This document shows, piece after piece, positions 1 through 64,000 of a DNA stretch of 64,000 bases. A model generated the notes under the pieces. That model was not told where the DNA came from. It made no database searches and saw only the letters and a program-made list of their open reading frames with translations. The translations under genes and the position numbers were made by a program. This DNA is from an uncultured Candidatus Rokubacteria bacterium (lineage in GTDB: Bacteria; Methylomirabilota; Methylomirabilia; Rokubacteriales; CSP1-6), in assembly GCA_963747235.1 (NCBI GenBank), contig CAVVEU010000031.1, positions 83,467 to 147,466 of the forward strand, read 5' to 3'. How positions within the stretch are numbered: the first letter of the stretch is position 1; every line of letters begins with the position of its first letter.

Positions 1-2
1 GC

Positions 3-959
3 CTGGGCCAGGGCGGCATCTTCGACGAGATCGCCGTCATCCCGACCGGAGCGCTCCAGCTCGACGTCGCGCTGGGCATCGGTGGGATTCCCCGCGGCCG
101 GGTGACCGAGATCTACGGGCCGGAGTCGTCCGGCAAGACCACGCTGGCGCTCCATATCATCGCGGAGGCGCAGCATCTGGGCGGCACCGCCGCCTTCATC
201 GACGCCGAGCACGCGCTCGATCCGAAGTACGCCAAGAACCTCGGGGTCAACACCGACGAGCTGCTCATCTCCCAGCCCGATACCGGTGAGCAGGCGCTCG
301 AGATCGCCGAGGCCCTCGTGCGCTCCAACGCCGTGGACGTCATCGTGATCGACTCGGTGGCCGCGCTCGTGCCCCGCGCGGAGCTGGATGGCGACATGGG
401 CGACTCGCTCCCGGGTCTCCAGGCGCGCCTCATGTCGCAGGCCCTGCGCAAGCTCACCGCCGCCATCTCCCGCTCCGGCGGGGCGGTGATCTTCATCAAC
501 CAAATACGTGAAAAGATTGGCGTCATGTTCGGATCGCCGGAAACGACCACCGGCGGGCGGGCGCTCAAGTTCTACTCCTCTATACGGCTCGACATCCGGC
601 GGCAGGACACCATCAAGAACGGGACGGAGGCCATCGGGGTCCGGACCAAGGTCAAAGTGGTGAAGAACAAGCTTTCTCCGCCCTTCCGGGAGGCCGAATT
701 CGACGTCATCTACGGCGAGGGAATCTCCAAGGAGGGGTCGGTCCTGGACCTGGCCTCCGAGCACAATGTTGTCGAAAAATCCGGCACTTGGTACACCTAT
801 AAGAGTGAGCGGATCGGGCAGGGACGGGAGACCGCCAAGCGGTACCTGAAGGACAATCCCAAGGTCTTGGCCGACCTGGAAGTCAAAGTCCGCGATGCCC
901 TTGGCCTCAAGCCGGTTGGGGGGGTGTCGCAGCCGGCGCCGGAGAAGGTGGCCAAGTAG
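3..959 (+). CDS. recA: Recombinase A (5' end outside window)
   Basis: The frame is open from position 3 ([47 protein letters not shown]). It has a Walker A motif, DSVAAL, and the [29 protein letters not shown] signature. Confidence 0.99.
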
Positions 960-972
960 GAGCGGGTAAACC

Positions 973-2175
973 ATGGAACTGCAGCAACTGCTGACGGAAA
1001 CCGCGCAGCGCAAGGCTTCGGACCTGCACTTGAAGCCGGCCTCGAAGCCGATCCTCCGGATCCATGGTCACCTCGAGGTGCAGGACGACCTGCCGCTGAT
1101 CACCCGCGAGTTCATCGACGCGATGGCGAAGACCCTCCTCGGCGAGCGTCGTCTCAACATGTTGATGGAAGGCCGGGAGATGGATCTGGGCTACATGCTG
1201 CCCGGGGTCGGCCGGTTCCGCTGCAACCTCTTCCTCGCCATGGGCGAGGTGCGCGGCGTCTTCCGGCACGTGCCGGAGCGCATCCCCGCCTTCCACGAGC
1301 TGCATCTGCCCAAGGTCCTCGAGCGCCTCTCGATGGAGCGCCGCGGGATGATCCTGGTGACCGGCATCACCGGCTCCGGCAAGTCCACCAGCCTTGCGTC
1401 CATGATCGACTTCATGAACCGGAGCCGGAACGACCATATCGTCACGATCGAGGACCCGATCGAGTTCGTGCACCAGGACAAGAAGTGCGTGATGAGCCAG
1501 CGCGAGATCGGTCACGATTCGGTGAACTTCGCCCAGGCCCTGCGCGCCGCCCTCCGCGAAGACCCCGACATCATGCTGGTCGGTGAGCTGCGCGACGTGG
1601 AGACCATGGAAGTGGGCCTGCACGCGGCGGAGACCGGTCACCTCGTGCTCTCCACGCTCCACACCCTGAACGCGGCGGAGACCATCAACCGGATGATCTC
1701 CATGTTCCCGCCGCACCAGGAAGACCAGATCCGGGGTCAGCTCGCCTCGGTCATCCAGGGCATCGTCTCGCAGCGCCTCGTGGTGCGCGCCGACGGCCGC
1801 GGCCGCGTGCCCGCGGTCGAGGTCATGATCGCGACCGGCCTCATCCGCGACTGCATCCGCGAGGCCGACAAGACGCCGCAGATCCCGAGCGTCATCGCGG
1901 CGGGCACGGCCCAGTACGGCATGCAGACCTTCGACCAGTCGCTGCTGCAGCTCTATCGCGAGGAGCTGGTCACGTACGAAACCGCCCGCGACGCGGCGAC
2001 GAACCCGGACGACTTCGATCTCAAGATCAAGGGCATCTTCTCCACCGGAGAGATGACCTGGGAGCATCCGGGCGGCAGCAACACCGCCTCGACCGCGGCG
2101 CCCATGCAGCCGGGCATGGCCGCCCCCACGCCGGTCGCCGCCGCGCGCAGCCCCTTCGGGAAGAAAGCGGGGTAA
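973..2175 (+). CDS. pilT: PilT/PilU family type IV pilus retraction ATPase
   Basis: Motifs ASDLHL, Walker A GITGSGKST, TIEDPIE, ALREDPD, GELRD, AETGHLVLSTLHT and GMQTFDQ; GGAG SD upstream. Confidence 0.93.
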   Translation: MELQQLLTETAQRKASDLHLKPASKPILRIHGHLEVQDDLPLITREFIDAMAKTLLGERRLNMLMEGREMDLGYMLPGVGRFRCNLFLAMGEVRGVFRHVPERIPAFHELHLPKVLERLSMERRGMILVTGITGSGKSTSLASMIDFMNRSRNDHIVTIEDPIEFVHQDKKCVMSQREIGHDSVNFAQALRAALREDPDIMLVGELRDVETMEVGLHAAETGHLVLSTLHTLNAAETINRMISMFPPHQEDQIRGQLASVIQGIVSQRLVVRADGRGRVPAVEVMIATGLIRDCIREADKTPQIPSVIAAGTAQYGMQTFDQSLLQLYREELVTYETARDAATNPDDFDLKIKGIFSTGEMTWEHPGGSNTASTAAPMQPGMAAPTPVAAARSPFGKKAG

Positions 2176-2199
2176 CACTGCCGCCGCCCGCACCGGACG

Positions 2200-2703
2200 C
2201 TGGACGCGAAGGCCGCCAAGCTGGCGGCCTTCGACCTTTTGGCCCGCAAGTCCTGGAGCGGCCGCGAGCTGACCCACCGCCTCCGGCGCCGGGGCGCCCC
2301 CGCCGAGGTCGCGCAGGCGGTGGTCGCCGATCTCATCGACCGCGGCTACGTGGACGACCAGGCCTTCGCCCGCTGGTGGGCCGAGGCGCGTGCCCGCGGG
2401 CGCCGGGTCGGCAGCCACCGCCTGCGACAGGAGCTCTTGGCCAAGGGGATCCCGCGGGCCATGGCCGAAGCCGCGATCACCGCCGCCTTCGAGGAGGTCG
2501 GCGAGTCCGACCGCGCGCTCGAGGCGGGGCGGCGCCGGCTGCCCGCCCTGCTGCGCGGCCAGGCCGGCCGGGCGCCCGCCCGCCTGGCCGACTACCTCCT
2601 GCGCCGCGGCTATCCGGCCGCGACGGTGCGCCACGCGGTGCGGGTGCTGCTGGCCGAGCGGGGGGCCGACCTCTCCGGCATCGAGGAAGACGGCGGCGCA
2701 TAA
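2200..2703 (+). CDS. recX: Regulatory protein RecX (start uncertain; CTG at 2200 proposed)
   Basis: AFDLLARKSWSGREL..L.RRG, GYVDDQAFA, G..RLRQELLAKGI and YLLRRGY match RecX helical repeats; it lies between recA/pilT and alaS. Confidence 0.9.
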   Translation: MDAKAAKLAAFDLLARKSWSGRELTHRLRRRGAPAEVAQAVVADLIDRGYVDDQAFARWWAEARARGRRVGSHRLRQELLAKGIPRAMAEAAITAAFEEVGESDRALEAGRRRLPALLRGQAGRAPARLADYLLRRGYPAATVRHAVRVLLAERGADLSGIEEDGGA

Positions 2704-2730
2704 TTCCGGGCGTGATTCCGGGCGTATAAT
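2703..2730 (+). promoter_or_regulatory. alaS promoter: ATTCCGGGCGT tandem duplicate followed by a TATAAT -10 box
   Basis: Copies at 2703-2713 and 2715-2725; TATAAT at 2725-2730, 9 nt before ATG 2740; no SD. Confidence 0.6.
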
Positions 2731-2739
2731 ACCGGTCTT

Positions 2740-5437
<2,698 letters not shown>

Positions 5438-5454
5438 CCCGAGGTTATCCGCAC

Positions 5455-7473
5455 ATGGCCACCATCCGCACCATGTGCCCGATGAACTGCCATCCCACCC
5501 TCTGCGGGATGCTCGTCACCGTCGAGGACGGGCGGCTCGTCGAGGTCGCGGGAGACCCGGACAATCCCGACAGCCGCGGCTTCCTCTGCGTGCGCGGCCA
5601 CGCCTCGCGCGAGATCATCGGCAACCCGCAGCGCCTGCTGACCCCGCTCGCGCGCGACCGTCGCGACGCGCCGTTCCGCGAGGTGACGTGGGACGCGGCG
5701 CTCGATCGCATCGCTTCGGGCATGCGGTCGGTCGGGCGCGAGGCGGTCGGGCTCTGGTCGGGACACGGGTTCTTCGCCAACAACTACGGCACCCGCGTCA
5801 ACTCGGAGCTGCTCCGGCGCTTCGCCAATCTCTGGGGCTGCCAGTGGTGGGCGCCCACCATGATCTGCTGGGGCCTCGGCGGCTTCGGGATCGGACTCAC
5901 CGGCCCGCTCGAGACCAATACCAAGGAGGACATGGGCGCGCACGCGCAGCTCATCCTGCTCTGGGGCGCCAATCTCGCGAGCCAGCCGAACACCGCCCCG
6001 CACCTGGTCGCGGCGCGGCGCCGGGGGGCCCACGTGGTCACCATCGACGTGCGCCGCACCGAGGCGGCCGCGCAGTCGGACGAGGTGCTGATCATCCGGC
6101 CCGGCACCGACGCCGCGCTGGCCCTCGGCATGATGCACGTGCTGATCGCGGAGGATCTCTGCGATCGCGAGTTCGTCGCGCGGCACACCATCGGGTTCGA
6201 AGCGCTCGCCGCGCACGTGCGGCGACATTCGCCCGCGTGGGCCGCCGCGGTCACCGGCCTCGACGAGGCGGTCATCGTGGGCCTCGCGCGCCGGTACGCG
6301 GCGACGCGGCCGGCCATGATCGTGCTGGGCGGCAGCAGCATGCACAAGGGCGCCAACGGCTGGCAGGGCGCGCGCGCGGTGGCGTGCCTGCCCGCGCTCA
6401 CCGGCAACCTGGGCATCGCGGGCGGCGGCCTGGGCCCGCGCCACGGCAGCAAGGGGCACGGCTTCGGCCTCACCGACATCGCGCTGGCCGAGCGGCGACC
6501 GCCCGGCGACTACGTGCCCAACCAGATGCCGCGCATCACCGAGGCGCTCGAGGCCGGCCGGGTGCGCGCGCTGCTGCTCTTCGGCACCGACATGCTGTCG
6601 TCGTTCGCGGACAGCGCCCGGGTCGAGGCCGCGCTCGCGCGCCAGGAGCTGATCGTCAGCCACGAGCTCTTCTGGAACGACACCGCGCGCCGCTTCGCGG
6701 ATGTCGTGTTGCCCGGCACGTCGTGGCTCGAGGAGCTCGGCTGCAAGGCGACCAACACGCATCTCTACCTGATGGAGCCGGCCCTGCCGCCCGCCGGGCA
6801 GACGCGCACCGGCGCGTGGGTGCTGCAGGAGCTCGCGCGGCGCCTCGGGGTCGCCGATTTCTACCCGTGGGCGGACGCGGCGGGGCCCATCGACGCGATC
6901 CTCGATCACCCCGCGACCGGGCACGCCACCGTGGCGGCCCTGCGCGCGGAGGGCGGCCTGCGCGCGCTCCGCGTCTCGCACGTGGGCCATCCGGATCTGG
7001 TATTTCCGACTCCTTCCGGGAAGGTGGAGCTCTACTCGGCGCGCGCGGAGAGCCTGGGCCTGGCGCCGCTGCCGGTGCACGAGGACCTGCCCGCCTCACG
7101 CTTCCCGCTCGTGCTCCGCCAGGGGCGGACCCTGGCGCACTTCCACGGTTTCTACGATCACGGCCGCGCGCTGCCGTCGCTGGCCGCGCTCGAGCCCGAG
7201 CCGGTGCTCTGGCTGTCGCCCGCCGACGCGGCCGCGCGCGCGGTGGCGGACGGCGCCGCGGTGCGCGTGTTCAACGAGCGCGGCGAGATGCGCGCCCGCG
7301 CCCGGGTGACGGACCGCGTGCCCGCGCGCACCGTGTGGATGCGCGACGGCTGGGAGGGGCTCAACCGGCTCACCTCGGGGGACGCGTGCATCCCGGACGC
7401 CGCGGTGGACGTGTTCGGATTCTCGGCGGGCCAGGCCGCGTTCGACGCGGCGGTGGAGGTCGCGCCTGTCTGA
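5455..7473 (+). CDS. Single-subunit molybdopterin (DMSO reductase superfamily) oxidoreductase
   Basis: Own ATG at 5455 with GAGG upstream; Fe-S motif CPMNCHPTLCG...GFLCVRG; IRPGTDAALALG; ADVVLPG; TPSGKVEL; C-terminal molybdopterin dinucleotide domain; no Tat signal. Confidence 0.9.
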   Translation: MATIRTMCPMNCHPTLCGMLVTVEDGRLVEVAGDPDNPDSRGFLCVRGHASREIIGNPQRLLTPLARDRRDAPFREVTWDAALDRIASGMRSVGREAVGLWSGHGFFANNYGTRVNSELLRRFANLWGCQWWAPTMICWGLGGFGIGLTGPLETNTKEDMGAHAQLILLWGANLASQPNTAPHLVAARRRGAHVVTIDVRRTEAAAQSDEVLIIRPGTDAALALGMMHVLIAEDLCDREFVARHTIGFEALAAHVRRHSPAWAAAVTGLDEAVIVGLARRYAATRPAMIVLGGSSMHKGANGWQGARAVACLPALTGNLGIAGGGLGPRHGSKGHGFGLTDIALAERRPPGDYVPNQMPRITEALEAGRVRALLLFGTDMLSSFADSARVEAALARQELIVSHELFWNDTARRFADVVLPGTSWLEELGCKATNTHLYLMEPALPPAGQTRTGAWVLQELARRLGVADFYPWADAAGPIDAILDHPATGHATVAALRAEGGLRALRVSHVGHPDLVFPTPSGKVELYSARAESLGLAPLPVHEDLPASRFPLVLRQGRTLAHFHGFYDHGRALPSLAALEPEPVLWLSPADAAARAVADGAAVRVFNERGEMRARARVTDRVPARTVWMRDGWEGLNRLTSGDACIPDAAVDVFGFSAGQAAFDAAVEVAPV

Positions 7474-8152
7474 GCGTCCCGCGGCCGCGCTGCTCTTCGA
7501 CTTCGGGGGCACACTCGACGCCGACGGGGTGACGTGGAAGGAGCGATTCTTCGCCCTCTGGCGCGCCGAGGGCGCGGCGGATCGCGCCGAGGCCTTCGAT
7601 CCCGTCTTCTACCGCGCCGACGACGCGCTCGTGGACGCGATCCCGGTCACGCTCTCGTTCGAGGAGACGGTGCGGCGCCTCACCGCGAGCATCGCGGCCG
7701 GCCTCGCGGTGCGCGACGAGCGGGTGATCGCGCGCGTCGGCGACCGCTTCCTCGACGACGCCCACCGCCATCTGCGACGCAACCAGGCGCTCCTCGCGCG
7801 GCTCGGCGCGCGCTACCGGCTCGGGCTCGTGTCCAACTTCTACGGGAACCTCGAAACCGTGTGTCATAATACGGCGATCCTGTCTCTCTTCGGCGTCATC
7901 GTCGACTCCGTGCGGGCCGGATTCTCCAAGCCGGATCCGCGCATCTTCATGCGGGCGCTGGACGGGCTCGGGGTGGCCCCGATCGACGCCACGTTCGTGG
8001 GCGATTCGGCGGCCCGGGACATGGCGGGCGCGCGGGCCCTCGGCATGCGGCACATCTGGCTGATCGCCGACCCGCCGCCGCCCGGCGGGCCGTGCTGCCC
8101 CGGCGACGCGATGATCCATTCACTGACGGACGTGGAGGCCCTGCTGCTCTGA
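7466..8152 (+). CDS. HAD-family hydrolase/phosphatase (CTG start proposed)
   Basis: Motif I LLFDFGGTLD lies upstream of the track start 7529; also VSNFYGN, KPDPRIF, FVGDS..RD. GGAGG sits 6 nt before CTG 7466. Confidence 0.88.
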   Translation: MSERPAAALLFDFGGTLDADGVTWKERFFALWRAEGAADRAEAFDPVFYRADDALVDAIPVTLSFEETVRRLTASIAAGLAVRDERVIARVGDRFLDDAHRHLRRNQALLARLGARYRLGLVSNFYGNLETVCHNTAILSLFGVIVDSVRAGFSKPDPRIFMRALDGLGVAPIDATFVGDSAARDMAGARALGMRHIWLIADPPPPGGPCCPGDAMIHSLTDVEALLL

Positions 8153-8856
8153 TGGCGGATTCGGTGCGAGGCGCGATCATCGCGGCCGGCGAGGGCAGCC
8201 GCCTGCGCGCGGACGGCTACCGGGTGCCGAAGCCCATGGTGGAGGTGGCCGGGGTGCCCCTGATCGGCGCGGTGTTGCGCAATTTCACGACCGCCGGGAT
8301 CACCGCGATCACCATCATCTTGAACGAGCAGGAGCGGGAGTGCGTCGAATGGGTCCGGACGCGGTTCCCCGCGCTCGAGCTCGACTTCATCGTCAAGACC
8401 ACCGCGTCCTCGCTCGAGAGCTTCCGGGAGGTGACCGGCCGCGGGCCCGCCGGGCCGATGCTCGTGTCCACGGTGGACGCGTGGTGCGCGGCGGAGGACT
8501 TCGCGCGCTTCGCGGCGGCGGCGGCTTCCCGGCCGGACGACGCGACGGTGCTCGCGGTCACCCCGTTCGTCTCGGACGAGAAGCCGCTGTGGGTGACGCT
8601 GGGGGCGGGCGGGCGCGTGGAGGGCCTCGGTACGGTGGATAGCGGTCTGGTCACCGCGGGGGTGTATCGTGTCTCAGATCGGGCGCGGCGGCTCGCGCCC
8701 ACGCGGGAGCTCGGGCGGCTGCGCGAGTACCTGGGGTGGCTGCACGAGAGCGGCGAGCCGCTCTACGGGGAGATCATCGAGACGGTGGTGGACGTGGACC
8801 GGGCACTGGATGTGGCCAGCGCGGAGGCGCTGGCGCGAGGAGCGCGACGCACATGA
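8152..8856 (+). CDS. NTP transferase (sugar/polyol-phosphate nucleotidylyltransferase family)
   Basis: AIIAAGEGSRL..PKPMVEVAG signature, C-terminal DVD; TGATG overlap with the HAD gene. Confidence 0.88.
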   Translation: MADSVRGAIIAAGEGSRLRADGYRVPKPMVEVAGVPLIGAVLRNFTTAGITAITIILNEQERECVEWVRTRFPALELDFIVKTTASSLESFREVTGRGPAGPMLVSTVDAWCAAEDFARFAAAAASRPDDATVLAVTPFVSDEKPLWVTLGAGGRVEGLGTVDSGLVTAGVYRVSDRARRLAPTRELGRLREYLGWLHESGEPLYGEIIETVVDVDRALDVASAEALARGARRT

Positions 8857-9729
8857 GCGCGAGGAGGACGGGGGTGGCGGATCTGACATGCTGGGGACTC
8901 TTTCGCGAGCGCGAGCACTCGCCCGGCCGGGAGAGCGACGACGCGGAGATCCTGCGACTGACCGGCAAGCACCTGGAGACGTACGGCGTCCAGGTGGACC
9001 TCCGGGCCCCCGAGGACCTCGTCGCCACCGAGGTGCCGCCCGACGGCGTGTTCTTCATGTGCGAGCGCATGGAAGCGCTCGGCACGCTGCTCGCCTGGCA
9101 GGAGCGGGGCGTGCGCCTCGTCAACTCGCCGCTGGCCGTGCTCAACACCTATCGCGAGCGGATGATCGCGCAGCTCCGCGAGGCCAACGTGGCCTTCGTG
9201 CCGAGCCGGCTCGTGACCACGAGCGACGCGGACGTCGCGACCGCGGCTGCCGGTCTGGGTCAAGCGCGCCGACGTGCACAACACGCAGGACGGTGACGTG
9301 GTCTTCGCGGAGACGGAGGCCGCCGTCGCGGCCGCGCTCGCCGGCCTCGCGGCCCGCGGCATCGAGGGCGCGGTGCTGCAGCCGCACGTGGCCGGCGACC
9401 TCGTCAAGTTCTACGGTGTCGGCCCCGGCGGCGGCGGGCCGGACGGTGGGCCGCCCTGGTTCCGCTGGTTCTACCACAAGGATCAGCACCTGTCCGGCCA
9501 CGCCTTCGACGCGGGCCGGCTCGCGCGCCTGGTGCGCGAGGCCGCCACCGCGCTCGGCCTCGAGATCTACGGGGGCGACGCCATCGCCTCCGCGGACGGT
9601 GGGCTCCAGCTCCTCGATCTCAACGCGTGGCCCAGCTTCGCGCTCTACCGCGACGAGGCCGCGCCGGTGATCGCGTCGTACCTGGCCCTGCGCTTCGGCG
9701 CCCGCCGGGCCGCCGGAGGCGGGCGGTGA
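8853..9729 (+). CDS. ATP-grasp-like protein (apparent +1 frameshift near 9245)
   Basis: N-part MSARRTG..REHSPGRESDDAEIL..RLVNSP; C-part WVKRADVH..LQPHVAGDLVKFYGV..LGLEIYGGD..LDLNAWPSF resembles RimK/ATP-grasp C-terminal motifs. Confidence 0.72.
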
Positions 9730-11055
9730 GCGAGCCGCGCGAGCCCGGGCCCCGGTCGCGGGAGATCGTGGCGCGCGAGGCGCGCCACATCGCGCCCGGC
9801 TACCAGTCCTTCGCGCTCTACTCGGGGCTGGCCATGGCGCGCGGCAGCGGCGCGACGCTCTGGGACGAGGACGGCAACGAGTACATCGACTTCATCGCGG
9901 GCATCGCGGTGGGGAGCATCGGGCACTGCCACCCGCACTACGTCGAGGCCCTGAAGCGCCAGGCCGAGCGGCTGACCTTCGGCAGCTTCACCACCGAGAC
10001 CCGCGCGCGCTTCCTCGAGCTGCTGGCCTCCGTCACCCCCGAGGGCCTCACGCGCATCCAGCTCTTCTCGGGCGGCGCGGAGGCGGTGGAGGCCGGCCTG
10101 CGCCTGGCCAAGGCCGCGACCGGGCGGCAGGAGGTCATCGGGTTCTGGGGCGGCTTCCACGGCAAGACCGGCGGCGTGCTGGGCCTGCTCGGCAGCGACT
10201 TCAAGCATCACCAGGGTCCGTTCCTGCCCGGCCAGCACTCGACGCCCTACGCGGACTGCTACCGCTGCCCGCTCAAGCTCCGCTATCCGGACTGCGGCAT
10301 CGCGTGCGCGGAGTACGTCCGCGACGTCATCCGCTACCAGACCGCGGGCGAGATCGCCGCGATCATCGTGGAGCCGATCCAGGGCACCGCGGGGAACATC
10401 ATCCCGCCCGACGGCTTCCTGCGGGCGATCCAGTCGGTGGCCCGCGATCACGGGGCGCTGCTCTTCGCCGACGAGATGATCACCGGGTTCGGCCGCACCG
10501 GCTCGATGTGGGGCACCGACCACGAGGGCGTCGTGCCCGACATCATGACGGTGGGCAAGGGCGTGGGCGGCGGCTTCCCGCTGGCCGGCGTGGTCTCCAC
10601 CGAGAAGCTGGTCGCGCGCCAAGCCCTGGTCCAATCCGAGCTTCAGCTCGTCGAGCTACGGCGGCAATCCGCTCGCCTCGGCGGCGGGGCTCGCCGCGCT
10701 CGAGATCATCCTGAAGGAAGACCTCGTCGAGCAGTCCAATCGCGTCGGCGCGGTCATGCTCACCGAGCTCCAGCGCCTGAAGGAGAAGTACCGCACGGTG
10801 GGCGAGGTGCGCGGCCGCGGGCTGCTGCTCGGCATCGAGCTGGTCGAGGACCGTCAGAGCCGCAAGCCGCTCGACAAGTCCATCACCCGCGACCTCTACC
10901 TGGAGTGCCTGCGGCGCGGCCTCGTGGCGATGACCTACTCGCCGACCATCCGGCTCAACCCGCCGCTCGTCATCACCGAGGAGACGGCGCGGGCCGGCCT
11001 CGCGATCCTGGACGAAGCGCTCGGAGTGACGCTCAAGCGCCATGGGCGAGACTAG
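9726..11055 (+). CDS. Class III PLP-dependent aminotransferase (apparent +1 frameshift near 10615)
   Basis: WDEDGNEYIDF, SGGAEAVEAG, FHGKT, EPIQGTAG, DEMITGFGRTG, PDIMTVGKG (PLP lysine), VRGRGLLLGIE; GTGA overlap. Confidence 0.92.
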
Positions 11056-12085
11056 GAGACTCCGGGGCGCGGTCATCGGCCTCGGCAACGTGGCGGTGCA
11101 CGGCCACCTGCCGGGCTGGCGGCAGCGGGCCGACGCGGTCATCGTGGCCGCCACCGATCTCCACCCGGCGCGGCAGGCCGAGTGCCGGGCCGCCCTGCCC
11201 GGGGCGCGCTGGCACGACTCGATCGAGTCCCTGCTGGCCGCCGACGATCTCGACTTCGTGGACGTGTGCACGCCTCCGTCGAGCCACGCGGCCCTCATCG
11301 AGGCCGCGCTCGCCCGCGGGCTGCACGTGCTCTGCGAGAAGCCCCTGGTGGCCTCCCTCGCCGAGCTCGAGCGCCTGGCCGGGCTCGCGCGCGCCGCGCG
11401 CGCCGTGCTCCACACCGTGCACAACTGGCACCAGGCGCCCCTCGTGCGCGCCACCGACGCCCTCATCCGCGAGGGCCGCATCGGAGCGGTGCGCGAAGTG
11501 GTCTGGCGGACGCTGCGCACCCAGCCGGCCGCCGCGGCGGGCGGGGATAGCTGGCGGGTGGATCCGGCGATCGCGGGCGGCGGCGTGCTGACCGACCACG
11601 GCTGGCACGTCTCCTACGTCGTCCCGCGCTGGGTGGGCGCCCCGCCGGACGCGGTGAGCGCGCGGCTCGAGACGCGCCGGCACCATCGCTTCGCGGTCGA
11701 GGACACCGCGACGGTGCGCCTGCAGTTCCCCGACGCGGTGGCCGACATCGTGCTGACGTGGGCCGCCGAGACGCGCGAGAACCAGGCGCACGTGATCGGG
11801 ACCGCGGGGCGCATCGACATCGAGGACGACACGGTGGTCCTCCGTACGGACGGGCGCGAGGAGCGCCACCGGCGGCCGCCCGCACTGTCCGACGGGTCCC
11901 AGCATCCGGACTGGTTCGGGCCCGTCACCGACGAGTTCATCGCCCGCGTGCTCGGCCAGGACCCGAGCAGCCGCAATCTGGACGAGGCGGCGGTGTGCAT
12001 CGCGGTGGAGTGCGGCGCTCGCGAGTCGAGCCGCCGCGGCGGCGTGCTGTTCCCCCTGGCCGCGCGAGTCGGGACGGCCGGGTGA
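11042..12085 (+). CDS. Gfo/Idh/MocA family NAD(P)-dependent oxidoreductase
   Basis: GAVIGLGNVA Rossmann motif, HVLCEKP, GGGVLTDHGWH. Confidence 0.92.
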   Translation: MGETRRLRGAVIGLGNVAVHGHLPGWRQRADAVIVAATDLHPARQAECRAALPGARWHDSIESLLAADDLDFVDVCTPPSSHAALIEAALARGLHVLCEKPLVASLAELERLAGLARAARAVLHTVHNWHQAPLVRATDALIREGRIGAVREVVWRTLRTQPAAAAGGDSWRVDPAIAGGGVLTDHGWHVSYVVPRWVGAPPDAVSARLETRRHHRFAVEDTATVRLQFPDAVADIVLTWAAETRENQAHVIGTAGRIDIEDDTVVLRTDGREERHRRPPALSDGSQHPDWFGPVTDEFIARVLGQDPSSRNLDEAAVCIAVECGARESSRRGGVLFPLAARVGTAG

Positions 12086-13251
12086 CCACGCTCTCCTCCA
12101 CGGCCGTCTCCGTGCGGAGCCTCCTCGTGATCCTGCCGGCCCCGCCCGGCGCCGGCTCCCCGCCGCCCGGGACCGTGATCGCGGGCCTTCCCCTCGTGCG
12201 GCGCATCGTCCTGGCCGCGGAGCGCGCCGGCTTCGAGCGGATCCTGGTGCATCCCCGGGCCTGCCCGGAGCCGCGTCTGCTCGCGGGCACCGTCGCCGTC
12301 CTGCTCGACGCCGACACGCCGGTGGCGTCGCGGGCCCGGCTCGTCCTGGTGCCGGCCAACGTCCTGCCCCAGGCGCGCTGGCTGCGCGCCCTGCGCGAGA
12401 TGCCGCTCGATCCGGAGACGCTCGCGGTCGACGCGTCCTTGACCGCGGTGGTGGAGAGCGCCGGGATCGACGAGGTGCTGCGCTCGGCCGGCCAGGCCGC
12501 CGGCGCGCAGGACCTGATCGCCGCGCTCTCGCGGCGCCTGGCGCGCGCCGCCGAGGCGGGCGATCCGGCGGGCCGCTTCGCGCTCGGGGACGCGGCGGCG
12601 GCCCAGGCCGCCGAGGACTGGCTGCTGCGCAGCCTCATCAAGGACACCGAGGGATTCATGTCCCGCCATGTCGAGCGGCGCATCTCGCTCGCGATCACGC
12701 GGCGGCTGGTGGGCACGCGCATCACGCCCAACCAGATGACGCTCGTGAGCCTCACCATCGGCCTGCTCGGGGCGCCGTTCTTCCTGTCCGCCGAGCCCCT
12801 GCTACAGATCGTCGGGAGCCTGCTGTTCCTGACCCACTCCATCCTGGATGGCTGCGACGGCGAGCTGGCGCGGCTGAAGTTCCAGGAATCGCCCTCCGGC
12901 GCGCGCCTCGACTTCTGGGGCGACAACCTGGTCCACGTGGCCGTGTTCGGCTGCATGGCCGGGGGCTGGACCCTGGCCGAGGCCTCCCTCTGGCCGCTGC
13001 TCCTGGGCGCCCTGGCGATCACCGGCACCGCCGCGTCCGCCTATCTCGTCGCCCACCGCGACGGCGCCGCCGCCGCGGCGGGGCCGCCCGGCCGCCTGGC
13101 CGACGCGGTGGCCAACCGCGATTTCATCTATCTCGTGCTCCTGCTCGCCTGCTTCGGCCGAGCCCACTGGTTCCTGATCCCGGTCGCGCTCGGCACACCG
13201 ATCTTCATGATGCTGGTCCGGTGGGGCGCGGGGCGACGCCGGACGACCTGA
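12082..13251 (+). CDS. CDP-alcohol phosphotransferase with degenerate N-terminal nucleotidyltransferase-like domain (IPCT/DIPPS-like)
   Basis: Family motif DGCDGELAR..GARLDFWGD; KDTEGFMSRHVERRIS..ITPNQMT; N-terminal IAGLPLVRRIVLAAERAG; several TM helices. Confidence 0.88.
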   Translation: MTTLSSTAVSVRSLLVILPAPPGAGSPPPGTVIAGLPLVRRIVLAAERAGFERILVHPRACPEPRLLAGTVAVLLDADTPVASRARLVLVPANVLPQARWLRALREMPLDPETLAVDASLTAVVESAGIDEVLRSAGQAAGAQDLIAALSRRLARAAEAGDPAGRFALGDAAAAQAAEDWLLRSLIKDTEGFMSRHVERRISLAITRRLVGTRITPNQMTLVSLTIGLLGAPFFLSAEPLLQIVGSLLFLTHSILDGCDGELARLKFQESPSGARLDFWGDNLVHVAVFGCMAGGWTLAEASLWPLLLGALAITGTAASAYLVAHRDGAAAAAGPPGRLADAVANRDFIYLVLLLACFGRAHWFLIPVALGTPIFMMLVRWGAGRRRTT

Positions 13252-13252
13252 C

Positions 13253-14797
13253 GTGTTTTCCGTCCTCGACGTCCTGCTGCGCGGCCTGATCCTCGCCGCG
13301 CAGGCTACCGCGGTGGGCGGGGTGTGCTTTCTGCTGCTCGTGGCCCGCGCGCCCGAGGCGCCGCGCTCGCTGCTGCTCATCGCCGCCGCGGCGGTCACGC
13401 TCGCGCTGGGCCAGGCGCTGTCGCTCGGCAACGAGCTGTTCGTGCTCCTCCACGAGGCGGCCTGGCCGCTGCGCGCGGCGCTCGACACGCTCTACGTGCA
13501 GGTGAGCGTCGTCCGGATCGCGGCCGGGCTCGCGCTGGCCGGGTGCGCCCTCGGACTGCGCCGCGCCCGCGGGCCGTCGCGGCTCTGGCCGGCGGTGGTG
13601 GCGCTGGCCGCGGTGCTGGTCGTGGCCGCGCCGTGGACGAGCCATGCCGCCGCGCGGCTCGACTCCCGCGTGCTGCTGCTGCTGCTCGACGGCGCCCATC
13701 AGCTTGGCGCCGCGGTGTGGGTCGGCGGCCTCGTGCACCTGACCGCGGCCGCGTTCCGGCGCGGCGATCGGCCCTGGCCGGTGGCCCTGCTCCGGCGGTT
13801 CTCGAACCTGGCCCTGGGCGCCGTCGCGGTCCTGGTGGGCGCGGGCGTCGGCCTCACGTGGAACTACGCGCCGGACCAGACCGCGATCTTCGGCACCGCG
13901 TACGGCCTCATGGTCATGACCAAGGTGGCGATCCTCGGCGGCCTGCTCGTGCTGGGGGCGCTGAACTCCCGGGCGATCCGGCGCATGGACGGCGCGCCCG
14001 AGGCCGACCAGCTCACGCTTCGCCGCTTCGTGGAGGTCGAGGTCGGCCTGGGCCTCACCGTGCTCTTCGCGGCCGCCTCGCTCACCTCGCTGCCGCCGGC
14101 GGTGGATCTCACCCACGATCGCGCCACGCTCTCGGAGGTCGCGACGCGCTTCACCCCGCGGATGCCGTCGCTGCGCTCGCCCTCGATCTCCGAGATGCCG
14201 ATCGACGATCCGCTGGCGCCCCGCAACGACGCCGATCGCGCCTGGTCCGAGTTCAACCACCACGTGTCCGGGATCCTGGTCCTCACCATGGGCCTGCTGG
14301 CCCTGCTGCACGCCACGGGCCGGGCCCGCTGGGCGCGGCACTGGCCGCTCGTCTTCCTGGGCCTGGCCGCCTTCATGGTCGTGCGCAACGATCCGGGCTC
14401 GTGGCCGCTCGGCCCGGAGGGCTTCTGGGAGGGCTGGCTCGTCGCGACGGTGGCGCAGCACCGGGTCTTCGTGCTGCTCGTGATCGTCTTCGGCATCTTC
14501 GAGTGGATGGTCCGCAGCGGCCGGCTGGCGTCGCGGCGCGCAGCCCTGATCTTCCCGCTGCTCTGCGTGATCGGCGGCGGCATGCTGCTGAGCCACTCGC
14601 ATGCCGCGCAGAACCTCAAGGACGAGTTCCTCCTCGAGGTGACCCACGCGCCGCTCGGCCTGCTGGCCTTGCTGATCGGCTGGGGGCGCTGGCTCGAGCT
14701 TCGGCTCCCCGAGGGGCGGGGGCGCGTGCCGGGGGCGCTCTGGGCCGTCGGCCTCGTGCTCGTGGGCGCTCTCCTCATCATCTACCGGGAGAGCTAG
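13253..14797 (+). CDS. CopD-family membrane protein with extended C-terminal domain
   Basis: WTSHAAA, HQLGAAVWVGGL, RRFS, TAYG..MTK; His-rich TM C-terminal region (WSEFNHH, QHR, LSHSH). Confidence 0.78.
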   Translation: MFSVLDVLLRGLILAAQATAVGGVCFLLLVARAPEAPRSLLLIAAAAVTLALGQALSLGNELFVLLHEAAWPLRAALDTLYVQVSVVRIAAGLALAGCALGLRRARGPSRLWPAVVALAAVLVVAAPWTSHAAARLDSRVLLLLLDGAHQLGAAVWVGGLVHLTAAAFRRGDRPWPVALLRRFSNLALGAVAVLVGAGVGLTWNYAPDQTAIFGTAYGLMVMTKVAILGGLLVLGALNSRAIRRMDGAPEADQLTLRRFVEVEVGLGLTVLFAAASLTSLPPAVDLTHDRATLSEVATRFTPRMPSLRSPSISEMPIDDPLAPRNDADRAWSEFNHHVSGILVLTMGLLALLHATGRARWARHWPLVFLGLAAFMVVRNDPGSWPLGPEGFWEGWLVATVAQHRVFVLLVIVFGIFEWMVRSGRLASRRAALIFPLLCVIGGGMLLSHSHAAQNLKDEFLLEVTHAPLGLLALLIGWGRWLELRLPEGRGRVPGALWAVGLVLVGALLIIYRES

Positions 14798-14812
14798 CGC
14801 GCGAGGCGCTGA

Positions 14813-14991
14813 CGCCGCGGGTGGGCGGCGGCGCGGGGGGCGGGGCCCTCCCGGGAACACGCTGAGTCGCTAGCCGCGTCACGCCGTCGCAATCGAGCCA
14901 CGAGACAGGGCCCGTCGCAGCCTTCGACAACCCGCAGAAGACACGGTTCCCGGGAGGGCCCCGCCCCCCGCACCACCGCCCACCCGCGGCG
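14813..14991 (-). repeat. Structured palindromic element, copy A (46-bp stem around 87-nt core)
   Basis: 14813-14858 pairs with 14946-14991 (two G.U wobbles on the minus strand); core is homologous to copy B. Confidence 0.85.
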
Positions 14992-15128
14992 CCGTGCCGG
15001 TGGTTACCTCCGCCATCTGATTCGTCCTTCATCAAGATCCAAGACCTGCTCCGCCGCTCGGCGCGCTTTGTCGGAATGTAAGACCTGACCCTGCCGATGC
15101 TTCGCGGGTTCGACTGGACGCGCGGGGA

Positions 15129-15296
15129 GGGTGGGGGTGGTGGTGCGTGGTGCGGGGGCCTCCCCAGACCCGTGTCTTCTGCGGGTGGTCGAAGGCGCGC
15201 GGGCTCTGTCTCGTGGCTCGATCGCGACGGCGTAGCGCGCATGCGACTCAGCGTGGTCTGGGGAGGCCCCCGCGCCGCGCGCCGCCGCCCCCGCCC
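15129..15296 (+). repeat. Structured palindromic element, copy B (42-bp stem around 84-nt core), inverted relative to A
   Basis: 15129-15170 pairs with 15255-15296 with six T.G wobbles and no mismatches; core CGTGTCTTCTGCGGGT...CGACTCAGCGT is shared with A. Confidence 0.85.
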
Positions 15297-15299
15297 GCT

Positions 15300-16480
15300 T
15301 CAGGCGGATTCGAGGAGCAAGCCGGTGAGGTAGCGGGATTCGGGGATGGTGAGGATGATGGGGTGGTCGCGGCTCTGGGTCAGGGTGGCGAGGACGCGGG
15401 TGCGGATGTTCGCGTCGCCGGCGGCCTGACGGCAGATCTCCTCGAACATCGCGGGCGTCACGTGGTGGGAGCAGGAGAACGTGGCCAGCCGGCCGCCGCG
15501 CTCGAGCAAGCGGAGGCCGCGGATGTTGATCTCCTTGTAGCCGCGCGCGGCGGCCTCGACCGCGTCCTTGCGGCGCGTGAAGGGCGGGGGATCGAGCACG
15601 ACCAGCCCGAAGCGCTCGCCCTTCGAGTCCAGGTCCCGCAGGCCGTCGAAGGCGTTGCCGCTCCGCAGCTCGGCGCGGGCCTCCACGCCCGTTGAGCGCC
15701 AGATTGCGGCCGGCCAGGGCCAGGGCGTCCGCTGAGGAGTCCAGCAGCAGCGCGCGCTCGGCGCCGCCCAGCAGCGCGTGGCAGGCGAAGCCGCCGCCGT
15801 AGCAGAAGGCATCGAGCACCCGGCGCCCCTGGGCCATGCCGCGCGGTCAGGAGCCGATTGTCGCGCTGGTCGAGGTAGAGGCCGGTCTTCTGGCCGGCGC
15901 CCAGGGTCACCGCGAAGCGGCCCTGGCCTTCCTCGATGATCAGATCGCCGCTGGCCAGGTCGGCCTCGGGCGGGGTCTCGCGGACCGCGTCGAAGCCCTC
16001 GATGCGCGCCGCCGTCGGGTCGTCGAGCCGCACGATCCGGCCGTCGGGGAAGATCGCGGTGAGCGCCTCGCGGATCCACTCCGCGTTGCGCGCCATGCCG
16101 AGCGTGAGGCACTGGATCACGCTCACGGGCCCGTAGCGGTCCACCACCAGCCCGGGCAGGCCGTCGGCCTCGCTCCAGCAGAGGCGATAGGCGGGCGTGA
16201 CGAGCGACGCCGCGCGCCGGTACTCGAGCGCCGCCTCCAGGCGTCGCCGGATCAGCGCCGCGTTGACGGCCTCGTCGGTCCGCGTGAGCAGGCGGCAGAC
16301 CAGCGAGGAGCGCGGGCTGTAGAAGCCGCGCCCGAGGTAGCGGCCGGTGGCGTCGGTGACCTCGACGGCGGCGCCGGCGGACCACGAGCCTTTGAGATCG
16401 GCCACTTCGCCCCGGTAAATCCACGGGTGCCCTGCCCGGATCCGGCGCTCGGCCCCTCGTTTCAGGATCAGAGTGGCCAG
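15300..16480 (-). CDS. rlmI: RlmI-like PUA-domain SAM-dependent rRNA methyltransferase (frameshifts near 15835 and 15685)
   Basis: GHPWIY, SEADGLPGLVVDRY, GQKTGLYLDQRDNR, VLDAFCYGGGF, LDPPPF, TFSCSHH, PESRYL across three frames; CTG start proposed. Confidence 0.88.
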
Positions 16481-16489
16481 GAGGGGGCT

Positions 16490-17257
16490 CTAGCGCTTTC
16501 GCAGCACGACGACCATCAGCAGCGGATGGTGGGCCTCGTCGAGGCGGAGATGGGGCTTGAAGCCGTAGAACCACTCGACCATCTCGAACCCGCCGGCGAG
16601 CTGGACCAGGGTCCGCAGCTCCTGGGGGAAGACCATCCGGGATTCGTGGCGCTGGCGGTAGACCCGCCGCGTGCCGTTCTCGTGCGCCTCGAGCTCCATG
16701 TCCTCGAAGAAGGTCTGCGTGACCGGGTTCAGGTCCTTGAGCGCCTCGAAGGTGGCGCGCACGGTCGCGCTGCCGCGCCGGCGCGTCCAGGACCAGCGGC
16801 GCGCGGGATCGGTCCAGGAGGAGCACATGTAGCGGTCGAAGACGTAGAGTCCGCCCTTCTTGAGCCCGCGGGCCACGCAGCGGAGATGGGCGAGCAGGGC
16901 GTCGTTGGTCAGCAGGTGGCCCTGCGAGTCCTGCATGCAGATCGCCGCGTCCACCGAGCGCCGCAGCTTGAAGCGGGTCATGTCCGCCACGAGCAGGGTG
17001 GCGTCGAAGCCCTTGGCCGCGGTCCGCTCCTTCAGGAAGGCGATGTTCTCCGGCGAGAGATCGAGCCCCGACATGGTGTAGCCGCGCGCGGCCAGGCGGA
17101 TGAGGTGCGGGCCGGTGCCGCAGGCGATGTCGAGCACCGTCTTGACCGGACGGCGCGCGTAGCGGCGGAAGCAGTGAACGAGGAAGTTCACCTCCTGCCG
17201 CCGGTTCATGTCGAAGGCGATCTCGTAGTACCGGGGGGCCGAGTATTGCGCGCTCAT
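16490..17257 (-). CDS. Class I SAM-dependent methyltransferase
   Basis: VLDIACGTGPH, GLDLS, ADMTRF; ATGA overlap with the agmatinase stop. Confidence 0.88.
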   Translation of the reverse strand: MSAQYSAPRYYEIAFDMNRRQEVNFLVHCFRRYARRPVKTVLDIACGTGPHLIRLAARGYTMSGLDLSPENIAFLKERTAAKGFDATLLVADMTRFKLRRSVDAAICMQDSQGHLLTNDALLAHLRCVARGLKKGGLYVFDRYMCSSWTDPARRWSWTRRRGSATVRATFEALKDLNPVTQTFFEDMELEAHENGTRRVYRQRHESRMVFPQELRTLVQLAGGFEMVEWFYGFKPHLRLDEAHHPLLMVVVLRKR

Positions 17258-18114
17258 GACGTCCCGAACCAGGTCAGGATGGCCTCCCGGAGGATCCACG
17301 AGGCGGTGATGCCGGTGCGGCCCGACGGGTCCCAGGCGGGCGCGACTTCCATCAGGTCGGTGCCGACGATCCGGCAGGGCTCGAGCAGGCGGACGATCTC
17401 CACCAGCTCCGAGGCGGTGATGCCGCAGGGCTCGGGCGCGCCGGTGCCGGGCGCCTCGGAGGGATCGAGCACGTCCACGTCGATGGTCACGTAGAGCGGG
17501 TGCGCCCGGAGCTCGGGGAGCAGGCTCTTCACCGCCTCCACCGGGTGAATCCGGTGGGCCGGGAAGAGATGCGGGGCTTTCCGCTGGTACTCCTCGCGGG
17601 CGCCCGTGCGCATGCCCACCTGGAACACGCGCTCGGGGGCCACCACGTCCATCACGCGGGCCATGGCCGAGGCGTAGTTGTAGCGCTCGCCGAGGAACTC
17701 CTCGCGAAGGTCCGGGTGGGCGTCGAGCTGGAGGATGCGCAGCTCCGGGATGGCGGGCGCCAGCACCTCGATCACCGGCAGCGTGGCGGTGTGGTCGCCG
17801 CCCAGCATGACCGGCAGCAGCCCCGGCCGCCAGAAGCCCCGGATCTCCTCCCGGGCCCGGGCGAGCTGCTCGCGCGGGGAGCCGTCGCCCAGCTCGCAGT
17901 CGCCCAGGTCGGCGATGGCGAGGTCTTCCAGGTCGCGCCCGAGGAAGGGCGAGTAGGTCTCGATGGAGTCGGAGGCCAGCCGGAGCTCGCGGGGGCCGTG
18001 GTCGGCGCCCCGGCGGAGGTTGATGCGCCCCTCGAAGGGGATGCCGAAGAGGATGATCCGGGCCTCCGGGAGGGAAGCCCGGCAGGCGATGAAGCGAGGC
18101 TCGGCCGGGATCAA
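17254..18114 (-). CDS. speB: Agmatinase (ureohydrolase)
   Basis: GGDHT, DAHPD and DVDVLDPSEAPGTG metal-binding motifs; polyamine gene context. Confidence 0.93.
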   Translation of the reverse strand: MIPAEPRFIACRASLPEARIILFGIPFEGRINLRRGADHGPRELRLASDSIETYSPFLGRDLEDLAIADLGDCELGDGSPREQLARAREEIRGFWRPGLLPVMLGGDHTATLPVIEVLAPAIPELRILQLDAHPDLREEFLGERYNYASAMARVMDVVAPERVFQVGMRTGAREEYQRKAPHLFPAHRIHPVEAVKSLLPELRAHPLYVTIDVDVLDPSEAPGTGAPEPCGITASELVEIVRLLEPCRIVGTDLMEVAPAWDPSGRTGITASWILREAILTWFGTS

Positions 18115-18123
18115 CAGCCGGCG

Positions 18124-18606
18124 CTAGCCGAGGTCTTCGTCGGCGAGGAGCGTGACGGCGGCCAGCGCGCAGCCCGTCCGCTCGACCCGATGCTCGACCG
18201 CGAAGACCTTCATGTCCCGGATCTTCTCACCCCGGACCCGGAAGGCCTCCTCGAGCATCTGGACGATCATCCGCTCCGCTTCCTCGCGCGTGGCCTTGTC
18301 GTGGAACTCCATGATGACCCCGTTCTTGGCGGGGTCCACCGGCCGGGCCCAGCCGACGGCGGCCGCGACGACCTCGCCGGGCACCTCGCTGGTCATGGCC
18401 GCGTAGGCGGTCGGCACGAGCGCGCCCGGCTTGATCCGCGGCAGCGCCACCAGCTCCACGCCCGGGGGCAGGATGCTGGACACCTTGATGAGGTTGATGT
18501 TGCCGATGCCGGCCGCCAGCAGGGCGTTGTCGAAGGCGTTCAGTGAGGTCGAGCCCTCGGCGTTGCCGGCCGTGCCCGCCGCCTTGGTCACCGGTGCGAA
18601 GCGCAT
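18124..18606 (-). CDS. pdaD: Pyruvoyl-dependent arginine decarboxylase
   Basis: LNAFDNALLAAGIGNINLIKVSSILPP with the S-S cleavage site; GAGGAGG SD before ATG 18606. Confidence 0.92.
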   Translation of the reverse strand: MRFAPVTKAAGTAGNAEGSTSLNAFDNALLAAGIGNINLIKVSSILPPGVELVALPRIKPGALVPTAYAAMTSEVPGEVVAAAVGWARPVDPAKNGVIMEFHDKATREEAERMIVQMLEEAFRVRGEKIRDMKVFAVEHRVERTGCALAAVTLLADEDLG

Positions 18607-18916
18607 TCGCTCCCTCCTCGTGGCGTTGTGCGCGGAAACCGCCGCGCGTCTCTCGAGCGGAGCATCGCCTCCGCCCGTCGTGAATTGCTCGTTCATCGTA
18701 GCGGCTCGGCCCACGAACGCAAGCAAAAAGTTGACTTCGGCGCCGCTTGGTGGTCTCGCCGAGCGGCCTCGGCGAGCGCTCGCGCCGCCGTGGGAGCGGC
18801 TCAAACGGCCATTTTTTTCTTGCAATGGAAAAAAAATAGCCCCACAGTGCAGAAAAATCCGGCAAGTAGAAAAATTGCCGGAGAAATCGGACCAGAACTT
18901 GGGGAGGAGGGAAAGA

Positions 18917-19327
18917 GTGCAAGCACTGGGACGTCACCTGCTGCTCGAGCTGTTCGACTGCGACGCAGAGGCCATCAACAGTCTGGACACCGTGAAGGCA
19001 TCCATGGTGGAGGCGGCCAAGCGGGCTCAGGCCACCATCGTCGACGTCGTCTTTCACGAGTTCAACCCGTTCGGCATCAGCGGAGTCGTCGTCATCGCCG
19101 AGTCGCACCTGGCGATTCACACGTGGCCGGAGTATCGCTACGCCGCCGTCGACGTCTTCTCCTGCGGCGACGTCCTCCAGCCCCAGGTGGCCGCGGACTA
19201 CCTCGTGGAGCAGCTCGGGGCCGCCCGGGCGTCCGTGGTGGAGCTCCAGCGCGGCATCTTCGTGAACCATCCCCGGAAGCTCCTGCACAAGCCGGCGGGG
19301 GCGCCCGTCGCCTCCACCCCGAGCTGA
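18917..19327 (+). CDS. speD: S-adenosylmethionine decarboxylase proenzyme (SpeD/SpeH type)
   Basis: LGRHLLLEL, FHEFNPFGISGVVVIAESHLAIHTWPE, DVFSCG; GGAGGAGG SD before GTG 18917. Confidence 0.95.
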   Translation: MQALGRHLLLELFDCDAEAINSLDTVKASMVEAAKRAQATIVDVVFHEFNPFGISGVVVIAESHLAIHTWPEYRYAAVDVFSCGDVLQPQVAADYLVEQLGAARASVVELQRGIFVNHPRKLLHKPAGAPVASTPS

Positions 19328-19337
19328 TCGGGCCCGA

Positions 19338-20255
19338 ATGGCCACGCTCCAGTACAAGTGGTTCTTCGAGACCACGACCCCGGTCGAAGGGCACATGCAC
19401 GCCATCGCCCGGACCATCGTCACCCGACAGACCAAGTTCCAGTTCATGGAGATCATGGACACCCACTCGTACGGCAAGTGTCTGGTGCTGGACGGGCGGA
19501 TCCAGTCGAGCCAGGCCGACGAGTTCATCTACCACGAGACCCTGGTGCAGCCCGGCATGCTGGCCCACCCCCGGCCCCAGAAGGCCATGGTCATCGGCGG
19601 GGGCGAGGGGGCCACGGTCCGGGAAATCCTCCGCTACAAGACGATCACCGACTGCCTCATGGTGGACATCGACGGTGAGGTGGTCGAGGAGTGCAAGAAG
19701 CACCTGCCCGAGATGCACCGGGGAGCCTTCGACGACCCCCGGACCCGGCTCCTGCACGAGGACGCCCGGGCCTATCTCGAGAAGACCACCGAGCGCTTCG
19801 ACCTGATCGTGGTCGACCTCGTGGAGCCCCTCGAGGAAGGGCCGGCCTGCCTGCTCTTCACCAAGGAGTTCTACACCCTGATCCGTGACCGGCTGACCGA
19901 CCAGGGGGTCATGACGATGCAGGCCGGCATGACCAAGGTGAACGAGATCTTCTTCCACGGGGCGGTGAACCGCACGCTCCAGGAAGTCTTCCCGGTGGTC
20001 GCGCCGTATCAGAGCTTCATCTCCTGCTTCGGGACTCCATGGGGCTTCATCCTGGCCTCCAAGGGCACGGACCCCCGGAAGCAGTCTCCGGCCGAGATCG
20101 ATCGCCTCATCGCCGAGCGCATGAATCCCAAGGACCTCGGGTACTGGGACGGCAACGCGCACCTGCACTGCTTCAGCCTGCCCAAGTTCCTCCGCGAGTC
20201 GATCGAGAAGAACGACCGCGTCATCACCGACAAGAACCCCCTGATCGTTACCTGA
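19338..20255 (+). CDS. speE: Polyamine aminopropyltransferase / spermidine synthase
   Basis: LVLDGRIQS, YHETLV, VIGGGEGATVRE, VDIDGEVV. Confidence 0.95.
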   Translation: MATLQYKWFFETTTPVEGHMHAIARTIVTRQTKFQFMEIMDTHSYGKCLVLDGRIQSSQADEFIYHETLVQPGMLAHPRPQKAMVIGGGEGATVREILRYKTITDCLMVDIDGEVVEECKKHLPEMHRGAFDDPRTRLLHEDARAYLEKTTERFDLIVVDLVEPLEEGPACLLFTKEFYTLIRDRLTDQGVMTMQAGMTKVNEIFFHGAVNRTLQEVFPVVAPYQSFISCFGTPWGFILASKGTDPRKQSPAEIDRLIAERMNPKDLGYWDGNAHLHCFSLPKFLRESIEKNDRVITDKNPLIVT

Positions 20256-20850
20256 GCCCGCCCCGCCTCATCCTCGCCTCGGCCTCCCCGCGCCGCCGGG
20301 AGCTGCTGGGGCGTCTCGGCATCCCGTTCGAGGTCCTGGCCAGCCACATTCCCGAAGAGCACCCGCCCGTGCCGCCCGCCCAGGCCATCGCCGCCGTCGC
20401 GCTGGCCAAGGCCCTGGCCGTCGCCGCCGACCTCGACGCCGGCGCGCGGGCCGGCGGTGGTGCTCGGGGCCGATACCGAGGTGGTGCTGGACGGCCGCCT
20501 GCTCGGCAAGCCGCGGGATGGGGCCGACGCGGCCCGGATGCTCCGCGAGCTCCGGGGCCGCGAGCACGAGGTGATCACCGGGTCTGGCGGTCGTGGACGT
20601 GGGGCCGCCGGGCTCGGCGCCCCGTCAGGAGACGGCGGCGGTGACGAGCCGGGTCCGGATGGCCGAGTACAGCGAAGCCGACATCGAGCGCTACGTGGCC
20701 ACCGGCGAGCCGCTCGACAAGGCGGGCGGCTACGCGGTGCAGGGGCTGGGCGGCCGGCTGGTGGCGGCGGTGGACGGCTGCCTCACCAACGTGATCGGGC
20801 TGCCGCTCACCACCACGCGCGCGCTCCTCTCGCGCCGCGGCCTCCTCTAG
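20252..20850 (+). CDS. maf: Maf-family nucleoside triphosphate pyrophosphatase (two +1 frameshifts near 20445 and 20580)
   Basis: [50 protein letters not shown]; CTGA overlap with the speE stop. Confidence 0.9.
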
Positions 20851-20860
20851 CGCGCGCGGC

Positions 20861-21796
20861 CTACTCGACCAGGAGCCGCTCGGCCTTTCGGGGCAGCTTC
20901 ACCTTCGCGGGGAGCGGCGCCCGAGCCCGGATCAGCTCGAGGCTGCGCTCGAGTGTCTCCGCGGTGACTCGGCCGTCGGCGAGGAAGAGGTCACGGGCGC
21001 CTCGAAGACGCAGGGCGAAGTCGCCCGGCGAGCCGATCACCGACGACGGAAGCGAGGCCTGGAGCGCGGCCGGCTCGGCCGAGATCGTCCGGGCCACCGC
21101 GGCCTGGAGCGCGGCCCGCAGGGCCTGGATCGTGGCCGCCGACGGCTCGGCGCCGGCTTTCGCGAAGAGCGCCGCGCCCACGGTGGGGCCGCCGAGCACC
21201 GCCGCCCAGTCCTTGGCGGCGCGCAGGTCCACCGCGATCACCGCCTTGCCGCCTTCGACCAGCCGGCTCACGTGCGGTTCTCCGAGCACGCCGGCCGCCA
21301 CCTCGCCGCCCTCGAGCGCCCGCACGACGCCCCGCTCGCCCAGGCTCAGGACCTTGAGATGGTGCATCGCCACGCCGGCGCGCGCGAGCAGCAGTCCGAG
21401 CGCCTGGTCCTCCGCGCTGCCGGGCGCCGGGATGGCGACGGTCTGCCCGACCAGATCGGCCACGGAGCGGATGCTGTCGGCGCGGCCGGGCGCGACGAGC
21501 AGCGCGACGGGCGGCGCGGCGGTGAGGGCCCAGACGAGCCGCGGCGGCACGCCCTCGGTCCCGCCGAGCCGCAGCGCCGTGTCGAGCGAGGTCGCCGCGA
21601 GCTGCGCCTGCCCGGTGGCCAGCATCTCGGCCGCGGCGGCGTCCGAGCGCGTGGATCGGAGTGTCACGGTGAGCTGCCGGGCGGTGAAGAGCCCTTCGGC
21701 CTGGGCCACGTGCAGCGGCAGGTACTCGGGTGACGTGGCCGGCCCCGCCACCGCGATCGTGAGCGAGGCCTGCAGCAGCACCAGCCAGGCGATCAT
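20861..21796 (-). CDS. ABC transporter substrate-binding protein (NMT1/SsuA-like), no permease genes in window
   Basis: Short signal-like N-terminus, [30 protein letters not shown]. Confidence 0.75.
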
Positions 21797-22912
21797 GCCC
21801 CGGTCGGAGCCGCCACGTCGAAGATCACCCGCGCGATGCGATCGGCCGCGTCGGGCACGGCGAGGCTCCGGGCCCGCTCTCCCATCGCCGCGAGGGCCGT
21901 ACGGTCCGACAGGAGGCGCGCCACGGCCTCTACAAGCCCGTCAGGCGTGAGCGAGACCTGGGGGAATACCACGGCCCCTCCCGCGGCCTCCACGAGGCGT
22001 GCGTTGGCCGTCTGCTCGTCCCCGCTGGTGCCGGGCAGCGGGACGTAGAGGGCGGCGAGGCCGAGCTGGCAGCACTCGTTGACCGTGCCCGCGCCGCTGC
22101 GCCCGACGACGAGCGCGGCCGCCGCGTAGACGTCGCGCAGCTCGGCCCCGACGTAGGCGGTCAAGGCGTAGCGGCGGCGGAGCGATTCCGGCAGCGCCTG
22201 GGCGCGCTCGGCGAGCCAGGCTCGATCGCCGGTCTTCGCGTTGTCGCCGCACTGGTGGATGACCTGGCAGACCTCGAGCAGGCGAGGCAGCGCGGCGCCG
22301 ACGTCGCGGTTGATCCGGTGCGCGCCCAGCGCGCCGCCCGTCACGTACACGATCGGGAGCGAGGTGATCCAGGTTGAACCGACGGTGGGCATCCGCCGGG
22401 ATCCCGCCGAGCAGCTCCTGCCGGAGCGGGTTGCCGGTGAGCACGGTGCGCTCCTTCGGGAACTCGGCGCCGGTGAGCGGGAACGTGAGCGCGATGCGGC
22501 GGGCGAAGCGGCCGGCCACGCGGTTGGCGAGTCCGGGCACGCTGGTCTGCTCGTGAATGACCAGCGGGATGCGGAGCGTGCGGGCGGCGAGGGCCGGCGG
22601 CAGCGCGACGAAGCCGCCGGTGGCGAGGAGCAGCGCCGGCCGCAGGCGCCGGAGCAGCCGCCACGACTGCGCCAGGCCGGCGGGCGCCCGCACCGCGAGG
22701 TCGGGCACGTTCTGCCAGTCCCAGTAGCGGCGGAGCTTACCCACCGGAATGGTGTGGAACGTGATCCCGGCCTCGGGCACGCGCTTGGCCTCGATGCCCG
22801 CCCGGCTGCCGATCCAGTGCACATCCACGCCCGACTCGCGCAGCCGCGCCGCCACGGCGAGCCCCGGGCTCGTGTGGCCCCCGGTCCCGCCTCCCGCGAT
22901 GACTACACGCAT
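21793..22912 (-). CDS. murG: MurG-family glycosyltransferase (frameshift near 22370)
   Basis: [48 protein letters not shown]. Confidence 0.9.
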
Positions 22913-22979
22913 GCGGACGGGTTCTTCGGCGGGGACCTGCTGTCGTACCGGGTTCGGACGTTCTCCACGGACTCTTCAA

Positions 22980-23005
22980 TGCGGGGGCCAGTCATGGCCC
23001 CCGCA
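22980..23005. repeat. GC-rich hairpin between ddl and murG
   Basis: TGCGGGGGCCA-GTCA-TGGCCCCCGCA, an 11-bp perfect stem with no U-tract. Confidence 0.55.
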
Positions 23006-23070
23006 CTCTCCCCAGTCCGACGGAGCAACCGTTCCGAGCAGGCCCGAGCGCCCGCGCACCCCGCGCCCCG

Positions 23071-24189
23071 TCACCGGCGCTCGAGCGCCAGGTCGATCAG
23101 GCGGGCGATCAGCTCGGGGTAGGGGATGCCCGAGGCTTCCCAGAGGCGCGGGTAGGCGCTGGTCGCGGTGAAGCCGGGGATCGTGTTGATCTCGTTCACG
23201 AGCACGCGCCGATCGCCCTCGACGAAGAAGTCCACGCGCGCCATGCCCGCGCAGTCGGTGGCGCGGAAGGCGCGCAGGGCCAGCGAGCGGATCTCCTCCG
23301 TGACCTCGGGCGACAGCGGCGCCGGCACCTTGAACGTGGTCTGCCCCGCGCCGTACTTGGTGTCGTAGTCGTACCACTCGCCGGGGAAGCAGACCTCGCC
23401 GGGCACGGAGACTTGCGGCTCGTCGTTGCCGAGCACCGCGACCTCCACCTCGCGCGCCTGGATCCCGCGCTCGACGATGATGCGGCGGTCGTGGCGCGCG
23501 GCCAGGTCGATGGCGGCGGGCAGATCCTCGGCCGCCTTCACCTTGCTGATGCCGACGCTCGAGCCCAGGTTCGCCGGCTTGACGAAGCACGGGAAGCCGA
23601 TCTCCTTCGCGATGCCGCGCGCGATGGCGGCGGGCTCGCGCTCCCAGTCGTGCCGGCGCACCACCGCGTACTCCACGATGGGCAGCCCATGGGCGCGGAA
23701 GAGATCCTTCATGGCGACCTTGTCCATGCCGACCGCGGAGGCGAGCACGCCCGCGCCGGTGTACGGCACGCCGGCGAGCTGCAGGAGTCCCTGCACGGTG
23801 CCGTCCTCGCCCTGCGGGCCGTGGAGCAGGACCAGGACGACGTCGAGCCGGTCGCGGAGGCCGGGCGGCAGCCCTTCGGACGTCTCCATGCGCATGAGCG
23901 AGGTGCCGGTGGCCTGGGCGGCGGCGCGCTCGAGCAGCTCGTGCTTGGTGTGCGCGTCGGGATCGCCCGACGCCAGGGCGAGCTGGGCGGCTTCCCCGGC
24001 CAGGGCGCGCAGCGGGTCGCCGCCCATGAGCCAGCGGCCGTCCTTGGCGATGCCGATGGGCACCAGCTCGAAGCGGTTCTTGTCCATCGCCGCCATCACG
24101 GAGGCGGCGCCGGCCAGGGAGACCTCGTGCTCGCCCGAGCGGCCGCCGAAGACCACCCCTACCCGGAGCTTGCGGGGCTTTTCCGCCAT
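23071..24189 (-). CDS. ddl: D-alanine--D-alanine ligase
   Basis: GGRSGEHEVS, LHGPQGEDGTVQG, FVKPANLGSSVG, YDYDTKY, NEINTIPGFT. Confidence 0.96.
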   Translation of the reverse strand: MAEKPRKLRVGVVFGGRSGEHEVSLAGAASVMAAMDKNRFELVPIGIAKDGRWLMGGDPLRALAGEAAQLALASGDPDAHTKHELLERAAAQATGTSLMRMETSEGLPPGLRDRLDVVLVLLHGPQGEDGTVQGLLQLAGVPYTGAGVLASAVGMDKVAMKDLFRAHGLPIVEYAVVRRHDWEREPAAIARGIAKEIGFPCFVKPANLGSSVGISKVKAAEDLPAAIDLAARHDRRIIVERGIQAREVEVAVLGNDEPQVSVPGEVCFPGEWYDYDTKYGAGQTTFKVPAPLSPEVTEEIRSLALRAFRATDCAGMARVDFFVEGDRRVLVNEINTIPGFTATSAYPRLWEASGIPYPELIARLIDLALERR

Positions 24190-24202
24190 GAATTTAGTTG
24201 TA

Positions 24203-25432
24203 TCAGACCACGGTTTTCCGGGGGGAGAACTCCTTGAAGCCCACCGCGAGCGGCCCGGCCAGGGCCACCACGCCCAGCACCCCGAAGGCCCAGAGCCAGC
24301 GGGAATCCGGGGAGGCGCCGAGCGCGGGCGCCCAGTCGAGCATCGCGCCGAAGACGGCCGGGCCGAGCGCGCCGGCCGCGAAGCCCGCCGAGGACTGCAG
24401 CGCCATCGTGCGGCCGAGATAGGCCGGCTCGGCGACGTCGGCGATGCCGGTGGACACCATGGCCGACTCCGCGGTCACCAGGATCCCGTAGACCAGCCCG
24501 AGGGCCACGAGGGCCGGGAACGGCCAGCCGAGTCCCCAGCCGATCGTGAGCGAGCAGGCGGCGGAGCACAGCATCACGATGCTGATGGGCCGGGCCCGAC
24601 CGAAGCGGTCCACGATGAGGCCGGAGAAGGGATGCGGCAGGGCGCCGATGGCCAGCACCGCCGAGGCGGCGTACGCGGCCTCCTGCGTGGCCGCCGCGAG
24701 GCCGGCGCCCGCCGCCATCAGGCTCGCGGTGAAGAACGGCGCGATCCAGAGGCGCATGCCCATCAGCTCGAAGGTGTGGGCCACGTAGGCGGTGATGAGC
24801 CGGAGCGCGCTCGGGTTGCGGAGCACGGGACCGAACCCGCCGCCGCGCGACGGGCTCGCGGGCGCCGCCGGCCGCGGCGTCTCGTCGGGCAGGACCCAGT
24901 AGCCGATGAGCACGGCCACGGCGGGCCCGAGCGCGGTCACCGCGAAGGCCGCCCGCCAGCCCCAGAGGCCATTGGCCAGGCCGGTGACCAGCAGCGAGAT
25001 CGAGGTGCCGAGCGTGAACGTGCCGATGTAGCAGCCCATGGCGAACCCGCGCCGGCCGTGCGCGAAGCGCTCGGCCACCATGCGCATGCCGGGCATGTAG
25101 GTGCCCGCCAGGCCCAGGCCCACCAGGGTGCGCAGCACGAGGGCCGAGAGGAAGCCGTCCGCCCACCACGCGAAGGCCACGCTGGTGAGCGCCGTCCACG
25201 CGGCGCTCGCCAGGTAGATTCGCCGCGGCGCCATGTAGTCGGTGAGCGTGGCCAGGACCGCCACGACGCCGATGTAGCCCACCTGGTAGAAGGCGAGGAT
25301 GAGCCCGGCCTCCGTGTTGGAGAGCCCCCACTCGACCTTGAGGAGCGGCAGGAGCGCCGAGAAGCTCTGGAAGACGAGCATGGTGCCCAGCTCGGCGAGG
25401 CAGATCGCCAGGAGCCAGGCGCGATCGCTCAC
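24203..25432 (-). CDS. MFS transporter
   Basis: GTG 25432 (VSDRAWLL) overlaps the rarA stop; about 12 TM segments; [15 protein letters not shown]. Confidence 0.88.
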
Positions 25433-26752
25433 GCGCGCTTCTGCTTCTCCCGCCAGGCCCGCCACTTGGCCAGGCGCTCCGCGATCTCCTTCTCCGCGCC
25501 GCGCTCGGTGGGCCGGTAGTAGACGCGCCCGCGCAGGGCGTCGGGCAGGTGCTCCTGGCTCACCTGCGCGTCGGGCGCGTCGTGGGCGTACTGGTAGCCG
25601 CGGCCGTAGCCCAGGTTGCTCATGAGGCCGGTCGGCGCGTTCCGCAGGTGCAGCGGCACCGGCTCGGCCGGCTTCTCCTGGATGTCGTGGCGCGACCGCG
25701 TTCCAGGCCGCGTAGACCGCGTTCGACTTCGGCGCCAGCGCGAGGTAGCAGGTGGCCTGCGCCAGGGCCAGCTCGCCCTCCGGCGTGCCGAGGAAGTGGT
25801 AGGCCTCCTTGGCGTCGAGCGTCACGCGCAGCGCGGCCGGATCCGCGTTGCCCACGTCCTCCGAGGCGAAGCGCACGAGCCGCCGCGCCACGTAGAGCGG
25901 GTCCTCGCCCGCCTCCAGCATGCGGCCGAGCCAGTAGAGCGCGCCGTCGGGATCGGAGTCGCGCAGCGACTTGTGGAGCGCGGAGATCAGGTTGTAGTGC
26001 TGCTCGCCCGACTTGTCGTAGAGCAGGGTCTTCTTCTGCACCGCGTCGCGCACCGCCGCCTGGGTCACGCGGGCGCCCGGATCGCTCGCCGCGATCTCCA
26101 GCACGTTGAGCGCGGTGCGCGCGTCGCCGTCGGAGAGCCGCGCGATGAGGGCCAGCGCGTCGGGCTCGGCGGTGGCGCGGCCGGCGCCCAGGCCGCGCTC
26201 GGCATCGGCGAGCGCGCGCTCCAGGATGGCCACCAGGTCGGCCTCGGCGAGCGGGCGGAGCACGTAGACGCGGCAGCGCGACAGGAGCGCGCCGTTCACC
26301 TCGAACGACGGGTTCTCGGTGGTGGCGCCGATCAGCACGATGGTGCCCTTCTCGACGTAGGGCAGGAAGGCGTCCTGCTGCGCGCGGTTGAAGCGGTGGA
26401 TCTCGTCCACGAAGAGGATCGTGCGCTGCCCGCGCCGGCCGCCCTCGGCTTCCGCCTCGGTCATCACCTGGCGGATCTCCTTCACGCCCGACACCACCGC
26501 CGAGAACGGCACGAAGCGGGCGCCCGCCACGTCGGCCAGGAGGCGCGCCAGCGTGGTCTTGCCGGTGCCGGGCGGGCCCCAGAGGATCATCGAGTGGAGC
26601 TGGCCCTCCTCGAGGGCGCGCCGCAGCGGCTTGCCGGGCTCGGTGAGCTGCGGCTGGCCGACGACCTCGTCGAGGCTCGTCGGGCGCATGCGGTCGGCCA
26701 GCGGCGCGGGCGCCTTCGGGGCGGAGGACGGCGGCGTGTCGAACAGGTCCAC
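25429..26752 (-). CDS. rarA: Replication-associated recombination protein A (frameshift near 25695)
   Basis: [37 protein letters not shown]; C-terminal [16 protein letters not shown] in the shifted frame. Confidence 0.95.
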
Positions 26753-26769
26753 GCCGCGAATTATACGCA

Positions 26770-26805
26770 CCCTCTCCCCTCAGGGGAGAGGGCAAGGGTG
26801 AGGGG
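26770..26805. repeat. REP-like CCCTCTCCC/GGGAGAGGG palindrome (half unit)
   Basis: CCCTCTCCCC-TCA-GGGGAGAGGG-CAAGGGTGAGGGG; same family as 48554-48630. Confidence 0.75.
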
Positions 26806-26827
26806 CCCTGGAGGTGAGGGGTGGTGT

Positions 26828-27463
26828 CTAGGCCAGCGCCGCGGGGAGATCGAGCAGCGAGTGGATCTCCGCCGCGATCACGACCCCGCGCTGCTCCATC
26901 TCGGCCCGGTCGGGGCGATAGGCGATGAAGGGCACGCCGCCGGCCAGGGCGGCCGCGCCGTCCACCCACGAATCGCCCACGACCACGATCTGCTCGGCGT
27001 CCGGCCAGCGCTCCCGCACCACGCGCAGGCCGTCCGGATCGGGCTTGAGCCGGCGCATCTCGTCGCGGGTGACGATGAGATCGAGGTGCGGGAGCAGCTC
27101 GAAGCGCGCGAGGACGAAGTCCGCGACCACCCGGTCGTTGTTGGTCCAGATGGCGGTGGCGAAGCCGAGATCCTTCATCGCGGCCACCGTCTCGCGCGCG
27201 AAGGGCACGAGGGTCGCCTCCGCCATGGCCCGCCGCTCGTGCGCGACCGGGATCGCGAGCAGCTCGGCCTCGAGGTGCGCGGCCTCGCGCCGCACCAGGT
27301 CGAACAGCTCGGCGCCCGACCAGCGGAGCGCCCGCGCGGGCACCGCGATGCCGCGGGCGCGCACGAAGGCCTCCATGTCACGGCCCACGGCCTTCAGATC
27401 GAGCGGGGAGTTGACCAGCGTGTGGTCGAGATCGAAGACGCAGACCGCCGGCGCGGCGCCTAT
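26828..27463 (-). CDS. HAD-family hydrolase (ATA start proposed)
   Basis: FDLDHTLV, WTNN, KPDPDG, VGDSWVDG; GGAGG lies 7 nt before ATA 27463. Confidence 0.85.
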   Translation of the reverse strand: MGAAPAVCVFDLDHTLVNSPLDLKAVGRDMEAFVRARGIAVPARALRWSGAELFDLVRREAAHLEAELLAIPVAHERRAMAEATLVPFARETVAAMKDLGFATAIWTNNDRVVADFVLARFELLPHLDLIVTRDEMRRLKPDPDGLRVVRERWPDAEQIVVVGDSWVDGAAALAGGVPFIAYRPDRAEMEQRGVVIAAEIHSLLDLPAALA

Positions 27464-27617
27464 GCCACGGCCTCCGGCTCGTCGAGCACCAGCGCGCACA
27501 GGAGATCGGAGTGGGTGAGGATGCCCACGAGCCGGTCGTCCTCGGTCATGAGGGCCTCGGGCGCGCCCGCGGCGTCACGGTCAGCGGCGCCGGCGTCATC
27601 GCCTCGCGTGCGTTCAC
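27460..27617 (-). pseudogene. Internally deleted CBS-domain remnant
   Basis: VNAREAMTPAPLTVTP, then in another frame EDDRLVGILTHSDLLCAL; the CBS middle helix is missing. Confidence 0.55.
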
Positions 27618-28615
27618 GCCCGCTCCCCGTCGAGCTGGGCCAGCACGTCCCGCAGCAGGTCCACGCCGCCGGTGTCGAGCCGCCGGTCGGCCAGGATCAC
27701 CTCCACGTCGTGGGGCACCCGCTCGCGGATGCGCCCGGCGGCCTGCTCGGAGCAGACCACGATGCGCGTCTTCTCGAGCAGGCGGTCGATGGACCACGGA
27801 TCGTCGGCCGCGGCGAGGATCGGCACCAGGTGCGAGAGCCCGGCGGACTGCACCGAGCTCAGCAGGTTCTGGCTGCCGCGCGACGTGTTGCAGATCAGCC
27901 CGACCGTCGTACCTTCCGCCAGCTCGGTCAGGCGCAGCAGCGAGGCGATGTTCGACTCCGAGAGCAGCGCGACGGTGGGCGGCCCGTCGAGCGGCAGCGC
28001 CTGCTTGACCTCGTGGATGTGGAAGAACGTGGTGATCACCACGCGGTAGCCCGCGAGGAAGCCCGGCTCCCGCAGGCGCGCGTCGAGCTCCTCCACGAGC
28101 AGCCGGTCCACGATGATCGGCAGCTCTTCCTCGAGCTGCTCGCGATAGCGCGTCAGCTCGGGGTGATTGCACTCGACCAGCAGCGTGCGCACCTTGGCCC
28201 GTCGCGCGGAGCGCGCCGCCGGAGCCTGGCCGGCGATGGTCGCGGCGAGCTCCTCGTGCGTGAAGCCCAGGCGCCGCGCCCGCTCGAGCGTCTCCTCTAC
28301 GAGCCGCTCGAGGCTGCGCGCGGCCCGGCCCTCGTGTGCGGGCGGCCGGTCGGCCACGAACGTGCCGCGGCCCTGGTGGCTCGCCAGGTACCCGTCCTGG
28401 TCGAGGTCGGCCAGCGCGCGCGCCACCGTGTTGCGGTTGATCCGGAGAAAGCCCGCGAGCTGGCGCACGGTGGGGAGCTGCATCCCCGGCTTCAGCGAGC
28501 CGATATTGATCAGGTGCCGGATCTGGGTTTGGAGCTGGACGTGGACGGGCACCGTGCTCTTCCGGTTGACCCGGAGCCCCGAGGGCGGGGTGATCTGCGA
28601 GGCTTCGCGCGCCAC
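27614..28615 (-). CDS. GntR-family transcriptional regulator with long C-terminal domain
   Basis: QLPTVRQLAGFLRINRNTVARA..GRGTFV wHTH (YtrA-like); GAGGGGAG SD before GTG 28615. Confidence 0.9.
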   Translation of the reverse strand: MAREASQITPPSGLRVNRKSTVPVHVQLQTQIRHLINIGSLKPGMQLPTVRQLAGFLRINRNTVARALADLDQDGYLASHQGRGTFVADRPPAHEGRAARSLERLVEETLERARRLGFTHEELAATIAGQAPAARSARRAKVRTLLVECNHPELTRYREQLEEELPIIVDRLLVEELDARLREPGFLAGYRVVITTFFHIHEVKQALPLDGPPTVALLSESNIASLLRLTELAEGTTVGLICNTSRGSQNLLSSVQSAGLSHLVPILAAADDPWSIDRLLEKTRIVVCSEQAAGRIRERVPHDVEVILADRRLDTGGVDLLRDVLAQLDGERA

Positions 28616-28629
28616 GTCCGCGGCTCCCC

Positions 28630-28836
28630 TCAGGCCGTAGCTCGTCGCGGTCCGGCGGCCGGCTTGGGCGCCCGCCCGGCCACCCAGTGCCCGACCTTGA
28701 TGAGCGCGAACCCGACCGCGACCCGCACGGGACGGCGCGCCGGCCGGAGCTTTCGGAGGAGGGCCAGGTGGGCCGCCAACGCCCGGGCCTCGTCCAGCCG
28801 CTCTCTGACCAGTTGCTCGTGCAGGTGCGTATTCAT
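28630..28836 (-). CDS. Small 68-aa protein heading the GntR operon
   Basis: AAGGAG upstream, directly downstream of a consensus promoter, stop 14 nt before the GntR start. Confidence 0.65.
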   Translation of the reverse strand: MNTHLHEQLVRERLDEARALAAHLALLRKLRPARRPVRVAVGFALIKVGHWVAGRAPKPAAGPRRATA

Positions 28837-28881
28837 CTCCGATCTCCTTGATCGTGCGCCTTGGTTGCGGGAGCAGGTCGA

Positions 28882-28972
28882 TTGTCCCTAGGACAACTAG
28901 ACGTCGGCTCACCCCGCAAGGCTTAGTGTCTTAGTGTCCTATAACACTAAGACACTATACGGGAGATGTCAA
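28882..28972 (-). promoter_or_regulatory. Sigma70 promoter overlapped by a palindromic operator
   Basis: TTGACA (28972-28967), 17 nt, TAGTGT (28949-28944); 14-bp inverted repeats at 28924-28937 and 28944-28957; second palindrome TTGTCC-CTA-GGACAA at 28882-28896. Confidence 0.85.
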
Positions 28973-28986
28973 GTTTTCCGCGGAGC

Positions 28987-29715
28987 CTACTCGGCGGCCA
29001 GGCGGTAGCCCACGCCCGGCTCGGTCAGTAGGTACCGGGGCCGAGCGGGCTCATACTCGAGCTTGCGGCGCAGGGCCCCCATGTAGACGCGGAGATAGTG
29101 GGCCTGGTCGGTGTGAGATGGCCCCCACACTTCCTTTAATAGGTGCCGCTGGCTCAGGACTCGGCCGGCGTGCTTGACCAGAGCGGTCAGCAGCCGGTAC
29201 TCGATCGGGGTCAGGTGGACGTCCTTGCCGTCGAGCTGGACCTGGCGCTTGACCTGGTCGACTCGGAGACCGCCCACGGTGAAGATAGGCTCGCCCGACT
29301 CGCCGCCCGCCGCGTGGCGCAACGCGACCCGCAGGCGCGCGAGCAGCTCCCCCACCGCGAACGGCTTGCTGACGAAATCGTCGGCGCCGGCGTCGAGAGC
29401 CGCGACCTTGTCGCGCTCCTGGCCCCGCGCGGAGAGCACGATGATGGGCACGCGGCTCCACTCTCGCAGCCGCCGGATCACCTCCAGGCCGTCCAGATCG
29501 GGCAGGCCCAGGTCCAGGATGACGACGTCGGGCTGGCGGCTCGCCGCCTCGATCAGCCCGTCCTCACCGGAGGTCGCCTCGTACAGCCGGTAGCCCTGAG
29601 TGCCGAGGGTGGCGCGCAGGAACCGGCGGATCTGGGGCTCGTCCTCGATGAGGACGACGACCGGCGGGGGTGCCGGTGCGGGCGTTCTCGCGGCCGGCTC
29701 GGGCTCAGGCGGCAT
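28987..29715 (-). CDS. kdpE: KdpE response regulator
   Basis: LDLGLPDLDG, HLTPIEYRLL, YLRVYMGALRRKLE..P.YLLTEPGVGYR. Confidence 0.95.
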   Translation of the reverse strand: MPPEPEPAARTPAPAPPPVVVLIEDEPQIRRFLRATLGTQGYRLYEATSGEDGLIEAASRQPDVVILDLGLPDLDGLEVIRRLREWSRVPIIVLSARGQERDKVAALDAGADDFVSKPFAVGELLARLRVALRHAAGGESGEPIFTVGGLRVDQVKRQVQLDGKDVHLTPIEYRLLTALVKHAGRVLSQRHLLKEVWGPSHTDQAHYLRVYMGALRRKLEYEPARPRYLLTEPGVGYRLAAE

Positions 29716-32401
29716 CGTTCTCGATCGGAATGGGAGGGGCTTCCTTCACCGGCAGCGTGAAGCGGACCGTGATCCCGCCGCCGGGGCGGTTCTCCGCCCA
29801 GATGCGTCCGCCGTGCGCGGTGACGATCCCCTCGCAGATCGCGAGGCCGAGCCCGGCGCCCCGCACCGTCGGCGTGGCCTCGGAACGATGAAATTTCTCG
29901 AAGATGCGCCGCTCCTCGCCCGGCCGCAGCCCGGGGCCGCGATCGGCGACCTCGATCAGCACGGCGCCGCCGGTGTCCGCCGCCGTCACCTCGATCGGGC
30001 TCCCCGGCGGCGTGTACTTGAGGGCGTTGTCGAGGAGGTTGATCAGCACCTGCTCGATCAGCACGTCGTCCATCGGGACGAGCGGCAGATCGGACGGCAC
30101 GCGGGTGGTGAGGGCGCGCCCCGCGAGGGCCTTGCCGAAGCGGCCGAGCGCGGCGCCGACGACCTCCTCGACGGGATGCCACTCGGTGTGGAGCTGCAGC
30201 GCGCCCGACTCGAGGCGCGTCATCTCGAGGAGGTTCTGCACCAGGCGGTTCAGCCGGTCGGCCTCCTCGTGCAGGGACTCCAGCAGGTCGCGGCGGGTGC
30301 CCGCGTCGAGGTGCGCTTCGTTGTCGAGCAAGGTGCTGGCCGCCCCGGTGATCGAGGCGAGCGGCGTGCGGAGATCGTGCGAGACCGAGCTCAGCAGCGA
30401 GTTGCGCAGCCGCTCGGTCTCGGCCCGCACCTGGGCCTGCTCCGCTTCCTCGGCGAGCCGCGCCCGCTCGATGGCCAGCGCGGTCTGGCTGGCGAAGGTC
30501 TCGAGCTGGTGGAGCTGCTCCGGCGCCTGCAGCGGGCGCGGATCCTGAGGTCGGAGCCCGAGCACGCCCACGCTGCCGCGCGACCCGGTGAGCGGCAGGT
30601 AGAGCCCGGAGGCGCCGGGGAGCGTGTCGGTGCCCTGTCCCGCGACCTGCCCGTGCTCGTGAACCCACTGGCTGACCGCCAGCTCGCTGGCGTCCAGCGG
30701 GAACTGCGCGACCGCGCCCTCGTCCGGAGCCAGTCGCCCGTCCGACTGCGGGAGCAGCACCACGACCCGGGCCCCGAACACCTCGGAGATGTGCCGCACC
30801 GCCACCTCGAGCAGCCCGCGGACACCGCGGGTGCTGGCCAGCTCGCGGCTCATCGCGTAGAGCGAGGCCATGCGCCGCGCGCGCTCGCGGGCCGACTCGG
30901 CCTGGGCGCGAATGCGCACCGCGAGGCCACTGATCACGAGGGCCACCACCAGCATGACCGCGAAGGTGACGACGTACTGCGTGTCCGAGACCGCGAAGGT
31001 GAAGTAGGGCGGCACGAAGAAGAAGTCGAAGGCGGCCACGCTCAGCAGCGTCGCGAGCAGGGACCCGCCCCGGCCGTAGCGGGTGGCCACGATGATCACG
31101 CCGAGCAGGTAGACCATGATGAGGTTGGAGACTGCGAAGTACGGGAACATGGCCCACGCGATCGCGGTCGAGATCGCGACCACCACGAGGGCGGCGACGT
31201 AGGGCGTCCACTCCGTCTGCGATTGCCACGTGCGGGGCGGCATCGGCCGCGAATCGTCCCGATCGCCGCTGATCACGTAGACGTCGATCTCGCCGCTGCC
31301 CTGGACGAGCGTGTCCACGATCGAGCCCGCGGCGATCCGCTTCCAGAGCGGCCGCTCCGGCTTGCCCACCACGATCTTGCTCACGTTGCGCGCCCGGGCG
31401 AACGCGAGGATCTCGTCGCTCATCCGCCCCCCGGTCAGGGTGTGCGTCTCGGCCCCGAGCTGCTCGGCCAGCCGCATGGTCTGGGCCACCCGATCGCGGG
31501 CGTCCTGGGTCAGGCGAGTCTGCGCCGCGGTCTCCACGTAGGCGACGATCCACTCCGCCCCGAGCCCCTCCGCCATGCGCTTGGCCGCGCGCACCAGGCG
31601 GATCGAGGAGGGGCTCGGCCCGATGCAGACCAGCAGCCGCTCCCGCACCGGCCACGTCTCGTGGATCGCGTGGTCGCGCATGTAGTGGCGCATCTCGGCG
31701 TCCACGTGCTGCGCGGTCACCCGCAGGGCCAGCTCGCGCAGCGCGATCAGGTTGCCCTTGCGGAAGAAGTTCTCGATGGCCTCGCGGGCCTGGTCGGGGA
31801 TGTAGATCTTGCCGTCCCGGAGGCGGTGGAGGAGGTCGTCGGGGGGCAGGTCGATCAGCTCGACCTCGTCGGTGTGCTCGAAGATGGAGTCCGGCACCGT
31901 CTCGCGCACGACCACGCCGGTGATCCTGGCCACCACGTCGTTCAGGCTCTCGACGTGCTGCACGTTCATCGCCGAGTAGACGTTGATCCCGGCGTCGAGC
32001 AGCTCGACCACATCCTGCCAGCGCTTGGCGTGCCGCGAGCCGGGCGCGTTGGTGTGGGCCAGCTCGTCCACCAGCATGATGGTGGGCCGGCGCGCCAGGG
32101 CCGCGTCCAGATCGAACTCCCGCAGCGTGGTGCCCCGGTACTCCATCGGCCGCCGGGGCAGGATCTCAAGGTCGCCCACGAGGGCCTCGGTGTCGGCACG
32201 GCCGTGGGTCTCCACCCAGCCCACCACGACGTCCACGCCCTGAGCCCGCTGCTCGCGGGCCGCCTCGAGCATGGCGTAGGTCTTGCCGACCCCTGCGGCG
32301 GCGCCGAAAAAGATCTTGAGCTTGCCGCGTCCCTGGCGGGTTTCCGCCTCCTTGACACGGGCCAGCAGCTCGTCCGGATCAGGTCGGCGCTCGGTAGTCA
32401 T
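29705..32401 (-). CDS. kdpD: KdpD sensor histidine kinase
   Basis: GKLKIFFGAAAGVGKTYAML, VDELAHTN, USP domain, 4 TM, GAF, SVSHDLRTPL, HATPase. Confidence 0.97.
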   Translation of the reverse strand: MTTERRPDPDELLARVKEAETRQGRGKLKIFFGAAAGVGKTYAMLEAAREQRAQGVDVVVGWVETHGRADTEALVGDLEILPRRPMEYRGTTLREFDLDAALARRPTIMLVDELAHTNAPGSRHAKRWQDVVELLDAGINVYSAMNVQHVESLNDVVARITGVVVRETVPDSIFEHTDEVELIDLPPDDLLHRLRDGKIYIPDQAREAIENFFRKGNLIALRELALRVTAQHVDAEMRHYMRDHAIHETWPVRERLLVCIGPSPSSIRLVRAAKRMAEGLGAEWIVAYVETAAQTRLTQDARDRVAQTMRLAEQLGAETHTLTGGRMSDEILAFARARNVSKIVVGKPERPLWKRIAAGSIVDTLVQGSGEIDVYVISGDRDDSRPMPPRTWQSQTEWTPYVAALVVVAISTAIAWAMFPYFAVSNLIMVYLLGVIIVATRYGRGGSLLATLLSVAAFDFFFVPPYFTFAVSDTQYVVTFAVMLVVALVISGLAVRIRAQAESARERARRMASLYAMSRELASTRGVRGLLEVAVRHISEVFGARVVVLLPQSDGRLAPDEGAVAQFPLDASELAVSQWVHEHGQVAGQGTDTLPGASGLYLPLTGSRGSVGVLGLRPQDPRPLQAPEQLHQLETFASQTALAIERARLAEEAEQAQVRAETERLRNSLLSSVSHDLRTPLASITGAASTLLDNEAHLDAGTRRDLLESLHEEADRLNRLVQNLLEMTRLESGALQLHTEWHPVEEVVGAALGRFGKALAGRALTTRVPSDLPLVPMDDVLIEQVLINLLDNALKYTPPGSPIEVTAADTGGAVLIEVADRGPGLRPGEERRIFEKFHRSEATPTVRGAGLGLAICEGIVTAHGGRIWAENRPGGGITVRFTLPVKEAPPIPIENDAA

Positions 32402-32455
32402 GAGGCAGTCCGGCGCCAGACTACGACGGAACGAGCACCCGATTCAACCGACGGG

Positions 32456-32917
32456 CTACGTCTCCGCAGGGTGACCGAACGGGTTGGGGAGCAGAAGGCG
32501 CCTGATGAGATCACTGCGGAATAGGGCGCCGGCGACGATCCCATGGTCGACCACCGCGATGACGTTCACGGCGTACTCGTCGAATAGACGGATGGCCGAC
32601 GTCGCGGGCGTGAACGGATCCACCGCGATCACGCGCCTCAGCATGAGATCGGCCGCCACCAGGGTGAACAGGTGCTCGTCCGTCCCAAGTTCTCCGCCAT
32701 CGGCCACGAGCTGGCGCCACCACGGACGGTTCCGGCCGGCATGAAGCCCGGCTACCAGCTGCTCATCTCCAATCGACCCGGCCACGCGCCCACGTCCGTC
32801 GACGACGAGCACCCCTTCGACACCCATGTCCACCATGACCTCTATGACGCGACGAGCCGGAGCGTGCGGGGGCACCACCGGCGCGTCGTATCGCATCATC
32901 TCGCCGACCGAGAGCAT
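32456..32917 (-). CDS. CBS domain pair protein
   Basis: VGEMM..PVV, LVVDGRGRVAG, AADLM..VIAV, RSDLIR. Confidence 0.75.
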   Translation of the reverse strand: MLSVGEMMRYDAPVVPPHAPARRVIEVMVDMGVEGVLVVDGRGRVAGSIGDEQLVAGLHAGRNRPWWRQLVADGGELGTDEHLFTLVAADLMLRRVIAVDPFTPATSAIRLFDEYAVNVIAVVDHGIVAGALFRSDLIRRLLLPNPFGHPAET

Positions 32918-32925
32918 GGCTCCGC

Positions 32926-33672
32926 TCAGACCATCTCGTGATACCGGTAGCGCGGGCCGAGCGCGAGGAGATGGTCCTCGATCGCCTGGCAGCCTGGTAC
33001 GGCACGAGCCATCGTGATCAGGGCGGCCTTCTCCGCATCGCCGCCCACCACTCCCCAGAGCGTCAGGACCCCGTCGCGCGCTTCAACGGTCGGCCGCAAC
33101 CTCGGGATCCAGGACTCCTGCTCCATCCGCTCTTTCATGTCAGCGACCAGATCCGCATCGGCGCGCCGGCCCGGCGCCACGGGCCTCGTCGAAAGGCCTT
33201 CCGCGAGATCCCGGCGCCCGACGGCGCCGACCAGCCGGCCGGCCGAGACCACCGGGACCAGGTCGAGTTCCGCGGCGTCGAACAGGCGGGCCGCCGCGTG
33301 CAGCGAGGTCTCGGGACTCACGGTGGTCGGAGCACACGTCATGACTTCCCCCACCGTGATGCCGCTCGCCTTCCGGTATTCCCGGGCGAGCTGCTCGGTC
33401 TCGACGAAGAAGTGCCACCACGGCCGGCGTCGCCGGGGGGCCAGGCGCGCGATCAGATCGTGCTCGCTCAGCACGCCGACCACGCCGCCCTTCGAGTCGA
33501 CGACCGGAAGGCCCGGGAGCCCCTGTTCCCGGAGGAGCCGGGCCGCCTCATGGATCGGGGTATCCGGCGAGATCGTGGTGACCTCGCGCGCCATCACGTC
33601 GGCAACGGACATTGGGTCGGGAGAGCGGCCGAAGGCCGCCCGGCGCATCGGAGTGGTCTGCAGGGCTCGCAT
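32926..33672 (-). CDS. CBS pair plus BON domain protein
   Basis: VADVMAREV, LPVVD..VGVLSEHDL, C-terminal DGVLTLWG..ARAVPGC..IEDHL; AGGAGG SD. Confidence 0.85.
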   Translation of the reverse strand: MRALQTTPMRRAAFGRSPDPMSVADVMAREVTTISPDTPIHEAARLLREQGLPGLPVVDSKGGVVGVLSEHDLIARLAPRRRRPWWHFFVETEQLAREYRKASGITVGEVMTCAPTTVSPETSLHAAARLFDAAELDLVPVVSAGRLVGAVGRRDLAEGLSTRPVAPGRRADADLVADMKERMEQESWIPRLRPTVEARDGVLTLWGVVGGDAEKAALITMARAVPGCQAIEDHLLALGPRYRYHEMV

Positions 33673-33707
33673 GGTTGATCCTCCTGCCTCAGTAGATGCG
33701 GGGGGCC

Positions 33708-33783
33708 CATCAAGATGGCATCAAATTGGGGTCATAGCCGCTCAACGAACGATCAAGCCCCGATTCTTGATGGCGCCTTGACC
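33708..33783. promoter_or_regulatory. Phased TTGA direct-repeat boxes in the divergent CBS/kdpDE - USP promoter region
   Basis: Minus-strand boxes at 33708, 33719, 33740 and 33751; plus-strand boxes TCTTGATG at 33765 and CCTTGACC at 33776. Confidence 0.7.
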
Positions 33784-33823
33784 GGGGTTCGGCTAGCCTC
33801 ACCGCCAGGGGGGCGTACCGTCC

Positions 33824-34657
33824 ATGCTCCGATCAGCACTCGTTGCGCTCGATGGCTCGGCCTACAGCGAGACCGCGACGGCTCTCGCGATCGACTGGGC
33901 CAAACGGTACGGGGCCCGATTGATCGGCCTGGGTGTGCTCGACGCGCCCTCCATCCAGGGCGCGGAGCCGGTGCCTCTCGGGGCCGGCGCCTACAAGCAG
34001 GCGCGCGACGAGGCGCGGCTGGCCGACGCGCACCGTCGGGTGGTGGACTTCCTGACCGCCTTTCGCGCCCGCGGCGAGGCGGCCGGCATCGCGGTGGATG
34101 CGCTCGAGGACATCGGCGACCCCGCCGCCCATATCCTGCGCGAGGCGCACCGGTGCGACCTGGTCATCCTCGCCCGCGAGACGCATTTTCACTTCGAGAC
34201 ACAGGAGCAGCCCGACGAGACGCTCGCCCAGGTCCTGCGGGGCAGCCCGCGGCCGGTGGTGACCGTGCCGCGCGAGCTCCCGCAGGGGCAGGGGGTCGTT
34301 GTGGCCTACGGGGGCGGGCAAGAGGCCGCCCGCACACTGCAGACGTTTCAGCTTCTCGGCCTTGCCGCGGGCGAGGCCATCGAGGTCGTGAGCATCCACC
34401 GCGACGGCGCCGAGGCTGAGGCGCTGACGCATCTGGCAGGGGAGTACTTGACGGCCCATGGAGCCCGGCATCGACTGCGCGCCATCGTCTCGGCCGCGCC
34501 GCCGGCCGATATCCTCCTGGAGGAGATCCGGCGCGTCCGCCCCCGCCTGCTCGTGATGGGCGCTCACGGCCGCCATCCCCTGCGCGATCTGTTCGGCACC
34601 TCGGTCACTCGCGCCGTCCTGCGCGCGTGTCCCGTTCCCGCGTTCATCGGCTCGTAG
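33824..34657 (+). CDS. Tandem universal stress protein
   Basis: LVALDGS, VVAYGG, LLVMGAHG..LFGTSVTRAVLR..PVP. Confidence 0.88.
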   Translation: MLRSALVALDGSAYSETATALAIDWAKRYGARLIGLGVLDAPSIQGAEPVPLGAGAYKQARDEARLADAHRRVVDFLTAFRARGEAAGIAVDALEDIGDPAAHILREAHRCDLVILARETHFHFETQEQPDETLAQVLRGSPRPVVTVPRELPQGQGVVVAYGGGQEAARTLQTFQLLGLAAGEAIEVVSIHRDGAEAEALTHLAGEYLTAHGARHRLRAIVSAAPPADILLEEIRRVRPRLLVMGAHGRHPLRDLFGTSVTRAVLRACPVPAFIGS

Positions 34658-34808
34658 GCGGATATCCCCGGCCTGGCGGGTCACTGACGGGACACGTGCG
34701 GTCCCTCGGCGGGGCACGGCCGCCCCGGCGCCGAGAGTCTTGATTACCAGGTCTGCCTGAACAATAGCAATTCCGCGTGGCACGGTTGATGCCGTGCACC
34801 CACCGGCG

Positions 34809-34876
34809 TCTTGAGGTCCTCTTGATGCGGAGGGGCACCTTCTTGAGACCCCTCTGAGAGGGGCCCCGGCTAGGAT
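34809..34876 (+). promoter_or_regulatory. kdp operon promoter with four phased TCTTGA boxes
   Basis: TCTTGAGG 34809, TCTTGATG 34820, TCTTGAGA 34841, CTCTGAGA 34852; -10 TAGGAT at 34871. Confidence 0.72.
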
Positions 34877-34934
34877 TCACGTTTGGGAGATTTGACGCGA
34901 TGACCGAGACGGCAGGCGAGAAGGAGAGCGTGTG

Positions 34935-35018
34935 ATGGCGGACATTCTATACCTCGGTGTGACCCTCGTGTTCTTTTGGCTGTCGTGGCTCCTGGTCGTG
35001 CTCTGTGAGCGGCTGTAG
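34935..35018 (+). CDS. 27-aa hydrophobic peptide upstream of kdpF
   Basis: [27 protein letters not shown] with an AAGGAG SD; not in the ORF track. Confidence 0.75.
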
Positions 35019-35027
35019 GAGGCATCC

Positions 35028-35120
35028 ATGCCCATGCTCTACGTCGTCGGCGCGGTGGTGTCCCTGGGACTTCTGGTCTATCTGGTGCTGGCCCTGCTGA
35101 AGCCGGAGCTCTTTCAATGA
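35028..35120 (+). CDS. kdpF: K+-transporting ATPase subunit F
   Basis: [30 protein letters not shown] with the YL..ALL.PE.F motif; AGGAGG SD; ATGA overlap with kdpA. Confidence 0.9.
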
Positions 35121-36923
35121 CTGCGAACGGTATCTTCCAGCTCGTCCTCTACGTGGTGGTGCTGCTCGCCCTGGCCAAGCCGCTCGGGGCATACATGGCG
35201 CGCGTCTACGAGGGACGCCGTGTCGCCCTCGATCGCGTCCTCGGCTGGCTCGAGCGCCTCATCTATCGCGCGGGCGGCGTGTGGCCGAACGCGGAGATGG
35301 GCTGGAAGACGTACGCGCTGGCGATGCTCGCGTTCAACCTGCTCGGCCTGCTCGCGGTGTACCTGCTCCAGCGGGTCCAGGGCGGCCTGCCCTTCAATCC
35401 CCAGGGGATGGCCGCGGTCTCGCCCGATTCTTCCTTCAACACCGCGGTGAGCTTCGCCACCAACACCAACTGGCAGGGCTATGGCGGCGAGACCACCATG
35501 AGCTACCTGACCCAGATGCTCGCCCTCACGGTGCAGAACTTCGTGTCCGCGGCTTCCGGCATGGCGACCCTGGTCGCGCTGATCCGGGGCTTCGCGCGGC
35601 GCTCGTCCGAGACCATCGGGAACTTCTGGGTGGACCTGACCCGGGGGACGCTCTACATCCTGCTCCCGCTGTCGTTCGTGCTCGCCCTTGCCCTGGTGTC
35701 CCAGGGGGTCGTCCAGACGTTCAGCCCCTACGCCACGGCCACCGTGGTCCAGCCGACCCAGTACGAGGAGCCCGAGACCGACAAGGAGGGCAAGCCCGTG
35801 CTCGACGCGAAGGGCCAGCCCAGGATGAAGAAGTCCACGCTGACCGAGCAGGTCATCGCGGTGGGCCCGGCCGCCTCGCAGATCGCCATCAAGCAGCTCG
35901 GGACCAACGGGGGCGGCTTCTTCAACGTCAACTCGAGCCATCCGTTCGAGAACTCCACACCGTTCTCGAACTTCCTCGAGCTGCTGTCGATCCTGCTCAT
36001 CCGCGGCGGCGCTCTGCTACACCTTCGGCGTCATGGTCGGGGACACCCGCCAGGGCTGGACGGTGCTGGCGGCCATGACCGTGATCTTCGTGGTGCTGCT
36101 CGGGGTCTGTTACGTGGCCGAGCAGAACGGAGCCGTCTTCGTCAAGCAGGGGGCGGATCACGCCGCGAGCGCACTCCAGTCGGGCGGCAACATGGAGGGC
36201 AAGGAGGTCCGCTTCGGCATCGCCAACTCGGCCCTCTGGGCCACCGCCACCACGTCCGCCTCCAACGGCTCGGTCAACTCGATGCACGATTCGTTCACGC
36301 CGCTGGGCGGGCTCGTGCCGCTGTGGATGATCCAGCTCGGCGAGGTCGTCTATGGCGGGGTGGGCTCGGGCCTCTACGGCATGCTCATGTTCGCCATCGT
36401 CGCGGTCTTCGTGGCGGGCCTGATGGTGGGCCGCACGCCCGAGTACCTGGGCAAGAAGATCGAGGCCTACGAGATGAAGATGTCGTCGCTCGTCATCCTG
36501 ATCACGCCGGCGCTGGTGCTGATCGGCACATCGATCGCGGTGGTCACCGCGTCGGGGAAGGCGGGTATTCTCAACCCCGGCATCCATGGGTTCAGCGAGA
36601 TCCTCTACGCCTTCTCCTCGGCGTCCAACAACAACGGCAGCGCCTTCGCGGGGCTCTCCGCCAACACGCCGTTCTACAACACCGCGCTCGGGCTGGCCAT
36701 GCTGTTCGGCCGGTACTGGCTGGCGGTGCCGGTCCTGGCCATCGCGGGCTCACTGGCCCGGAAGAAGATCGTCCCGACGGGGCCGGGGACGCTCGCGACC
36801 CACACGCCCCTGTTCGTCGTCCTGCTGATCGGCGTGGTGGTCCTCGTCGGCGCCCTGACGTTCGTGCCGGCCCTGGCCCTGGGCCCGATCGTCGAGCATC
36901 TCACCTTGATCGCAGGGAAGTAG
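35117..36923 (+). CDS. kdpA: K+-transporting ATPase subunit A (apparent +1 frameshift near 36003)
   Basis: Filter motifs NTNWQ, TNGGG, SNGS and NNGSA; [10 protein letters not shown]. Confidence 0.95.
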
Positions 36924-36933
36924 GAGCTGACAC

Positions 36934-39009
36934 ATGGCTAGCACCGTGGCCCGATCGCGCTCGCTCTTCGACACCGGGATCGTCAAGCAGGCGATCGTCG
37001 ATTCGTTCCGGAAGCTGACGTTCAAGCGCCAGGTGCGCAATCCGGTGATGTTCGTGGTCTACGTCGGCTCCATTCTCACGACCCTCCTCTGGTTCCAGGC
37101 CCTGGTCGGCAAGGGTGAGGCGCCGGGCTGGTTCATCTTCTGGGTCTCGGTCTGGCTCTGGTTCACCGTGCTCTTCGCGAACTTCGCCGAGGCCATGGCG
37201 GAAGGCCGAGGCAAGGCCCAGGCCGCGGCATTGCGAAGCGCGCGCCGCGATTTGCAGGCCAAGCGGCTGCCGCGTCCGGAGCGGACGGCCCGGTACGAGG
37301 CGGTCTCGGCCTCGGACCTGCGCAAGGGCGATCTGGTGCTGGTGGAGGCGAGCGACTTCATCCCGGCCGACGGGACCGTCGTCGTGGGTATCGCCTCGGT
37401 CAACGAGGCCGCGATCACCGGCGAGAGCGCGCCCGTGATCCGCGAGGCCGGCGGAGACCGGAGCTCGGTCACCGGCGGCACCCAGGTGCTGTCCGACTGG
37501 ATCATCGTCGAGGTCACCGCCAACCCCGGCGAAGCGTTCCTGGACCGGATGATCGCGCTGGTCGAGGGCGCCAAGCGGCAGAAGACCCCCAACGAGATCG
37601 CGCTCGATATCCTGCTGGCCGCGCTGACCATCGTCTTCCTGCTGGCCACCGCCACCCTGCTGCCCTTCTCGCTCTACAGCGTCGGCGCGGCGGGCCAGGG
37701 CTCCCCGGTCACGGTCACGGTGCTGGTGGCGTTGCTCGTGTGCCTGATCCCGACCACGATCGGCGCGCTCCTCTCCGCCATCGGCATCGCGGGCATGGAC
37801 CGGATGATCCAGAAGAACGTCATCGCCATGTCCGGGCGGGCCGTCGAGGCCGCGGGCGACGTGGACGTGCTGCTGCTGGACAAGACGGGCACGATCACGC
37901 TGGGCAATCGCCAGGCCACCGCCTTCGTGCCCGCGGCCGGCGTCACCGAGGCCGCGCTGGCCGACGCGGCCCAGCTGGCGTCGCTGGCCGACGAGACTCC
38001 GGAAGGACGCAGCATCGTCGTCCTCGCCAAGGAGAAGTATCAGATCCGGGAGCGCGAGATCGAGAAGCTCGGCGCGACCTTCGTGCCCTTCACGGCCCAG
38101 ACCCGCATGAGCGGCGTCAACCTGAACAGCCGGCAGGTCCGCAAGGGCGCGGCCGACGCCATCGAGGCCCACGTCAAGACGCTGGGCGGCACCTTTCCCG
38201 CGGAGGTCCGCCAGAGCGTGGACACGATCGCCAAGGCGGGGGCGACGCCCCTCGTGGTCTGCGACGGAGCCAAGGTGCTGGGGGCCATCCAGCTCAAGGA
38301 CATCGTCAAGGGCGGTATCCGCGAGCGCTTCGCCCAGCTCCGCCGCATGGGCATCAAGACCATCATGATCACCGGCGACAACCCGCTCACCGCGGCCGCC
38401 ATCAGCGCGGAGGCGGGGGTGGACGACTTCCTGGCCCAGGCCACCCCGGAGGCCAAGCTCAAGCTGATCCGGGACCTCCAGGGGCAGGGCCGGCTCGTCG
38501 CGATGACCGGCGACGGCACCAACGACGCGCCCGCGCTCGCCCAGGCCGACGTGGCGGTGGCGATGAACACCGGCACCCAGGCCGCCAAGGAAGCGGGCAA
38601 CATGATCGATCTCGACTCCAACCCGACCAAGCTGCTCGAGGTGGTCGAGACCGGCAAGCAGATGCTGATGACCCGCGGCGCGCTCACCACGTTCAGCATC
38701 GCCAACGACGTGGCCAAGTACTTCGCGATCATCCCGGCCGCCTTCGCCACCACCTACCCGGCGCTGGCGATGCTGAACATCATGGGGCTGGCCACCCCGG
38801 AGAGCGCGATCCTGTCCGCGGTCATCTTCAACGCGCTCATCATCGTCGCCTTGATCCCGCTGTCGCTGAAGGGCGTGCGGTACCGCTCGCTCGGGGCGGC
38901 CGCCGTGCTGCGGCGTCACCTGTGGATCTACGGCGTCGGGGGGCTCATCATTCCCTTCCCGGGCATCAAGATCATCGACATGATCCTGGTCGCCCTGAAG
39001 CTCGTGTGA
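36934..39009 (+). CDS. kdpB: K+-transporting ATPase subunit B
   Basis: [34 protein letters not shown]. Confidence 0.98.
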
Positions 39010-39023
39010 GTGGAGGAACCACC

Positions 39024-39593
39024 ATGGCTGCGCACCTGAGGCCCGCTCTGATGTCGCTGTTGCTCCTCACCCTGATCACCGGCGTCGTCTACCCGCTGGT
39101 GGTGACCGGCATCGCCCAGATGGTCTTTCCCTTCCAGGCGAACGGCAGCCTGATCGTGAAGGACGGGAAGGTGGTGGGCTCGGCGCTCATCGGGCAGCCC
39201 TTCGACGACCCCAAGTACTTCTGGGGCCGTCCCTCGGCGACGAGTCCGTTCCCCAACAATGCGGCGGCCTCGTCCGGCTCGAACCTGAGCCCGACGAACC
39301 CGGCGCTGATCAGCGCGGTGCAGGGGCGGGTGGACGCGCTGCGGGCCGCGGACCCGACCAACAAGGCGGCGGTTCCGGTGGATCTCGTGACCGCGTCCGG
39401 CAGCGGGCTCGATCCCCACATCAGCCCGGCCGCGGCGCTCTATCAGGTCTCTCGCGTCGCGCGGGAGCGCAAGCTCGCGCCGGACGCGGTGCGCGCGCTC
39501 GTCGACCGGCATACGGAGGGACGCTTCCTCGGCCTCCTCGGGGAGCCCCGCGTGAACGTGCTGGCCTTGAACCTCGCGCTGGACGGCCGGTAA
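39024..39593 (+). CDS. kdpC: K+-transporting ATPase subunit C
   Basis: [48 protein letters not shown]. Confidence 0.97.
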
Positions 39594-39617
39594 CGCGGCG
39601 AACCGGAGGGATCAACG

Positions 39618-40886
39618 ATGAAGATGACCTGTGCAGGGGTGGCCGCAGCTTTGATCGGGGCGCTCGTGAGTGCCGGGCCGGCCTGGGCTCAGACGCCGGC
39701 TCCGGCGGCGGAGGCGAAGAAGGAAGAGGAGAAGCCGAAGACGTTCTGGGAGGAGCACAAGCTCTTCGCCTACATCGAGAACAGCTTCACCGCGAACCTG
39801 AGCGGGTCCGGGCGGGGCGGGGTCAACGAGCTGCGGTTCTACGATTTCCACGAGGGGTACACGTTCAACACCGCGGAGTTCAGCATCAAGAAGGACCCGT
39901 CGGAGAAATACCCGTTCGGCTACGGCCTCGTGCTCACCGCCGGCATCGACTCGCAGAAGAACCACTCGTACGGCATCTTCCGGGATGAGACCGACGTGTT
40001 CCCGTTCCGGAACACCGAGAAGTTCGACCTCCTCGAGGCCTACGTCTCGGGCCTGGTCCCGGTGGGAAGCGGACTCACCCTGAAGGCGGGCAAGTTCGTC
40101 ACGCTGCTGGGCTACGAGGTCATCGAGTCCCCGAACAACCTGAACTTCTCGCGCGGCTATCTCTTCGGGCTCGCCATCCCGCTGACCCACACCGGCGGGC
40201 TCGCGTCGTACACGTTCACGGACTGGTTCAACATGACCGCGGGGGTGGTGCTGGGCTGGGACGACTCGAAGAACGTCAACGACGCGGTCAGCTACACGGG
40301 CCAGTTCGCCTTCACCCCGCTGAAGGACTTCACCGCGAACCTGAACTGGATCGTGGGGCCGGAGCAGATCGACCCGCGGCGGATCGACGAGAACGTGGCG
40401 CGCGATTCGCGGACCTACGTGAACAGCCACATGCGGTACGTTCTCGACTTCGTGTTCGCCTATACCGGGGTCAAGAACCTGACGCTGGCGCTCAACGTCG
40501 ACTACGGCCACGAGCAGAGCGAGCCGTTCATCCGGAGCCTGGGGACCCGTCAGAACACCGACGCGACCTGGTGGGGGTGGGCGGGGTACGCGGCGTATGA
40601 CTGGACCGACAATCTGCGGACCGCGGTCCGCCAGGAGTTCATGCGGGACGCGGCGGGGGCGCGGACCGGGTCGGGGCTCGGGACGGACCTCTGGTCCACG
40701 ACCGCGACGGTGCAGTACAAGATCTGGAAGGGCCTGGTGGGCCGGCTCGAGTATCGCCACGACCAGTCCGACGAGAACGTGTACCGCGTCCGCTACTCGC
40801 GGCCGGACATCACCTCGCAGGGGCTGCTCGCGCGGGGCAAGAGCATGGACACCATCTCGGTCAGCCTCTACTACTCCTTCTTCTAG
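39618..40886 (+). CDS. Outer-membrane beta-barrel (putative porin) in the kdp operon
   Basis: Signal peptide (AWA-Q), AGKFVTLLGYEVIE, alternating beta-strand pattern, RLEYRHD, C-terminal YSFF. Confidence 0.82.
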   Translation: MKMTCAGVAAALIGALVSAGPAWAQTPAPAAEAKKEEEKPKTFWEEHKLFAYIENSFTANLSGSGRGGVNELRFYDFHEGYTFNTAEFSIKKDPSEKYPFGYGLVLTAGIDSQKNHSYGIFRDETDVFPFRNTEKFDLLEAYVSGLVPVGSGLTLKAGKFVTLLGYEVIESPNNLNFSRGYLFGLAIPLTHTGGLASYTFTDWFNMTAGVVLGWDDSKNVNDAVSYTGQFAFTPLKDFTANLNWIVGPEQIDPRRIDENVARDSRTYVNSHMRYVLDFVFAYTGVKNLTLALNVDYGHEQSEPFIRSLGTRQNTDATWWGWAGYAAYDWTDNLRTAVRQEFMRDAAGARTGSGLGTDLWSTTATVQYKIWKGLVGRLEYRHDQSDENVYRVRYSRPDITSQGLLARGKSMDTISVSLYYSFF

Positions 40887-40893
40887 TCGCGAG

Positions 40894-42702
40894 CTAGCGG
40901 AACATGAGGTGCTCGACGAGGGGCCCGAGGGCCAGGACCGGCAGGTAGCTGAGGGCGCCCACGATCAGGATGGTCGCGATCGTGAGCCCGGCGAAGAGCA
41001 GCGTGTCGGTGGGCAACGTTCCCGCGGTGACCGGCTTGCTCGGCTGCCGGGCGAACCGGCCGGCGAGCGCCAGCGCGAGGATCGCCAGGCCGAAGCGGCC
41101 GGTCACCATCGCGAGCGCGGTCGAGATGTTGTAGAAGGGGGTATTGGCGCTCAGGCCGGCGAAGTTCTGGCCGTTGTTGGCCATCGATGTCGTGTAGGCC
41201 ACCAGGATCTCGCTCGAGGCCGTGCGCGCCCTTGTTCGTGGTGAGGCCGGCCAGGCCCGCGTCCGTCACCAGCGCCACCGCGGTGAGCGGCAGGATGGTG
41301 AGCGGGGCGATGATCGTGTACAGCGCGATGAGCTTCATCTCGGTGACGGTGACCTGCTTGCCGAGATACTCGGGGGTCCGCCCGATCATGAGGCCGGCGA
41401 CGAACAGGCCGACCAGCGCGATCAGCACCAGGCTGTAGAGCCCGGTGCCGAGCCCGCCGAACACGACCTCGCCGAACAGCATGTTCAGGATCGTCACGAG
41501 GCCGCCGACCGGCAGTGTAGCTGTCGTGCATCGAGTTGTAGGAGCCGGTCGCGCCGTTGGAGGTGGTGACCGCGGCCAGCACCGAGCCGCCGATCCCGAA
41601 GCGGACCTCTTTGCCCTCCATGTTGCCGCCGGCCTGCAGCGCGCTCGTCGCCGTGGTCCACCCCCTGGGCGGCCAGGGTATGGCCGCGCTGCTCGGCCAG
41701 GTCGCACACCAGGAGGCCCGCCGCGAACAGCACGAGCATCACCGCGAACAGCACCCAGCCCTGCGCGGGCCGCCGGGTCATGCGCCCGAAGGTGTAGGTG
41801 AGCGATGCGGGCAGGACCACGATCGACAGCAGCTCGAGAAGATTCGCGAGGGGTGTCGGATTCTCGAAGGGGTGCGCCGCGTTGACGTTGAAGAAGCCGC
41901 CGCCGTTCGTGCCGAGGTTCTTGATGGGCTCGAGCGCGGCGACCGGGCCCATCGCGATGACCTGCTCGGTGAGCCGGGCCTTCTTCGTCTTCGGCTGCCC
42001 CTTCTCGTCGAGGACGGGCTTGCCGTCGGGGTCGGTGAGCGGCTCGTCGTACTCGACCGGCTGCACGACCGCGGCGTGCGCGTACGGGGCGAAGTTGAGG
42101 GGCACCCCCTGCCAGACGAGCACCGGGGCGGTCACCACCGCGAGGGGCAGCAGCACCCAGAGCGTCGCGCGGGTCACGTCCACCCAGAAGTTGCCGAGCA
42201 GGGGCGTACGCTCGCGGGCCAGGCCCCGGATGAACGCGATGCCCGCGGCGAGGCCGGCGGCTCCGGCGAGGAAATTCTGCGACGTGAGGCCGACGACCTG
42301 GCTCAGGTAGCTCATCGTGGTCTCGCCGCCGTACGCCTGCCAGGTCGTCGTGGTCGCGAAGCTGATCGCGGTGTTCATCGCGAGGTCGGGAACGAGCGGC
42401 CCCGGCCGGTACGCCGGGTCGAACGTGTGGAGCAACGGCTGCACTCGGAGTATTGCGTACAGCAGCAGCGTGCCGCCGAGGCCAAATCCCACGAAACACC
42501 CGGCATAGTGCTTCCAGTCCATCTCGACGCCGGCGTCCACTCCCGCGAGCCGGTAGATGATCCGCTCGACCGGACGCAGCACCGGGTCGAGCCAGGTCCG
42601 CTCACCGCTGAAGACCCGGGCGAGATAGCCTCCGACCGGCCTGACGAGCAGGGCGACGATCAGCAGGAATGCGCCGTACTGCGCGAGGCTCACCGCGCTC
42701 AT
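40894..42702 (-). CDS. kdpA: Second, divergent KdpA (three +1 frameshifts near 41650, 41515, 41215)
   Basis: [48 protein letters not shown]; full length when the frames are joined. Confidence 0.88.
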
Positions 42703-42802
42703 CGGATGTGACGCGGTATCGCAAAGCGTCGTTGGTCAGGTCCGTCGGGTTCCGAATCGACGGTCACGTTTTCGATAGTAGCCCACCTCCATGCCTCGGC
42801 GC

Positions 42803-42949
42803 TCAGCGCCAGCGCGCGGCCCTGCGTCCCGGGAACCGCCGAGTGCCCGGATGCCGGCTTCCTTTTCCGAAGTCGTGGTGGCAGGCCGGGCCGCAGAACC
42901 GCGCGCCGTCGCCGGCGAACTCCTTCTTGCACGTCTCGCAGCGAGACAT
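42803..42949 (-). CDS. Possible 48-aa zinc-binding microprotein
   Basis: MSRCETCKKEFAGDGARFCGPACHH with CxxC...CxxxC; weak SD. Confidence 0.45.
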   Translation of the reverse strand: MSRCETCKKEFAGDGARFCGPACHHDFGKGSRHPGTRRFPGRRAARWR

Positions 42950-42962
42950 CCGTTTCGCTCTT

Positions 42963-43136
42963 TCAGGCCGCGCGCTTTCCGTCGCGATCGCGCGGCGTTC
43001 CGTCGGTGGGCCGATCGGGCTGCGACCAGGACGTCGTTGGCGCCACGGAGGCCTTGCGCGGCATGCCGGCCTCATACGCTCGCCGCCGGTACTTCGCGCG
43101 ATTTCTCTTCGTCATCCGCCCCATCTTGAGATTCAT
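42963..43136 (-). CDS. 57-aa basic microprotein
   Basis: AAGGAGGA SD 5 nt before ATG; MNLKMGRMTKRNRAKYRRRAYEAG...; not in the ORF track. Confidence 0.55.
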   Translation of the reverse strand: MNLKMGRMTKRNRAKYRRRAYEAGMPRKASVAPTTSWSQPDRPTDGTPRDRDGKRAA

Positions 43137-43192
43137 GTCGATCCTCCTTGCCGGCCGGGTTCGGTCGGCTACCTCATCAGATGGCGGAAGGG

Positions 43193-43243
43193 CCTCAACA
43201 CTGCGTCAAACCGGTGGTGGCGGACATCAAGAGCGCCTAAAGA
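43193..43243 (-). promoter_or_regulatory. Four phased boxes upstream of the second kdpA unit
   Basis: Minus-strand TCTTTAGG, TCTTGATG, GTTTGACG and TGTTGAGG at 43236, 43225, 43204 and 43193. Confidence 0.68.
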
Positions 43244-43341
43244 CTCTGCGTCCGGACGACATCAACGGCCTGGAGCCACCGCGCGATGCTAGACTGCGTC
43301 CGCGACTAAGGTCCTAGGCTGGGCGCGACGGAGGAGGAGCG

Positions 43342-44095
43342 ATGAGGCGAGCCGACGATATTCGGGTCTGGATGGTGACGGGGGCGCTGGGCTCCATGGC
43401 GCTGGCCATCGCGCTGATCCCGCTGCGCGGGATGGTGGCCGCGTCGAATCTCGCCTTCGTGTTCGTGGCCTTCACGATCATCGTGGCCGAGCTCGGGGGC
43501 CGCGGCCCCGCGCTCGTCACCGCGCTCGTGTCGGCCATGAGCCTGAACTTCTTCCTGACCGAGCCCTATCTGACGCTCGCGATCAGCAAGACCGACGACG
43601 TGATCGCCTTCTTCGCCCTCGCCGCCTGCGGGCTCATCGCGGCCGCGTTCGGCCAGCGCCGGGAGCGGCTGTCCGAGGCGGCGGGGCGGGCCGACAAGGA
43701 GCTCGACCATCCTGAACCGGCTGGTGGAACGCGCGCGGAGCGGGCGCCCCCTCGAGGGCCAGCTCCAGGACCTGCGGGCCGAGTTCGACCTGGGCGGTCT
43801 CGTGCTCCGCGACGAGGCCGGGCGCGTGCTCGCGGCGGTGCCCACGGATGCGGGCTCGCGCCCGGTGCCGCGGATGGCGGTCGATGGCACCACGCTCTTC
43901 GCCGCGGGCGACGAGAGCCCGCGGATGGGGACGAAGGGCCTGCGGCTGCCCGAGGGCGGCGGCCGGCTGACACTCCAGACCGCCCGCGGCCCCGTGTCGC
44001 TCGACCTGTGGGAGGGCAACGACCAGGGGTTCGGACTCGACGAGAGCCGGACGCTCGCGATCGCCGCCTCGATTCTCGGTCTCGGGATGCGGTAG
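43342..44095 (+). CDS. Stand-alone KdpD-type membrane sensor domain (DUF4118-like) with GAF-like tail (+1 frameshift near 43710)
   Basis: SNLAFVF, ALVSAMSLNFFLTEPYLTLAI parallels the KdpD TM region (AFDFFFVPPYFTFAV); no kinase domain. Confidence 0.75.
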
Positions 44096-44130
44096 GGGCT
44101 TGGGTTTCGTGGTAGCGTGGTTTCATTGCC

Positions 44131-45559
44131 ATGAAGCCTACGTCGCTACGCGTCTTTGTAACGGCGCTCGGCGTGCTGGTGGCCTGGCCGTCGCTCGCGC
44201 TCGCGGTCGGAGAGCCCGAGCGGCTGTGGACCGTCGGCGACCGGGCCTTCCAGGACGGCCTCTACGGGGTGTCGCGCCGCATGCTCGAGCGCCTGGTCGA
44301 GCGCTACCCGACTGACGGGCGCGTCCCCGACGCCACCCTCCTGCTCGGCAAGGTGCGCCTCTCGCAGGGGCAGCACGACGCGGCGCTGCAGGCATTCCGG
44401 CAGGCGCAGACCTTCTCGCCCCCGCCCGGGCGGCCCGAGGAAGCCCGATTCTGGGAGGGCGAGACGCTGTTCCGCATGAAGCGGTTCCCGGAGGCGCGGG
44501 CCATCTACGATCGGATCCTCGCCGAGAGCCCGAATTCGCCCAGCGCCCCCGACGCGGTCTACGGGCTGGCCTGGGTGAATCTCGAGCTCAAGCGGCGCGA
44601 TCAGGCGGTCACCGAGTTCCGGCGCATCCTCTCGAACTATCCCGAGCACGCCAACGTCTCGTCCGCGACCTTCTACCTGGCCCGCACCCTGCTCGAGCTC
44701 AAGCGGGCGGATGAGGCGGTGGGGCTGCTGCGCGGCTTCGTGGCGCGGTACACCGATCACCGGCTGCTGCCCGACGCGCGCTACACGCTGGGCCAGGCCC
44801 TGATCGCGGGCGGGCAGAGCGACGAGGGCGTGGCCGAGCTGCGCGCGTTCGCCAAGGCCTATCCCAATCACGACCTGGCCGCCGGCGCGCGCCGGAGCGT
44901 GGTGGACACGCTCGTGCGCCAGGGCAAGAAGAACGAGCTGGCCGAGGAGTACAAGGTCCTGGCGTCGCAGCCCGCCACCGCGGAGAGCCTCTACGACGCC
45001 GGCCTCGTGGCCGGCAAGATCGGGCGGCCGCGCGACGCCGACACCGCGTGGGCGCGGCTGCGCAAGGACTTTCCCGGATCACCCGCTGAGCGGCCGCGTC
45101 TCGCTCGAGATGGCCCAGTCCGCCTTCGCCAAGAACAGCTTCAAGGACGCCTCGACGCTGGCGCGCGCGGCCTCCCGCAGCCCGGAGGACGCGGTGCGCG
45201 GCGAGGCCTTCGTGCTGCTGGGCGAGAGCGAGCTCAAGCAGCACCGCCACGCCGCCGCGATCACCGCCTTCAAGTCCGCCGCGGAGGCGCCCGCGGTCGA
45301 GCCCGCCATGCGCTTCCGCGCGCTGGCCGGCACCGGCCTGGCCCACGAGGAGCAGAAGCAGTACGGGCCCGCCGCGAAGCTCTACGAGGAGGTGGCGACC
45401 AGGAGCCCGGACAAGGCGCTCGCGTCCTGGGCGAAGGAGCGGCTGGCCGCCGTCAACGCGGCGGCCCGGTCCGAGGCCCCGCCCGCGGACAAGGCCACGC
45501 CCAAGAAGGCGGCGCCCGAGAAGACCGCGCCCAAGAAGGCGCCGGGAGCCACGAAGTGA
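44131..45559 (+). CDS. Exported TPR protein (YbgF/BamD-like repeats; +1 frameshift near 45080)
   Basis: Signal peptide, repeated YP...A.Y.LG TPR units, Lys/Ala/Pro-rich tail. Confidence 0.8.
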
Positions 45560-48550
45560 TGAGGTCTCGCGTGCTCGCCGGTGGCCACGCTGCTCGCCCT
45601 GCTGGGTGGCGCCACCGCGCGCGCCGAGATCACCCTCATGCTGCCGGCGCCGGACGTGGGCGCGCTGGTGCCGCTGGCCGTCCCCGCGCTCGACAAGCCG
45701 CCGGTGCCGCTGCCCGCGGTGCCGCTGCCGCCCGCGCCCCAGGGCATGCCGGAGCTGCCGCCCGCTCCGATGGTGGGGCACCTCGGCGAGCGCCCGGTGG
45801 CTCCGCTGCCGCCGCCGCGCTTCCTGGCCTGCAACCCGGTGGGCAACCTGCTCGGCGTGGCCTCCGAGCTGATCGAGTGCGGGCGCGCCCGCTATCAGCG
45901 CAACGAGCTGGACGAAGCCCGCGCGGTGCTCGAGAAGGCGGCGCAGTTCGCCACCGAGCGCACCCAGATCCGCGAGGCGCGCTACTGGCTCGGCGAGACG
46001 CTGGTCCGGCTCAACAAGCCGGCCGAGGTGGAGCGCCTGATGCTGCAGGTGCAGCAGGACGATCCGCGCGGCGAGCTCGGCCTCTACGCCGCGCACCAGC
46101 TCGGCTGGGTCTCGCTCGAGCTCAACAAGCCGGATCGCGCGCTCACCTACTTCGACATGCTGCTCAAGACCGGCGCGCCGCCGGCCATCATCTCCTACGC
46201 GCGCCACGGTCGCGGGCTCGCGCTCTACGGGCTCAAGCGCTACCCGGAGGCGCGCGACACCTGGGTCGGGCTGCTCAACCAGAGCGCGCCGCGCGCGGTC
46301 GCGTGGGAAGGCACCTTCTGGCTCGGCGACACGCTCGGGCGCCTCGGCGATCACGCGGCGGCGGTCCAGCGCCTGCAGACCTTCGTCTCCGGCGGGCCGC
46401 AGGTGCTGATCGACAGCGGGCTCCTGCGTCTCGGGTGGTGGAGCCGGGCCGCCGGCCAGCCGCTCGAGGCGGCGAAGGCCTATCGCGGCCTGCTCTCGGC
46501 CTATCCGCAATCGCGCGAGGCCGCGTGGGCGCGGGCCGGGCTCGTGCAGGCGCTGCTGGACCTCGACGACTATCCGGCCGCGCGCGAGGAGGCGAAGAAG
46601 CTCGAGGCGATGGGCCGGACCGGCACCCTGGTGGTGCCGGTGCGCCTGCTGATCAGCCGCTGGGCCACCGAGAAGGGACGCTTCGACGAGGCGCGCGAGA
46701 TCAACGACGAGCTGCTCGCGCGCACGCTCGATCCCGCCACGCGCTCCTACGTGCTGGCGCTGAGCGCGGAGGCCAGCCGGGCGAGCGGTCAGGTCGGCGA
46801 GGCGCGGGATCGCTTCGAGCTCGTCCGCGGAACGCCCGGCTCGCCCGCGCTGGCCGCCTACGCGGCGCTGCGGCTCGCGCAGATCGACTTCGACACGCGC
46901 GAGTTCGCCAAGGCGCGCGACGGGGCCCGGAAGCTTCAGGCCGACCCCGCGGCGCCCGCCGAGATGCGCGCGGCCGCGCTCGTGCTGGGCGGCGAGGCCG
47001 CCTACTGGGCGCGGGACTACACGCAGGCGGCCGCCTCCTACAGCGGCTTCCTGTCGGCGTATCCGAGCTATCCGCAGGCGCCGATGGCGAGCCTCGCGCT
47101 GGGCTGGGCCGAGCTGCAGGGCGGCAAGCCCGAGGCGGCGCGCCAGCGCTGGACGCGCTACGCGCAGCAGGCGCAGACCGATCCGCGCGCGCCCGAGGCC
47201 CTGGTGCTCGCGGCGGAGCTGGCGGGCCGCGCGGGCGACTTCGCGGGCGCGCAGACCCTGCTCGACCAGGTGGTGGATCGCTACCCGAACAGCCCGTACG
47301 CGGAGGTGGCGGTGCTGAACCGCGCCATCCTCGCGGTGCGCGGCGGGCGCGCCGCCGACGCGCTGCCCGAGCTGGGGCGGCTCGTGCAGCGCGGGGCGGT
47401 CTCGCCCTACGTCGCGCGCGCGCGCGTCACGCGCGGCGCGGCGCTCCTGGCCACCGGCAAGCCCGCCGAGGCGGAGCGCGACTTCCAGGCCGCGCAGAGC
47501 CTGGGCGAGACCGGGGTGGCGTACCTGGGGATGGGCACCGCGGACTTCGCGCGCCAGCAGTGGGACGCGGCGGTGCGGGATTTCGTGCAGGCGCGCGACG
47601 CGGGGGCCGGGCCGGTGTCGGCCGCCGCGAGCTACGGCCTCGCCGCGGTGCTGTTCAACCAGCGCCGGATCGACGAGTTCAAGCAGGCCGCGACCCCGAT
47701 CGTCGCGGGCGCGGTGGACCCGATCATCACGCCGCGCCTGCTGCACGGGCTGGCCGCGGTGGCGGCGGAGGAGAAGCGCTGGCCCGAGGCGAAGACGCTC
47801 ACGCTGCGGCTCGCCGACCAGTTCCCGCGCTACGAGGGCACGCAGGCCGCGCTGACCACGCTCGCGACGGCGGCGAGCCAGGGCGAGCAGTGGACGCTCT
47901 CGCGCGAGGTGTACGCCAAGCTCGGCGAGCGCTTCCCGGGCAGCGCCACCACCGGCGCCAACCGGCTCGACTACGCGGAGGCCCTGCTGCGCACCGGCGC
48001 CGCCGCGGAGGCGCGCCGCGCGCTCGAGCCCGCCGCGGGCGGCGCGGCCGCGCCGGCCCCGACGCCGCGCGCGACCATGCTGATGGCGGAGGCGCAGGAA
48101 GCCACCGGCGATCGCGCCGCCGCGCTCGACACCTACGCGCGCGCGGCCGCCGCCGCGGGCACCCCGAAGGAGAAGGCGTTCGGCCTGCTGGGGCAGGGGC
48201 GGCTGCTGGTGGCCGACGGCAAGTGGGACGAGGGGCGCGGCCGGCTCGAGCAGGCTCTCGACGCGGGCGACGGCGCGGTGGCCGCGGAGGCCGCCTACCG
48301 GCTCGGCGAGGGATTCCGCGCGACGGGCAAGGCGCAGGAGGCCGCCGACATGTACATGACCGCGGCCTATCTCACCGCCGATTCCCCGTGGGCGCGCCGC
48401 GCGCTGGTCGGCGCCGGCCAGGCCTTCGCCGCGCTCAAGCAGAACGACGCGGCGGTGATCGTGTACCGCAAGCTGCTCGCGATGAGCGGCGTGGAGCCCG
48501 ACCTGGCCGAAGCGGCCCGCCGCGGCCTTCGCGCGCTCGGCGCCAGCTAG
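45559..48550 (+). CDS. Large exported TPR protein with Pro-rich N-terminus (start uncertain, 45559 or 45581)
   Basis: Signal peptide (ARA-E), Pro-rich linker, many TPR repeats over about 990 aa. Confidence 0.82.
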
Positions 48551-48553
48551 GCA

Positions 48554-48630
48554 CCCTCACCCTGCCCTCTCCCTCAAGGGAGAGGGTTCCTTGATCCCCT
48601 CTCCCCTCGGGGAGAGGGCTAGGGTGAGGG
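48554..48630. repeat. REP-like double palindrome CCCTCACCCT..CCCTCTCCC/GGGAGAGGG
   Basis: Two inner hairpins enclosed by CCCTCACCCT/AGGGTGAGGG, between convergent genes. Confidence 0.82.
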
Positions 48631-49155
48631 GAGCGCTCCGACCACCTCGTCCGGATCCGGGTGGTGGCCCGCGTAGCGGTCGCGCCACTCGTAGCGCACG
48701 CGGTTCCCCGGTCCCAGCACGAAGGTGCCGCCCTGCTGCACGACATCGCCGTGCCGGCCCACCTGGCGGAAGCCCCGCGCCATCGCGCCGATGCCTCGGA
48801 GCACCGCGAGCGGGTGATAGGTGCTGGCCCGCCCGCGCACGAGGCCCGCGGTCTTGAACGCCCGCAGCGTGGGATCCACGAAGAGCGCGCCCTTGTAGCC
48901 GGTGGACTCGCGGAAGCCCGCGATGTGCTCGCTCTTCGAGGGCGCCACCACCACGAGCAGGCCGCCGCGCCCCTCGATCTCGGGCACCCGCTTCGACAGG
49001 CCGGCCACCTGCTGGCGGCAGAAGATGCAGCCCAGGTGGCGCACGAAGGCGAGCACGACGGGGCGCTTGGCCCAGAAGCTGCCCAGCGACGTCGCGGCGC
49101 CGGTCTCGTCGAGCACCGTCATCTGGCCGAGCGCGGCCGCGAGCAGATCGTCCAT
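48619..49155 (-). CDS. Peroxiredoxin-like AhpC/TSA family protein
   Basis: FVRHLGCIFCR (CxxC), QQGGTFV; TACAAT 7 nt before ATG 49155. Confidence 0.85.
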   Translation of the reverse strand: MDDLLAAALGQMTVLDETGAATSLGSFWAKRPVVLAFVRHLGCIFCRQQVAGLSKRVPEIEGRGGLLVVVAPSKSEHIAGFRESTGYKGALFVDPTLRAFKTAGLVRGRASTYHPLAVLRGIGAMARGFRQVGRHGDVVQQGGTFVLGPGNRVRYEWRDRYAGHHPDPDEVVGALPSP

Positions 49156-49199
49156 CCGGATCATTGTAACCGGCCTTCAACCTATCTAGAATGGCGCCC

Positions 49200-51017
49200 A
49201 TGCGAGGGTACGGCGGCCGGATCCTGTTCGTGGACGTCACCGATGGCCGCAGCCGCGTCGAGTCCGTCTCCCCGGAGCTGGCGCGGAGCCTGCTGGGCGG
49301 CAACGGCTTCGCGGCGCGGCTCCTGCTCGATCACGTGCCGGCGGGCGTGGACGCCTACGATCCCGCCAACGCGGTGATCTTCGCGGTGGGCCCGATCACG
49401 GACACCACCGTGCCCGGCAACAGCCGCGCCTGCGTCGCCGGCAAGTCGCCGCTCACCGGGCTCTTCTTCGACTCGACCTTCGGCGGCCGCTGGCCCGCCA
49501 CCATGAAGCGCACCGGCTTCGACGCGATCGTGATCACCGGGCGCGCCGCGGAGCCGGTGTACGTCAAGGTCACCGAGGCGGGCGCCGAGCTCAAGCCGGC
49601 GCGCGGGCTCTGGGGCAAGACCACGCGCGACACGGTGCACGCCATCCAGGCGGTCGAGGGCGGCGACGTGGACGCGATGGCCATCGGGCCCGGCGGCGAG
49701 AACCTCGTGCGCTTCGCGGCGATGGGCACCTACTGGAAGAACCGCGAGGCCTTCGCGGGCCGCGGCGGGCTCGCCGCGGTGCTCGGCAGCAAGCGGGTCA
49801 AGGCGGTGGTCGTCGCGGGCTCGCGCAAGACGGAGGTGGCCGACGCGGCCGCGCTCAAGAGCCTGCTCGAGCAGCAGCGCGAGCCGCTCAAGACCGGCAC
49901 CAAGGCGCTGTCCACGTACGGGACGCCGTTCCTGGTGAAGCCGATCAACACCCTGGGCGCGCTCGGCTCCTACAACCTGCGCCAGGAGGTCTTCGCGGAC
50001 GCGATGGCGATCTCCGGCGAGGAGATGCACGCCCACTTCCACGACAAGGACACCACGTGCCTGAAGTGCCCGGTGGCCTGCGGCAAGCAATATGAGGTCC
50101 GCGAGGGCGAGCTGGCCGGGCTCAAGGCGAAGATGCCGGAGTACGAGACGATCTTCGCGTTCGGCTCCATGCTCGGCAACGGCCACGCGGCCTCGCTCGC
50201 GCGGGCCAACGACCTCTGCGACCTGCTCGGGCTCGACACCATCAGCATGGGCGTCACCCTGGCCTTCGTGTGCGAGGCGCTCGAGCGCGGCTGGCTCACG
50301 GAGTCGGAGATCGGCCTGCCCTTCGGCTGGGGCGACTGGCGCGGCATGCTGAAGCTCATCGAGATGACGGCGGCCCGCGAGGGCTTCGGCGCCCGGCTCG
50401 CCGAGGGCGGCTGGCGCCTCGCCGAATCCGTGCACGCCGAGGGCACGCGGCTGGTCTACGCGGTCAAGCGGCTCGAGCTGCCGGCCCACTCGGCGCGCGC
50501 GCTCAAGGGCATGTCCATCGGCTACGCCACCGCCACGCGCGGGGGCAGCCACCACGACACGCGGCCCACGCCCCAGTACGCGCAGAACTACGATCGGCGC
50601 AGCCCCGAGGGCAAGCCCGAGTTCGCGGTGCGCAGCCAGCACTTCACCGCGGTGGACGACTCCCTCGTCCTCTGCCGGTTCACCTCCGAGCGCGGCTTCG
50701 GCCTCTACGTCGAAGAGCCGTACGCCCGGATGGTCAACGCGGTCACCGGCTGGGACATGACGGTGGAGGAGCTCGAGCGGGTCGGAGAGCGGATCATCAA
50801 CCTGGAGCGACTGATCAACGTTCGGGAGAACGTGCGCCGGAAGGACGACGTGCTGCCGTGGCGCGTGATGCACGAGCCCATTCCCGAGGGTCCCTCCGCG
50901 GGCGCCTACTGTCCGCCCGAGGAGCTGGGCCTCATGCTCGATCGCTACTACGCCCTGCGCGGCTGGGACGGCGACGGGGTGCCGACTCCGGAGCGCCTCG
51001 GCGCGCTCGGTCTCTAG
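49200..51017 (+). CDS. Aldehyde:ferredoxin oxidoreductase family (W/Mo-pterin)
   Basis: KSPLTG, IGPGGENLV, GRGG.AAV.GSK, CLKCPVAC, EYET, GLDTIS, DSLVLC, YYALRGWD..G.PT. Confidence 0.93.
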   Translation: MRGYGGRILFVDVTDGRSRVESVSPELARSLLGGNGFAARLLLDHVPAGVDAYDPANAVIFAVGPITDTTVPGNSRACVAGKSPLTGLFFDSTFGGRWPATMKRTGFDAIVITGRAAEPVYVKVTEAGAELKPARGLWGKTTRDTVHAIQAVEGGDVDAMAIGPGGENLVRFAAMGTYWKNREAFAGRGGLAAVLGSKRVKAVVVAGSRKTEVADAAALKSLLEQQREPLKTGTKALSTYGTPFLVKPINTLGALGSYNLRQEVFADAMAISGEEMHAHFHDKDTTCLKCPVACGKQYEVREGELAGLKAKMPEYETIFAFGSMLGNGHAASLARANDLCDLLGLDTISMGVTLAFVCEALERGWLTESEIGLPFGWGDWRGMLKLIEMTAAREGFGARLAEGGWRLAESVHAEGTRLVYAVKRLELPAHSARALKGMSIGYATATRGGSHHDTRPTPQYAQNYDRRSPEGKPEFAVRSQHFTAVDDSLVLCRFTSERGFGLYVEEPYARMVNAVTGWDMTVEELERVGERIINLERLINVRENVRRKDDVLPWRVMHEPIPEGPSAGAYCPPEELGLMLDRYYALRGWDGDGVPTPERLGALGL

Positions 51018-51038
51018 CCTTCCCCGCGAGGTCATCCC

Positions 51039-52995
51039 ATGCCGGTCACGCGATTCGAGATCACGCTGCGGCGTCCCGTTGCCGGCGCTCCCGGGTACGA
51101 AGAGCTGAAGGGGCGGCTGCACTTCGCCATCGATCCGCTGCACGCGGCCAATCGCCGCATCACCGACGTGGAGCTGGCCCCGCGCGACGCGCAGGGGCGC
51201 GTGACGTGGGACTCGGACGTGTCCATCCTGCTGCCGGTGGATCGCGCGCGGTGCAGCGGGCGCGTGCTCCTCGACGTGGTCAATCGCGGCAACACGGTCG
51301 CGGTGCCCAACTTCAACCGCGCCACGCGGCCCGCCTTCGGGCCCGGGTCGGACCCGAACCCGCCGGTGGACGTGGGCGACGGCTTCCTGATGACGCGGGG
51401 CTGGGTGGTGATCTCCTGCGGCTGGCAGGGCGACCTGCCGCGCGTGCCCGGGCTCATCGGCATGCGGACGCCCGAGGCGCGCGACGCCCAGGGCCGGCCG
51501 CTGCGCGGCCGGATCTACACCCAGCTGCAGTCCACCGGTCCGGGGGCCGTCTTCCTCCTCTCCGACCGCGGGCACGTGCCGTACCCCGCCGCGGACCTGG
51601 AGGAAGCCGACGCGCTCCTCACCGTGCGCGATCAGCCGGACGGGCCCGCGACCACGATCCCGCGGTCGCGCTGGCGCTTCGCCCGCGTGGACGGCGGCCG
51701 CGTGGTCCCCGACGCCGATCACATCCATCTCGACGGCGGCATCGAGACGGGGCGGCTCTACCAGATCACCTACACCGCGGTGGGCGCGCCGGTGCAGGGG
51801 CTCGCGATGGCGGCGCTGCGCGACAGCGTCGCCTGGCTCAAGCACGGCGGCGCCGAGGCGGGCAATCCCGCGCCGGGGCGCCTCCGGTGGGCCTACGGCT
51901 ACGGGCGCTCCCAGACCGGGCGGCTCCTGCGCACGCTGATCTACGAGGATCTCAATCAGGACGAGCAGGGGCGCGAGGCGCTCGACGGCGTCATCGCCAA
52001 CGTGGCGGGCGGCATGCGCGGCGAGTTCAACCAGCGGTTCGGCCAGCACTCCAAGGACCGCAACAACATGATGGCGCATCTCTTCCCGTTCACCGATCAG
52101 CCGCAGGCCGAGCCGGAGACGGGCGCGAAGGACGCGCTGCACGCCCGGCTCGACGCGCGCGGCAGCCGGCTGCGCGTGTACTACACGAACAGCTCGGCCG
52201 AGTACCACCGGGGCGACGCCTCGCTGATCCACACCGATCCCGACGGCACGCGCGACGTGGCGCCCGGGCCCTACACGCGCGTGTACCACTTCGCGGGGAC
52301 GGAGCACGGCCTCGGCATCTGGCCGCCCACCGACGCGCAGCCGGCGCCCGCCGATCCCGACCGCGCCGGTCGAGCGCTCGCAGAACCTCCGCGGCGTGGC
52401 CGACTACTCGGTGCTGCTGCGCGCCTGCCTGGTGAGCCTCGACCGCTGGGTGGTGGAGGGCGTCGAGCCGCCGCCGAGCCGTCACCCGCGCCTGGCCGAC
52501 GGCACCGCGGTGCCGCCCGACCGCCTCGCGCCCGCCTTCGCGCGGATCCCCGCCGCCCGCTACCCGCGCCACAACCCGCGGCCGCGCCGGCTCGACTGGA
52601 GCGCGCTGCCGCCCACGCCGGGCAAGCCCTTCGGCTCCCTCGTCTCCGCGGTGGACGGCGACGGCAACGAGATCGGCGGCATCGTCCTGCCGGAGATCGC
52701 GGTGCCGCTGGCCGCGCACACCGGCTGGAACCTGCGGCACCCGGACATCGGCGGCGCCGAGCAGCTCCTGATGTTCGCGGGCGCCGTGCTTCCCCTGCCG
52801 CGGAATCGCGCCGAGCGCGAGGCCACCGGCGATCCGCGCCTGTCGGTCGCGGAGCGCTACGCATCGCGCGAGGCGTATCTCGACCGCGTGCGGCAGGCCG
52901 CGGAGGCCCTGGCCCGCGAGGGCTACATGCTGGCGGACGACGTGCCGCTCTCGGTGGCCGCGGGCGCGCGCTTCTGGGATCACTTCACTCGCTGA
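51039..52995 (+). CDS. Alpha/beta-hydrolase-domain protein (+1 frameshift near 52365)
   Basis: VVNRG, GWQGD, nucleophile-like GRSQTG, EYH..ASL, VD.DGNE.GG, TGWN, ERY. Confidence 0.75.
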
Positions 52996-53009
52996 CGATC
53001 GGAGACCCC

Positions 53010-54221
53010 ATGTACGACCTCCTGCTCAAGGGCGGCACCGTGCTCGATCCTTCCATGAAGCTCGACGGCAGGCAGGACGTGGCGGTGCAGGGGGGCGCCA
53101 TCGCCCGCGTCGCGCCGGACATCGCGGAGACCGAGGCCGCGCGCGTGATCGACGTCCGCGGACGGACCGTGGTGCCCGGCCTGATCGACCTGCACGCCCA
53201 CGTGTTCGAGGGCATCAATCGCACCGGCGTGAACCCGGACCTGGGCGGCGTCTACGCGGGCGTCACCACCATCGTGGACGCGGGCAGCGCGGGGGCGGCC
53301 ACCTTCGCGGGCTTCCCCCGCCACATCCTGCCCCACTGCCACACCGAGGTGATCCCGTTCCTCCACATCTGCCAGACCGGGCTGGCCACCATGCCCGACA
53401 TCATCGCGGAGAGCAGCATCAACCTCGACGACACCCTGAAGGTGGTGGACCAGCACAAGCATCTGATCCGCGGGATCAAGGCGCGCATGGTCTCGCCCGC
53501 GCTCGAGATCATGGGCATGGAGATGCCGAAGCTGGCCAAGCGGGCCGCGAAGGAGAGCGGCGTCAAGCTCATGGTGCACATCGGCGACACCGAGAAGCGC
53601 TACGACCCGAAGGTGATCCGCTCGCTGCTGCCGATCCTCGAGAAGGGCGACATCCTCACCCACTACTTCACCGCCAACCCGGGCGGCGTCCTCGACGGCA
53701 ACGGCAAGCTGGTGCCCGAGGTCAAGGAAGCGGCCGACCGCGGCGTGTGGTTCGACACCGCGCACGGGCGCATGAACTTCAGCTTCGACGTGGGCCGCCG
53801 CGTGATCGAGCAGGGCGTGCTCCCGCACTGCATCAGCACCGATCTCACCGTGCCCGGCCGCGTGATGACCGTGCACAGCATGACCGAGATGATGACGCGC
53901 TTCCTGGGCCTGGGCTTCACGCTGCCGCAGGTGGTGACGATGTGCACCGCCAATCCCGCGAAGGCGGCGGGCGTGGACGACCGCCTCGGCAGCCTCGCGG
54001 TGGGCCGGCAGGCCGACATCTCGGTGCTCGACATCCGCCCCGGCGACTGGATGGTCTACGACGTCCTGGGCGCCGGGCTGCGGGTGGACCGCGCGGTGGT
54101 CCCGTTCGTGACCGTCAAGAAGGGGCGCGTGTTCACCCCCGACTGGGGCCCGCGCACGTGGGGCTGGGAGCCGGACCGGGCATTGCCCGCGGGCGGGCCC
54201 ATCCGGGGAGGGTGCTGCTGA
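53010..54221 (+). CDS. Amidohydrolase/dihydroorotase-like metallohydrolase
   Basis: PGLIDLHAH, DAGSAG, MVH, LTH, AHG, ISTD, TANPA; GGAG SD. Confidence 0.9.
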   Translation: MYDLLLKGGTVLDPSMKLDGRQDVAVQGGAIARVAPDIAETEAARVIDVRGRTVVPGLIDLHAHVFEGINRTGVNPDLGGVYAGVTTIVDAGSAGAATFAGFPRHILPHCHTEVIPFLHICQTGLATMPDIIAESSINLDDTLKVVDQHKHLIRGIKARMVSPALEIMGMEMPKLAKRAAKESGVKLMVHIGDTEKRYDPKVIRSLLPILEKGDILTHYFTANPGGVLDGNGKLVPEVKEAADRGVWFDTAHGRMNFSFDVGRRVIEQGVLPHCISTDLTVPGRVMTVHSMTEMMTRFLGLGFTLPQVVTMCTANPAKAAGVDDRLGSLAVGRQADISVLDIRPGDWMVYDVLGAGLRVDRAVVPFVTVKKGRVFTPDWGPRTWGWEPDRALPAGGPIRGGCC

Positions 54222-54868
54222 TGCTGGTCCTGCCGGAGTGGTCGAGCCTCGGGTTCTTCATGCTCGCGGCGCTGGTGCTGCTGCTGACGCCCGGCCCCGC
54301 GGTCCTCTACATCGTCACGCGCAGCATCGATCAGGGCCGGCGCGCCGGCCTGGTCTCGGTGCTGGGCGTGCACGTGGGCACGCTGGCCCACATCTTCGCG
54401 GCCGCCGCCGGCATCTCCGCGGTGCTCGCCGCCTCCGCCACCGCGTTCAGCGTGGTGAAGTACCTGGGCGCGGCCTATCTCATCTTCATCGGCGTGCGGC
54501 GCCTGCTCGACCGCACGCCGCTGGGCGCGGTCACGCCGGGCGAGCCCAGGCGCCTGCGCCGCGCCTTCACGGACGGCGTGATCGTCAACGTCCTGAACCC
54601 GAAGACCGGCCTCTTCTTCCTCGCCTTCCTGCCCCAGTTCGTGACGGTCTCACGGGGGCACGTGGGCGAGCAGATCGTGGCGCTGGGCGTGGTCTTCGTG
54701 CTGCTGGGCGCGATCACGGACTCGCTCTACGCGATCGGCGCCGGGTCCGCCGCGCAGTGGCTCCGCGGCAGCCCGCGCTTCCTGGCCAGCGAGCGCTGGA
54801 TCTCGGGCAGCCTCTATATCGGCCTGGGCGTGGCGGCCGCGCTGTCGAGCAACCAGCAGGGGAAGTAA
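54221..54868 (+). CDS. LysE/RhtB family exporter
   Basis: TPGPAVLY, KYLGAAYL, NVLNPKTGLFFLAFLPQFV. Confidence 0.93.
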   Translation: MLVLPEWSSLGFFMLAALVLLLTPGPAVLYIVTRSIDQGRRAGLVSVLGVHVGTLAHIFAAAAGISAVLAASATAFSVVKYLGAAYLIFIGVRRLLDRTPLGAVTPGEPRRLRRAFTDGVIVNVLNPKTGLFFLAFLPQFVTVSRGHVGEQIVALGVVFVLLGAITDSLYAIGAGSAAQWLRGSPRFLASERWISGSLYIGLGVAAALSSNQQGK

Positions 54869-54880
54869 CGGCGCGGCGCG

Positions 54881-55000
54881 CTACTGGCGCGCGGGCCGGC
54901 GGGGGCGCCGGCGCGGCGGGCGCTTGATCCGCTGGTCGTCGTCGGGTCCGGGCCCTTGGGGCTGATCGCCCGCGTAGTCTTCGGTCTCCTCGATCGTCAT
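54881..55000 (-). CDS. Putative 39-aa microprotein (acidic N-half, Arg/Pro C-half)
   Basis: [39 protein letters not shown], immediately downstream of a sigma54-like motif. Confidence 0.45.
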   Translation of the reverse strand: MTIEETEDYAGDQPQGPGPDDDQRIKRPPRRRPRRPARQ

Positions 55001-55012
55001 GCCGTGCCCAAG

Positions 55013-55028
55013 AGCAAGGCATATGCCC
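55013..55028 (-). promoter_or_regulatory. Sigma54-type -24/-12 promoter
   Basis: GGGCATATGCCTTGCT, GG-N10-GC. Confidence 0.55.
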
Positions 55029-55262
55029 GCGTCCTATCAGGCGTTCATGGGCTCGAAGGCCCGGATCGCGGGGGTTCACGCCGCTCGGGGCGGGAAGGCA
55101 CTGCCCGGTAAGACTGGCCACCCGGAAGTCCCTGCCGAGACATCCCGGCGGCCCGATGGCAGGCGTGGTAAGGTACGGACCTTACGCCGACTGACGGAGA
55201 GGGCTGAGCGGCGAACGGAGGGCGGTTGTGGCTCGTCGCCTTCCCATGGAAGATCGCAGACA

Positions 55263-56459
55263 ATGAATTGCCAGGATGCCCGGGAGCAATCGTCTGCCCC
55301 GCCACGCGGCGGGACGGGCCTGACGGAGCGAGCGCTCGAGCACGCCCATGTGGTCCAGTGCGCGGACTGCCAGGCGGAGCGCGCGTCACTCCAGCTCGTG
55401 GCCAGCTCCCGCCCGCCGGTCGAGCCGTCCCGCGAAGCCGTCACCGCTCACCTGATCGGGCAGGTTCGTCCCGTGATCACGCGCGTGGCCCCCTCGCTGC
55501 TCTGGCTCCGCTCGTCGTCGCGGAGCGCATTCCAAGGGGCCGCGCGCGCTGTGCGTGAGGCCACCGGTACCGAGGCGACGCGGATCCTCGGCTTCCTGAC
55601 CCGGCTCGGCGTGCTGGTGTCGAGCTCGCTGACCGTGTCCGGGCGAGCGATCGCGGCGGTGTCGGCATTGCTCGCCGTGGTGGTGCGACGGCTGCCGACA
55701 CTCTTCGTCCCGTCGGCTCGAGCCGCCGCGGGCTTGATCGGACGCGCGCGATCCGGGAGTGCGCGCGTCCCGCGCCTGCTGATCCCGCTCGGCTCGGCGG
55801 TGATGATCGCGGGCCAAGGGGCGGCGCGCGCCGCGAGCGTGGCTGCCGGCGCGGTGCTCGGCCTGGTGTCGCGCTCCTTCGGGGAGACCATCGGCGCGGC
55901 GGGTAGGGGGCTCACGGCCAGCCGGGTCGGCGCCATGCGGACTCGCGACGTGATCTTCCGGGTCGCCGGCCGAGTGCCCGCGCTTCTTGCGCCATCCGCG
56001 CGCGCCGTCGGGCACATCGTCGGGACGATTCCCGCCCGCGCCTGGGCCCATCCCAGGATCTGCGCCGGGATCGCGAGCGTGGCCGTCCTCGTCGCGGCGA
56101 TCCTGTTCCTGGGGCCGCGTCAGTGGCCCGACAATCTCGTGCCCCGGCTCTCGCCGGGCGAACGGCTGTTGCGAGACGTTCGTCTGCCCCTTGACCGCAA
56201 GCCGGTCGAGCCAATCGCGGCGACGCCGCTCGTCCAGGTCACGCCGCCCAGGCCTGCCCCCGGACCTCAGCCGGTCCCGACTCCGCGCGTCGCGGCGCCC
56301 GAGACGTACGCCGCGATCCCGGCGCCGGTGCGAAGGGCGCCCGCGTCCGCGCCGCTGCCGTCCACGGAAGCGACGCCGGGCGCGGACGCGTCGGACCCGA
56401 CCGCGGCGATCGACTGGCTCCTGAAAGGGAGCGGCCGGCGACACGCCGAGAGCCCGTGA
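55263..56459 (+). CDS. Hypothetical membrane protein with N-terminal zf-HC2 (anti-sigma-like) motif
   Basis: MNCQDARE...HAHVVQCADC (Hx3Cx2C), TM segment IASVAVLVAAILFLG, Pro-rich tail. Confidence 0.55.
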   Translation: MNCQDAREQSSAPPRGGTGLTERALEHAHVVQCADCQAERASLQLVASSRPPVEPSREAVTAHLIGQVRPVITRVAPSLLWLRSSSRSAFQGAARAVREATGTEATRILGFLTRLGVLVSSSLTVSGRAIAAVSALLAVVVRRLPTLFVPSARAAAGLIGRARSGSARVPRLLIPLGSAVMIAGQGAARAASVAAGAVLGLVSRSFGETIGAAGRGLTASRVGAMRTRDVIFRVAGRVPALLAPSARAVGHIVGTIPARAWAHPRICAGIASVAVLVAAILFLGPRQWPDNLVPRLSPGERLLRDVRLPLDRKPVEPIAATPLVQVTPPRPAPGPQPVPTPRVAAPETYAAIPAPVRRAPASAPLPSTEATPGADASDPTAAIDWLLKGSGRRHAESP

Positions 56460-56528
56460 GCACAATTCCGCGCACGATCAATTCGGAGGCGATAGAATTC
56501 TTCGTGCAAGCCTCGGACATTCCAGCAT

Positions 56529-56604
56529 AGGCGGGTAGCTCAGCTGGGAGAGCACGGCCTTTACACGGCCGGGGTCGGGAGTTCGATCCTCCCCCCGCCT
56601 ACCA
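56529..56604 (+). tRNA. tRNA-Val (anticodon TAC)
   Basis: Acceptor stem AGGCGGG/CCCGCCT-A-CCA, D arm GCTC/GAGC, anticodon arm CGGCC-TT-TAC-AC-GGCCG, T loop TTCGATC. Confidence 0.97.
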
Positions 56605-56746
56605 TCAATCGCCCGAGCCCACGCGATTCTGCGGTCCCCGTGCCTTCGTCGCCTAGTTGGACCTTGGTCCACTCGCGGGGCCGCGACTGCCGTGTACCGA
56701 TCGGAACAGTCAGCCAGGTGGCCCGAGGTGTAGGCTCCGACCACAC

Positions 56747-56893
56747 ATGGACGGCGACGTCTTGCGGAGACTCCGGAAGTCGATGCGATTGACTCAGGCC
56801 CAGATGGCTGAGCTGATCCGGATGCCCGTGGCCACGGTGAAGAAACTGGAAGCCAAACCGCTCGCCATGCCCCGGAGGAAGATTTCTCGATGA
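56747..56893 (+). CDS. Small XRE-type HTH protein (48 aa)
   Basis: LRRLRKSMRLTQAQMAELIRMPVATVKKLE; ATGA overlap with the next gene. Confidence 0.65.
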   Translation: MDGDVLRRLRKSMRLTQAQMAELIRMPVATVKKLEAKPLAMPRRKISR

Positions 56894-57285
56894 GGCTCGC
56901 CGGGATTGCACTCGCCCTTTTGCTGACGGCCGCCGCGGCGTCGGCACAGCCGATGGTTCCGATCCAGGACGTGGCGAGCCTTGCGGGCAAGTGGGTGGGC
57001 CCGGGCGGCCTCGGCGCGCCGGGGAGCATTGCGTCGGTCACCGTGGAGCAGACGAACAATCCGGATGGAACCTACCAGGCGATCGTCACCCTGCTGTCGG
57101 GCGAGCGCGTGCCCGTGCAGGGCACGATGCAGGCGCTCCGCGACGGCACCGTGGCCTACGACGGGCTGTCGAACACCGGCATCTATCGGCTCCACGTGGT
57201 CAACGGGCAACGGGTGATCCGGGCGGAGGCGAGGAACAAGGCCACCGGGGCGCCGTCGTGGGCGGAGCTGACGGAAGCAAAGTAG
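56890..57285 (+). CDS. Secreted hypothetical protein
   Basis: Signal peptide (ASA-Q), SLAGKWVG, beta-rich composition. Confidence 0.75.
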   Translation: MRLAGIALALLLTAAAASAQPMVPIQDVASLAGKWVGPGGLGAPGSIASVTVEQTNNPDGTYQAIVTLLSGERVPVQGTMQALRDGTVAYDGLSNTGIYRLHVVNGQRVIRAEARNKATGAPSWAELTEAK

Positions 57286-57322
57286 CCGGTTTCCCGCGCC
57301 GGACCCTTAGAATGGGGCCGGA

Positions 57323-57973
57323 ATGAGCGATTCACTGCCCATCCGCGAGGTCATCCTGCGGGATTTCGAGGCGCTCATCGCGTTCTGCGAGTCCCTCCTG
57401 TCCGACGCGAAGCAGAAGTTTCCCAATCGGGTGCGGTCGGCCGAGCTGATGCTCCGGGCGAGAAACCTCATCCGACGAGCCTGCGGGGAAGGCTCCGAGC
57501 ACTACCGGGTGTTGCTGGAGCTCGCGAGGATCGACCAGCCCGCTGCCTACGTGCCGCGCCTCCAGGGGGTGCTCCTCGCGGCCGCCAGTGACTTTGGAGA
57601 GGGCCGGTTCTTCGAGTTCCGGCACGTGATCGAGGCCGAGGTGCTCGGCAGCTTCATCGACCAGGCGGAGACCCTGCTCGCCGCGGGTCACCATCTCCCC
57701 GCGGCATCGTTGACCGGCGCGGTGCTCGAGCGGGCGCTCAGGAAGCTGTGCGAGGCGCGCGGGATCACCCCGCCGTCGGCGAGCACGATCGACAGCCTCA
57801 ATGCCGACCTGGCCAAGGCGGGCGCCTACGGCACGCGCGCGCAGGAGCGCATCACCGTGCTGGCCGCCCTGCGGGACAGCGCGGACCAGGGCAAGGCGGA
57901 GGCCGTCCCGCGAGACGACGTGGAAGGCATGGCCCGGTGGGTCCGGGCGTTCGCCGCCGACTCACTCGGATAG
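57323..57973 (+). CDS. HEPN/DUF4145-like domain protein
   Basis: QAETLL..G..AASLTGAVLERALRKLC and LRDSADQG at the Rx4H position; TAGAAT 9 nt before ATG. Confidence 0.62.
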   Translation: MSDSLPIREVILRDFEALIAFCESLLSDAKQKFPNRVRSAELMLRARNLIRRACGEGSEHYRVLLELARIDQPAAYVPRLQGVLLAAASDFGEGRFFEFRHVIEAEVLGSFIDQAETLLAAGHHLPAASLTGAVLERALRKLCEARGITPPSASTIDSLNADLAKAGAYGTRAQERITVLAALRDSADQGKAEAVPRDDVEGMARWVRAFAADSLG

Positions 57974-57991
57974 CTTCAGACGGTCGGCGTC

Positions 57992-59359
57992 TCAACCCCG
58001 CTGGAGCAGGATCGGGAGCACGCTGGCCGCGATGATGCCGGCCGGCGCCACGTAGCGCAGCAGGAGCACGAGCGCGCGGGCCGCCGACGGGCCGAGCCGT
58101 AGCTCGGCGGCCAGCAGCCGCGCCGGCATCACCCAGCCGCCGAAGAGCGCCAGCCCGAGCCCCCCCACCGGAAGCAGCACGTTCGAGGTGACGTGATCCA
58201 GCGCTCCGAACACGGTGAGGGGCGCCAGACCCGGCAGCCAGGCGAGCGGGCGCCAGCCCGCCCAGACGTTGAACGACAGGACGGAGGCGAGCCCGAGCGC
58301 CCAGCAAAAGGCCCCGGCCACCAGCGCGGCCCGGCGGCGGGACCACCCCAGCCAGCGATGGACGAGCGCGACCGGCATCTCGAGCAGCGACATCGCCGAG
58401 GCCAGCGCCGCGAGGCTCAGCAGGACGAAGAACGCGATCGCGGCGGCGGCGCCGAGCGGGACGCGCGCGAAGGCCAGCGGCAGCGTCACGAACATCAGCC
58501 CGGGCCCGCTCGAGGGATCCAGCCCTTCCGCGAAGACGACCGGGAACACCGCCAGGCCGGCGAGGAAGGAGATGGCGGTGTCGCTCAGGATCGTGACGAT
58601 CGCCACGGTGCGCAGATCGAAGTCGGCGCCCGCGTAGGCCGCGTACGTGACCATGACCGCGAGGCCCACGCCGATCGAGAAGAATCCGAGGCCCAGGGCC
58701 TCGAGCGCGGACCGCGCGGACAGGTGGCCCGGGTCGAACGAGAAGAGGAATCGCAGCGCGGCGTACGCGTCGCCGTGGGTGGTGGAATGGATCGCGAGGA
58801 GGACGACGAGGACGATCAGGATCGGCATGAGATAGAGGGAGGCGCGCTCGATCCCGGCCGCGATCCCGCGCGCGACCACCGCCGCCGTGGCCGCCATGAA
58901 GAGGGTGTGGTAGATCGTCATGCGCAGCGGCGAGGCGAGGAGCGCGTCGTAGCGGGCCTGCACCGCTTGGGCGGTGGCGCCCGGCAGCCCGTCGCGGATG
59001 GTGTCCACGACGTAGGCGAGCGCCCAGCCGCCGATCACCGAGTAGAAGCTCAGGATGAGCACCGCCCCGACCACGCCCACCATGCCGATGGCGGCCCAGG
59101 AGGCCGACGCCCGGCCGGCCACCGCGACCGCCGCGATGCTGCCCACCGCGTCCGAGCGGCCGCGGCGCCCGATCGCGAACTCGACGAGCATCAGGGGGAA
59201 GACGATCAGCCCCAGTCCCAGCAGGTAGAAGACGACGAAGCCGCCGCCCCCGTTGACGCCGACCTCGTAGGGGAACTTCCAGATGCTGCCCAGCCCGATC
59301 GCCGACCCCATCGCGGCGAAGATGAAGCCGGCGCGACTCGTCCAGCGCTCGGGGCTCAA
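57992..59359 (-). CDS. Sodium-dependent transporter (NSS/SNF family)
   Basis: GSAIGLGSIWKFPY..NGGGGF, SFYSVIGGW, GPGLMFVTLP. Confidence 0.93.
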   Translation of the reverse strand: MSPERWTSRAGFIFAAMGSAIGLGSIWKFPYEVGVNGGGGFVVFYLLGLGLIVFPLMLVEFAIGRRGRSDAVGSIAAVAVAGRASASWAAIGMVGVVGAVLILSFYSVIGGWALAYVVDTIRDGLPGATAQAVQARYDALLASPLRMTIYHTLFMAATAAVVARGIAAGIERASLYLMPILIVLVVLLAIHSTTHGDAYAALRFLFSFDPGHLSARSALEALGLGFFSIGVGLAVMVTYAAYAGADFDLRTVAIVTILSDTAISFLAGLAVFPVVFAEGLDPSSGPGLMFVTLPLAFARVPLGAAAAIAFFVLLSLAALASAMSLLEMPVALVHRWLGWSRRRAALVAGAFCWALGLASVLSFNVWAGWRPLAWLPGLAPLTVFGALDHVTSNVLLPVGGLGLALFGGWVMPARLLAAELRLGPSAARALVLLLRYVAPAGIIAASVLPILLQRG

Positions 59360-59601
59360 CGCGGCGGCGGGTTGCGGAGTTCCGCCCGGACGCGGACGAG
59401 GCCGAAGGAGAGGATCGCGCCCACCAGGAGCACCGCCGCGGTCATGCCCATGATGAAGCCCTCGAGCTCATGGGCCGGGGTCCGGCCACCCGCCACGAAC
59501 ACGAACGCGGCGACGGCGTGCACGGCGCTGAGGGTGCCCAGAATCCACACCGCGATCGGCCGCGGCGCGCGGTGCGGTGCCTCCGACACGTGGATGCCCA
59601 T
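59356..59601 (-). CDS. Small two-TM membrane protein
   Basis: GGAGG SD before ATG 59601, two hydrophobic helices, TTGA overlap with the transporter. Confidence 0.7.
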   Translation of the reverse strand: MGIHVSEAPHRAPRPIAVWILGTLSAVHAVAAFVFVAGGRTPAHELEGFIMGMTAAVLLVGAILSFGLVRVRAELRNPPPR

Positions 59602-59623
59602 GTGCCCTCCGGTGCCCGACGCA

Positions 59624-59640
59624 TGCACCGAGCGTGCCGG
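59624..59640 (-). promoter_or_regulatory. Sigma54-type promoter
   Basis: CCGGCACGCTCGGTGCA, GG-N10-GC, about 24 nt upstream of ATG 59601. Confidence 0.6.
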
Positions 59641-59781
59641 AGTGCCGGACAAGAGAAATCAGGACGTTCGGCGCGACTCGATGGGACCACTGGGGCGCGG
59701 CCATCCCAGGTCGGGGCGCCCGTGCCGCATTCTGCGCGATTTGATCTGGGCCGGCTTCGGAGCGATGATTCGCAGAGCCCG

Positions 59782-61183
59782 ATGAGCGCGCCCCGCGTCC
59801 TGATCGTCGACGATGAGCCCGACATGCTCGAGAACTGCTCCCGCATCCTGTCGCGCCAGGGCTATGCGTGCACGACGGCCGGAAACGGGGCCGCCGCGCT
59901 CGCGATCCTCGAGCGAGAGCGGCCGGACCTGATGCTGACCGACTTCAGGATGCCGGGCATGGACGGGCTGACGCTCCTCCGGCGCGCCCACGAGATCGAT
60001 CCCGCGTTGCCCATCATCGTGATCACCGGGTTCGCGACCATCGAGTCGGCGGTGGCCGCGGTCAAGGAGGGGGCGTTCGACTACCTCCCGAAGGACTTCT
60101 CGGTGGATCAGCTTCGCGTCGCGGCCGAGCGCGCCCTCCGGCACCGGGGCCTCCAGGTCGAGAACCGAAACCTGCGCCAGCAGCTCCAGCAGGCCCTGGG
60201 CCTCGAGAACATCGTGGGCCGCAGCCCCGCCATGGCGCAGGTGTTCGAGCTGGTGAAGAAGGCGGCGCGGTCGGAGGCGAACATCCTGATCCTCGGCGAG
60301 TCCGGCACGGGCAAGGAGCTGATCGCGCGCGCCATCCACGCCAACAGCCCGCGCGCGAGCCAGCCGTTCGTGCCGGTCGACTGCGCGTCGCTGCCCGAGC
60401 ATCTCCTCGAGTCCGAGCTCTTCGGTCACGAGAAGGGCGCGTTCACCGGCGCGGTGCGGACCAAGGCCGGGCTGATGGAGACGGCCCACCGGGGCACGCT
60501 CTTCCTCGACGAGATCGCCGAGCTGCCCGCCCCCCTCCAGGTGAAGCTGCTCCGCGTGCTGCAGGAGCGGCAGATCCGGCGAGTGGGCGGCACCGCGCTG
60601 GTGGACGTGGACGTGCGGGTCGTCTCGGCGACCAACCGCGACCTGACCGACGCCATCGCGAAGGGCCAGTTCCGGGAGGAGCTCTTCTACCGCGTCAACG
60701 TCATCGCCATCCACCTGCCTCCGCTGCGGGAGCGGGCGGGGGACGTGCGCCTCCTCGCGCACACCTTCCTCAAGCGCTACGGCCAGGGGCGGGTCATCGC
60801 GATGGACGACGCGGTCGTGGAGGCGCTGGAGCGGTACGCGTGGCCCGGGAACGTGCGCGAGCTCCAGAACGTGATGGAGCGGGCGTGCGCGCTGGCCGAT
60901 GGGCTCACCGATCACGGTGGGGGACCTGCCCGATCACGTGGCGCGGGCGGTCTCGCGGCCTCCCGCGCCGTCGGCCGGTCCGGCCTCGCTGGTCGGCCCG
61001 CCGGCGGGGACCGATCTGACGCTCAAGGCCGCGAAGGATCAGTGGCTCCAGGTCCTGGAAGTCTCCTATCTCCGGGACCTGCTGGCCCGTCACGACGGCA
61101 ATGTCTCGTCCGCCGCCAAGGCCGCCGGCATCGACCGCAAGACGTTCCATCGGCTGATCAACAAGTACGACCTGCGAGCCTAG
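59782..61183 (+). CDS. NtrC-family sigma54 response regulator (+1 frameshift near 60910)
   Basis: REC domain, GESGTGKE, GAFTGA, FLDEI, WPGNVREL; Fis-type HTH GNVSSAAKAAGIDRKTF in the shifted frame. Confidence 0.95.
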
Positions 61184-61279
61184 CCGTACCGGGGCGCGAC
61201 TGTCCCAGCGTGGAGGCGCCGCCTCATGTCCCGGCGTGCTGCACCGTTCCAACCATCTGGTTTTATTGTCTTCCTCGGC

Positions 61280-61295
61280 TGGCACCGCCGTTGCT
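61280..61295 (+). promoter_or_regulatory. Sigma54 promoter
   Basis: TGGCACCGCCGTTGCT, near-consensus, preceded by an AT-rich patch. Confidence 0.85.
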
Positions 61296-61321
61296 CTTCC
61301 CTCGGGCCAGAGGAGGACATC

Positions 61322-61831
61322 ATGAAGCCCAACAAGATCCTGGTTCCGCTCGATGGCTCCGAGATGGCCGAAGCGGCGATCGCCCCGGCCCTGGGAATGG
61401 CCCAGCCCGGCTCCGCGCTGATCCTGATGCGGGCCGCCGAGGCCGGGGTCCTGGCGGGGGCGGATGTGATCGGCGCGCAGATCCAGGTGGTGCGCGAAGC
61501 GGAGGAATACCTGGCCGGCGTGAAGGCCAAGCTCGAGAAGACGGGCGCGAAGGGCGTCGAGACGCACGTCTGGTACGGGCCGGCGGCTCCGGCGGTCGTC
61601 GAGGCGGCCAAGGTCCAGAAGGTCGATCTGATCGTGATGAGCACGCACGGCCGCAGCGGGCTCGGGCGGATCATCTTCGGGAGCGTCGCGGAATCCGTCC
61701 TGCGCGGTACCCGCGCGCCGATCCTCCTGATCCGTCCCTCGGGCGCGCCCGTCGAGGCCCTCGCCGGTCAGGATGGCGCGCGGCCGGCCGAGAAAACCCA
61801 CCCCGCAACCCGAACGGAGGCACTGCGATGA
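61322..61831 (+). CDS. Universal stress protein
   Basis: ILVPLDGS, LIVMSTHGRSG..GSVAE; AGGAGG SD. Confidence 0.93.
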   Translation: MKPNKILVPLDGSEMAEAAIAPALGMAQPGSALILMRAAEAGVLAGADVIGAQIQVVREAEEYLAGVKAKLEKTGAKGVETHVWYGPAAPAVVEAAKVQKVDLIVMSTHGRSGLGRIIFGSVAESVLRGTRAPILLIRPSGAPVEALAGQDGARPAEKTHPATRTEALR

Positions 61832-62274
61832 GCCGGATCCGACGCATCCTGCACCCCACGGACTTTTCCAAGGCGTCCTCCGCCGCGTACAAGCGCGCGG
61901 TGGAGATGGCCAAGAGCAACCGCGCCGAGCTGCTGCTCGTCCACGTGCTGACCCCCGCCATCCCCATGGCGGCCGACGGCTACATCTCGCCCCAGGTCTA
62001 CGAGGACATGGCGAACGCCACGCGCGCCGTCGGACAGAAGCATCTGGCCGCGCTCGTCCGGAAGGCGAAGCAGGGGGGCGCGCGCGTCAAGGGGCTGCTG
62101 CTCGAAGGCGTGCCGCACGAGCGCATCGCGCAGGCCGCCCGCTCGAGAAAGGCCGACATGGTCGTGATCGGCACGCACGGGCGCACCGGCTTCGCCAAGC
62201 TCTTCCTCGGAAGCGTCGCGAGCCGGGTCCTGGCCGTGGCGCCCTGCCCGGTCCTGACGGTCCGGGGAAAGTAG
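61828..62274 (+). CDS. Universal stress protein
   Basis: ILHPTDFS, VIGTHGRTG..LGSVA..PCPVLTV. Confidence 0.93.
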   Translation: MSRIRRILHPTDFSKASSAAYKRAVEMAKSNRAELLLVHVLTPAIPMAADGYISPQVYEDMANATRAVGQKHLAALVRKAKQGGARVKGLLLEGVPHERIAQAARSRKADMVVIGTHGRTGFAKLFLGSVASRVLAVAPCPVLTVRGK

Positions 62275-62278
62275 CCGC

Positions 62279-63379
62279 GTGGAAGCGGCTCTCTCCGCCT
62301 ACCTGGCCGCCGTGTTCGCGGGGCCGGTCGAGATCCTGGGCCTGCGGTCACTGGGCGGGCCCGACGCGGAGGGGCGGGATCCGAAGGGCTTCGGCTACGG
62401 GGTGCCCTTCGAGGTGGAATGCGTGGTGAACGGCGCCGCTCGGAGCCTGGTGGTGGCGCGCACCCGGGCCGCGCAGGGCTTCGGCCACGATTATCCGGAG
62501 GACCGGGCGTGGCAGGCCCTCTACGGCCACCGCGCCTACAACAGCTTCCCGGCGCACGTCCGCAGCCTCGACGTGGGCTTCATCAGGGAGTCGGGCGCGC
62601 TGGTCTCGGCGGGCGACGCGACCGAGTTCTTCCAGCTCGTGGAGAAGGCCGACGGCGCCCTCTACTGGCTCGATCTCGACCGGCTCCTCACCGAGCCCCT
62701 GCGGCCGCTCGACGTCGCCCGGGCGCGGGCGCTCGGCGCCTTCCTCGCGCGCGCCCACGCGACCCGGCGCGACGAGCCCACGCTCTACGAGCGCCGCATC
62801 CGCGAGCTGGTGGGGCACGGCGAGTGCCTGATGGGGATCCTCGACAGCTACCCGCATCCCTACCCGCTGCTGCCGCTGCACGTGTGCGAGGCCCTCGAGC
62901 ACGACGCGGTCTCGTGGCGGTGGCGCCTCCGCGGCCGCGCCCACCGGCTGGCGTGCGTGCACGGCGATTTCCACCCGTGGAACCTGCTGTTCCGCGACGG
63001 GACCGACTTCTCGGCGCTGGACAGGAGCCGCGGAGAATGGGGCGAGCCGGCCGACGACGTGAGCGCGCTCGGCATCAACTATCTCTTCTTCGGGCTCCGG
63101 AAGGCCGCGCTCGAGACCCGGCGGGGCGTCGCCGAGCCGTTCGTCACGCTCTTCCGCGCCTTTCTCGAGGCCTATGCCGCCGGGTCGGACGACGACGAGC
63201 TCTTCGAGGTGCTCCCGCCGTTTCTCGCCTTCCGCGCGCTGGTCATCGGACACCCTCGCTGGTATCCCTCGCTGGCCCGGCGGACCCGCGAGGCGCTGTT
63301 CGGATTCGCGCGGTCGTTGATGGCCGGCGGAACCCTCACCCCCGACGGCGTGCCGGAGCTCCTGGGGGGCGTCGCATGA
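62279..63379 (+). CDS. Aminoglycoside-phosphotransferase/kinase-like protein
   Basis: VHGDFHPWN and LD..RGEWGEPADDV. Confidence 0.8.
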   Translation: MEAALSAYLAAVFAGPVEILGLRSLGGPDAEGRDPKGFGYGVPFEVECVVNGAARSLVVARTRAAQGFGHDYPEDRAWQALYGHRAYNSFPAHVRSLDVGFIRESGALVSAGDATEFFQLVEKADGALYWLDLDRLLTEPLRPLDVARARALGAFLARAHATRRDEPTLYERRIRELVGHGECLMGILDSYPHPYPLLPLHVCEALEHDAVSWRWRLRGRAHRLACVHGDFHPWNLLFRDGTDFSALDRSRGEWGEPADDVSALGINYLFFGLRKAALETRRGVAEPFVTLFRAFLEAYAAGSDDDELFEVLPPFLAFRALVIGHPRWYPSLARRTREALFGFARSLMAGGTLTPDGVPELLGGVA

Positions 63380-64000
63380 GCTGGGCCATCTGGATCACGG
63401 GCCCTCCGGGCAGCGGGAAGTCCGCGATCGCGCGCGGGACCGAGGCGGAGCTTCGCGCCCTCGGGCGGCCGGTCGTCCGCCTCGAGCTCGACGAGATCCG
63501 GAAGGCCGTCACCCCGGCTCCGCGCTACACGGATCACGAGCGTGACATCGTCTACCGGGCCCTGGGCTACATGGCCGCGCTCCTCGTCGAGACCGGCACG
63601 CCGGTTCTCATCGACGCGACCGCCCACCGGCGAGTCTGGCGTGACCTCGTGCGTGAAGCCGTTCCCCACTTCGCGGAGGTGCAGCTCGTCTGCCCTCTCG
63701 CGATCTGCCAGGAGCGTGAGCGGGAGCGGGCCCCGGGGCACGCGCCTCGGAACATCTACCAGCAGGCGGGGCGCCCCGGCGCGACCGTCCCGGGGGTGGA
63801 CGTGGCCTATGAAGCCGCCCTGGCTCCCGAGCTCCTGATCGACACCAGCGTGCACACGGTCGGCGAGTCCGTGGCGCAGGTCGTGCGGCTGGCCGGCGGG
63901 CTCGTCCGCGCCACCGGCGGCGTCTCCGCTCGGGTTGCCCCACGAGAACCGGGCTGGGCGATCTGGATCACCGGGCGGCCGGGGAGCGGCAAGAGCACGC
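63376..64000 (+). CDS. Adenylyl-sulfate-kinase-like P-loop kinase with tandem domains (runs off window)
   Basis: MSWAIWITGPPGSGKS..LDEIRK..IDATA..EV.L.CPL..C.ER..VPGVDVAYE; second GWAIWITGRPGSGKST in frame at the window end; absent from the ORF track. Confidence 0.8.
   Translation, partial: MSWAIWITGPPGSGKSAIARGTEAELRALGRPVVRLELDEIRKAVTPAPRYTDHERDIVYRALGYMAALLVETGTPVLIDATAHRRVWRDLVREAVPHFAEVQLVCPLAICQERERERAPGHAPRNIYQQAGRPGATVPGVDVAYEAALAPELLIDTSVHTVGESVAQVVRLAGGLVRATGGVSARVAPREPGWAIWITGRPGSGKST

Follow-up and report, generated by a model that had tools for sequence, protein, structure and literature searches.

A cluster of six closely packed genes, all on the + strand, occupies positions 7466-13251 of the window, the 64-kb stretch of Rokubacteria DNA analysed here. 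Coordinates, Pfam matches and, for the ATP-grasp protein, the fold confirm a preliminary description that had placed six overlapping genes of these classes there (Table 1). The junctions are, in order, TGATG, ATGA, GTGA, a 14-nt overlap and GTGA. Compared with two relatives that are 91-92% identical, the ATP-grasp gene has a one-base frameshift near 9236-9242 and the aminotransferase gene another near 10612-10617. The same single-base defect affects alaS (4904) and a methyltransferase gene (15690, 15842), which makes read error the likely cause of both cluster frameshifts. As the preliminary description had stated, the window holds no inositol-phosphate synthase: tblastn with two ino1 types gave zero matches over the whole 64 kb.

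Table 1. Genes of the cluster and their positions in the window.
Gene product	Position	Strand	Match or feature
HAD phosphatase	7466-8152	+	PF00702, E 2.4e-13; CTG start behind GGAGG
NTP transferase	8152-8856	+	PF00483/PF12804
ATP-grasp protein	8853-9729	+	no Pfam match; ATP-grasp fold by structure comparison
Class III PLP aminotransferase	9726-11055	+	PF00202
Gfo/Idh/MocA dehydrogenase	11042-12085	+	PF01408/PF22725
CDP-alcohol phosphotransferase	12082-13251	+	PF01066, 43.7 bits vs cut-off 22

The six-gene cluster is conserved over several bacterial phyla. All six genes occur together in 50 of 80 related loci and, because the exact gene order of the window recurs in 28 of the 80, their grouping is far beyond chance. 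Singly, the NTP transferase is present in 73 loci, the HAD phosphatase in 71, the aminotransferase in 69 and the dehydrogenase in 63; the last two counts pass a test set beforehand, namely that these two genes should co-occur with the others. The dehydrogenase is never found without the aminotransferase (0 of 80 loci), and the six loci with the aminotransferase only are all cut off by the edge of a contig or locus. The two genes are an optional pair, gained or lost jointly every time. In Ignavibacteria, loci L076 and L077 carry them at two separate positions of one shared backbone, which L063 and L070 have without either gene; on the tree, five changes are needed with L027 corrected and six otherwise. 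The link to inositol also holds, as ino1 lies within 10 kb of 29 of the 63 loci that carry both amination genes (it is absent near the other 34), of 33 of all 80 loci, and is found in 21 of the 40 with at least 8 kb of flank on each side. Within the same distance it is missing at the closest relatives of the window (L001, L002, L003, L012, L013 and L027).

The connection with a CDP-inositol route of Bacteroidetes, drawn earlier from the gene classes, turned out to be direct. Passages of PMC9246714 propose an alternative CDP-inositol lipid cluster, BVU_RS13095/13105/13115, itself unconfirmed. The Prevotella nigrescens cluster is of the type described in those passages, with NDP-sugar synthase, ATP-grasp, CDP-alcohol transferase, HAD and inositol-3-phosphate synthase as consecutive genes, and its unnamed hypothetical gene is the ATP-grasp gene; neither this gene nor BVU_RS13100 is named in the available passages and supplements of that paper. 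In P. nigrescens, P. distasonis and a Phocaeicola MAG, the ATP-grasp gene has the NTP transferase on one side and the phosphotransferase on the other. The present cluster and its relatives share with the Bacteroidetes cluster the NTP-transferase subfamily (29% identity to the P. nigrescens gene, E 8e-28), the HAD subfamily (27% identity, E 3e-26), a CDP-alcohol transferase, a gene of LPG-synthase type and, in the 33 loci above, ino1, but differ in the added aminotransferase and dehydrogenase and in a phosphotransferase that is AF2299-like with an N-terminal domain. Judged by sequence, it is the same combination of NTP transferase, CDP-alcohol transferase and HAD with another phosphotransferase subtype.

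Within the HAD-IA protein D12, S123, K155, D180 and D185 are invariant (59 aligned rows), and it may be an inositol-phosphate phosphatase or the phosphatase of a final step. The invariant R17, K27 and D109 of the NTP transferase (41 rows) correspond by position to R16, K26 and D112 of IMPCT (PMC12275187). This enzyme is a putative CTP:cyclitol-phosphate cytidylyltransferase; its profile picks out no one nucleotide, and it counts against the inositol reading that IPCT scores under the sugar-1-phosphate enzymes RmlA and GMPP. The Caulobacter CpgD/CpgA ceramide diphosphoglycerate pathway (PMC12275187) likewise activates a polar head group with a stand-alone cytidylyltransferase, for a bacterial sphingolipid; unlike the present cluster, it has a glycerate head group and no ino1, amination or ATP-grasp gene.

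The phosphotransferase carries the signature D256-G257-x-D259-G-x2-A263-R264...G273...D277...D281 in 37 of 37 rows, and by this pattern (D-G-x2-A-R...G-x3-D-x3-D in the membrane domain) it reads as a class I CDP-alcohol phosphotransferase. Its best PDB relatives are AF2299 (E 4.6e-20) and IPCT/DIPPS (E 1.1e-12), and the best folds for its model (pLDDT 89) are again AF2299 (E 2e-13) and IPCT-DIPPS (Z 25.0, rmsd 4.5, 340 aligned). It has the AF2299/IPCT-DIPPS architecture with a degenerate N-terminal cytidylyltransferase-like domain, which has kept the fold but not the glycine-rich start motif. An IPCT/DIPPS-like phosphotransferase had been proposed, of which the two-domain fold stood; membership of the IPCT/DIPPS family did not (NF041135, 79.9 bits vs a cut-off of 580), nor did an intact fused cytidylyltransferase domain, the motif being lost and the intact transferase a separate gene. 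The cluster shares the cytidylyltransferase plus CDP-alcohol phosphotransferase logic and the two-domain fold with IPCT/DIPPS, IPCT/BEPIS (the Rhodothermus inositol ether lipid) and AF2299; unlike IPCT/DIPPS and IPCT/BEPIS, it has extra kinase-like and amination genes. The type of phosphotransferase varies between lineages.

The same upstream chemistry could end in a soluble DIP-like phosphodiester (for example inosamine-phospho-inositol), with the HAD taking the last phosphate as in di-myo-inositol-phosphate synthesis. AF2299 and IPCT/DIPPS, nearest to the phosphotransferase in both sequence and fold, have soluble substrates. In addition, lipid-acceptor CDP-alcohol phosphotransferases usually have three to four extra helices, the compact architecture typically going with soluble acceptors (PMC4634129), and no flippase-like gene lies beside the cluster in the window itself. 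However, a lipid-flippase-like HpnL/LPG-synthase gene is present in 51 of the 80 loci, including 14 of the 20 from Methylomirabilota/Rokubacteria, and Mla-type transport genes lie near the cluster in 18 of the 80. The phosphotransferase also reads R-D-F-I where AF2299 has R-D-F-R, the second Arg of R-D-x-R being replaced by Ile in 35 of 37 rows, and this stretch may be the acceptor-phosphate motif. Finally, BEPIS, according to a secondary source, offers a precedent in which CDP-inositol is transferred to lipid. We regard a soluble product as rather improbable, and a lipid as the likely one.

The aminotransferase scored under the cut-off of all 25 NCBIfam families listed (of 68). GabT/ArgD omega-transaminases have a carboxylate-binding Arg (FHGRT) and a Glu switch (QGEGG); at these places, where three GabT/ornithine-type controls have Arg and Glu, the present enzyme has K147 (49 of 49 rows) and T221 (48 of 49). 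These residues and the scores against the families listed do not support an amino-acid omega-transaminase of GabT/ArgD type. The best plasmid match is in a sedoheptulose-7-phosphate-cyclase aminocyclitol cluster (233 bits vs 221 for the next among the matches listed), and the enzyme may be an inosose aminotransferase. In the dehydrogenase the CEKP motif, D185 and H189 are invariant (48 rows). It is not an orthologue of the inositol 2-dehydrogenase IolG (TIGR04380, 60.4 bits vs a cut-off of 355), and its profile counts against an inositol substrate because inositol dehydrogenases rank under several other Gfo enzymes; an inositol dehydrogenase is nevertheless its putative role. The proposed hygromycin A route to neo-inosamine uses the same set of activities, with ino1 (Hyg18), phosphatase (Hyg25), dehydrogenase (Hyg17) and aminotransferase (Hyg8) (PMC10949010). 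This set is also found at family level in related loci, Hyg17 likewise belonging to PF01408 and ino1 adjoining the pair in the 29 loci above. Hyg8 is presumably a class III aminotransferase. The hygromycin A module differs in being an antibiotic pathway without CDP activation or a membrane transferase.

The presence of the pair is mirrored in the ATP-grasp protein. The aminotransferase follows the ATP-grasp gene in 69 of 90 copies; Lys or Arg stands at position 64 or 136 of the protein in 20 of the 21 copies without a following aminotransferase vs 0 of the 69 with it. These were the only two columns to pass among 284 columns and 10 residue classes. The pattern is a post hoc find, has at most four lineages behind it and is broken by L019; it suggests that the substrate of the enzyme may change with the presence of the pair.

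Instead of a cyclitol, the substrate of the pair could be a different polyol, above all the side chain of hopanoids (HpnO-like amination plus ribosylhopane reductase), and the two genes would then be passengers of an ordinary inositol-lipid cluster. The cluster is surrounded by hpnA/G/H/L/M/N, shc, dxs and ispH in several loci of Methylomirabilota, Acidobacteriota and deltaproteobacteria; the enzyme leading from ribosylhopane to BHT is unknown, and HpnO is hard to distinguish from other aminotransferases (PMC12583986). Among lipid-synthesis neighbours, which also favour a lipid product of the cluster, hopanoid genes are found in 9 of the 33 full-flank loci with both amination genes (17 of 33 if dxs is counted) and sphingolipid-type genes in 5. 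Yet neither hopanoid genes nor dxs are nearby in 16 of the 33, 5 of these 16 lying amid sphingolipid-type genes, the two genes lie among those of the phosphotransferase and ino1 operon in Ignavibacteria, and the ATP-grasp residue shift tracks the pair. In addition, hpnO is typically located outside hpn clusters (PMC12583986). The one annotated hopanoid cluster examined contained no hpnO. We consider a hopanoid role of the pair unlikely, and the cyclitol is probably the molecule aminated.

Modelling of an intact relative of the ATP-grasp protein (pLDDT 94) gave fold matches to ArgX/LysX (Z 21.9; ArgX rmsd 2.9, 249 aligned), RimK (Z 21.5), StITPK1 (Z 18.3, rmsd 3.2, 246 aligned) and PPIP5K2 (Z 17.5, rmsd 3.4, 244 aligned). 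The overall fold is nearer to the LysX/RimK ligases (Z 21-22) than to ITPK1 (Z 18), and D-Ala-D-Ala ligases and PsnB (E 8e-8) also match. The conserved residues, counted over 101 rows, are R94 (99), K130 (101), H135 (89), K178 (100, the remaining row having Arg), D235 (100), D248 (101) and N250 (101). In HMMER alignments the Lys and D-x-N are common to ITPKs, whereas RimK and PsnB have Arg and E-x-N. The counterparts of the Asp1 residues R123, K197, H204, K260, D321, D333 and N335 (PMC9765450) are kept in the same order; D235, D248, N250 and K178 have direct counterparts in the aligned ITPK chains, and R94, K130 and H135 may be paired with Asp1 residues by order. Like the ITPK1/PPIP5K kinases, the protein has an ATP-grasp fold, a D...D-x-N metal site and Lys and His phosphate ligands. 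It differs from them in having ca. 16% identity, without reaching significance in Pfam, and few conserved basic residues of the kind a polyphosphate substrate calls for, and in being bacterial and tied to lipid genes, ITPK1 being reported from eukaryotes and Asgard archaea. PF05770 (ITPK) gave no significant match (best E 0.0022; 16 of 101 members at E<=1), and the per-member Pfam matches, all weak, do not favour ITPK (16 of 101) over RimK (19) or ATPgrasp_ST (24). The family comprises 1158 clusters at 50% identity, and fusions of the protein with NTP transferase, HAD or CDP-alcohol transferase occur in other organisms.

The preliminary description had this enzyme N-acylate the aminocyclitol head group. 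Such an amide ligase would fit the top fold and profile matches and the aminotransferase that so often comes next. However, the gene is kept in 11 of the 80 loci, and in two cultured Bacteroidota, without either amination gene nearby, and the Glu-x-Asn and preceding-strand Arg of RimK/LysX-type ligases are absent, with Asp in 101 and Lys in 100 of the 101 rows. N-acylation therefore had to be given up as a likely function. Because the gene is also found where the aminotransferase is missing, and because its product has the Lys, His and D-x-N of ITPK1/PPIP5K, the protein is probably a kinase, with a cyclitol (inosamine or inositol) as the putative substrate. Both pair reactions being reversible and ino1 being absent near the 34 loci, the pair might instead deaminate and reduce environmental inosamines to inositol, the kinase feeding an ordinary inositol lipid, but this is very improbable given ino1 beside the pair in the 29 other loci, the residue shift pointing to another substrate when the pair is present, and a scan of the recurrent neighbour groups that turned up no conserved importer for sugars or cyclitols (104 representative ORFs from 148 groups, apparent shadow frames and core families left out).

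None of the six enzymes has a close characterised relative. From gene identities, folds, catalytic residues, synteny and modularity we infer all substrates, the step order and the lipid acceptor of the following pathway. Ino1, which many relatives encode within the cluster and this genome probably encodes elsewhere, would make inositol-phosphate, from which the HAD would remove the phosphate. The Gfo/Idh/MocA enzyme would oxidise inositol to inosose, the class III aminotransferase would convert inosose to inosamine, the ATP-grasp enzyme would phosphorylate it, and the NTP transferase would turn inosamine-phosphate into CDP-inosamine. The CDP-alcohol phosphotransferase would then move phospho-inosamine onto a lipid alcohol, with ceramide, a glycerol lipid or a hopanepolyol as candidates, possibly different by lineage, and the product would be flipped or modified by the HpnL/LPG-synthase-type membrane protein whose gene adjoins the cluster in most relatives. 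If oxidation and transamination were left out, the core would yield plain inositol lipids, as proposed for Bacteroidetes. The earlier scheme is partly supported, through co-occurrence, the inositol link and the direct tie to the Bacteroidetes cluster. Since the ATP-grasp gene is found without the amination genes and has kinase-type residues, the order probably differs, with the phosphatase acting first and the ATP-grasp enzyme re-phosphorylating the aminocyclitol. In clusters without amination, phosphatase plus kinase would resemble a futile cycle unless the phosphate is moved or inositol is salvaged. An inositol-based CDP route is very probable; the full reading, a Kennedy-like CDP-head-group pathway putting amino-inositol (inosamine) phosphate on a membrane lipid alcohol, has in our view about an even chance.

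The predicted head group, phospho-inosamine, is 0.984 Da under phosphoinositol and would occur in bacteria with barely described membranes. We tentatively suggest, as a possibility still some way short of probable, that uncultured Rokubacteria, Thermoanaerobaculia, Chthoniobacterales, Ignavibacteria and vent deltaproteobacteria make undescribed zwitterionic amino-inositol phospholipids, on ceramide in some lineages and possibly on bacteriohopanepolyols in others, and that ITPK-like bacterial cyclitol kinases are also the missing step of the inositol-lipid route of gut Bacteroidetes. If so, the orphan HpnL would gain a job, and amino-inositol lipids, isobaric with phospho-hexosamine lipids, would be easily misassigned. 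The overlooked cluster enzyme resembles the inositol kinases found in animals and plants; for bacterial species that import inositol, the lack of an inositol kinase has been remarked on (PMC4587543). The reading also gives a putative cyclitol-kinase role to an unnamed gene in the inositol-lipid cluster, itself unconfirmed, of the human-associated Bacteroidota Prevotella, Parabacteroides and Phocaeicola. Such a bacterial ATP-grasp kinase family would bear on the origin of eukaryotic and Asgard ITPK1/PPIP5K, and aminocyclitol-antibiotic chemistry would find a place in membrane metabolism.

The six open reading frames noticed in the window were all confirmed, with an overlap at every junction, and five of the six gene labels are backed by Pfam, the third gene being without a family match. 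The reported absence of ino1, the inositol-phosphate synthase gene, also stands, as none was found in the 64 kb. A one-base shift interrupts gene 3 (ATP-grasp), and another interrupts gene 4 (aminotransferase). Since the shift sites are intact in the two closest relatives (91-92% identical at the DNA level) and the essential alaS has the same type of defect, we treated the shifts as read errors and ruled out true pseudogenes; the assembly has indel errors, and gene calls across the window are therefore unreliable. Between window positions 2500 and 15400, no promoter-like site and 3 terminator-like sites were found (shuffle mean, 1.6).

Named homologues of the gene 3 product (75-96% identity) are mostly from Methylomirabilota/Rokubacteria. 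Scanning GTDB genomes with an alignment of 101 full-length ATP-grasp homologues (8 close homologues and 93 from 150 listed of 1158; fragments and fusions excluded) gave at least 596 confirmed matches, and because only the best 80 were kept as loci, the counts are skewed to near relatives. Among these best 80 of at least 596, the HAD gene is present in 71, the NTP transferase in 73, the CDP-alcohol transferase in 70, the aminotransferase in 69, the dehydrogenase in 63, an LPG-synthase/HpnL gene in 51 and ino1 in 33; where 8 kb or more is available on each side (40 loci), the corresponding numbers are 39, 37, 38, 34, 33, 29 and 21. The linkage seen in the window thus recurs: all six genes occur together in 50 of the best 80 loci, and in the window's exact order in 28. 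The cluster is found in Methylomirabilota, Acidobacteriota, Verrucomicrobiota, Thermodesulfobacteriota, Ignavibacteriota and others. Two loci are probably mislabelled or misbinned, namely L002, whose label (Limnocylindria) conflicts with its sequence identity of ~91% to the window, and L069, labelled Bifidobacterium but grouping with Verrucomicrobiota. Neither boundary could be moved outwards: of the best 80 loci, only L001 and L002 share the upstream molybdopterin oxidoreductase, with a weak match in L034, and only 13, all of the window's own lineage, share the downstream CopD-like gene. Of 13 proteins scanned, 7 have the ATP-grasp domain fused to the NTP transferase, 1 has it together with both HAD and NTP transferase, and 1 has it joined to the phosphotransferase; some of these fusions could be artefacts of gene calling.

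The amination pair (aminotransferase and dehydrogenase) comes and goes as a unit. Among the best 80 loci, every one with the dehydrogenase also has the aminotransferase, the aminotransferase stands alone in 6, each time at a sequence edge, and both are missing from 11; the pair is lacking in Bacteroidales, two Ignavibacteria, two Thermoanaerobaculia, one Rokubacterium and the second, paralogous cluster of Acidobacteriota. On a tree, its presence and absence take 6 changes as printed, and 5 once the frameshifted locus L027 is corrected. In Ignavibacteria, the two genes sit at separate positions in a backbone otherwise common to loci without the pair. The core without the pair corresponds to the alternative cluster proposed for CDP-inositol lipid synthesis (PMC9246714), for which the review file of that paper names Prevotella nigrescens. 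The order in P. nigrescens is NDP-sugar synthase, hypothetical protein (the ATP-grasp protein), CDP-alcohol transferase, HAD and inositol-3-phosphate synthase; the window's NTP transferase matches a gene of this cluster with an E value of 8e-28, and its HAD protein matches the HAD of the cluster with 3e-26. The searched text and supplements of PMC9246714 do not name the ATP-grasp gene. A search with the Phocaeicola ATP-grasp protein gave named matches only in Bacteroides ilei and Mediterranea, so its equation with BVU_RS13100 comes from synteny and locus-tag spacing only. In the Acidobacteriota loci L030, L031, L039, L041, L042, L047, L048 and L051, two divergent clusters flank dxs-ispH, the first with NTP transferase, ATP-grasp, amination pair, phosphotransferase and ino1, and the second with LPG-synthase, HAD, a distinct ATP-grasp paralogue (R131Q, D133T, K136) and phosphotransferase, an arrangement that points to either two lipids or two kinase reactions.

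Features of the window and of related loci
Sequence	Position	Feature	Remarks
Window	4904	One-base insertion versus close relatives	alaS
Window	9236-9242	One-base insertion versus close relatives	
Window	10612-10617	One-base insertion versus close relatives	
Window	15690	One-base insertion versus close relatives	Methyltransferase gene
Window	15842	One-base insertion versus close relatives	Methyltransferase gene
Window	13253-14797	CopD-domain membrane protein	Directly after the cluster; often between phosphotransferase and LPG-synthase genes
Window	16490-20255	Polyamine genes	Methyltransferase, arginase-family hydrolase, pyruvoyl arginine decarboxylase, AdoMet decarboxylase, spermidine synthase
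Window	28990-44112	kdpD/kdpE-like, kdpA, P-type ATPase and kdpC genes	Second kdpA, split, on opposite strand; stand-alone DUF4118 gene
Window	56529-56601	tRNA	Sole Rfam match in the window
L021	14500-19070	Extra CDP-alcohol transferase gene with LPG-synthase and ino1 near main cluster	Transferase with NTP-transferase-like N-terminal part; extra genes also in L015-L017; possibly a second inositol lipid route
L066 (Bacteroidales MAG)	9250-16967	PgpA, GtrA-like, second CDP-alcohol transferase and PAP2 genes inside alternative cluster	Inserted genes resemble the B. thetaiotaomicron-type route; both routes apparently side by side
L082 (Parabacteroides distasonis)	6286-11039	Core cluster	No ino1 within 7 kb; metallophosphoesterase follows
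L084 (Streptomyces sp. NBC_01601 plasmid)	3850-12688	Class III aminotransferase, methyltransferase, nucleotidyltransferases, Gfo dehydrogenase, NUDIX, aminoglycoside adenylyltransferase	Resembles a natural-product cluster for an aminocyclitol

The phosphotransferase, labelled IPCT/DIPPS-like in the preliminary description, indeed has the complete signature and is built of two domains like the known enzymes AF2299 and IPCT-DIPPS; its N-terminal domain is degenerate, and it has R-D-F-I where AF2299 has R-D-F-R. Its helices were taken from the structure model and not from the hydropathy scan, which at its threshold found only 3. Since AF2299 and IPCT-DIPPS act on soluble substrates, and CDP-alcohol phosphotransferases with lipid acceptors usually have extra helices (PMC4634129), this build weighs most heavily against a lipid. 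The neighbouring genes, however, speak for one: HpnL/LPG-synthase-type genes adjoin most clusters (one passes TIGR03476), Mla-type transport genes occur in 18 of the best 80 loci, and hopanoid genes lie beside 9 of 33 full-flank clusters, or 17 if dxs is counted. Sphingolipid-type genes lie beside 5 of the 33 and comprise an SPT-like enzyme that scores below its cut-off, a Lipid_DES desaturase and a GNAT that we take to be ceramide-synthase-like. The R-D-F-I stretch was counted on the same side. A soluble product resembling di-myo-inositol-phosphate is unlikely. Transfer of an activated head group to a lipid has a precedent in BEPIS, as cited in PMC4587543, and is proposed for CpgD/CpgA (PMC12275187); HpnL is described as a protein of no known function (PMC12324291, PMC12583986).

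PDB sequence searches found no close characterised relative for the NTP transferase, the aminotransferase or the dehydrogenase, and the aminotransferase falls short of all 25 NCBIfam cut-offs shown. Where three GabT/ornithine-type controls carry Arg and Glu, residues that are presumably carboxylate-related, this enzyme carries Lys147 and Thr221, a difference suggesting that its substrate may lack a carboxylate. Its best match among 72,556 plasmids, by a small margin (233 versus 221 bits), has the same Lys and no Glu and lies in a cluster with a sedoheptulose-7-phosphate cyclase. The dehydrogenase has intact Gfo motifs, and its identification as IolG was rejected; its best plasmid match is also near a class III aminotransferase, but that enzyme belongs to a different, HemL-like branch, and the support from it is weak. 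A precedent is the proposed route to hygromycin A, in which ino1, a phosphatase, a PF01408 dehydrogenase and an aminotransferase lead to an inosamine, with Hyg17 the only enzyme assayed (PMC10949010); mutant phenotypes are given in PMC7240160. That the pair acts instead on another polyol, for example a hopanoid side chain, is distinctly unlikely.

For the ATP-grasp protein, Pfam gave no match with the gene 3 pieces or an intact relative, and NCBIfam gave none with the two pieces; by Pfam, the family is not ITPK1. The ESM Atlas is undiscriminating, as RimK-like and ITPK-like clusters score near-equally, and Foldseek ranks D-Ala-D-Ala ligases first. The model of the intact relative (pLDDT 94) has an ATP-grasp fold that overall comes nearest to the ligases ArgX/LysX/RimK, at Z 21-22; ITPK1 and PPIP5K2 reach Z 17.5-18.3, and thus the fold alone favours neither function. 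Unlike the fold, the catalytic residues favour a kinase over a ligase. D248-x-N250 is invariant in the 101 aligned rows, which were drawn from profile searches and not from the pattern scan that demanded D-x-N by construction, and K178 is present in 100. HMMER alignments show this Lys and D-x-N in ITPKs too, but Arg and E-x-N at the corresponding places of RimK and PsnB. The ligands R123, K197, H204, K260, D321, D333 and N335 of the Asp1 kinase (PMC9765450) correspond in order to R94, K130, H135, K178, D235, D248 and N250, where the match of the first three is inferred. Reports of ITPK1, a kinase acting on inositol monophosphates, come from eukaryotes and Asgard archaea (PMC6900528, PMC8024741). 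The N-acylation of the head group tentatively assigned to this protein finds a parallel in the ligase-like fold, but the gene is kept in clusters where no amine is made and its Lys and D-x-N are as in ITPKs, which makes an N-acylating ligase quite improbable. Lys or Arg at position 64 or 136 occurs in 20 of 21 copies not followed by the aminotransferase and in none of 69 that are (n=90), and no further alignment column passed the same test; the pattern, post hoc and from at most 4 lineages, fits a kinase whose substrate, in clusters with the pair, would be a cationic aminocyclitol.

A route can accordingly be proposed in which inositol phosphate would first be dephosphorylated by the phosphatase, and the freed cyclitol oxidised and then transaminated; the ATP-grasp kinase would put a phosphate back on the aminated product, which would then be CDP-activated and passed on to a lipid alcohol. 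We infer all of its substrates and give the route as a whole about an even chance; each kind of step has precedent. Operation of the amination pair in reverse, as salvage, is very improbable. Searches of open-access literature, some of them confined to the top listings, found no paper dealing with this gene combination, with an inosamine lipid or with this ATP-grasp family; papers in subscription journals could be relevant here. The Parabacteroides distasonis locus would be well suited to examining whether the ATP-grasp enzyme salvages inositol. Altogether, the cluster is real and conserved and is a variation on the CDP-inositol route, its head group is probably new, and the ATP-grasp proteins probably form a new kinase family.

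Follow-up and report, generated by a model that had tools for sequence, protein, structure and literature searches.

A dispersed, strand-polar hairpin repeat with a conserved loop at gene ends in soil Rokubacteria/Methylomirabilota

The window analyzed here is a stretch of 64,000 nucleotides from an uncultured Candidatus Rokubacteria bacterium. Within it, two hairpin elements occupy the 502-nt gap between two convergent genes, one encoding a CopD-family protein and the other a PUA/methyltransferase-like protein. Copy A lies at 14813-14991 with its sense orientation on the minus strand, copy B lies at 15129-15296 with its sense orientation on the plus strand, and the 5' ends of the two copies face each other. 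An earlier note, made from the letters of this DNA, had described two inverted elements between convergent genes, and the coordinates, neighbors and opposite orientation were all borne out. The features of the locus are listed below by window coordinates and strand.

13253-14797, plus strand: left neighbor gene, CopD-family membrane protein of 514 aa (ORF list; Pfam CopD, 74 bits); outside the element
14795-14797, plus strand: stop codon TAG of the left neighbor (ORF list)
14798-14812, minus strand: 15-nt tail from the stop codon of the CopD gene to the stem of copy A (sequence; comparison with genome G002)
14813-14858, minus strand: copy A, closing-stem 3' arm, C-rich in the sense orientation (46-nt inverted repeat, 96% complementary; fold)
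14859-14945, minus strand: copy A, core or loop of 87 nt with blocks B1 CCGTGTCTTCTGCG, GAAG, B3 TCTCGTGGCYCG and B4 GCGRSTCAGCGTG (covariance-model match, 104.1 bits)
14946-14991, minus strand: copy A, closing-stem 5' arm, G/T-rich in the sense orientation (inverted repeat; fold)
14992-15128, no strand: spacer of ~137 nt between the 5' ends of copies A and B (comparison with G002)
15067-15091, plus strand: unit of a separate, shorter REP-like repeat with the core AAGACCTGACC at 15080-15090 (sequence; comparison with G002)
15129-15170, plus strand: copy B, 5' arm of the closing stem (42-nt inverted repeat, 86% complementary; six T.G positions)
15171-15254, plus strand: copy B, core or loop of 84 nt (covariance-model match, 105.1 bits)
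15170-15183, 15191-15194, 15209-15220 and 15243-15255, plus strand: blocks B1, GAAG, B3 and B4 of copy B, respectively (sequence)
15255-15296, plus strand: copy B, 3' arm of the closing stem, ending 3 nt short of the stop codon of the neighbor
15300-16405, minus strand: right neighbor gene, PUA-domain/RlmI-like methyltransferase, stop codon at 15300-15302; outside the element

The arms were delimited by an inverted-repeat search, at 14813-14858 and 14946-14991 for copy A and at 15129-15170 and 15255-15296 for copy B. On the core-sense strand, each non-complementary position placed a 5'-arm T opposite a 3'-arm G; copy A had two of these and copy B six. This confirmed the stems of 46 and 42 bp and the eight non-Watson-Crick pairs given in the earlier note. 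Extension of the stems past these arms added one G.T in copy A and one transversion mismatch in copy B. The cores, lying in opposite orientations and described in that note as near-identical, shared 88.5% identity over 87 aligned positions. With the flanks included, the predicted folds had energies of -176.6 kcal/mol (copy A) and -164.6 kcal/mol (copy B) and were dominated by the long stem.

A comparison with a genome of the same genus (G002) helped to separate the parts of the intergenic region. In G002, the same two genes are 66 nt apart, and neither copy is present. The 15-nt tail at 14798-14812, which contains an in-frame TGA at 14810-14812, is missing from this empty site; therefore, it either arrived with the element or arose later. 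The spacer at 14992-15128 shows partial homology to the entire intergenic sequence of the empty site, a part of which, including the short REP-like unit, persists between the window copies. The REP-like unit at 15067-15091 is thus independent of the hairpin element. The spacer is not conserved among the pairs found at other loci.

The genome to which the window belongs (5.57 Mb, 70.9% G+C, 42 contigs, 88% complete) contained eight copies of the element, namely, the window pair, a second divergent pair on contig C40, and single copies on C2, C8, C15 and C33. Block B1 was found in this genome in the eight elements and one near-match and nowhere else. Since all eight copies gave the same fold and many more were present in relatives, the window elements are not a product of chance. 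A BLAST search with the core gave matches in 27 of 61 relatives, including all 20 genomes of the genus. A covariance model (R1), built from 116 distinct copies, matched 38 of 151 sampled genomes of the phylum, a tally that takes in G067 and G159 with one weak match each. By family, there were 35 positive genomes out of 93 in f1, 2 out of 11 in f4, and none out of 46 in the other nine families, with 1 to at least 25 matches per positive genome. Because the genomes are related and not independent, these counts overstate the number of events. An exact two-block pattern was found in 102 stretches of a species-representative genome collection. Most of the 80 matches listed were titled Candidatus Methylomirabilota, Methylomirabilia or Rokubacteria, and the minority of the listed matches bearing other names also came from loci with 62 to 75% G+C. 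The range of the family is almost wholly one family-level clade of the phylum. The same pattern had no match among viral contigs, and a viral origin was rejected on this basis.

No family of Rfam 15 reached its gathering threshold for either element. The best hits, MIR1437 at 42.5 and 33.7 bits (threshold, 168) and mir-642 at 26.5 bits (threshold, 90), are look-alikes of GC-rich plant microRNA (miRNA) hairpins, and covariance-model scans can mistake the repeat for hairpins of this kind. Across the whole window, a single tRNA and nothing else passed the gathering thresholds. The phylum comprises abundant uncultured soil bacteria whose non-coding DNA is almost unstudied. Full-text literature searches on Rokubacteria and Methylomirabil*, which covered the articles themselves, turned up no such element; the matching passages of PMC10434106 name the phylum only in lists of metagenome-assembled genomes. 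The element is a real, strand-polar, dispersed repeat of soil Rokubacteria/Methylomirabilota, apparently undescribed. The earlier note had taken the pair for members of a multicopy, unrecognized family and had named the BLAST and Rfam comparisons as checks, and both turned out in its favor.

A unit is 140 to 195 nt long, with a GC-rich stem mostly of 35 to 50 bp that has a G/T-rich 5' arm and a C-rich 3' arm and often opens with GGGYGGG and closes with CCCRCCC. Four blocks in the loop of ~85 nt show full or at least 90% conservation among 116 sequences, with variable spacers between them: B1 right after the 5' arm, GAAG, B3, and B4 right before the 3' arm. What recurs among the arms of different copies is limited to GGGYGGG/CCCRCCC at the outer end and ~12 bp at the inner end; the rest differs, with compensatory change. 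Neither a conserved 5' leader nor a conserved 3' tail was found as part of the unit, and the flanks grouped by orthology alone. The flanks showed a compositional preference, with A at position -1 in 47% and G at position +1 in 50% of the units. One subfamily, found in G168, has an additional outer inverted-repeat module.

Pairing of the closing stem was examined across the family. At the inner 14 stem pairs, 98.4% of the cells were paired and changes on both sides were found at 12 pairs, and shuffled and slid controls came nowhere near this level. The mean energy of arm pairing was -24.9 kcal/mol for cognate arms versus -15.9 kcal/mol for non-cognate arms. When the first 30 stem positions were compared all against all, 30,428 double changes from one Watson-Crick pair to another were counted versus ~3,300 one-sided changes. 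The stem sequence drifts freely yet stays paired, a very strong pairing constraint, and the covariation of the closing stems claimed in the earlier note was thus found throughout the family.

The remaining mispairs are informative about the strand. Mispairs were counted by a symmetric rule treating G.T and A.C alike in the 84 elements whose stems reach 25 bp or more. Alongside 3082 Watson-Crick pairs, there were 83 mispairs of the G.T type, 16 of the A.C type and 49 transversions. G.T outnumbered A.C in 39 elements, and the reverse was true in 8. The counts elsewhere were 14 versus 3 in G168 and 22 versus 0 in G147, G164 and G081 together. The excess of G.T-type mispairs indicates that one defined strand, RNA or single-stranded DNA, folds, and this is our best-supported claim. 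In the genus of the window, the adjacent gene has the sense strand as its template, and genes tend to be on the leading strand. Deamination arising from transcription or replication would then be expected to favor A.C on the sense strand, the opposite of the observed bias, and the bias persists in G168 despite a mixed orientation relative to genes. Folding of a single strand of defined polarity, as first suggested from the two window copies, was therefore supported in other genera too. The rule that had been attached to it failed beyond this pair, since the U is not always in the 5' arm; only the predominance of G.T-type mispairs extends to the family. Wobbles occur in both arms (54 T5'.G3' and 29 G5'.T3'), and the one-arm pattern is a feature of the window pair alone.

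Selection acting pair by pair does not easily account for perfect pairing across 45 bp, and homogenization of the arms by template switching may contribute. A different explanation is that the element is a functionless DNA palindrome, selfish or neutral, whose arms are equalized by template-switch (quasipalindrome) correction and whose position at gene ends reflects where insertion is tolerated. Arms that evolve about as fast as third codon positions and yet pair over 40 to 48 bp are easier to explain by homogenization. However, the loop blocks stay invariant in over 100 copies that are old, diverged and found at conserved sites, where neutral DNA would lose them, and a mispair bias toward one strand is not predicted by strand-symmetric repair. 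We consider a functionless palindrome rather unlikely.

The same cognate/non-cognate comparison, for which the arms served as the positive control, came out negative for the core. The segments of the inner helix proposed in the earlier note, where covariation had been claimed, paired equally well whether cognate (-9.6 kcal/mol) or non-cognate (-9.7 and -9.8 kcal/mol), and the same was true of their sub-segments. The pseudoknot proposed between CGGGCY and GGCTCG was paired in only 57% of the cells and was rejected. In the central hairpin, the outer half was unpaired in 42 to 75% of the sequences (47 to 87 of 116), and the inner 4 bp included 22 G.U at one pair. Two 4-bp core stems, CUUC/GAAG and CUCG/CGAG, were compatible with pairing but showed one-sided changes only; the former was 99.4% paired with 13 such changes. 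Well-paired short core stems varied only by U-A to U.G or G-C to G.U, and core pairs with changes on both sides were found only in poorly paired proposed helices (57 to 70% of cells paired). RNAalifold, run on a MAFFT alignment, recovered the closing stem and an invariant UGC/GCG contact only, the latter without covariation. On either strand, dinucleotide shuffles folded slightly more stably than the 58 cores from which they were made (mean z of +0.34 and +0.32), and z for the core energy was overall about +0.3 to +0.5.

The core is nevertheless conserved. At 66% identity in the third codon positions of the adjacent gene, orthologous cores were 79% and arms 73% identical, and non-orthologous cores were still 75.5% identical because of their invariant blocks. 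A folded or catalytic core was therefore rejected, given the lack of covariation and of excess stability over shuffles; the core is probably kept as sequence rather than as a compact fold and displayed open.

These results bear on the non-coding RNA reading preferred in the earlier note, taken here as independent genes for small trans-acting or catalytic RNAs that would each have a folded core and a promoter of their own. A strand-polar fold, blocks conserved beyond the neutral level, the nearly complete pairing of CUUC/GAAG, and the restriction of the inner central hairpin to G.U changes would all fit such genes, and multicopy structured RNAs with divergent doublets, such as the TwoAYGGAY RNA discussed below, do exist. 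The lack of compensatory change in the core, its equal pairing with non-cognate partners, and its ordinary folding energy speak against them, as does the lack of an Rfam family at threshold. The distribution, patchy among genera with a copy number that varies as given above, is a further point against. No sigma-70-like promoter was found in 14600-15500, no intrinsic-terminator pattern with a T run was found, and no upstream motif was shared among 9 pair spacers or 107 upstream flanks. An own promoter for the element was therefore rejected. The pair spacers, moreover, are unrelated and as short as 50 nt. We regard independent RNA genes as unlikely.

Sequences from metatranscriptome (RNA) libraries covered the locus in part. 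Four runs of assembled contigs were considered, in which contigs extend out of each neighbor gene, across the arm next to it and on into the core (e.g., 14603-14870, 15165-15602 and 15095-15297); they carry no strand or end information and could stem from DNA carry-over. In one contig, 14870 is joined to 15057. The contigs break inside the hairpin, as is usual for assemblers at inverted repeats. They are at most a hint of transcription through the element. The repeat also breaks genome assemblies, and many of the core BLAST matches in relatives sit at contig ends.

In 99 of the 112 callable cases, the flank downstream of the element, relative to the sense strand, was a convergent gene. A convergent stop codon lay within 200 nt of the 3' base of the stem in 86 of 107 elements (median, 18.5 nt), and the end of a co-directional gene lay within 200 nt upstream in 47 of 107 (median, 52 nt). 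Where both gene ends were present, the convergent gene was the nearer one in 28 of 32 cases. None of the 121 elements of the first set lay between divergent genes, that is, in promoter regions, which would also suit a functionless palindrome tolerated only at gene ends. The adjacent genes were diverse, with 87 falling into 32 unrelated clusters; from their C-terminal sequences, we take them to include genes for pyruvate kinase, MreB, an MltG-like protein, an RNase H-like protein and a response regulator. Their stop codon was TAG in 61 of 87 cases, compared with 36.5% (1314/3596) genome-wide and 45.5% (549/1206) in convergent pairs, an enrichment that is modest and comes from non-independent data.

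Close pairs were divergent in all nine distinct pairs of the first loci. Among the matches listed, 16 of 17 close pairs were in the (-,+) arrangement and one was (+,+), with no convergent pair. Each member of a pair hugs its own gene, and the pair spacers, 50 to 263 nt long, are mutually unrelated. In G168 (genus g17), where 18 elements were called, the contexts were (+,+) for 6, (-,-) for 3, (+,-) for 4, and others for 5, so the orientation rule is not universal.

Filled and empty sites were compared among relatives. In G000, sites of 11 to 17 nt are empty where relatives hold an element. At site L042, which is empty in the genome of the window, the convergent stop codons are 11 nt apart (TGA...TCA); in a relative, those two stop codons form the outermost pairs of a 176-nt hairpin. 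Another 11-nt site holds the element in opposite orientations in two genomes (L050 and L017). At site L072, the genome of the window retains only an apparent 3' arm. The extension of a stem over both stop codons at L042 and the solo-arm relic at L072 are what a palindrome with homogenized arms could leave behind. No target-site duplication or fixed target was seen at the junctions examined (L042, L050, L072, L111, L119 and others), so mobility rests on presence and absence, a pattern that deletion could also yield. All eight copies of the genome have orthologs at the same sites in other species. Identity among these copies is only 70 to 88%, which means that they are old and show no sign of current activity. 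The family is thus old and occasionally gained and lost, with each copy constrained in place, which is not expected of a purely selfish repeat.

Genes that might mobilize the element were searched for. The genome of the window, at 88% completeness, had no match to PF01797 (Y1) or to PF00078 (reverse transcriptase); a retron or another RNA templated by a reverse transcriptase was rejected on the latter ground. A single-copy, RAYT-like Y1 gene was present in 12 of 20 genomes of the genus, always away from the listed elements. It was also found in element-free genera and was missing from the element-bearing genomes G021, G023 and G026. A link to RAYT was therefore rejected, as there was neither co-location nor co-distribution. 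No transposase-like neighbor recurred in ~140 flanking loci beyond large generic clusters, as judged by GC3-based gene calls of which some were in the wrong frame, and a B1 search of the genome gave no autonomous insertion sequence with the same ends. The suggestion in the earlier note of a non-autonomous mobilized element thus agrees with the presence/absence data, but neither an HUH/Y1 transposase nor a reverse transcriptase gene, which it had proposed to look for, was found beside the elements.

An integron integrase was a further candidate. A full-length integrase (457.8 bits; cutoff, 265) is encoded in the genome of the window, on contig C18, and integron integrases exceeded the cutoff in 19 of 61 relatives, a tally that takes in G029. 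In integrons, the folded strand of an attC site is complementary to the coding strand and the site lies directly behind the stop codon of a gene, with the consensus boxes RYYYAAC/GTTRRRY at the base of the hairpin, an unpaired central spacer and extrahelical bases. The hairpin element resembles attC in that the fold of one defined strand matters and the stem sequence does not. By analogy, it might be a single-stranded DNA recombination site whose folded strand is read by an integron integrase, another recombinase or an HUH enzyme. In the genus of the window, the folding strand is likewise complementary to the adjacent coding strand, with the element abutting the stop codon, and the filling of one tiny intergenic site in both orientations would also suit such a site. 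In contrast, the base of the element is GGGYGGG...CCCRCCC, and AAC/GTT is found at the loop end of the stem. The stems are continuous, perfect and twice the usual attC length, without the R/L boxes and bulged, extrahelical bases of attC. Moreover, attC sites lie in cassette arrays, whereas the copies of the element are solitary or in divergent pairs beside syntenic housekeeping genes. C18 carries none of the eight elements, and no obvious repeat array was present within 7.7 kb upstream of its integrase. Co-occurrence is loose, with an integrase in eight element-negative genomes and elements without an integrase in G021, G042 and G045, and the orientation in G168 is mixed. An attC-like site therefore seems very unlikely.

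The element is best filed with the bacterial intergenic hairpin repeats, such as REP/BIME, ERIC, Correia and TwoAYGGAY; what is new relative to them is a conserved loop on a freely drifting, perfectly paired long stem. REP/BIME and REPIN sequences of Enterobacteria and Pseudomonas are likewise non-coding, GC-rich palindromes behind stop codons, often between convergent genes. REP/BIME units also occur as inverted doublets, and the single-strand hairpin is thought to be their active form. However, REPs are 20 to 40 nt long with a conserved stem and a tag and occur in hundreds of copies, whereas the hairpin element has a variable stem of 35 to 50 bp, a conserved 85-nt loop and 1 to at least 25 copies. 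REPINs are accompanied by the Y1 gene of their RAYT transposase; the genome of the window gave no match to it, and the Y1 genes of relatives neither adjoin the element nor follow its distribution. The Correia elements (CREE/NEMIS) found in Neisseria, like other bacterial MITEs, share with the hairpin element a length of 100 to 200 nt, terminal inverted repeats that give a long RNA hairpin, a position at gene ends, and sites that are filled in some relatives and empty in others. The ends of MITEs keep their sequence from copy to copy and are accompanied by a target duplication (TA for Correia), while the arms of the hairpin element differ between copies with compensatory change, show no duplication and match no parent insertion sequence that we could find. 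ERIC/IRU sequences, 127-bp imperfect palindromes of Enterobacteria, are intergenic foldback repeats of a similar length; they are transcribed, and their position relative to genes depends on orientation. ERIC is conserved along its whole length and the hairpin element only in its loop, with no relation between the two in sequence or in Rfam.

A Minerva preprint (10.64898/2026.09.22.753630) extends the TwoAYGGAY RNA (RF01731), a multicopy intergenic RNA with a long basal stem, a strain-variable copy number and no known function, and reports covariation in its alignment and a multi-hairpin fold. TwoAYGGAY doublets are enriched and 68.4% of them are divergent, compared with 16 of 17 for the hairpin element among the pairs listed. 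The hairpin element differs in having no AYGGAY loops, no Rfam match even at E values up to 10, and no covariation in the core.

Taken together, the best reading is that the hairpin element is formerly or still mobile, is kept by selection at gene ends, and acts as a single strand. More specifically, we give a probability of about one half to a REP/MITE-like, dispersed, non-coding hairpin repeat that inserts at gene ends, is kept in place, folds as a single strand, and offers its loop as a recognition surface. Units would have entered or displaced the short DNA that directly follows stop codons, chiefly between convergent genes, and would then have stayed at those sites in different species. 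It is the strand with the blocks in the sense orientation that folds, and the loop would most likely stay open, presenting a surface that a trans-acting factor recognizes. We infer that the fold may work in read-through RNA from the neighboring genes, where the long hairpin could end, block or process the transcript at the gene boundary, and the mobilizing agent may also have used the single-strand fold. Many convergent genes are only ~11 nt apart at empty sites, so the element may separate convergent transcription units.

On this repeat reading, the family is a natural case in which the pairing of a long stem, the identity of the strand and a few loop blocks are preserved and the remainder drifts to saturation. 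The preservation of these three properties points to a specific partner, whether a protein or a process, that works on single-stranded DNA or RNA at the borders of genes. A more speculative version, which we hold to be improbable, is that the sequence-free stem shows the four-block loop to a host enzyme that places the element, or swaps it, at the exact point behind a stop codon, and that the element was later co-opted as a boundary between convergent genes. The enzyme could be an integron-type integrase of the kind common in this clade or an HUH/recombinase protein, and the system would follow an attC-like or REPIN-like logic with an architecture of its own.

Some minor observations concern the surroundings of the pair. 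The CopD-family gene at 13253-14797 has codon-position GC values of 0.73/0.49/0.97. In the right neighbor gene, codon-position GC by segment indicated that the coding signal shifts frame between ~15626 and 15925 in this assembly; the PUA_3 match is limited to the frame at 15458-16405, and the C terminus of the protein is conserved in relatives. Lastly, the genome of the window also holds a separate family of short REP-like repeats.

Elements of the long-hairpin repeat family often lie beside the ends of convergent genes. Family-wide, the adjacent convergent gene ended in TAG in 61 of 87 cases, compared with 36.5% of genes genome-wide and 45.5% of those in convergent pairs, both shares being based on crude gene calls. 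The use of TAG is also unusually high given the 71% G+C content of the genome. The CopD-family gene next to copy A also ended in TAG (in the region of window positions 14795-14812), with an in-frame TGA four codons downstream that abutted the copy A stem. The stop codon was likewise TAG in G002, the same-genus relative with an empty site. At empty sites within the window's own genome (G000), the stop codons of several convergent gene pairs were about 11 nt apart, leaving no space for a terminator hairpin. Examples are as follows:

G000, C24:434272-434290, empty site
G000, C31:42758-42781, empty site

The gene on the other side of the pair of copies seemed to change reading frame:

Window 15300-16460, minus strand, PUA/RlmI-like methyltransferase gene, apparent frame change in the interval from about 15626 to 15925

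Within this gene, the reading frame marked by codon-position GC switched, and the PUA_3 domain was matched only in the frame of the ORF at 15458-16405. In relatives, the gene was a single ORF of 386 amino acids. The apparent frame change is either an assembly error or a break in the gene.

Several variant arrangements of the element were found. In G168, which belongs to another genus, the elements (L179-L195) carried an extra outer inverted-repeat module of about 20 nt (3' side ...CTTCGGATCNC.GAGAC.GGAC, with the complement on the 5' side), and their insertions faced either way with respect to genes, some of them lying in gaps between tandem genes. In each of three genomes of the window's genus, a directly oriented pair of elements was separated by about 4.8 kb, and the three pairs probably occupy a single orthologous locus:

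G005, C98:13016 and 17843, direct pair
G017, C1:19545 and 24351, direct pair
G009, C44:4398 and 9188, direct pair

Truncated or overlapping partial copies also adjoined full ones, which suggests rearrangement or deletion inside pairs:

L079, 4351-4513, partial copy
L140, 2094-2160, partial copy
L014/L086, about 1360-1394, partial copy
G012, C182:12353-12513, partial copy

A second, shorter repeat was present between copies A and B and elsewhere in the genome:

Window 15067-15091, REP-like unit of about 26 nt, ending in AAGACCTGACCCC
G000, C29:112893 and 112926, example sites
G000, C33:106769 and 106803, example sites

The window's genome carried it at some 70 sites, frequently as inverted doublets spaced 34-70 nt apart and immediately beside stop codons. 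Its 11-mer, with at most one mismatch, gave 142 matches there versus 45 for the reversed control, and roughly half of the 142 included the full unit. The RAYT-like Y1 transposase gene, single-copy in relatives, may be the partner of this short repeat.

An integron integrase gene was located outside the window:

G000, C18:18188-19132, minus strand, full-length integron integrase (TIGR02249, 457.8 bits; cut-off, 265)

Of 61 relatives, 19 had similar genes that scored above this cut-off. The 7.7 kb upstream of the C18 gene held no obvious cassette array and contained another palindromic repeat (CCCTCTCCCC...GGGGAGAGGG).
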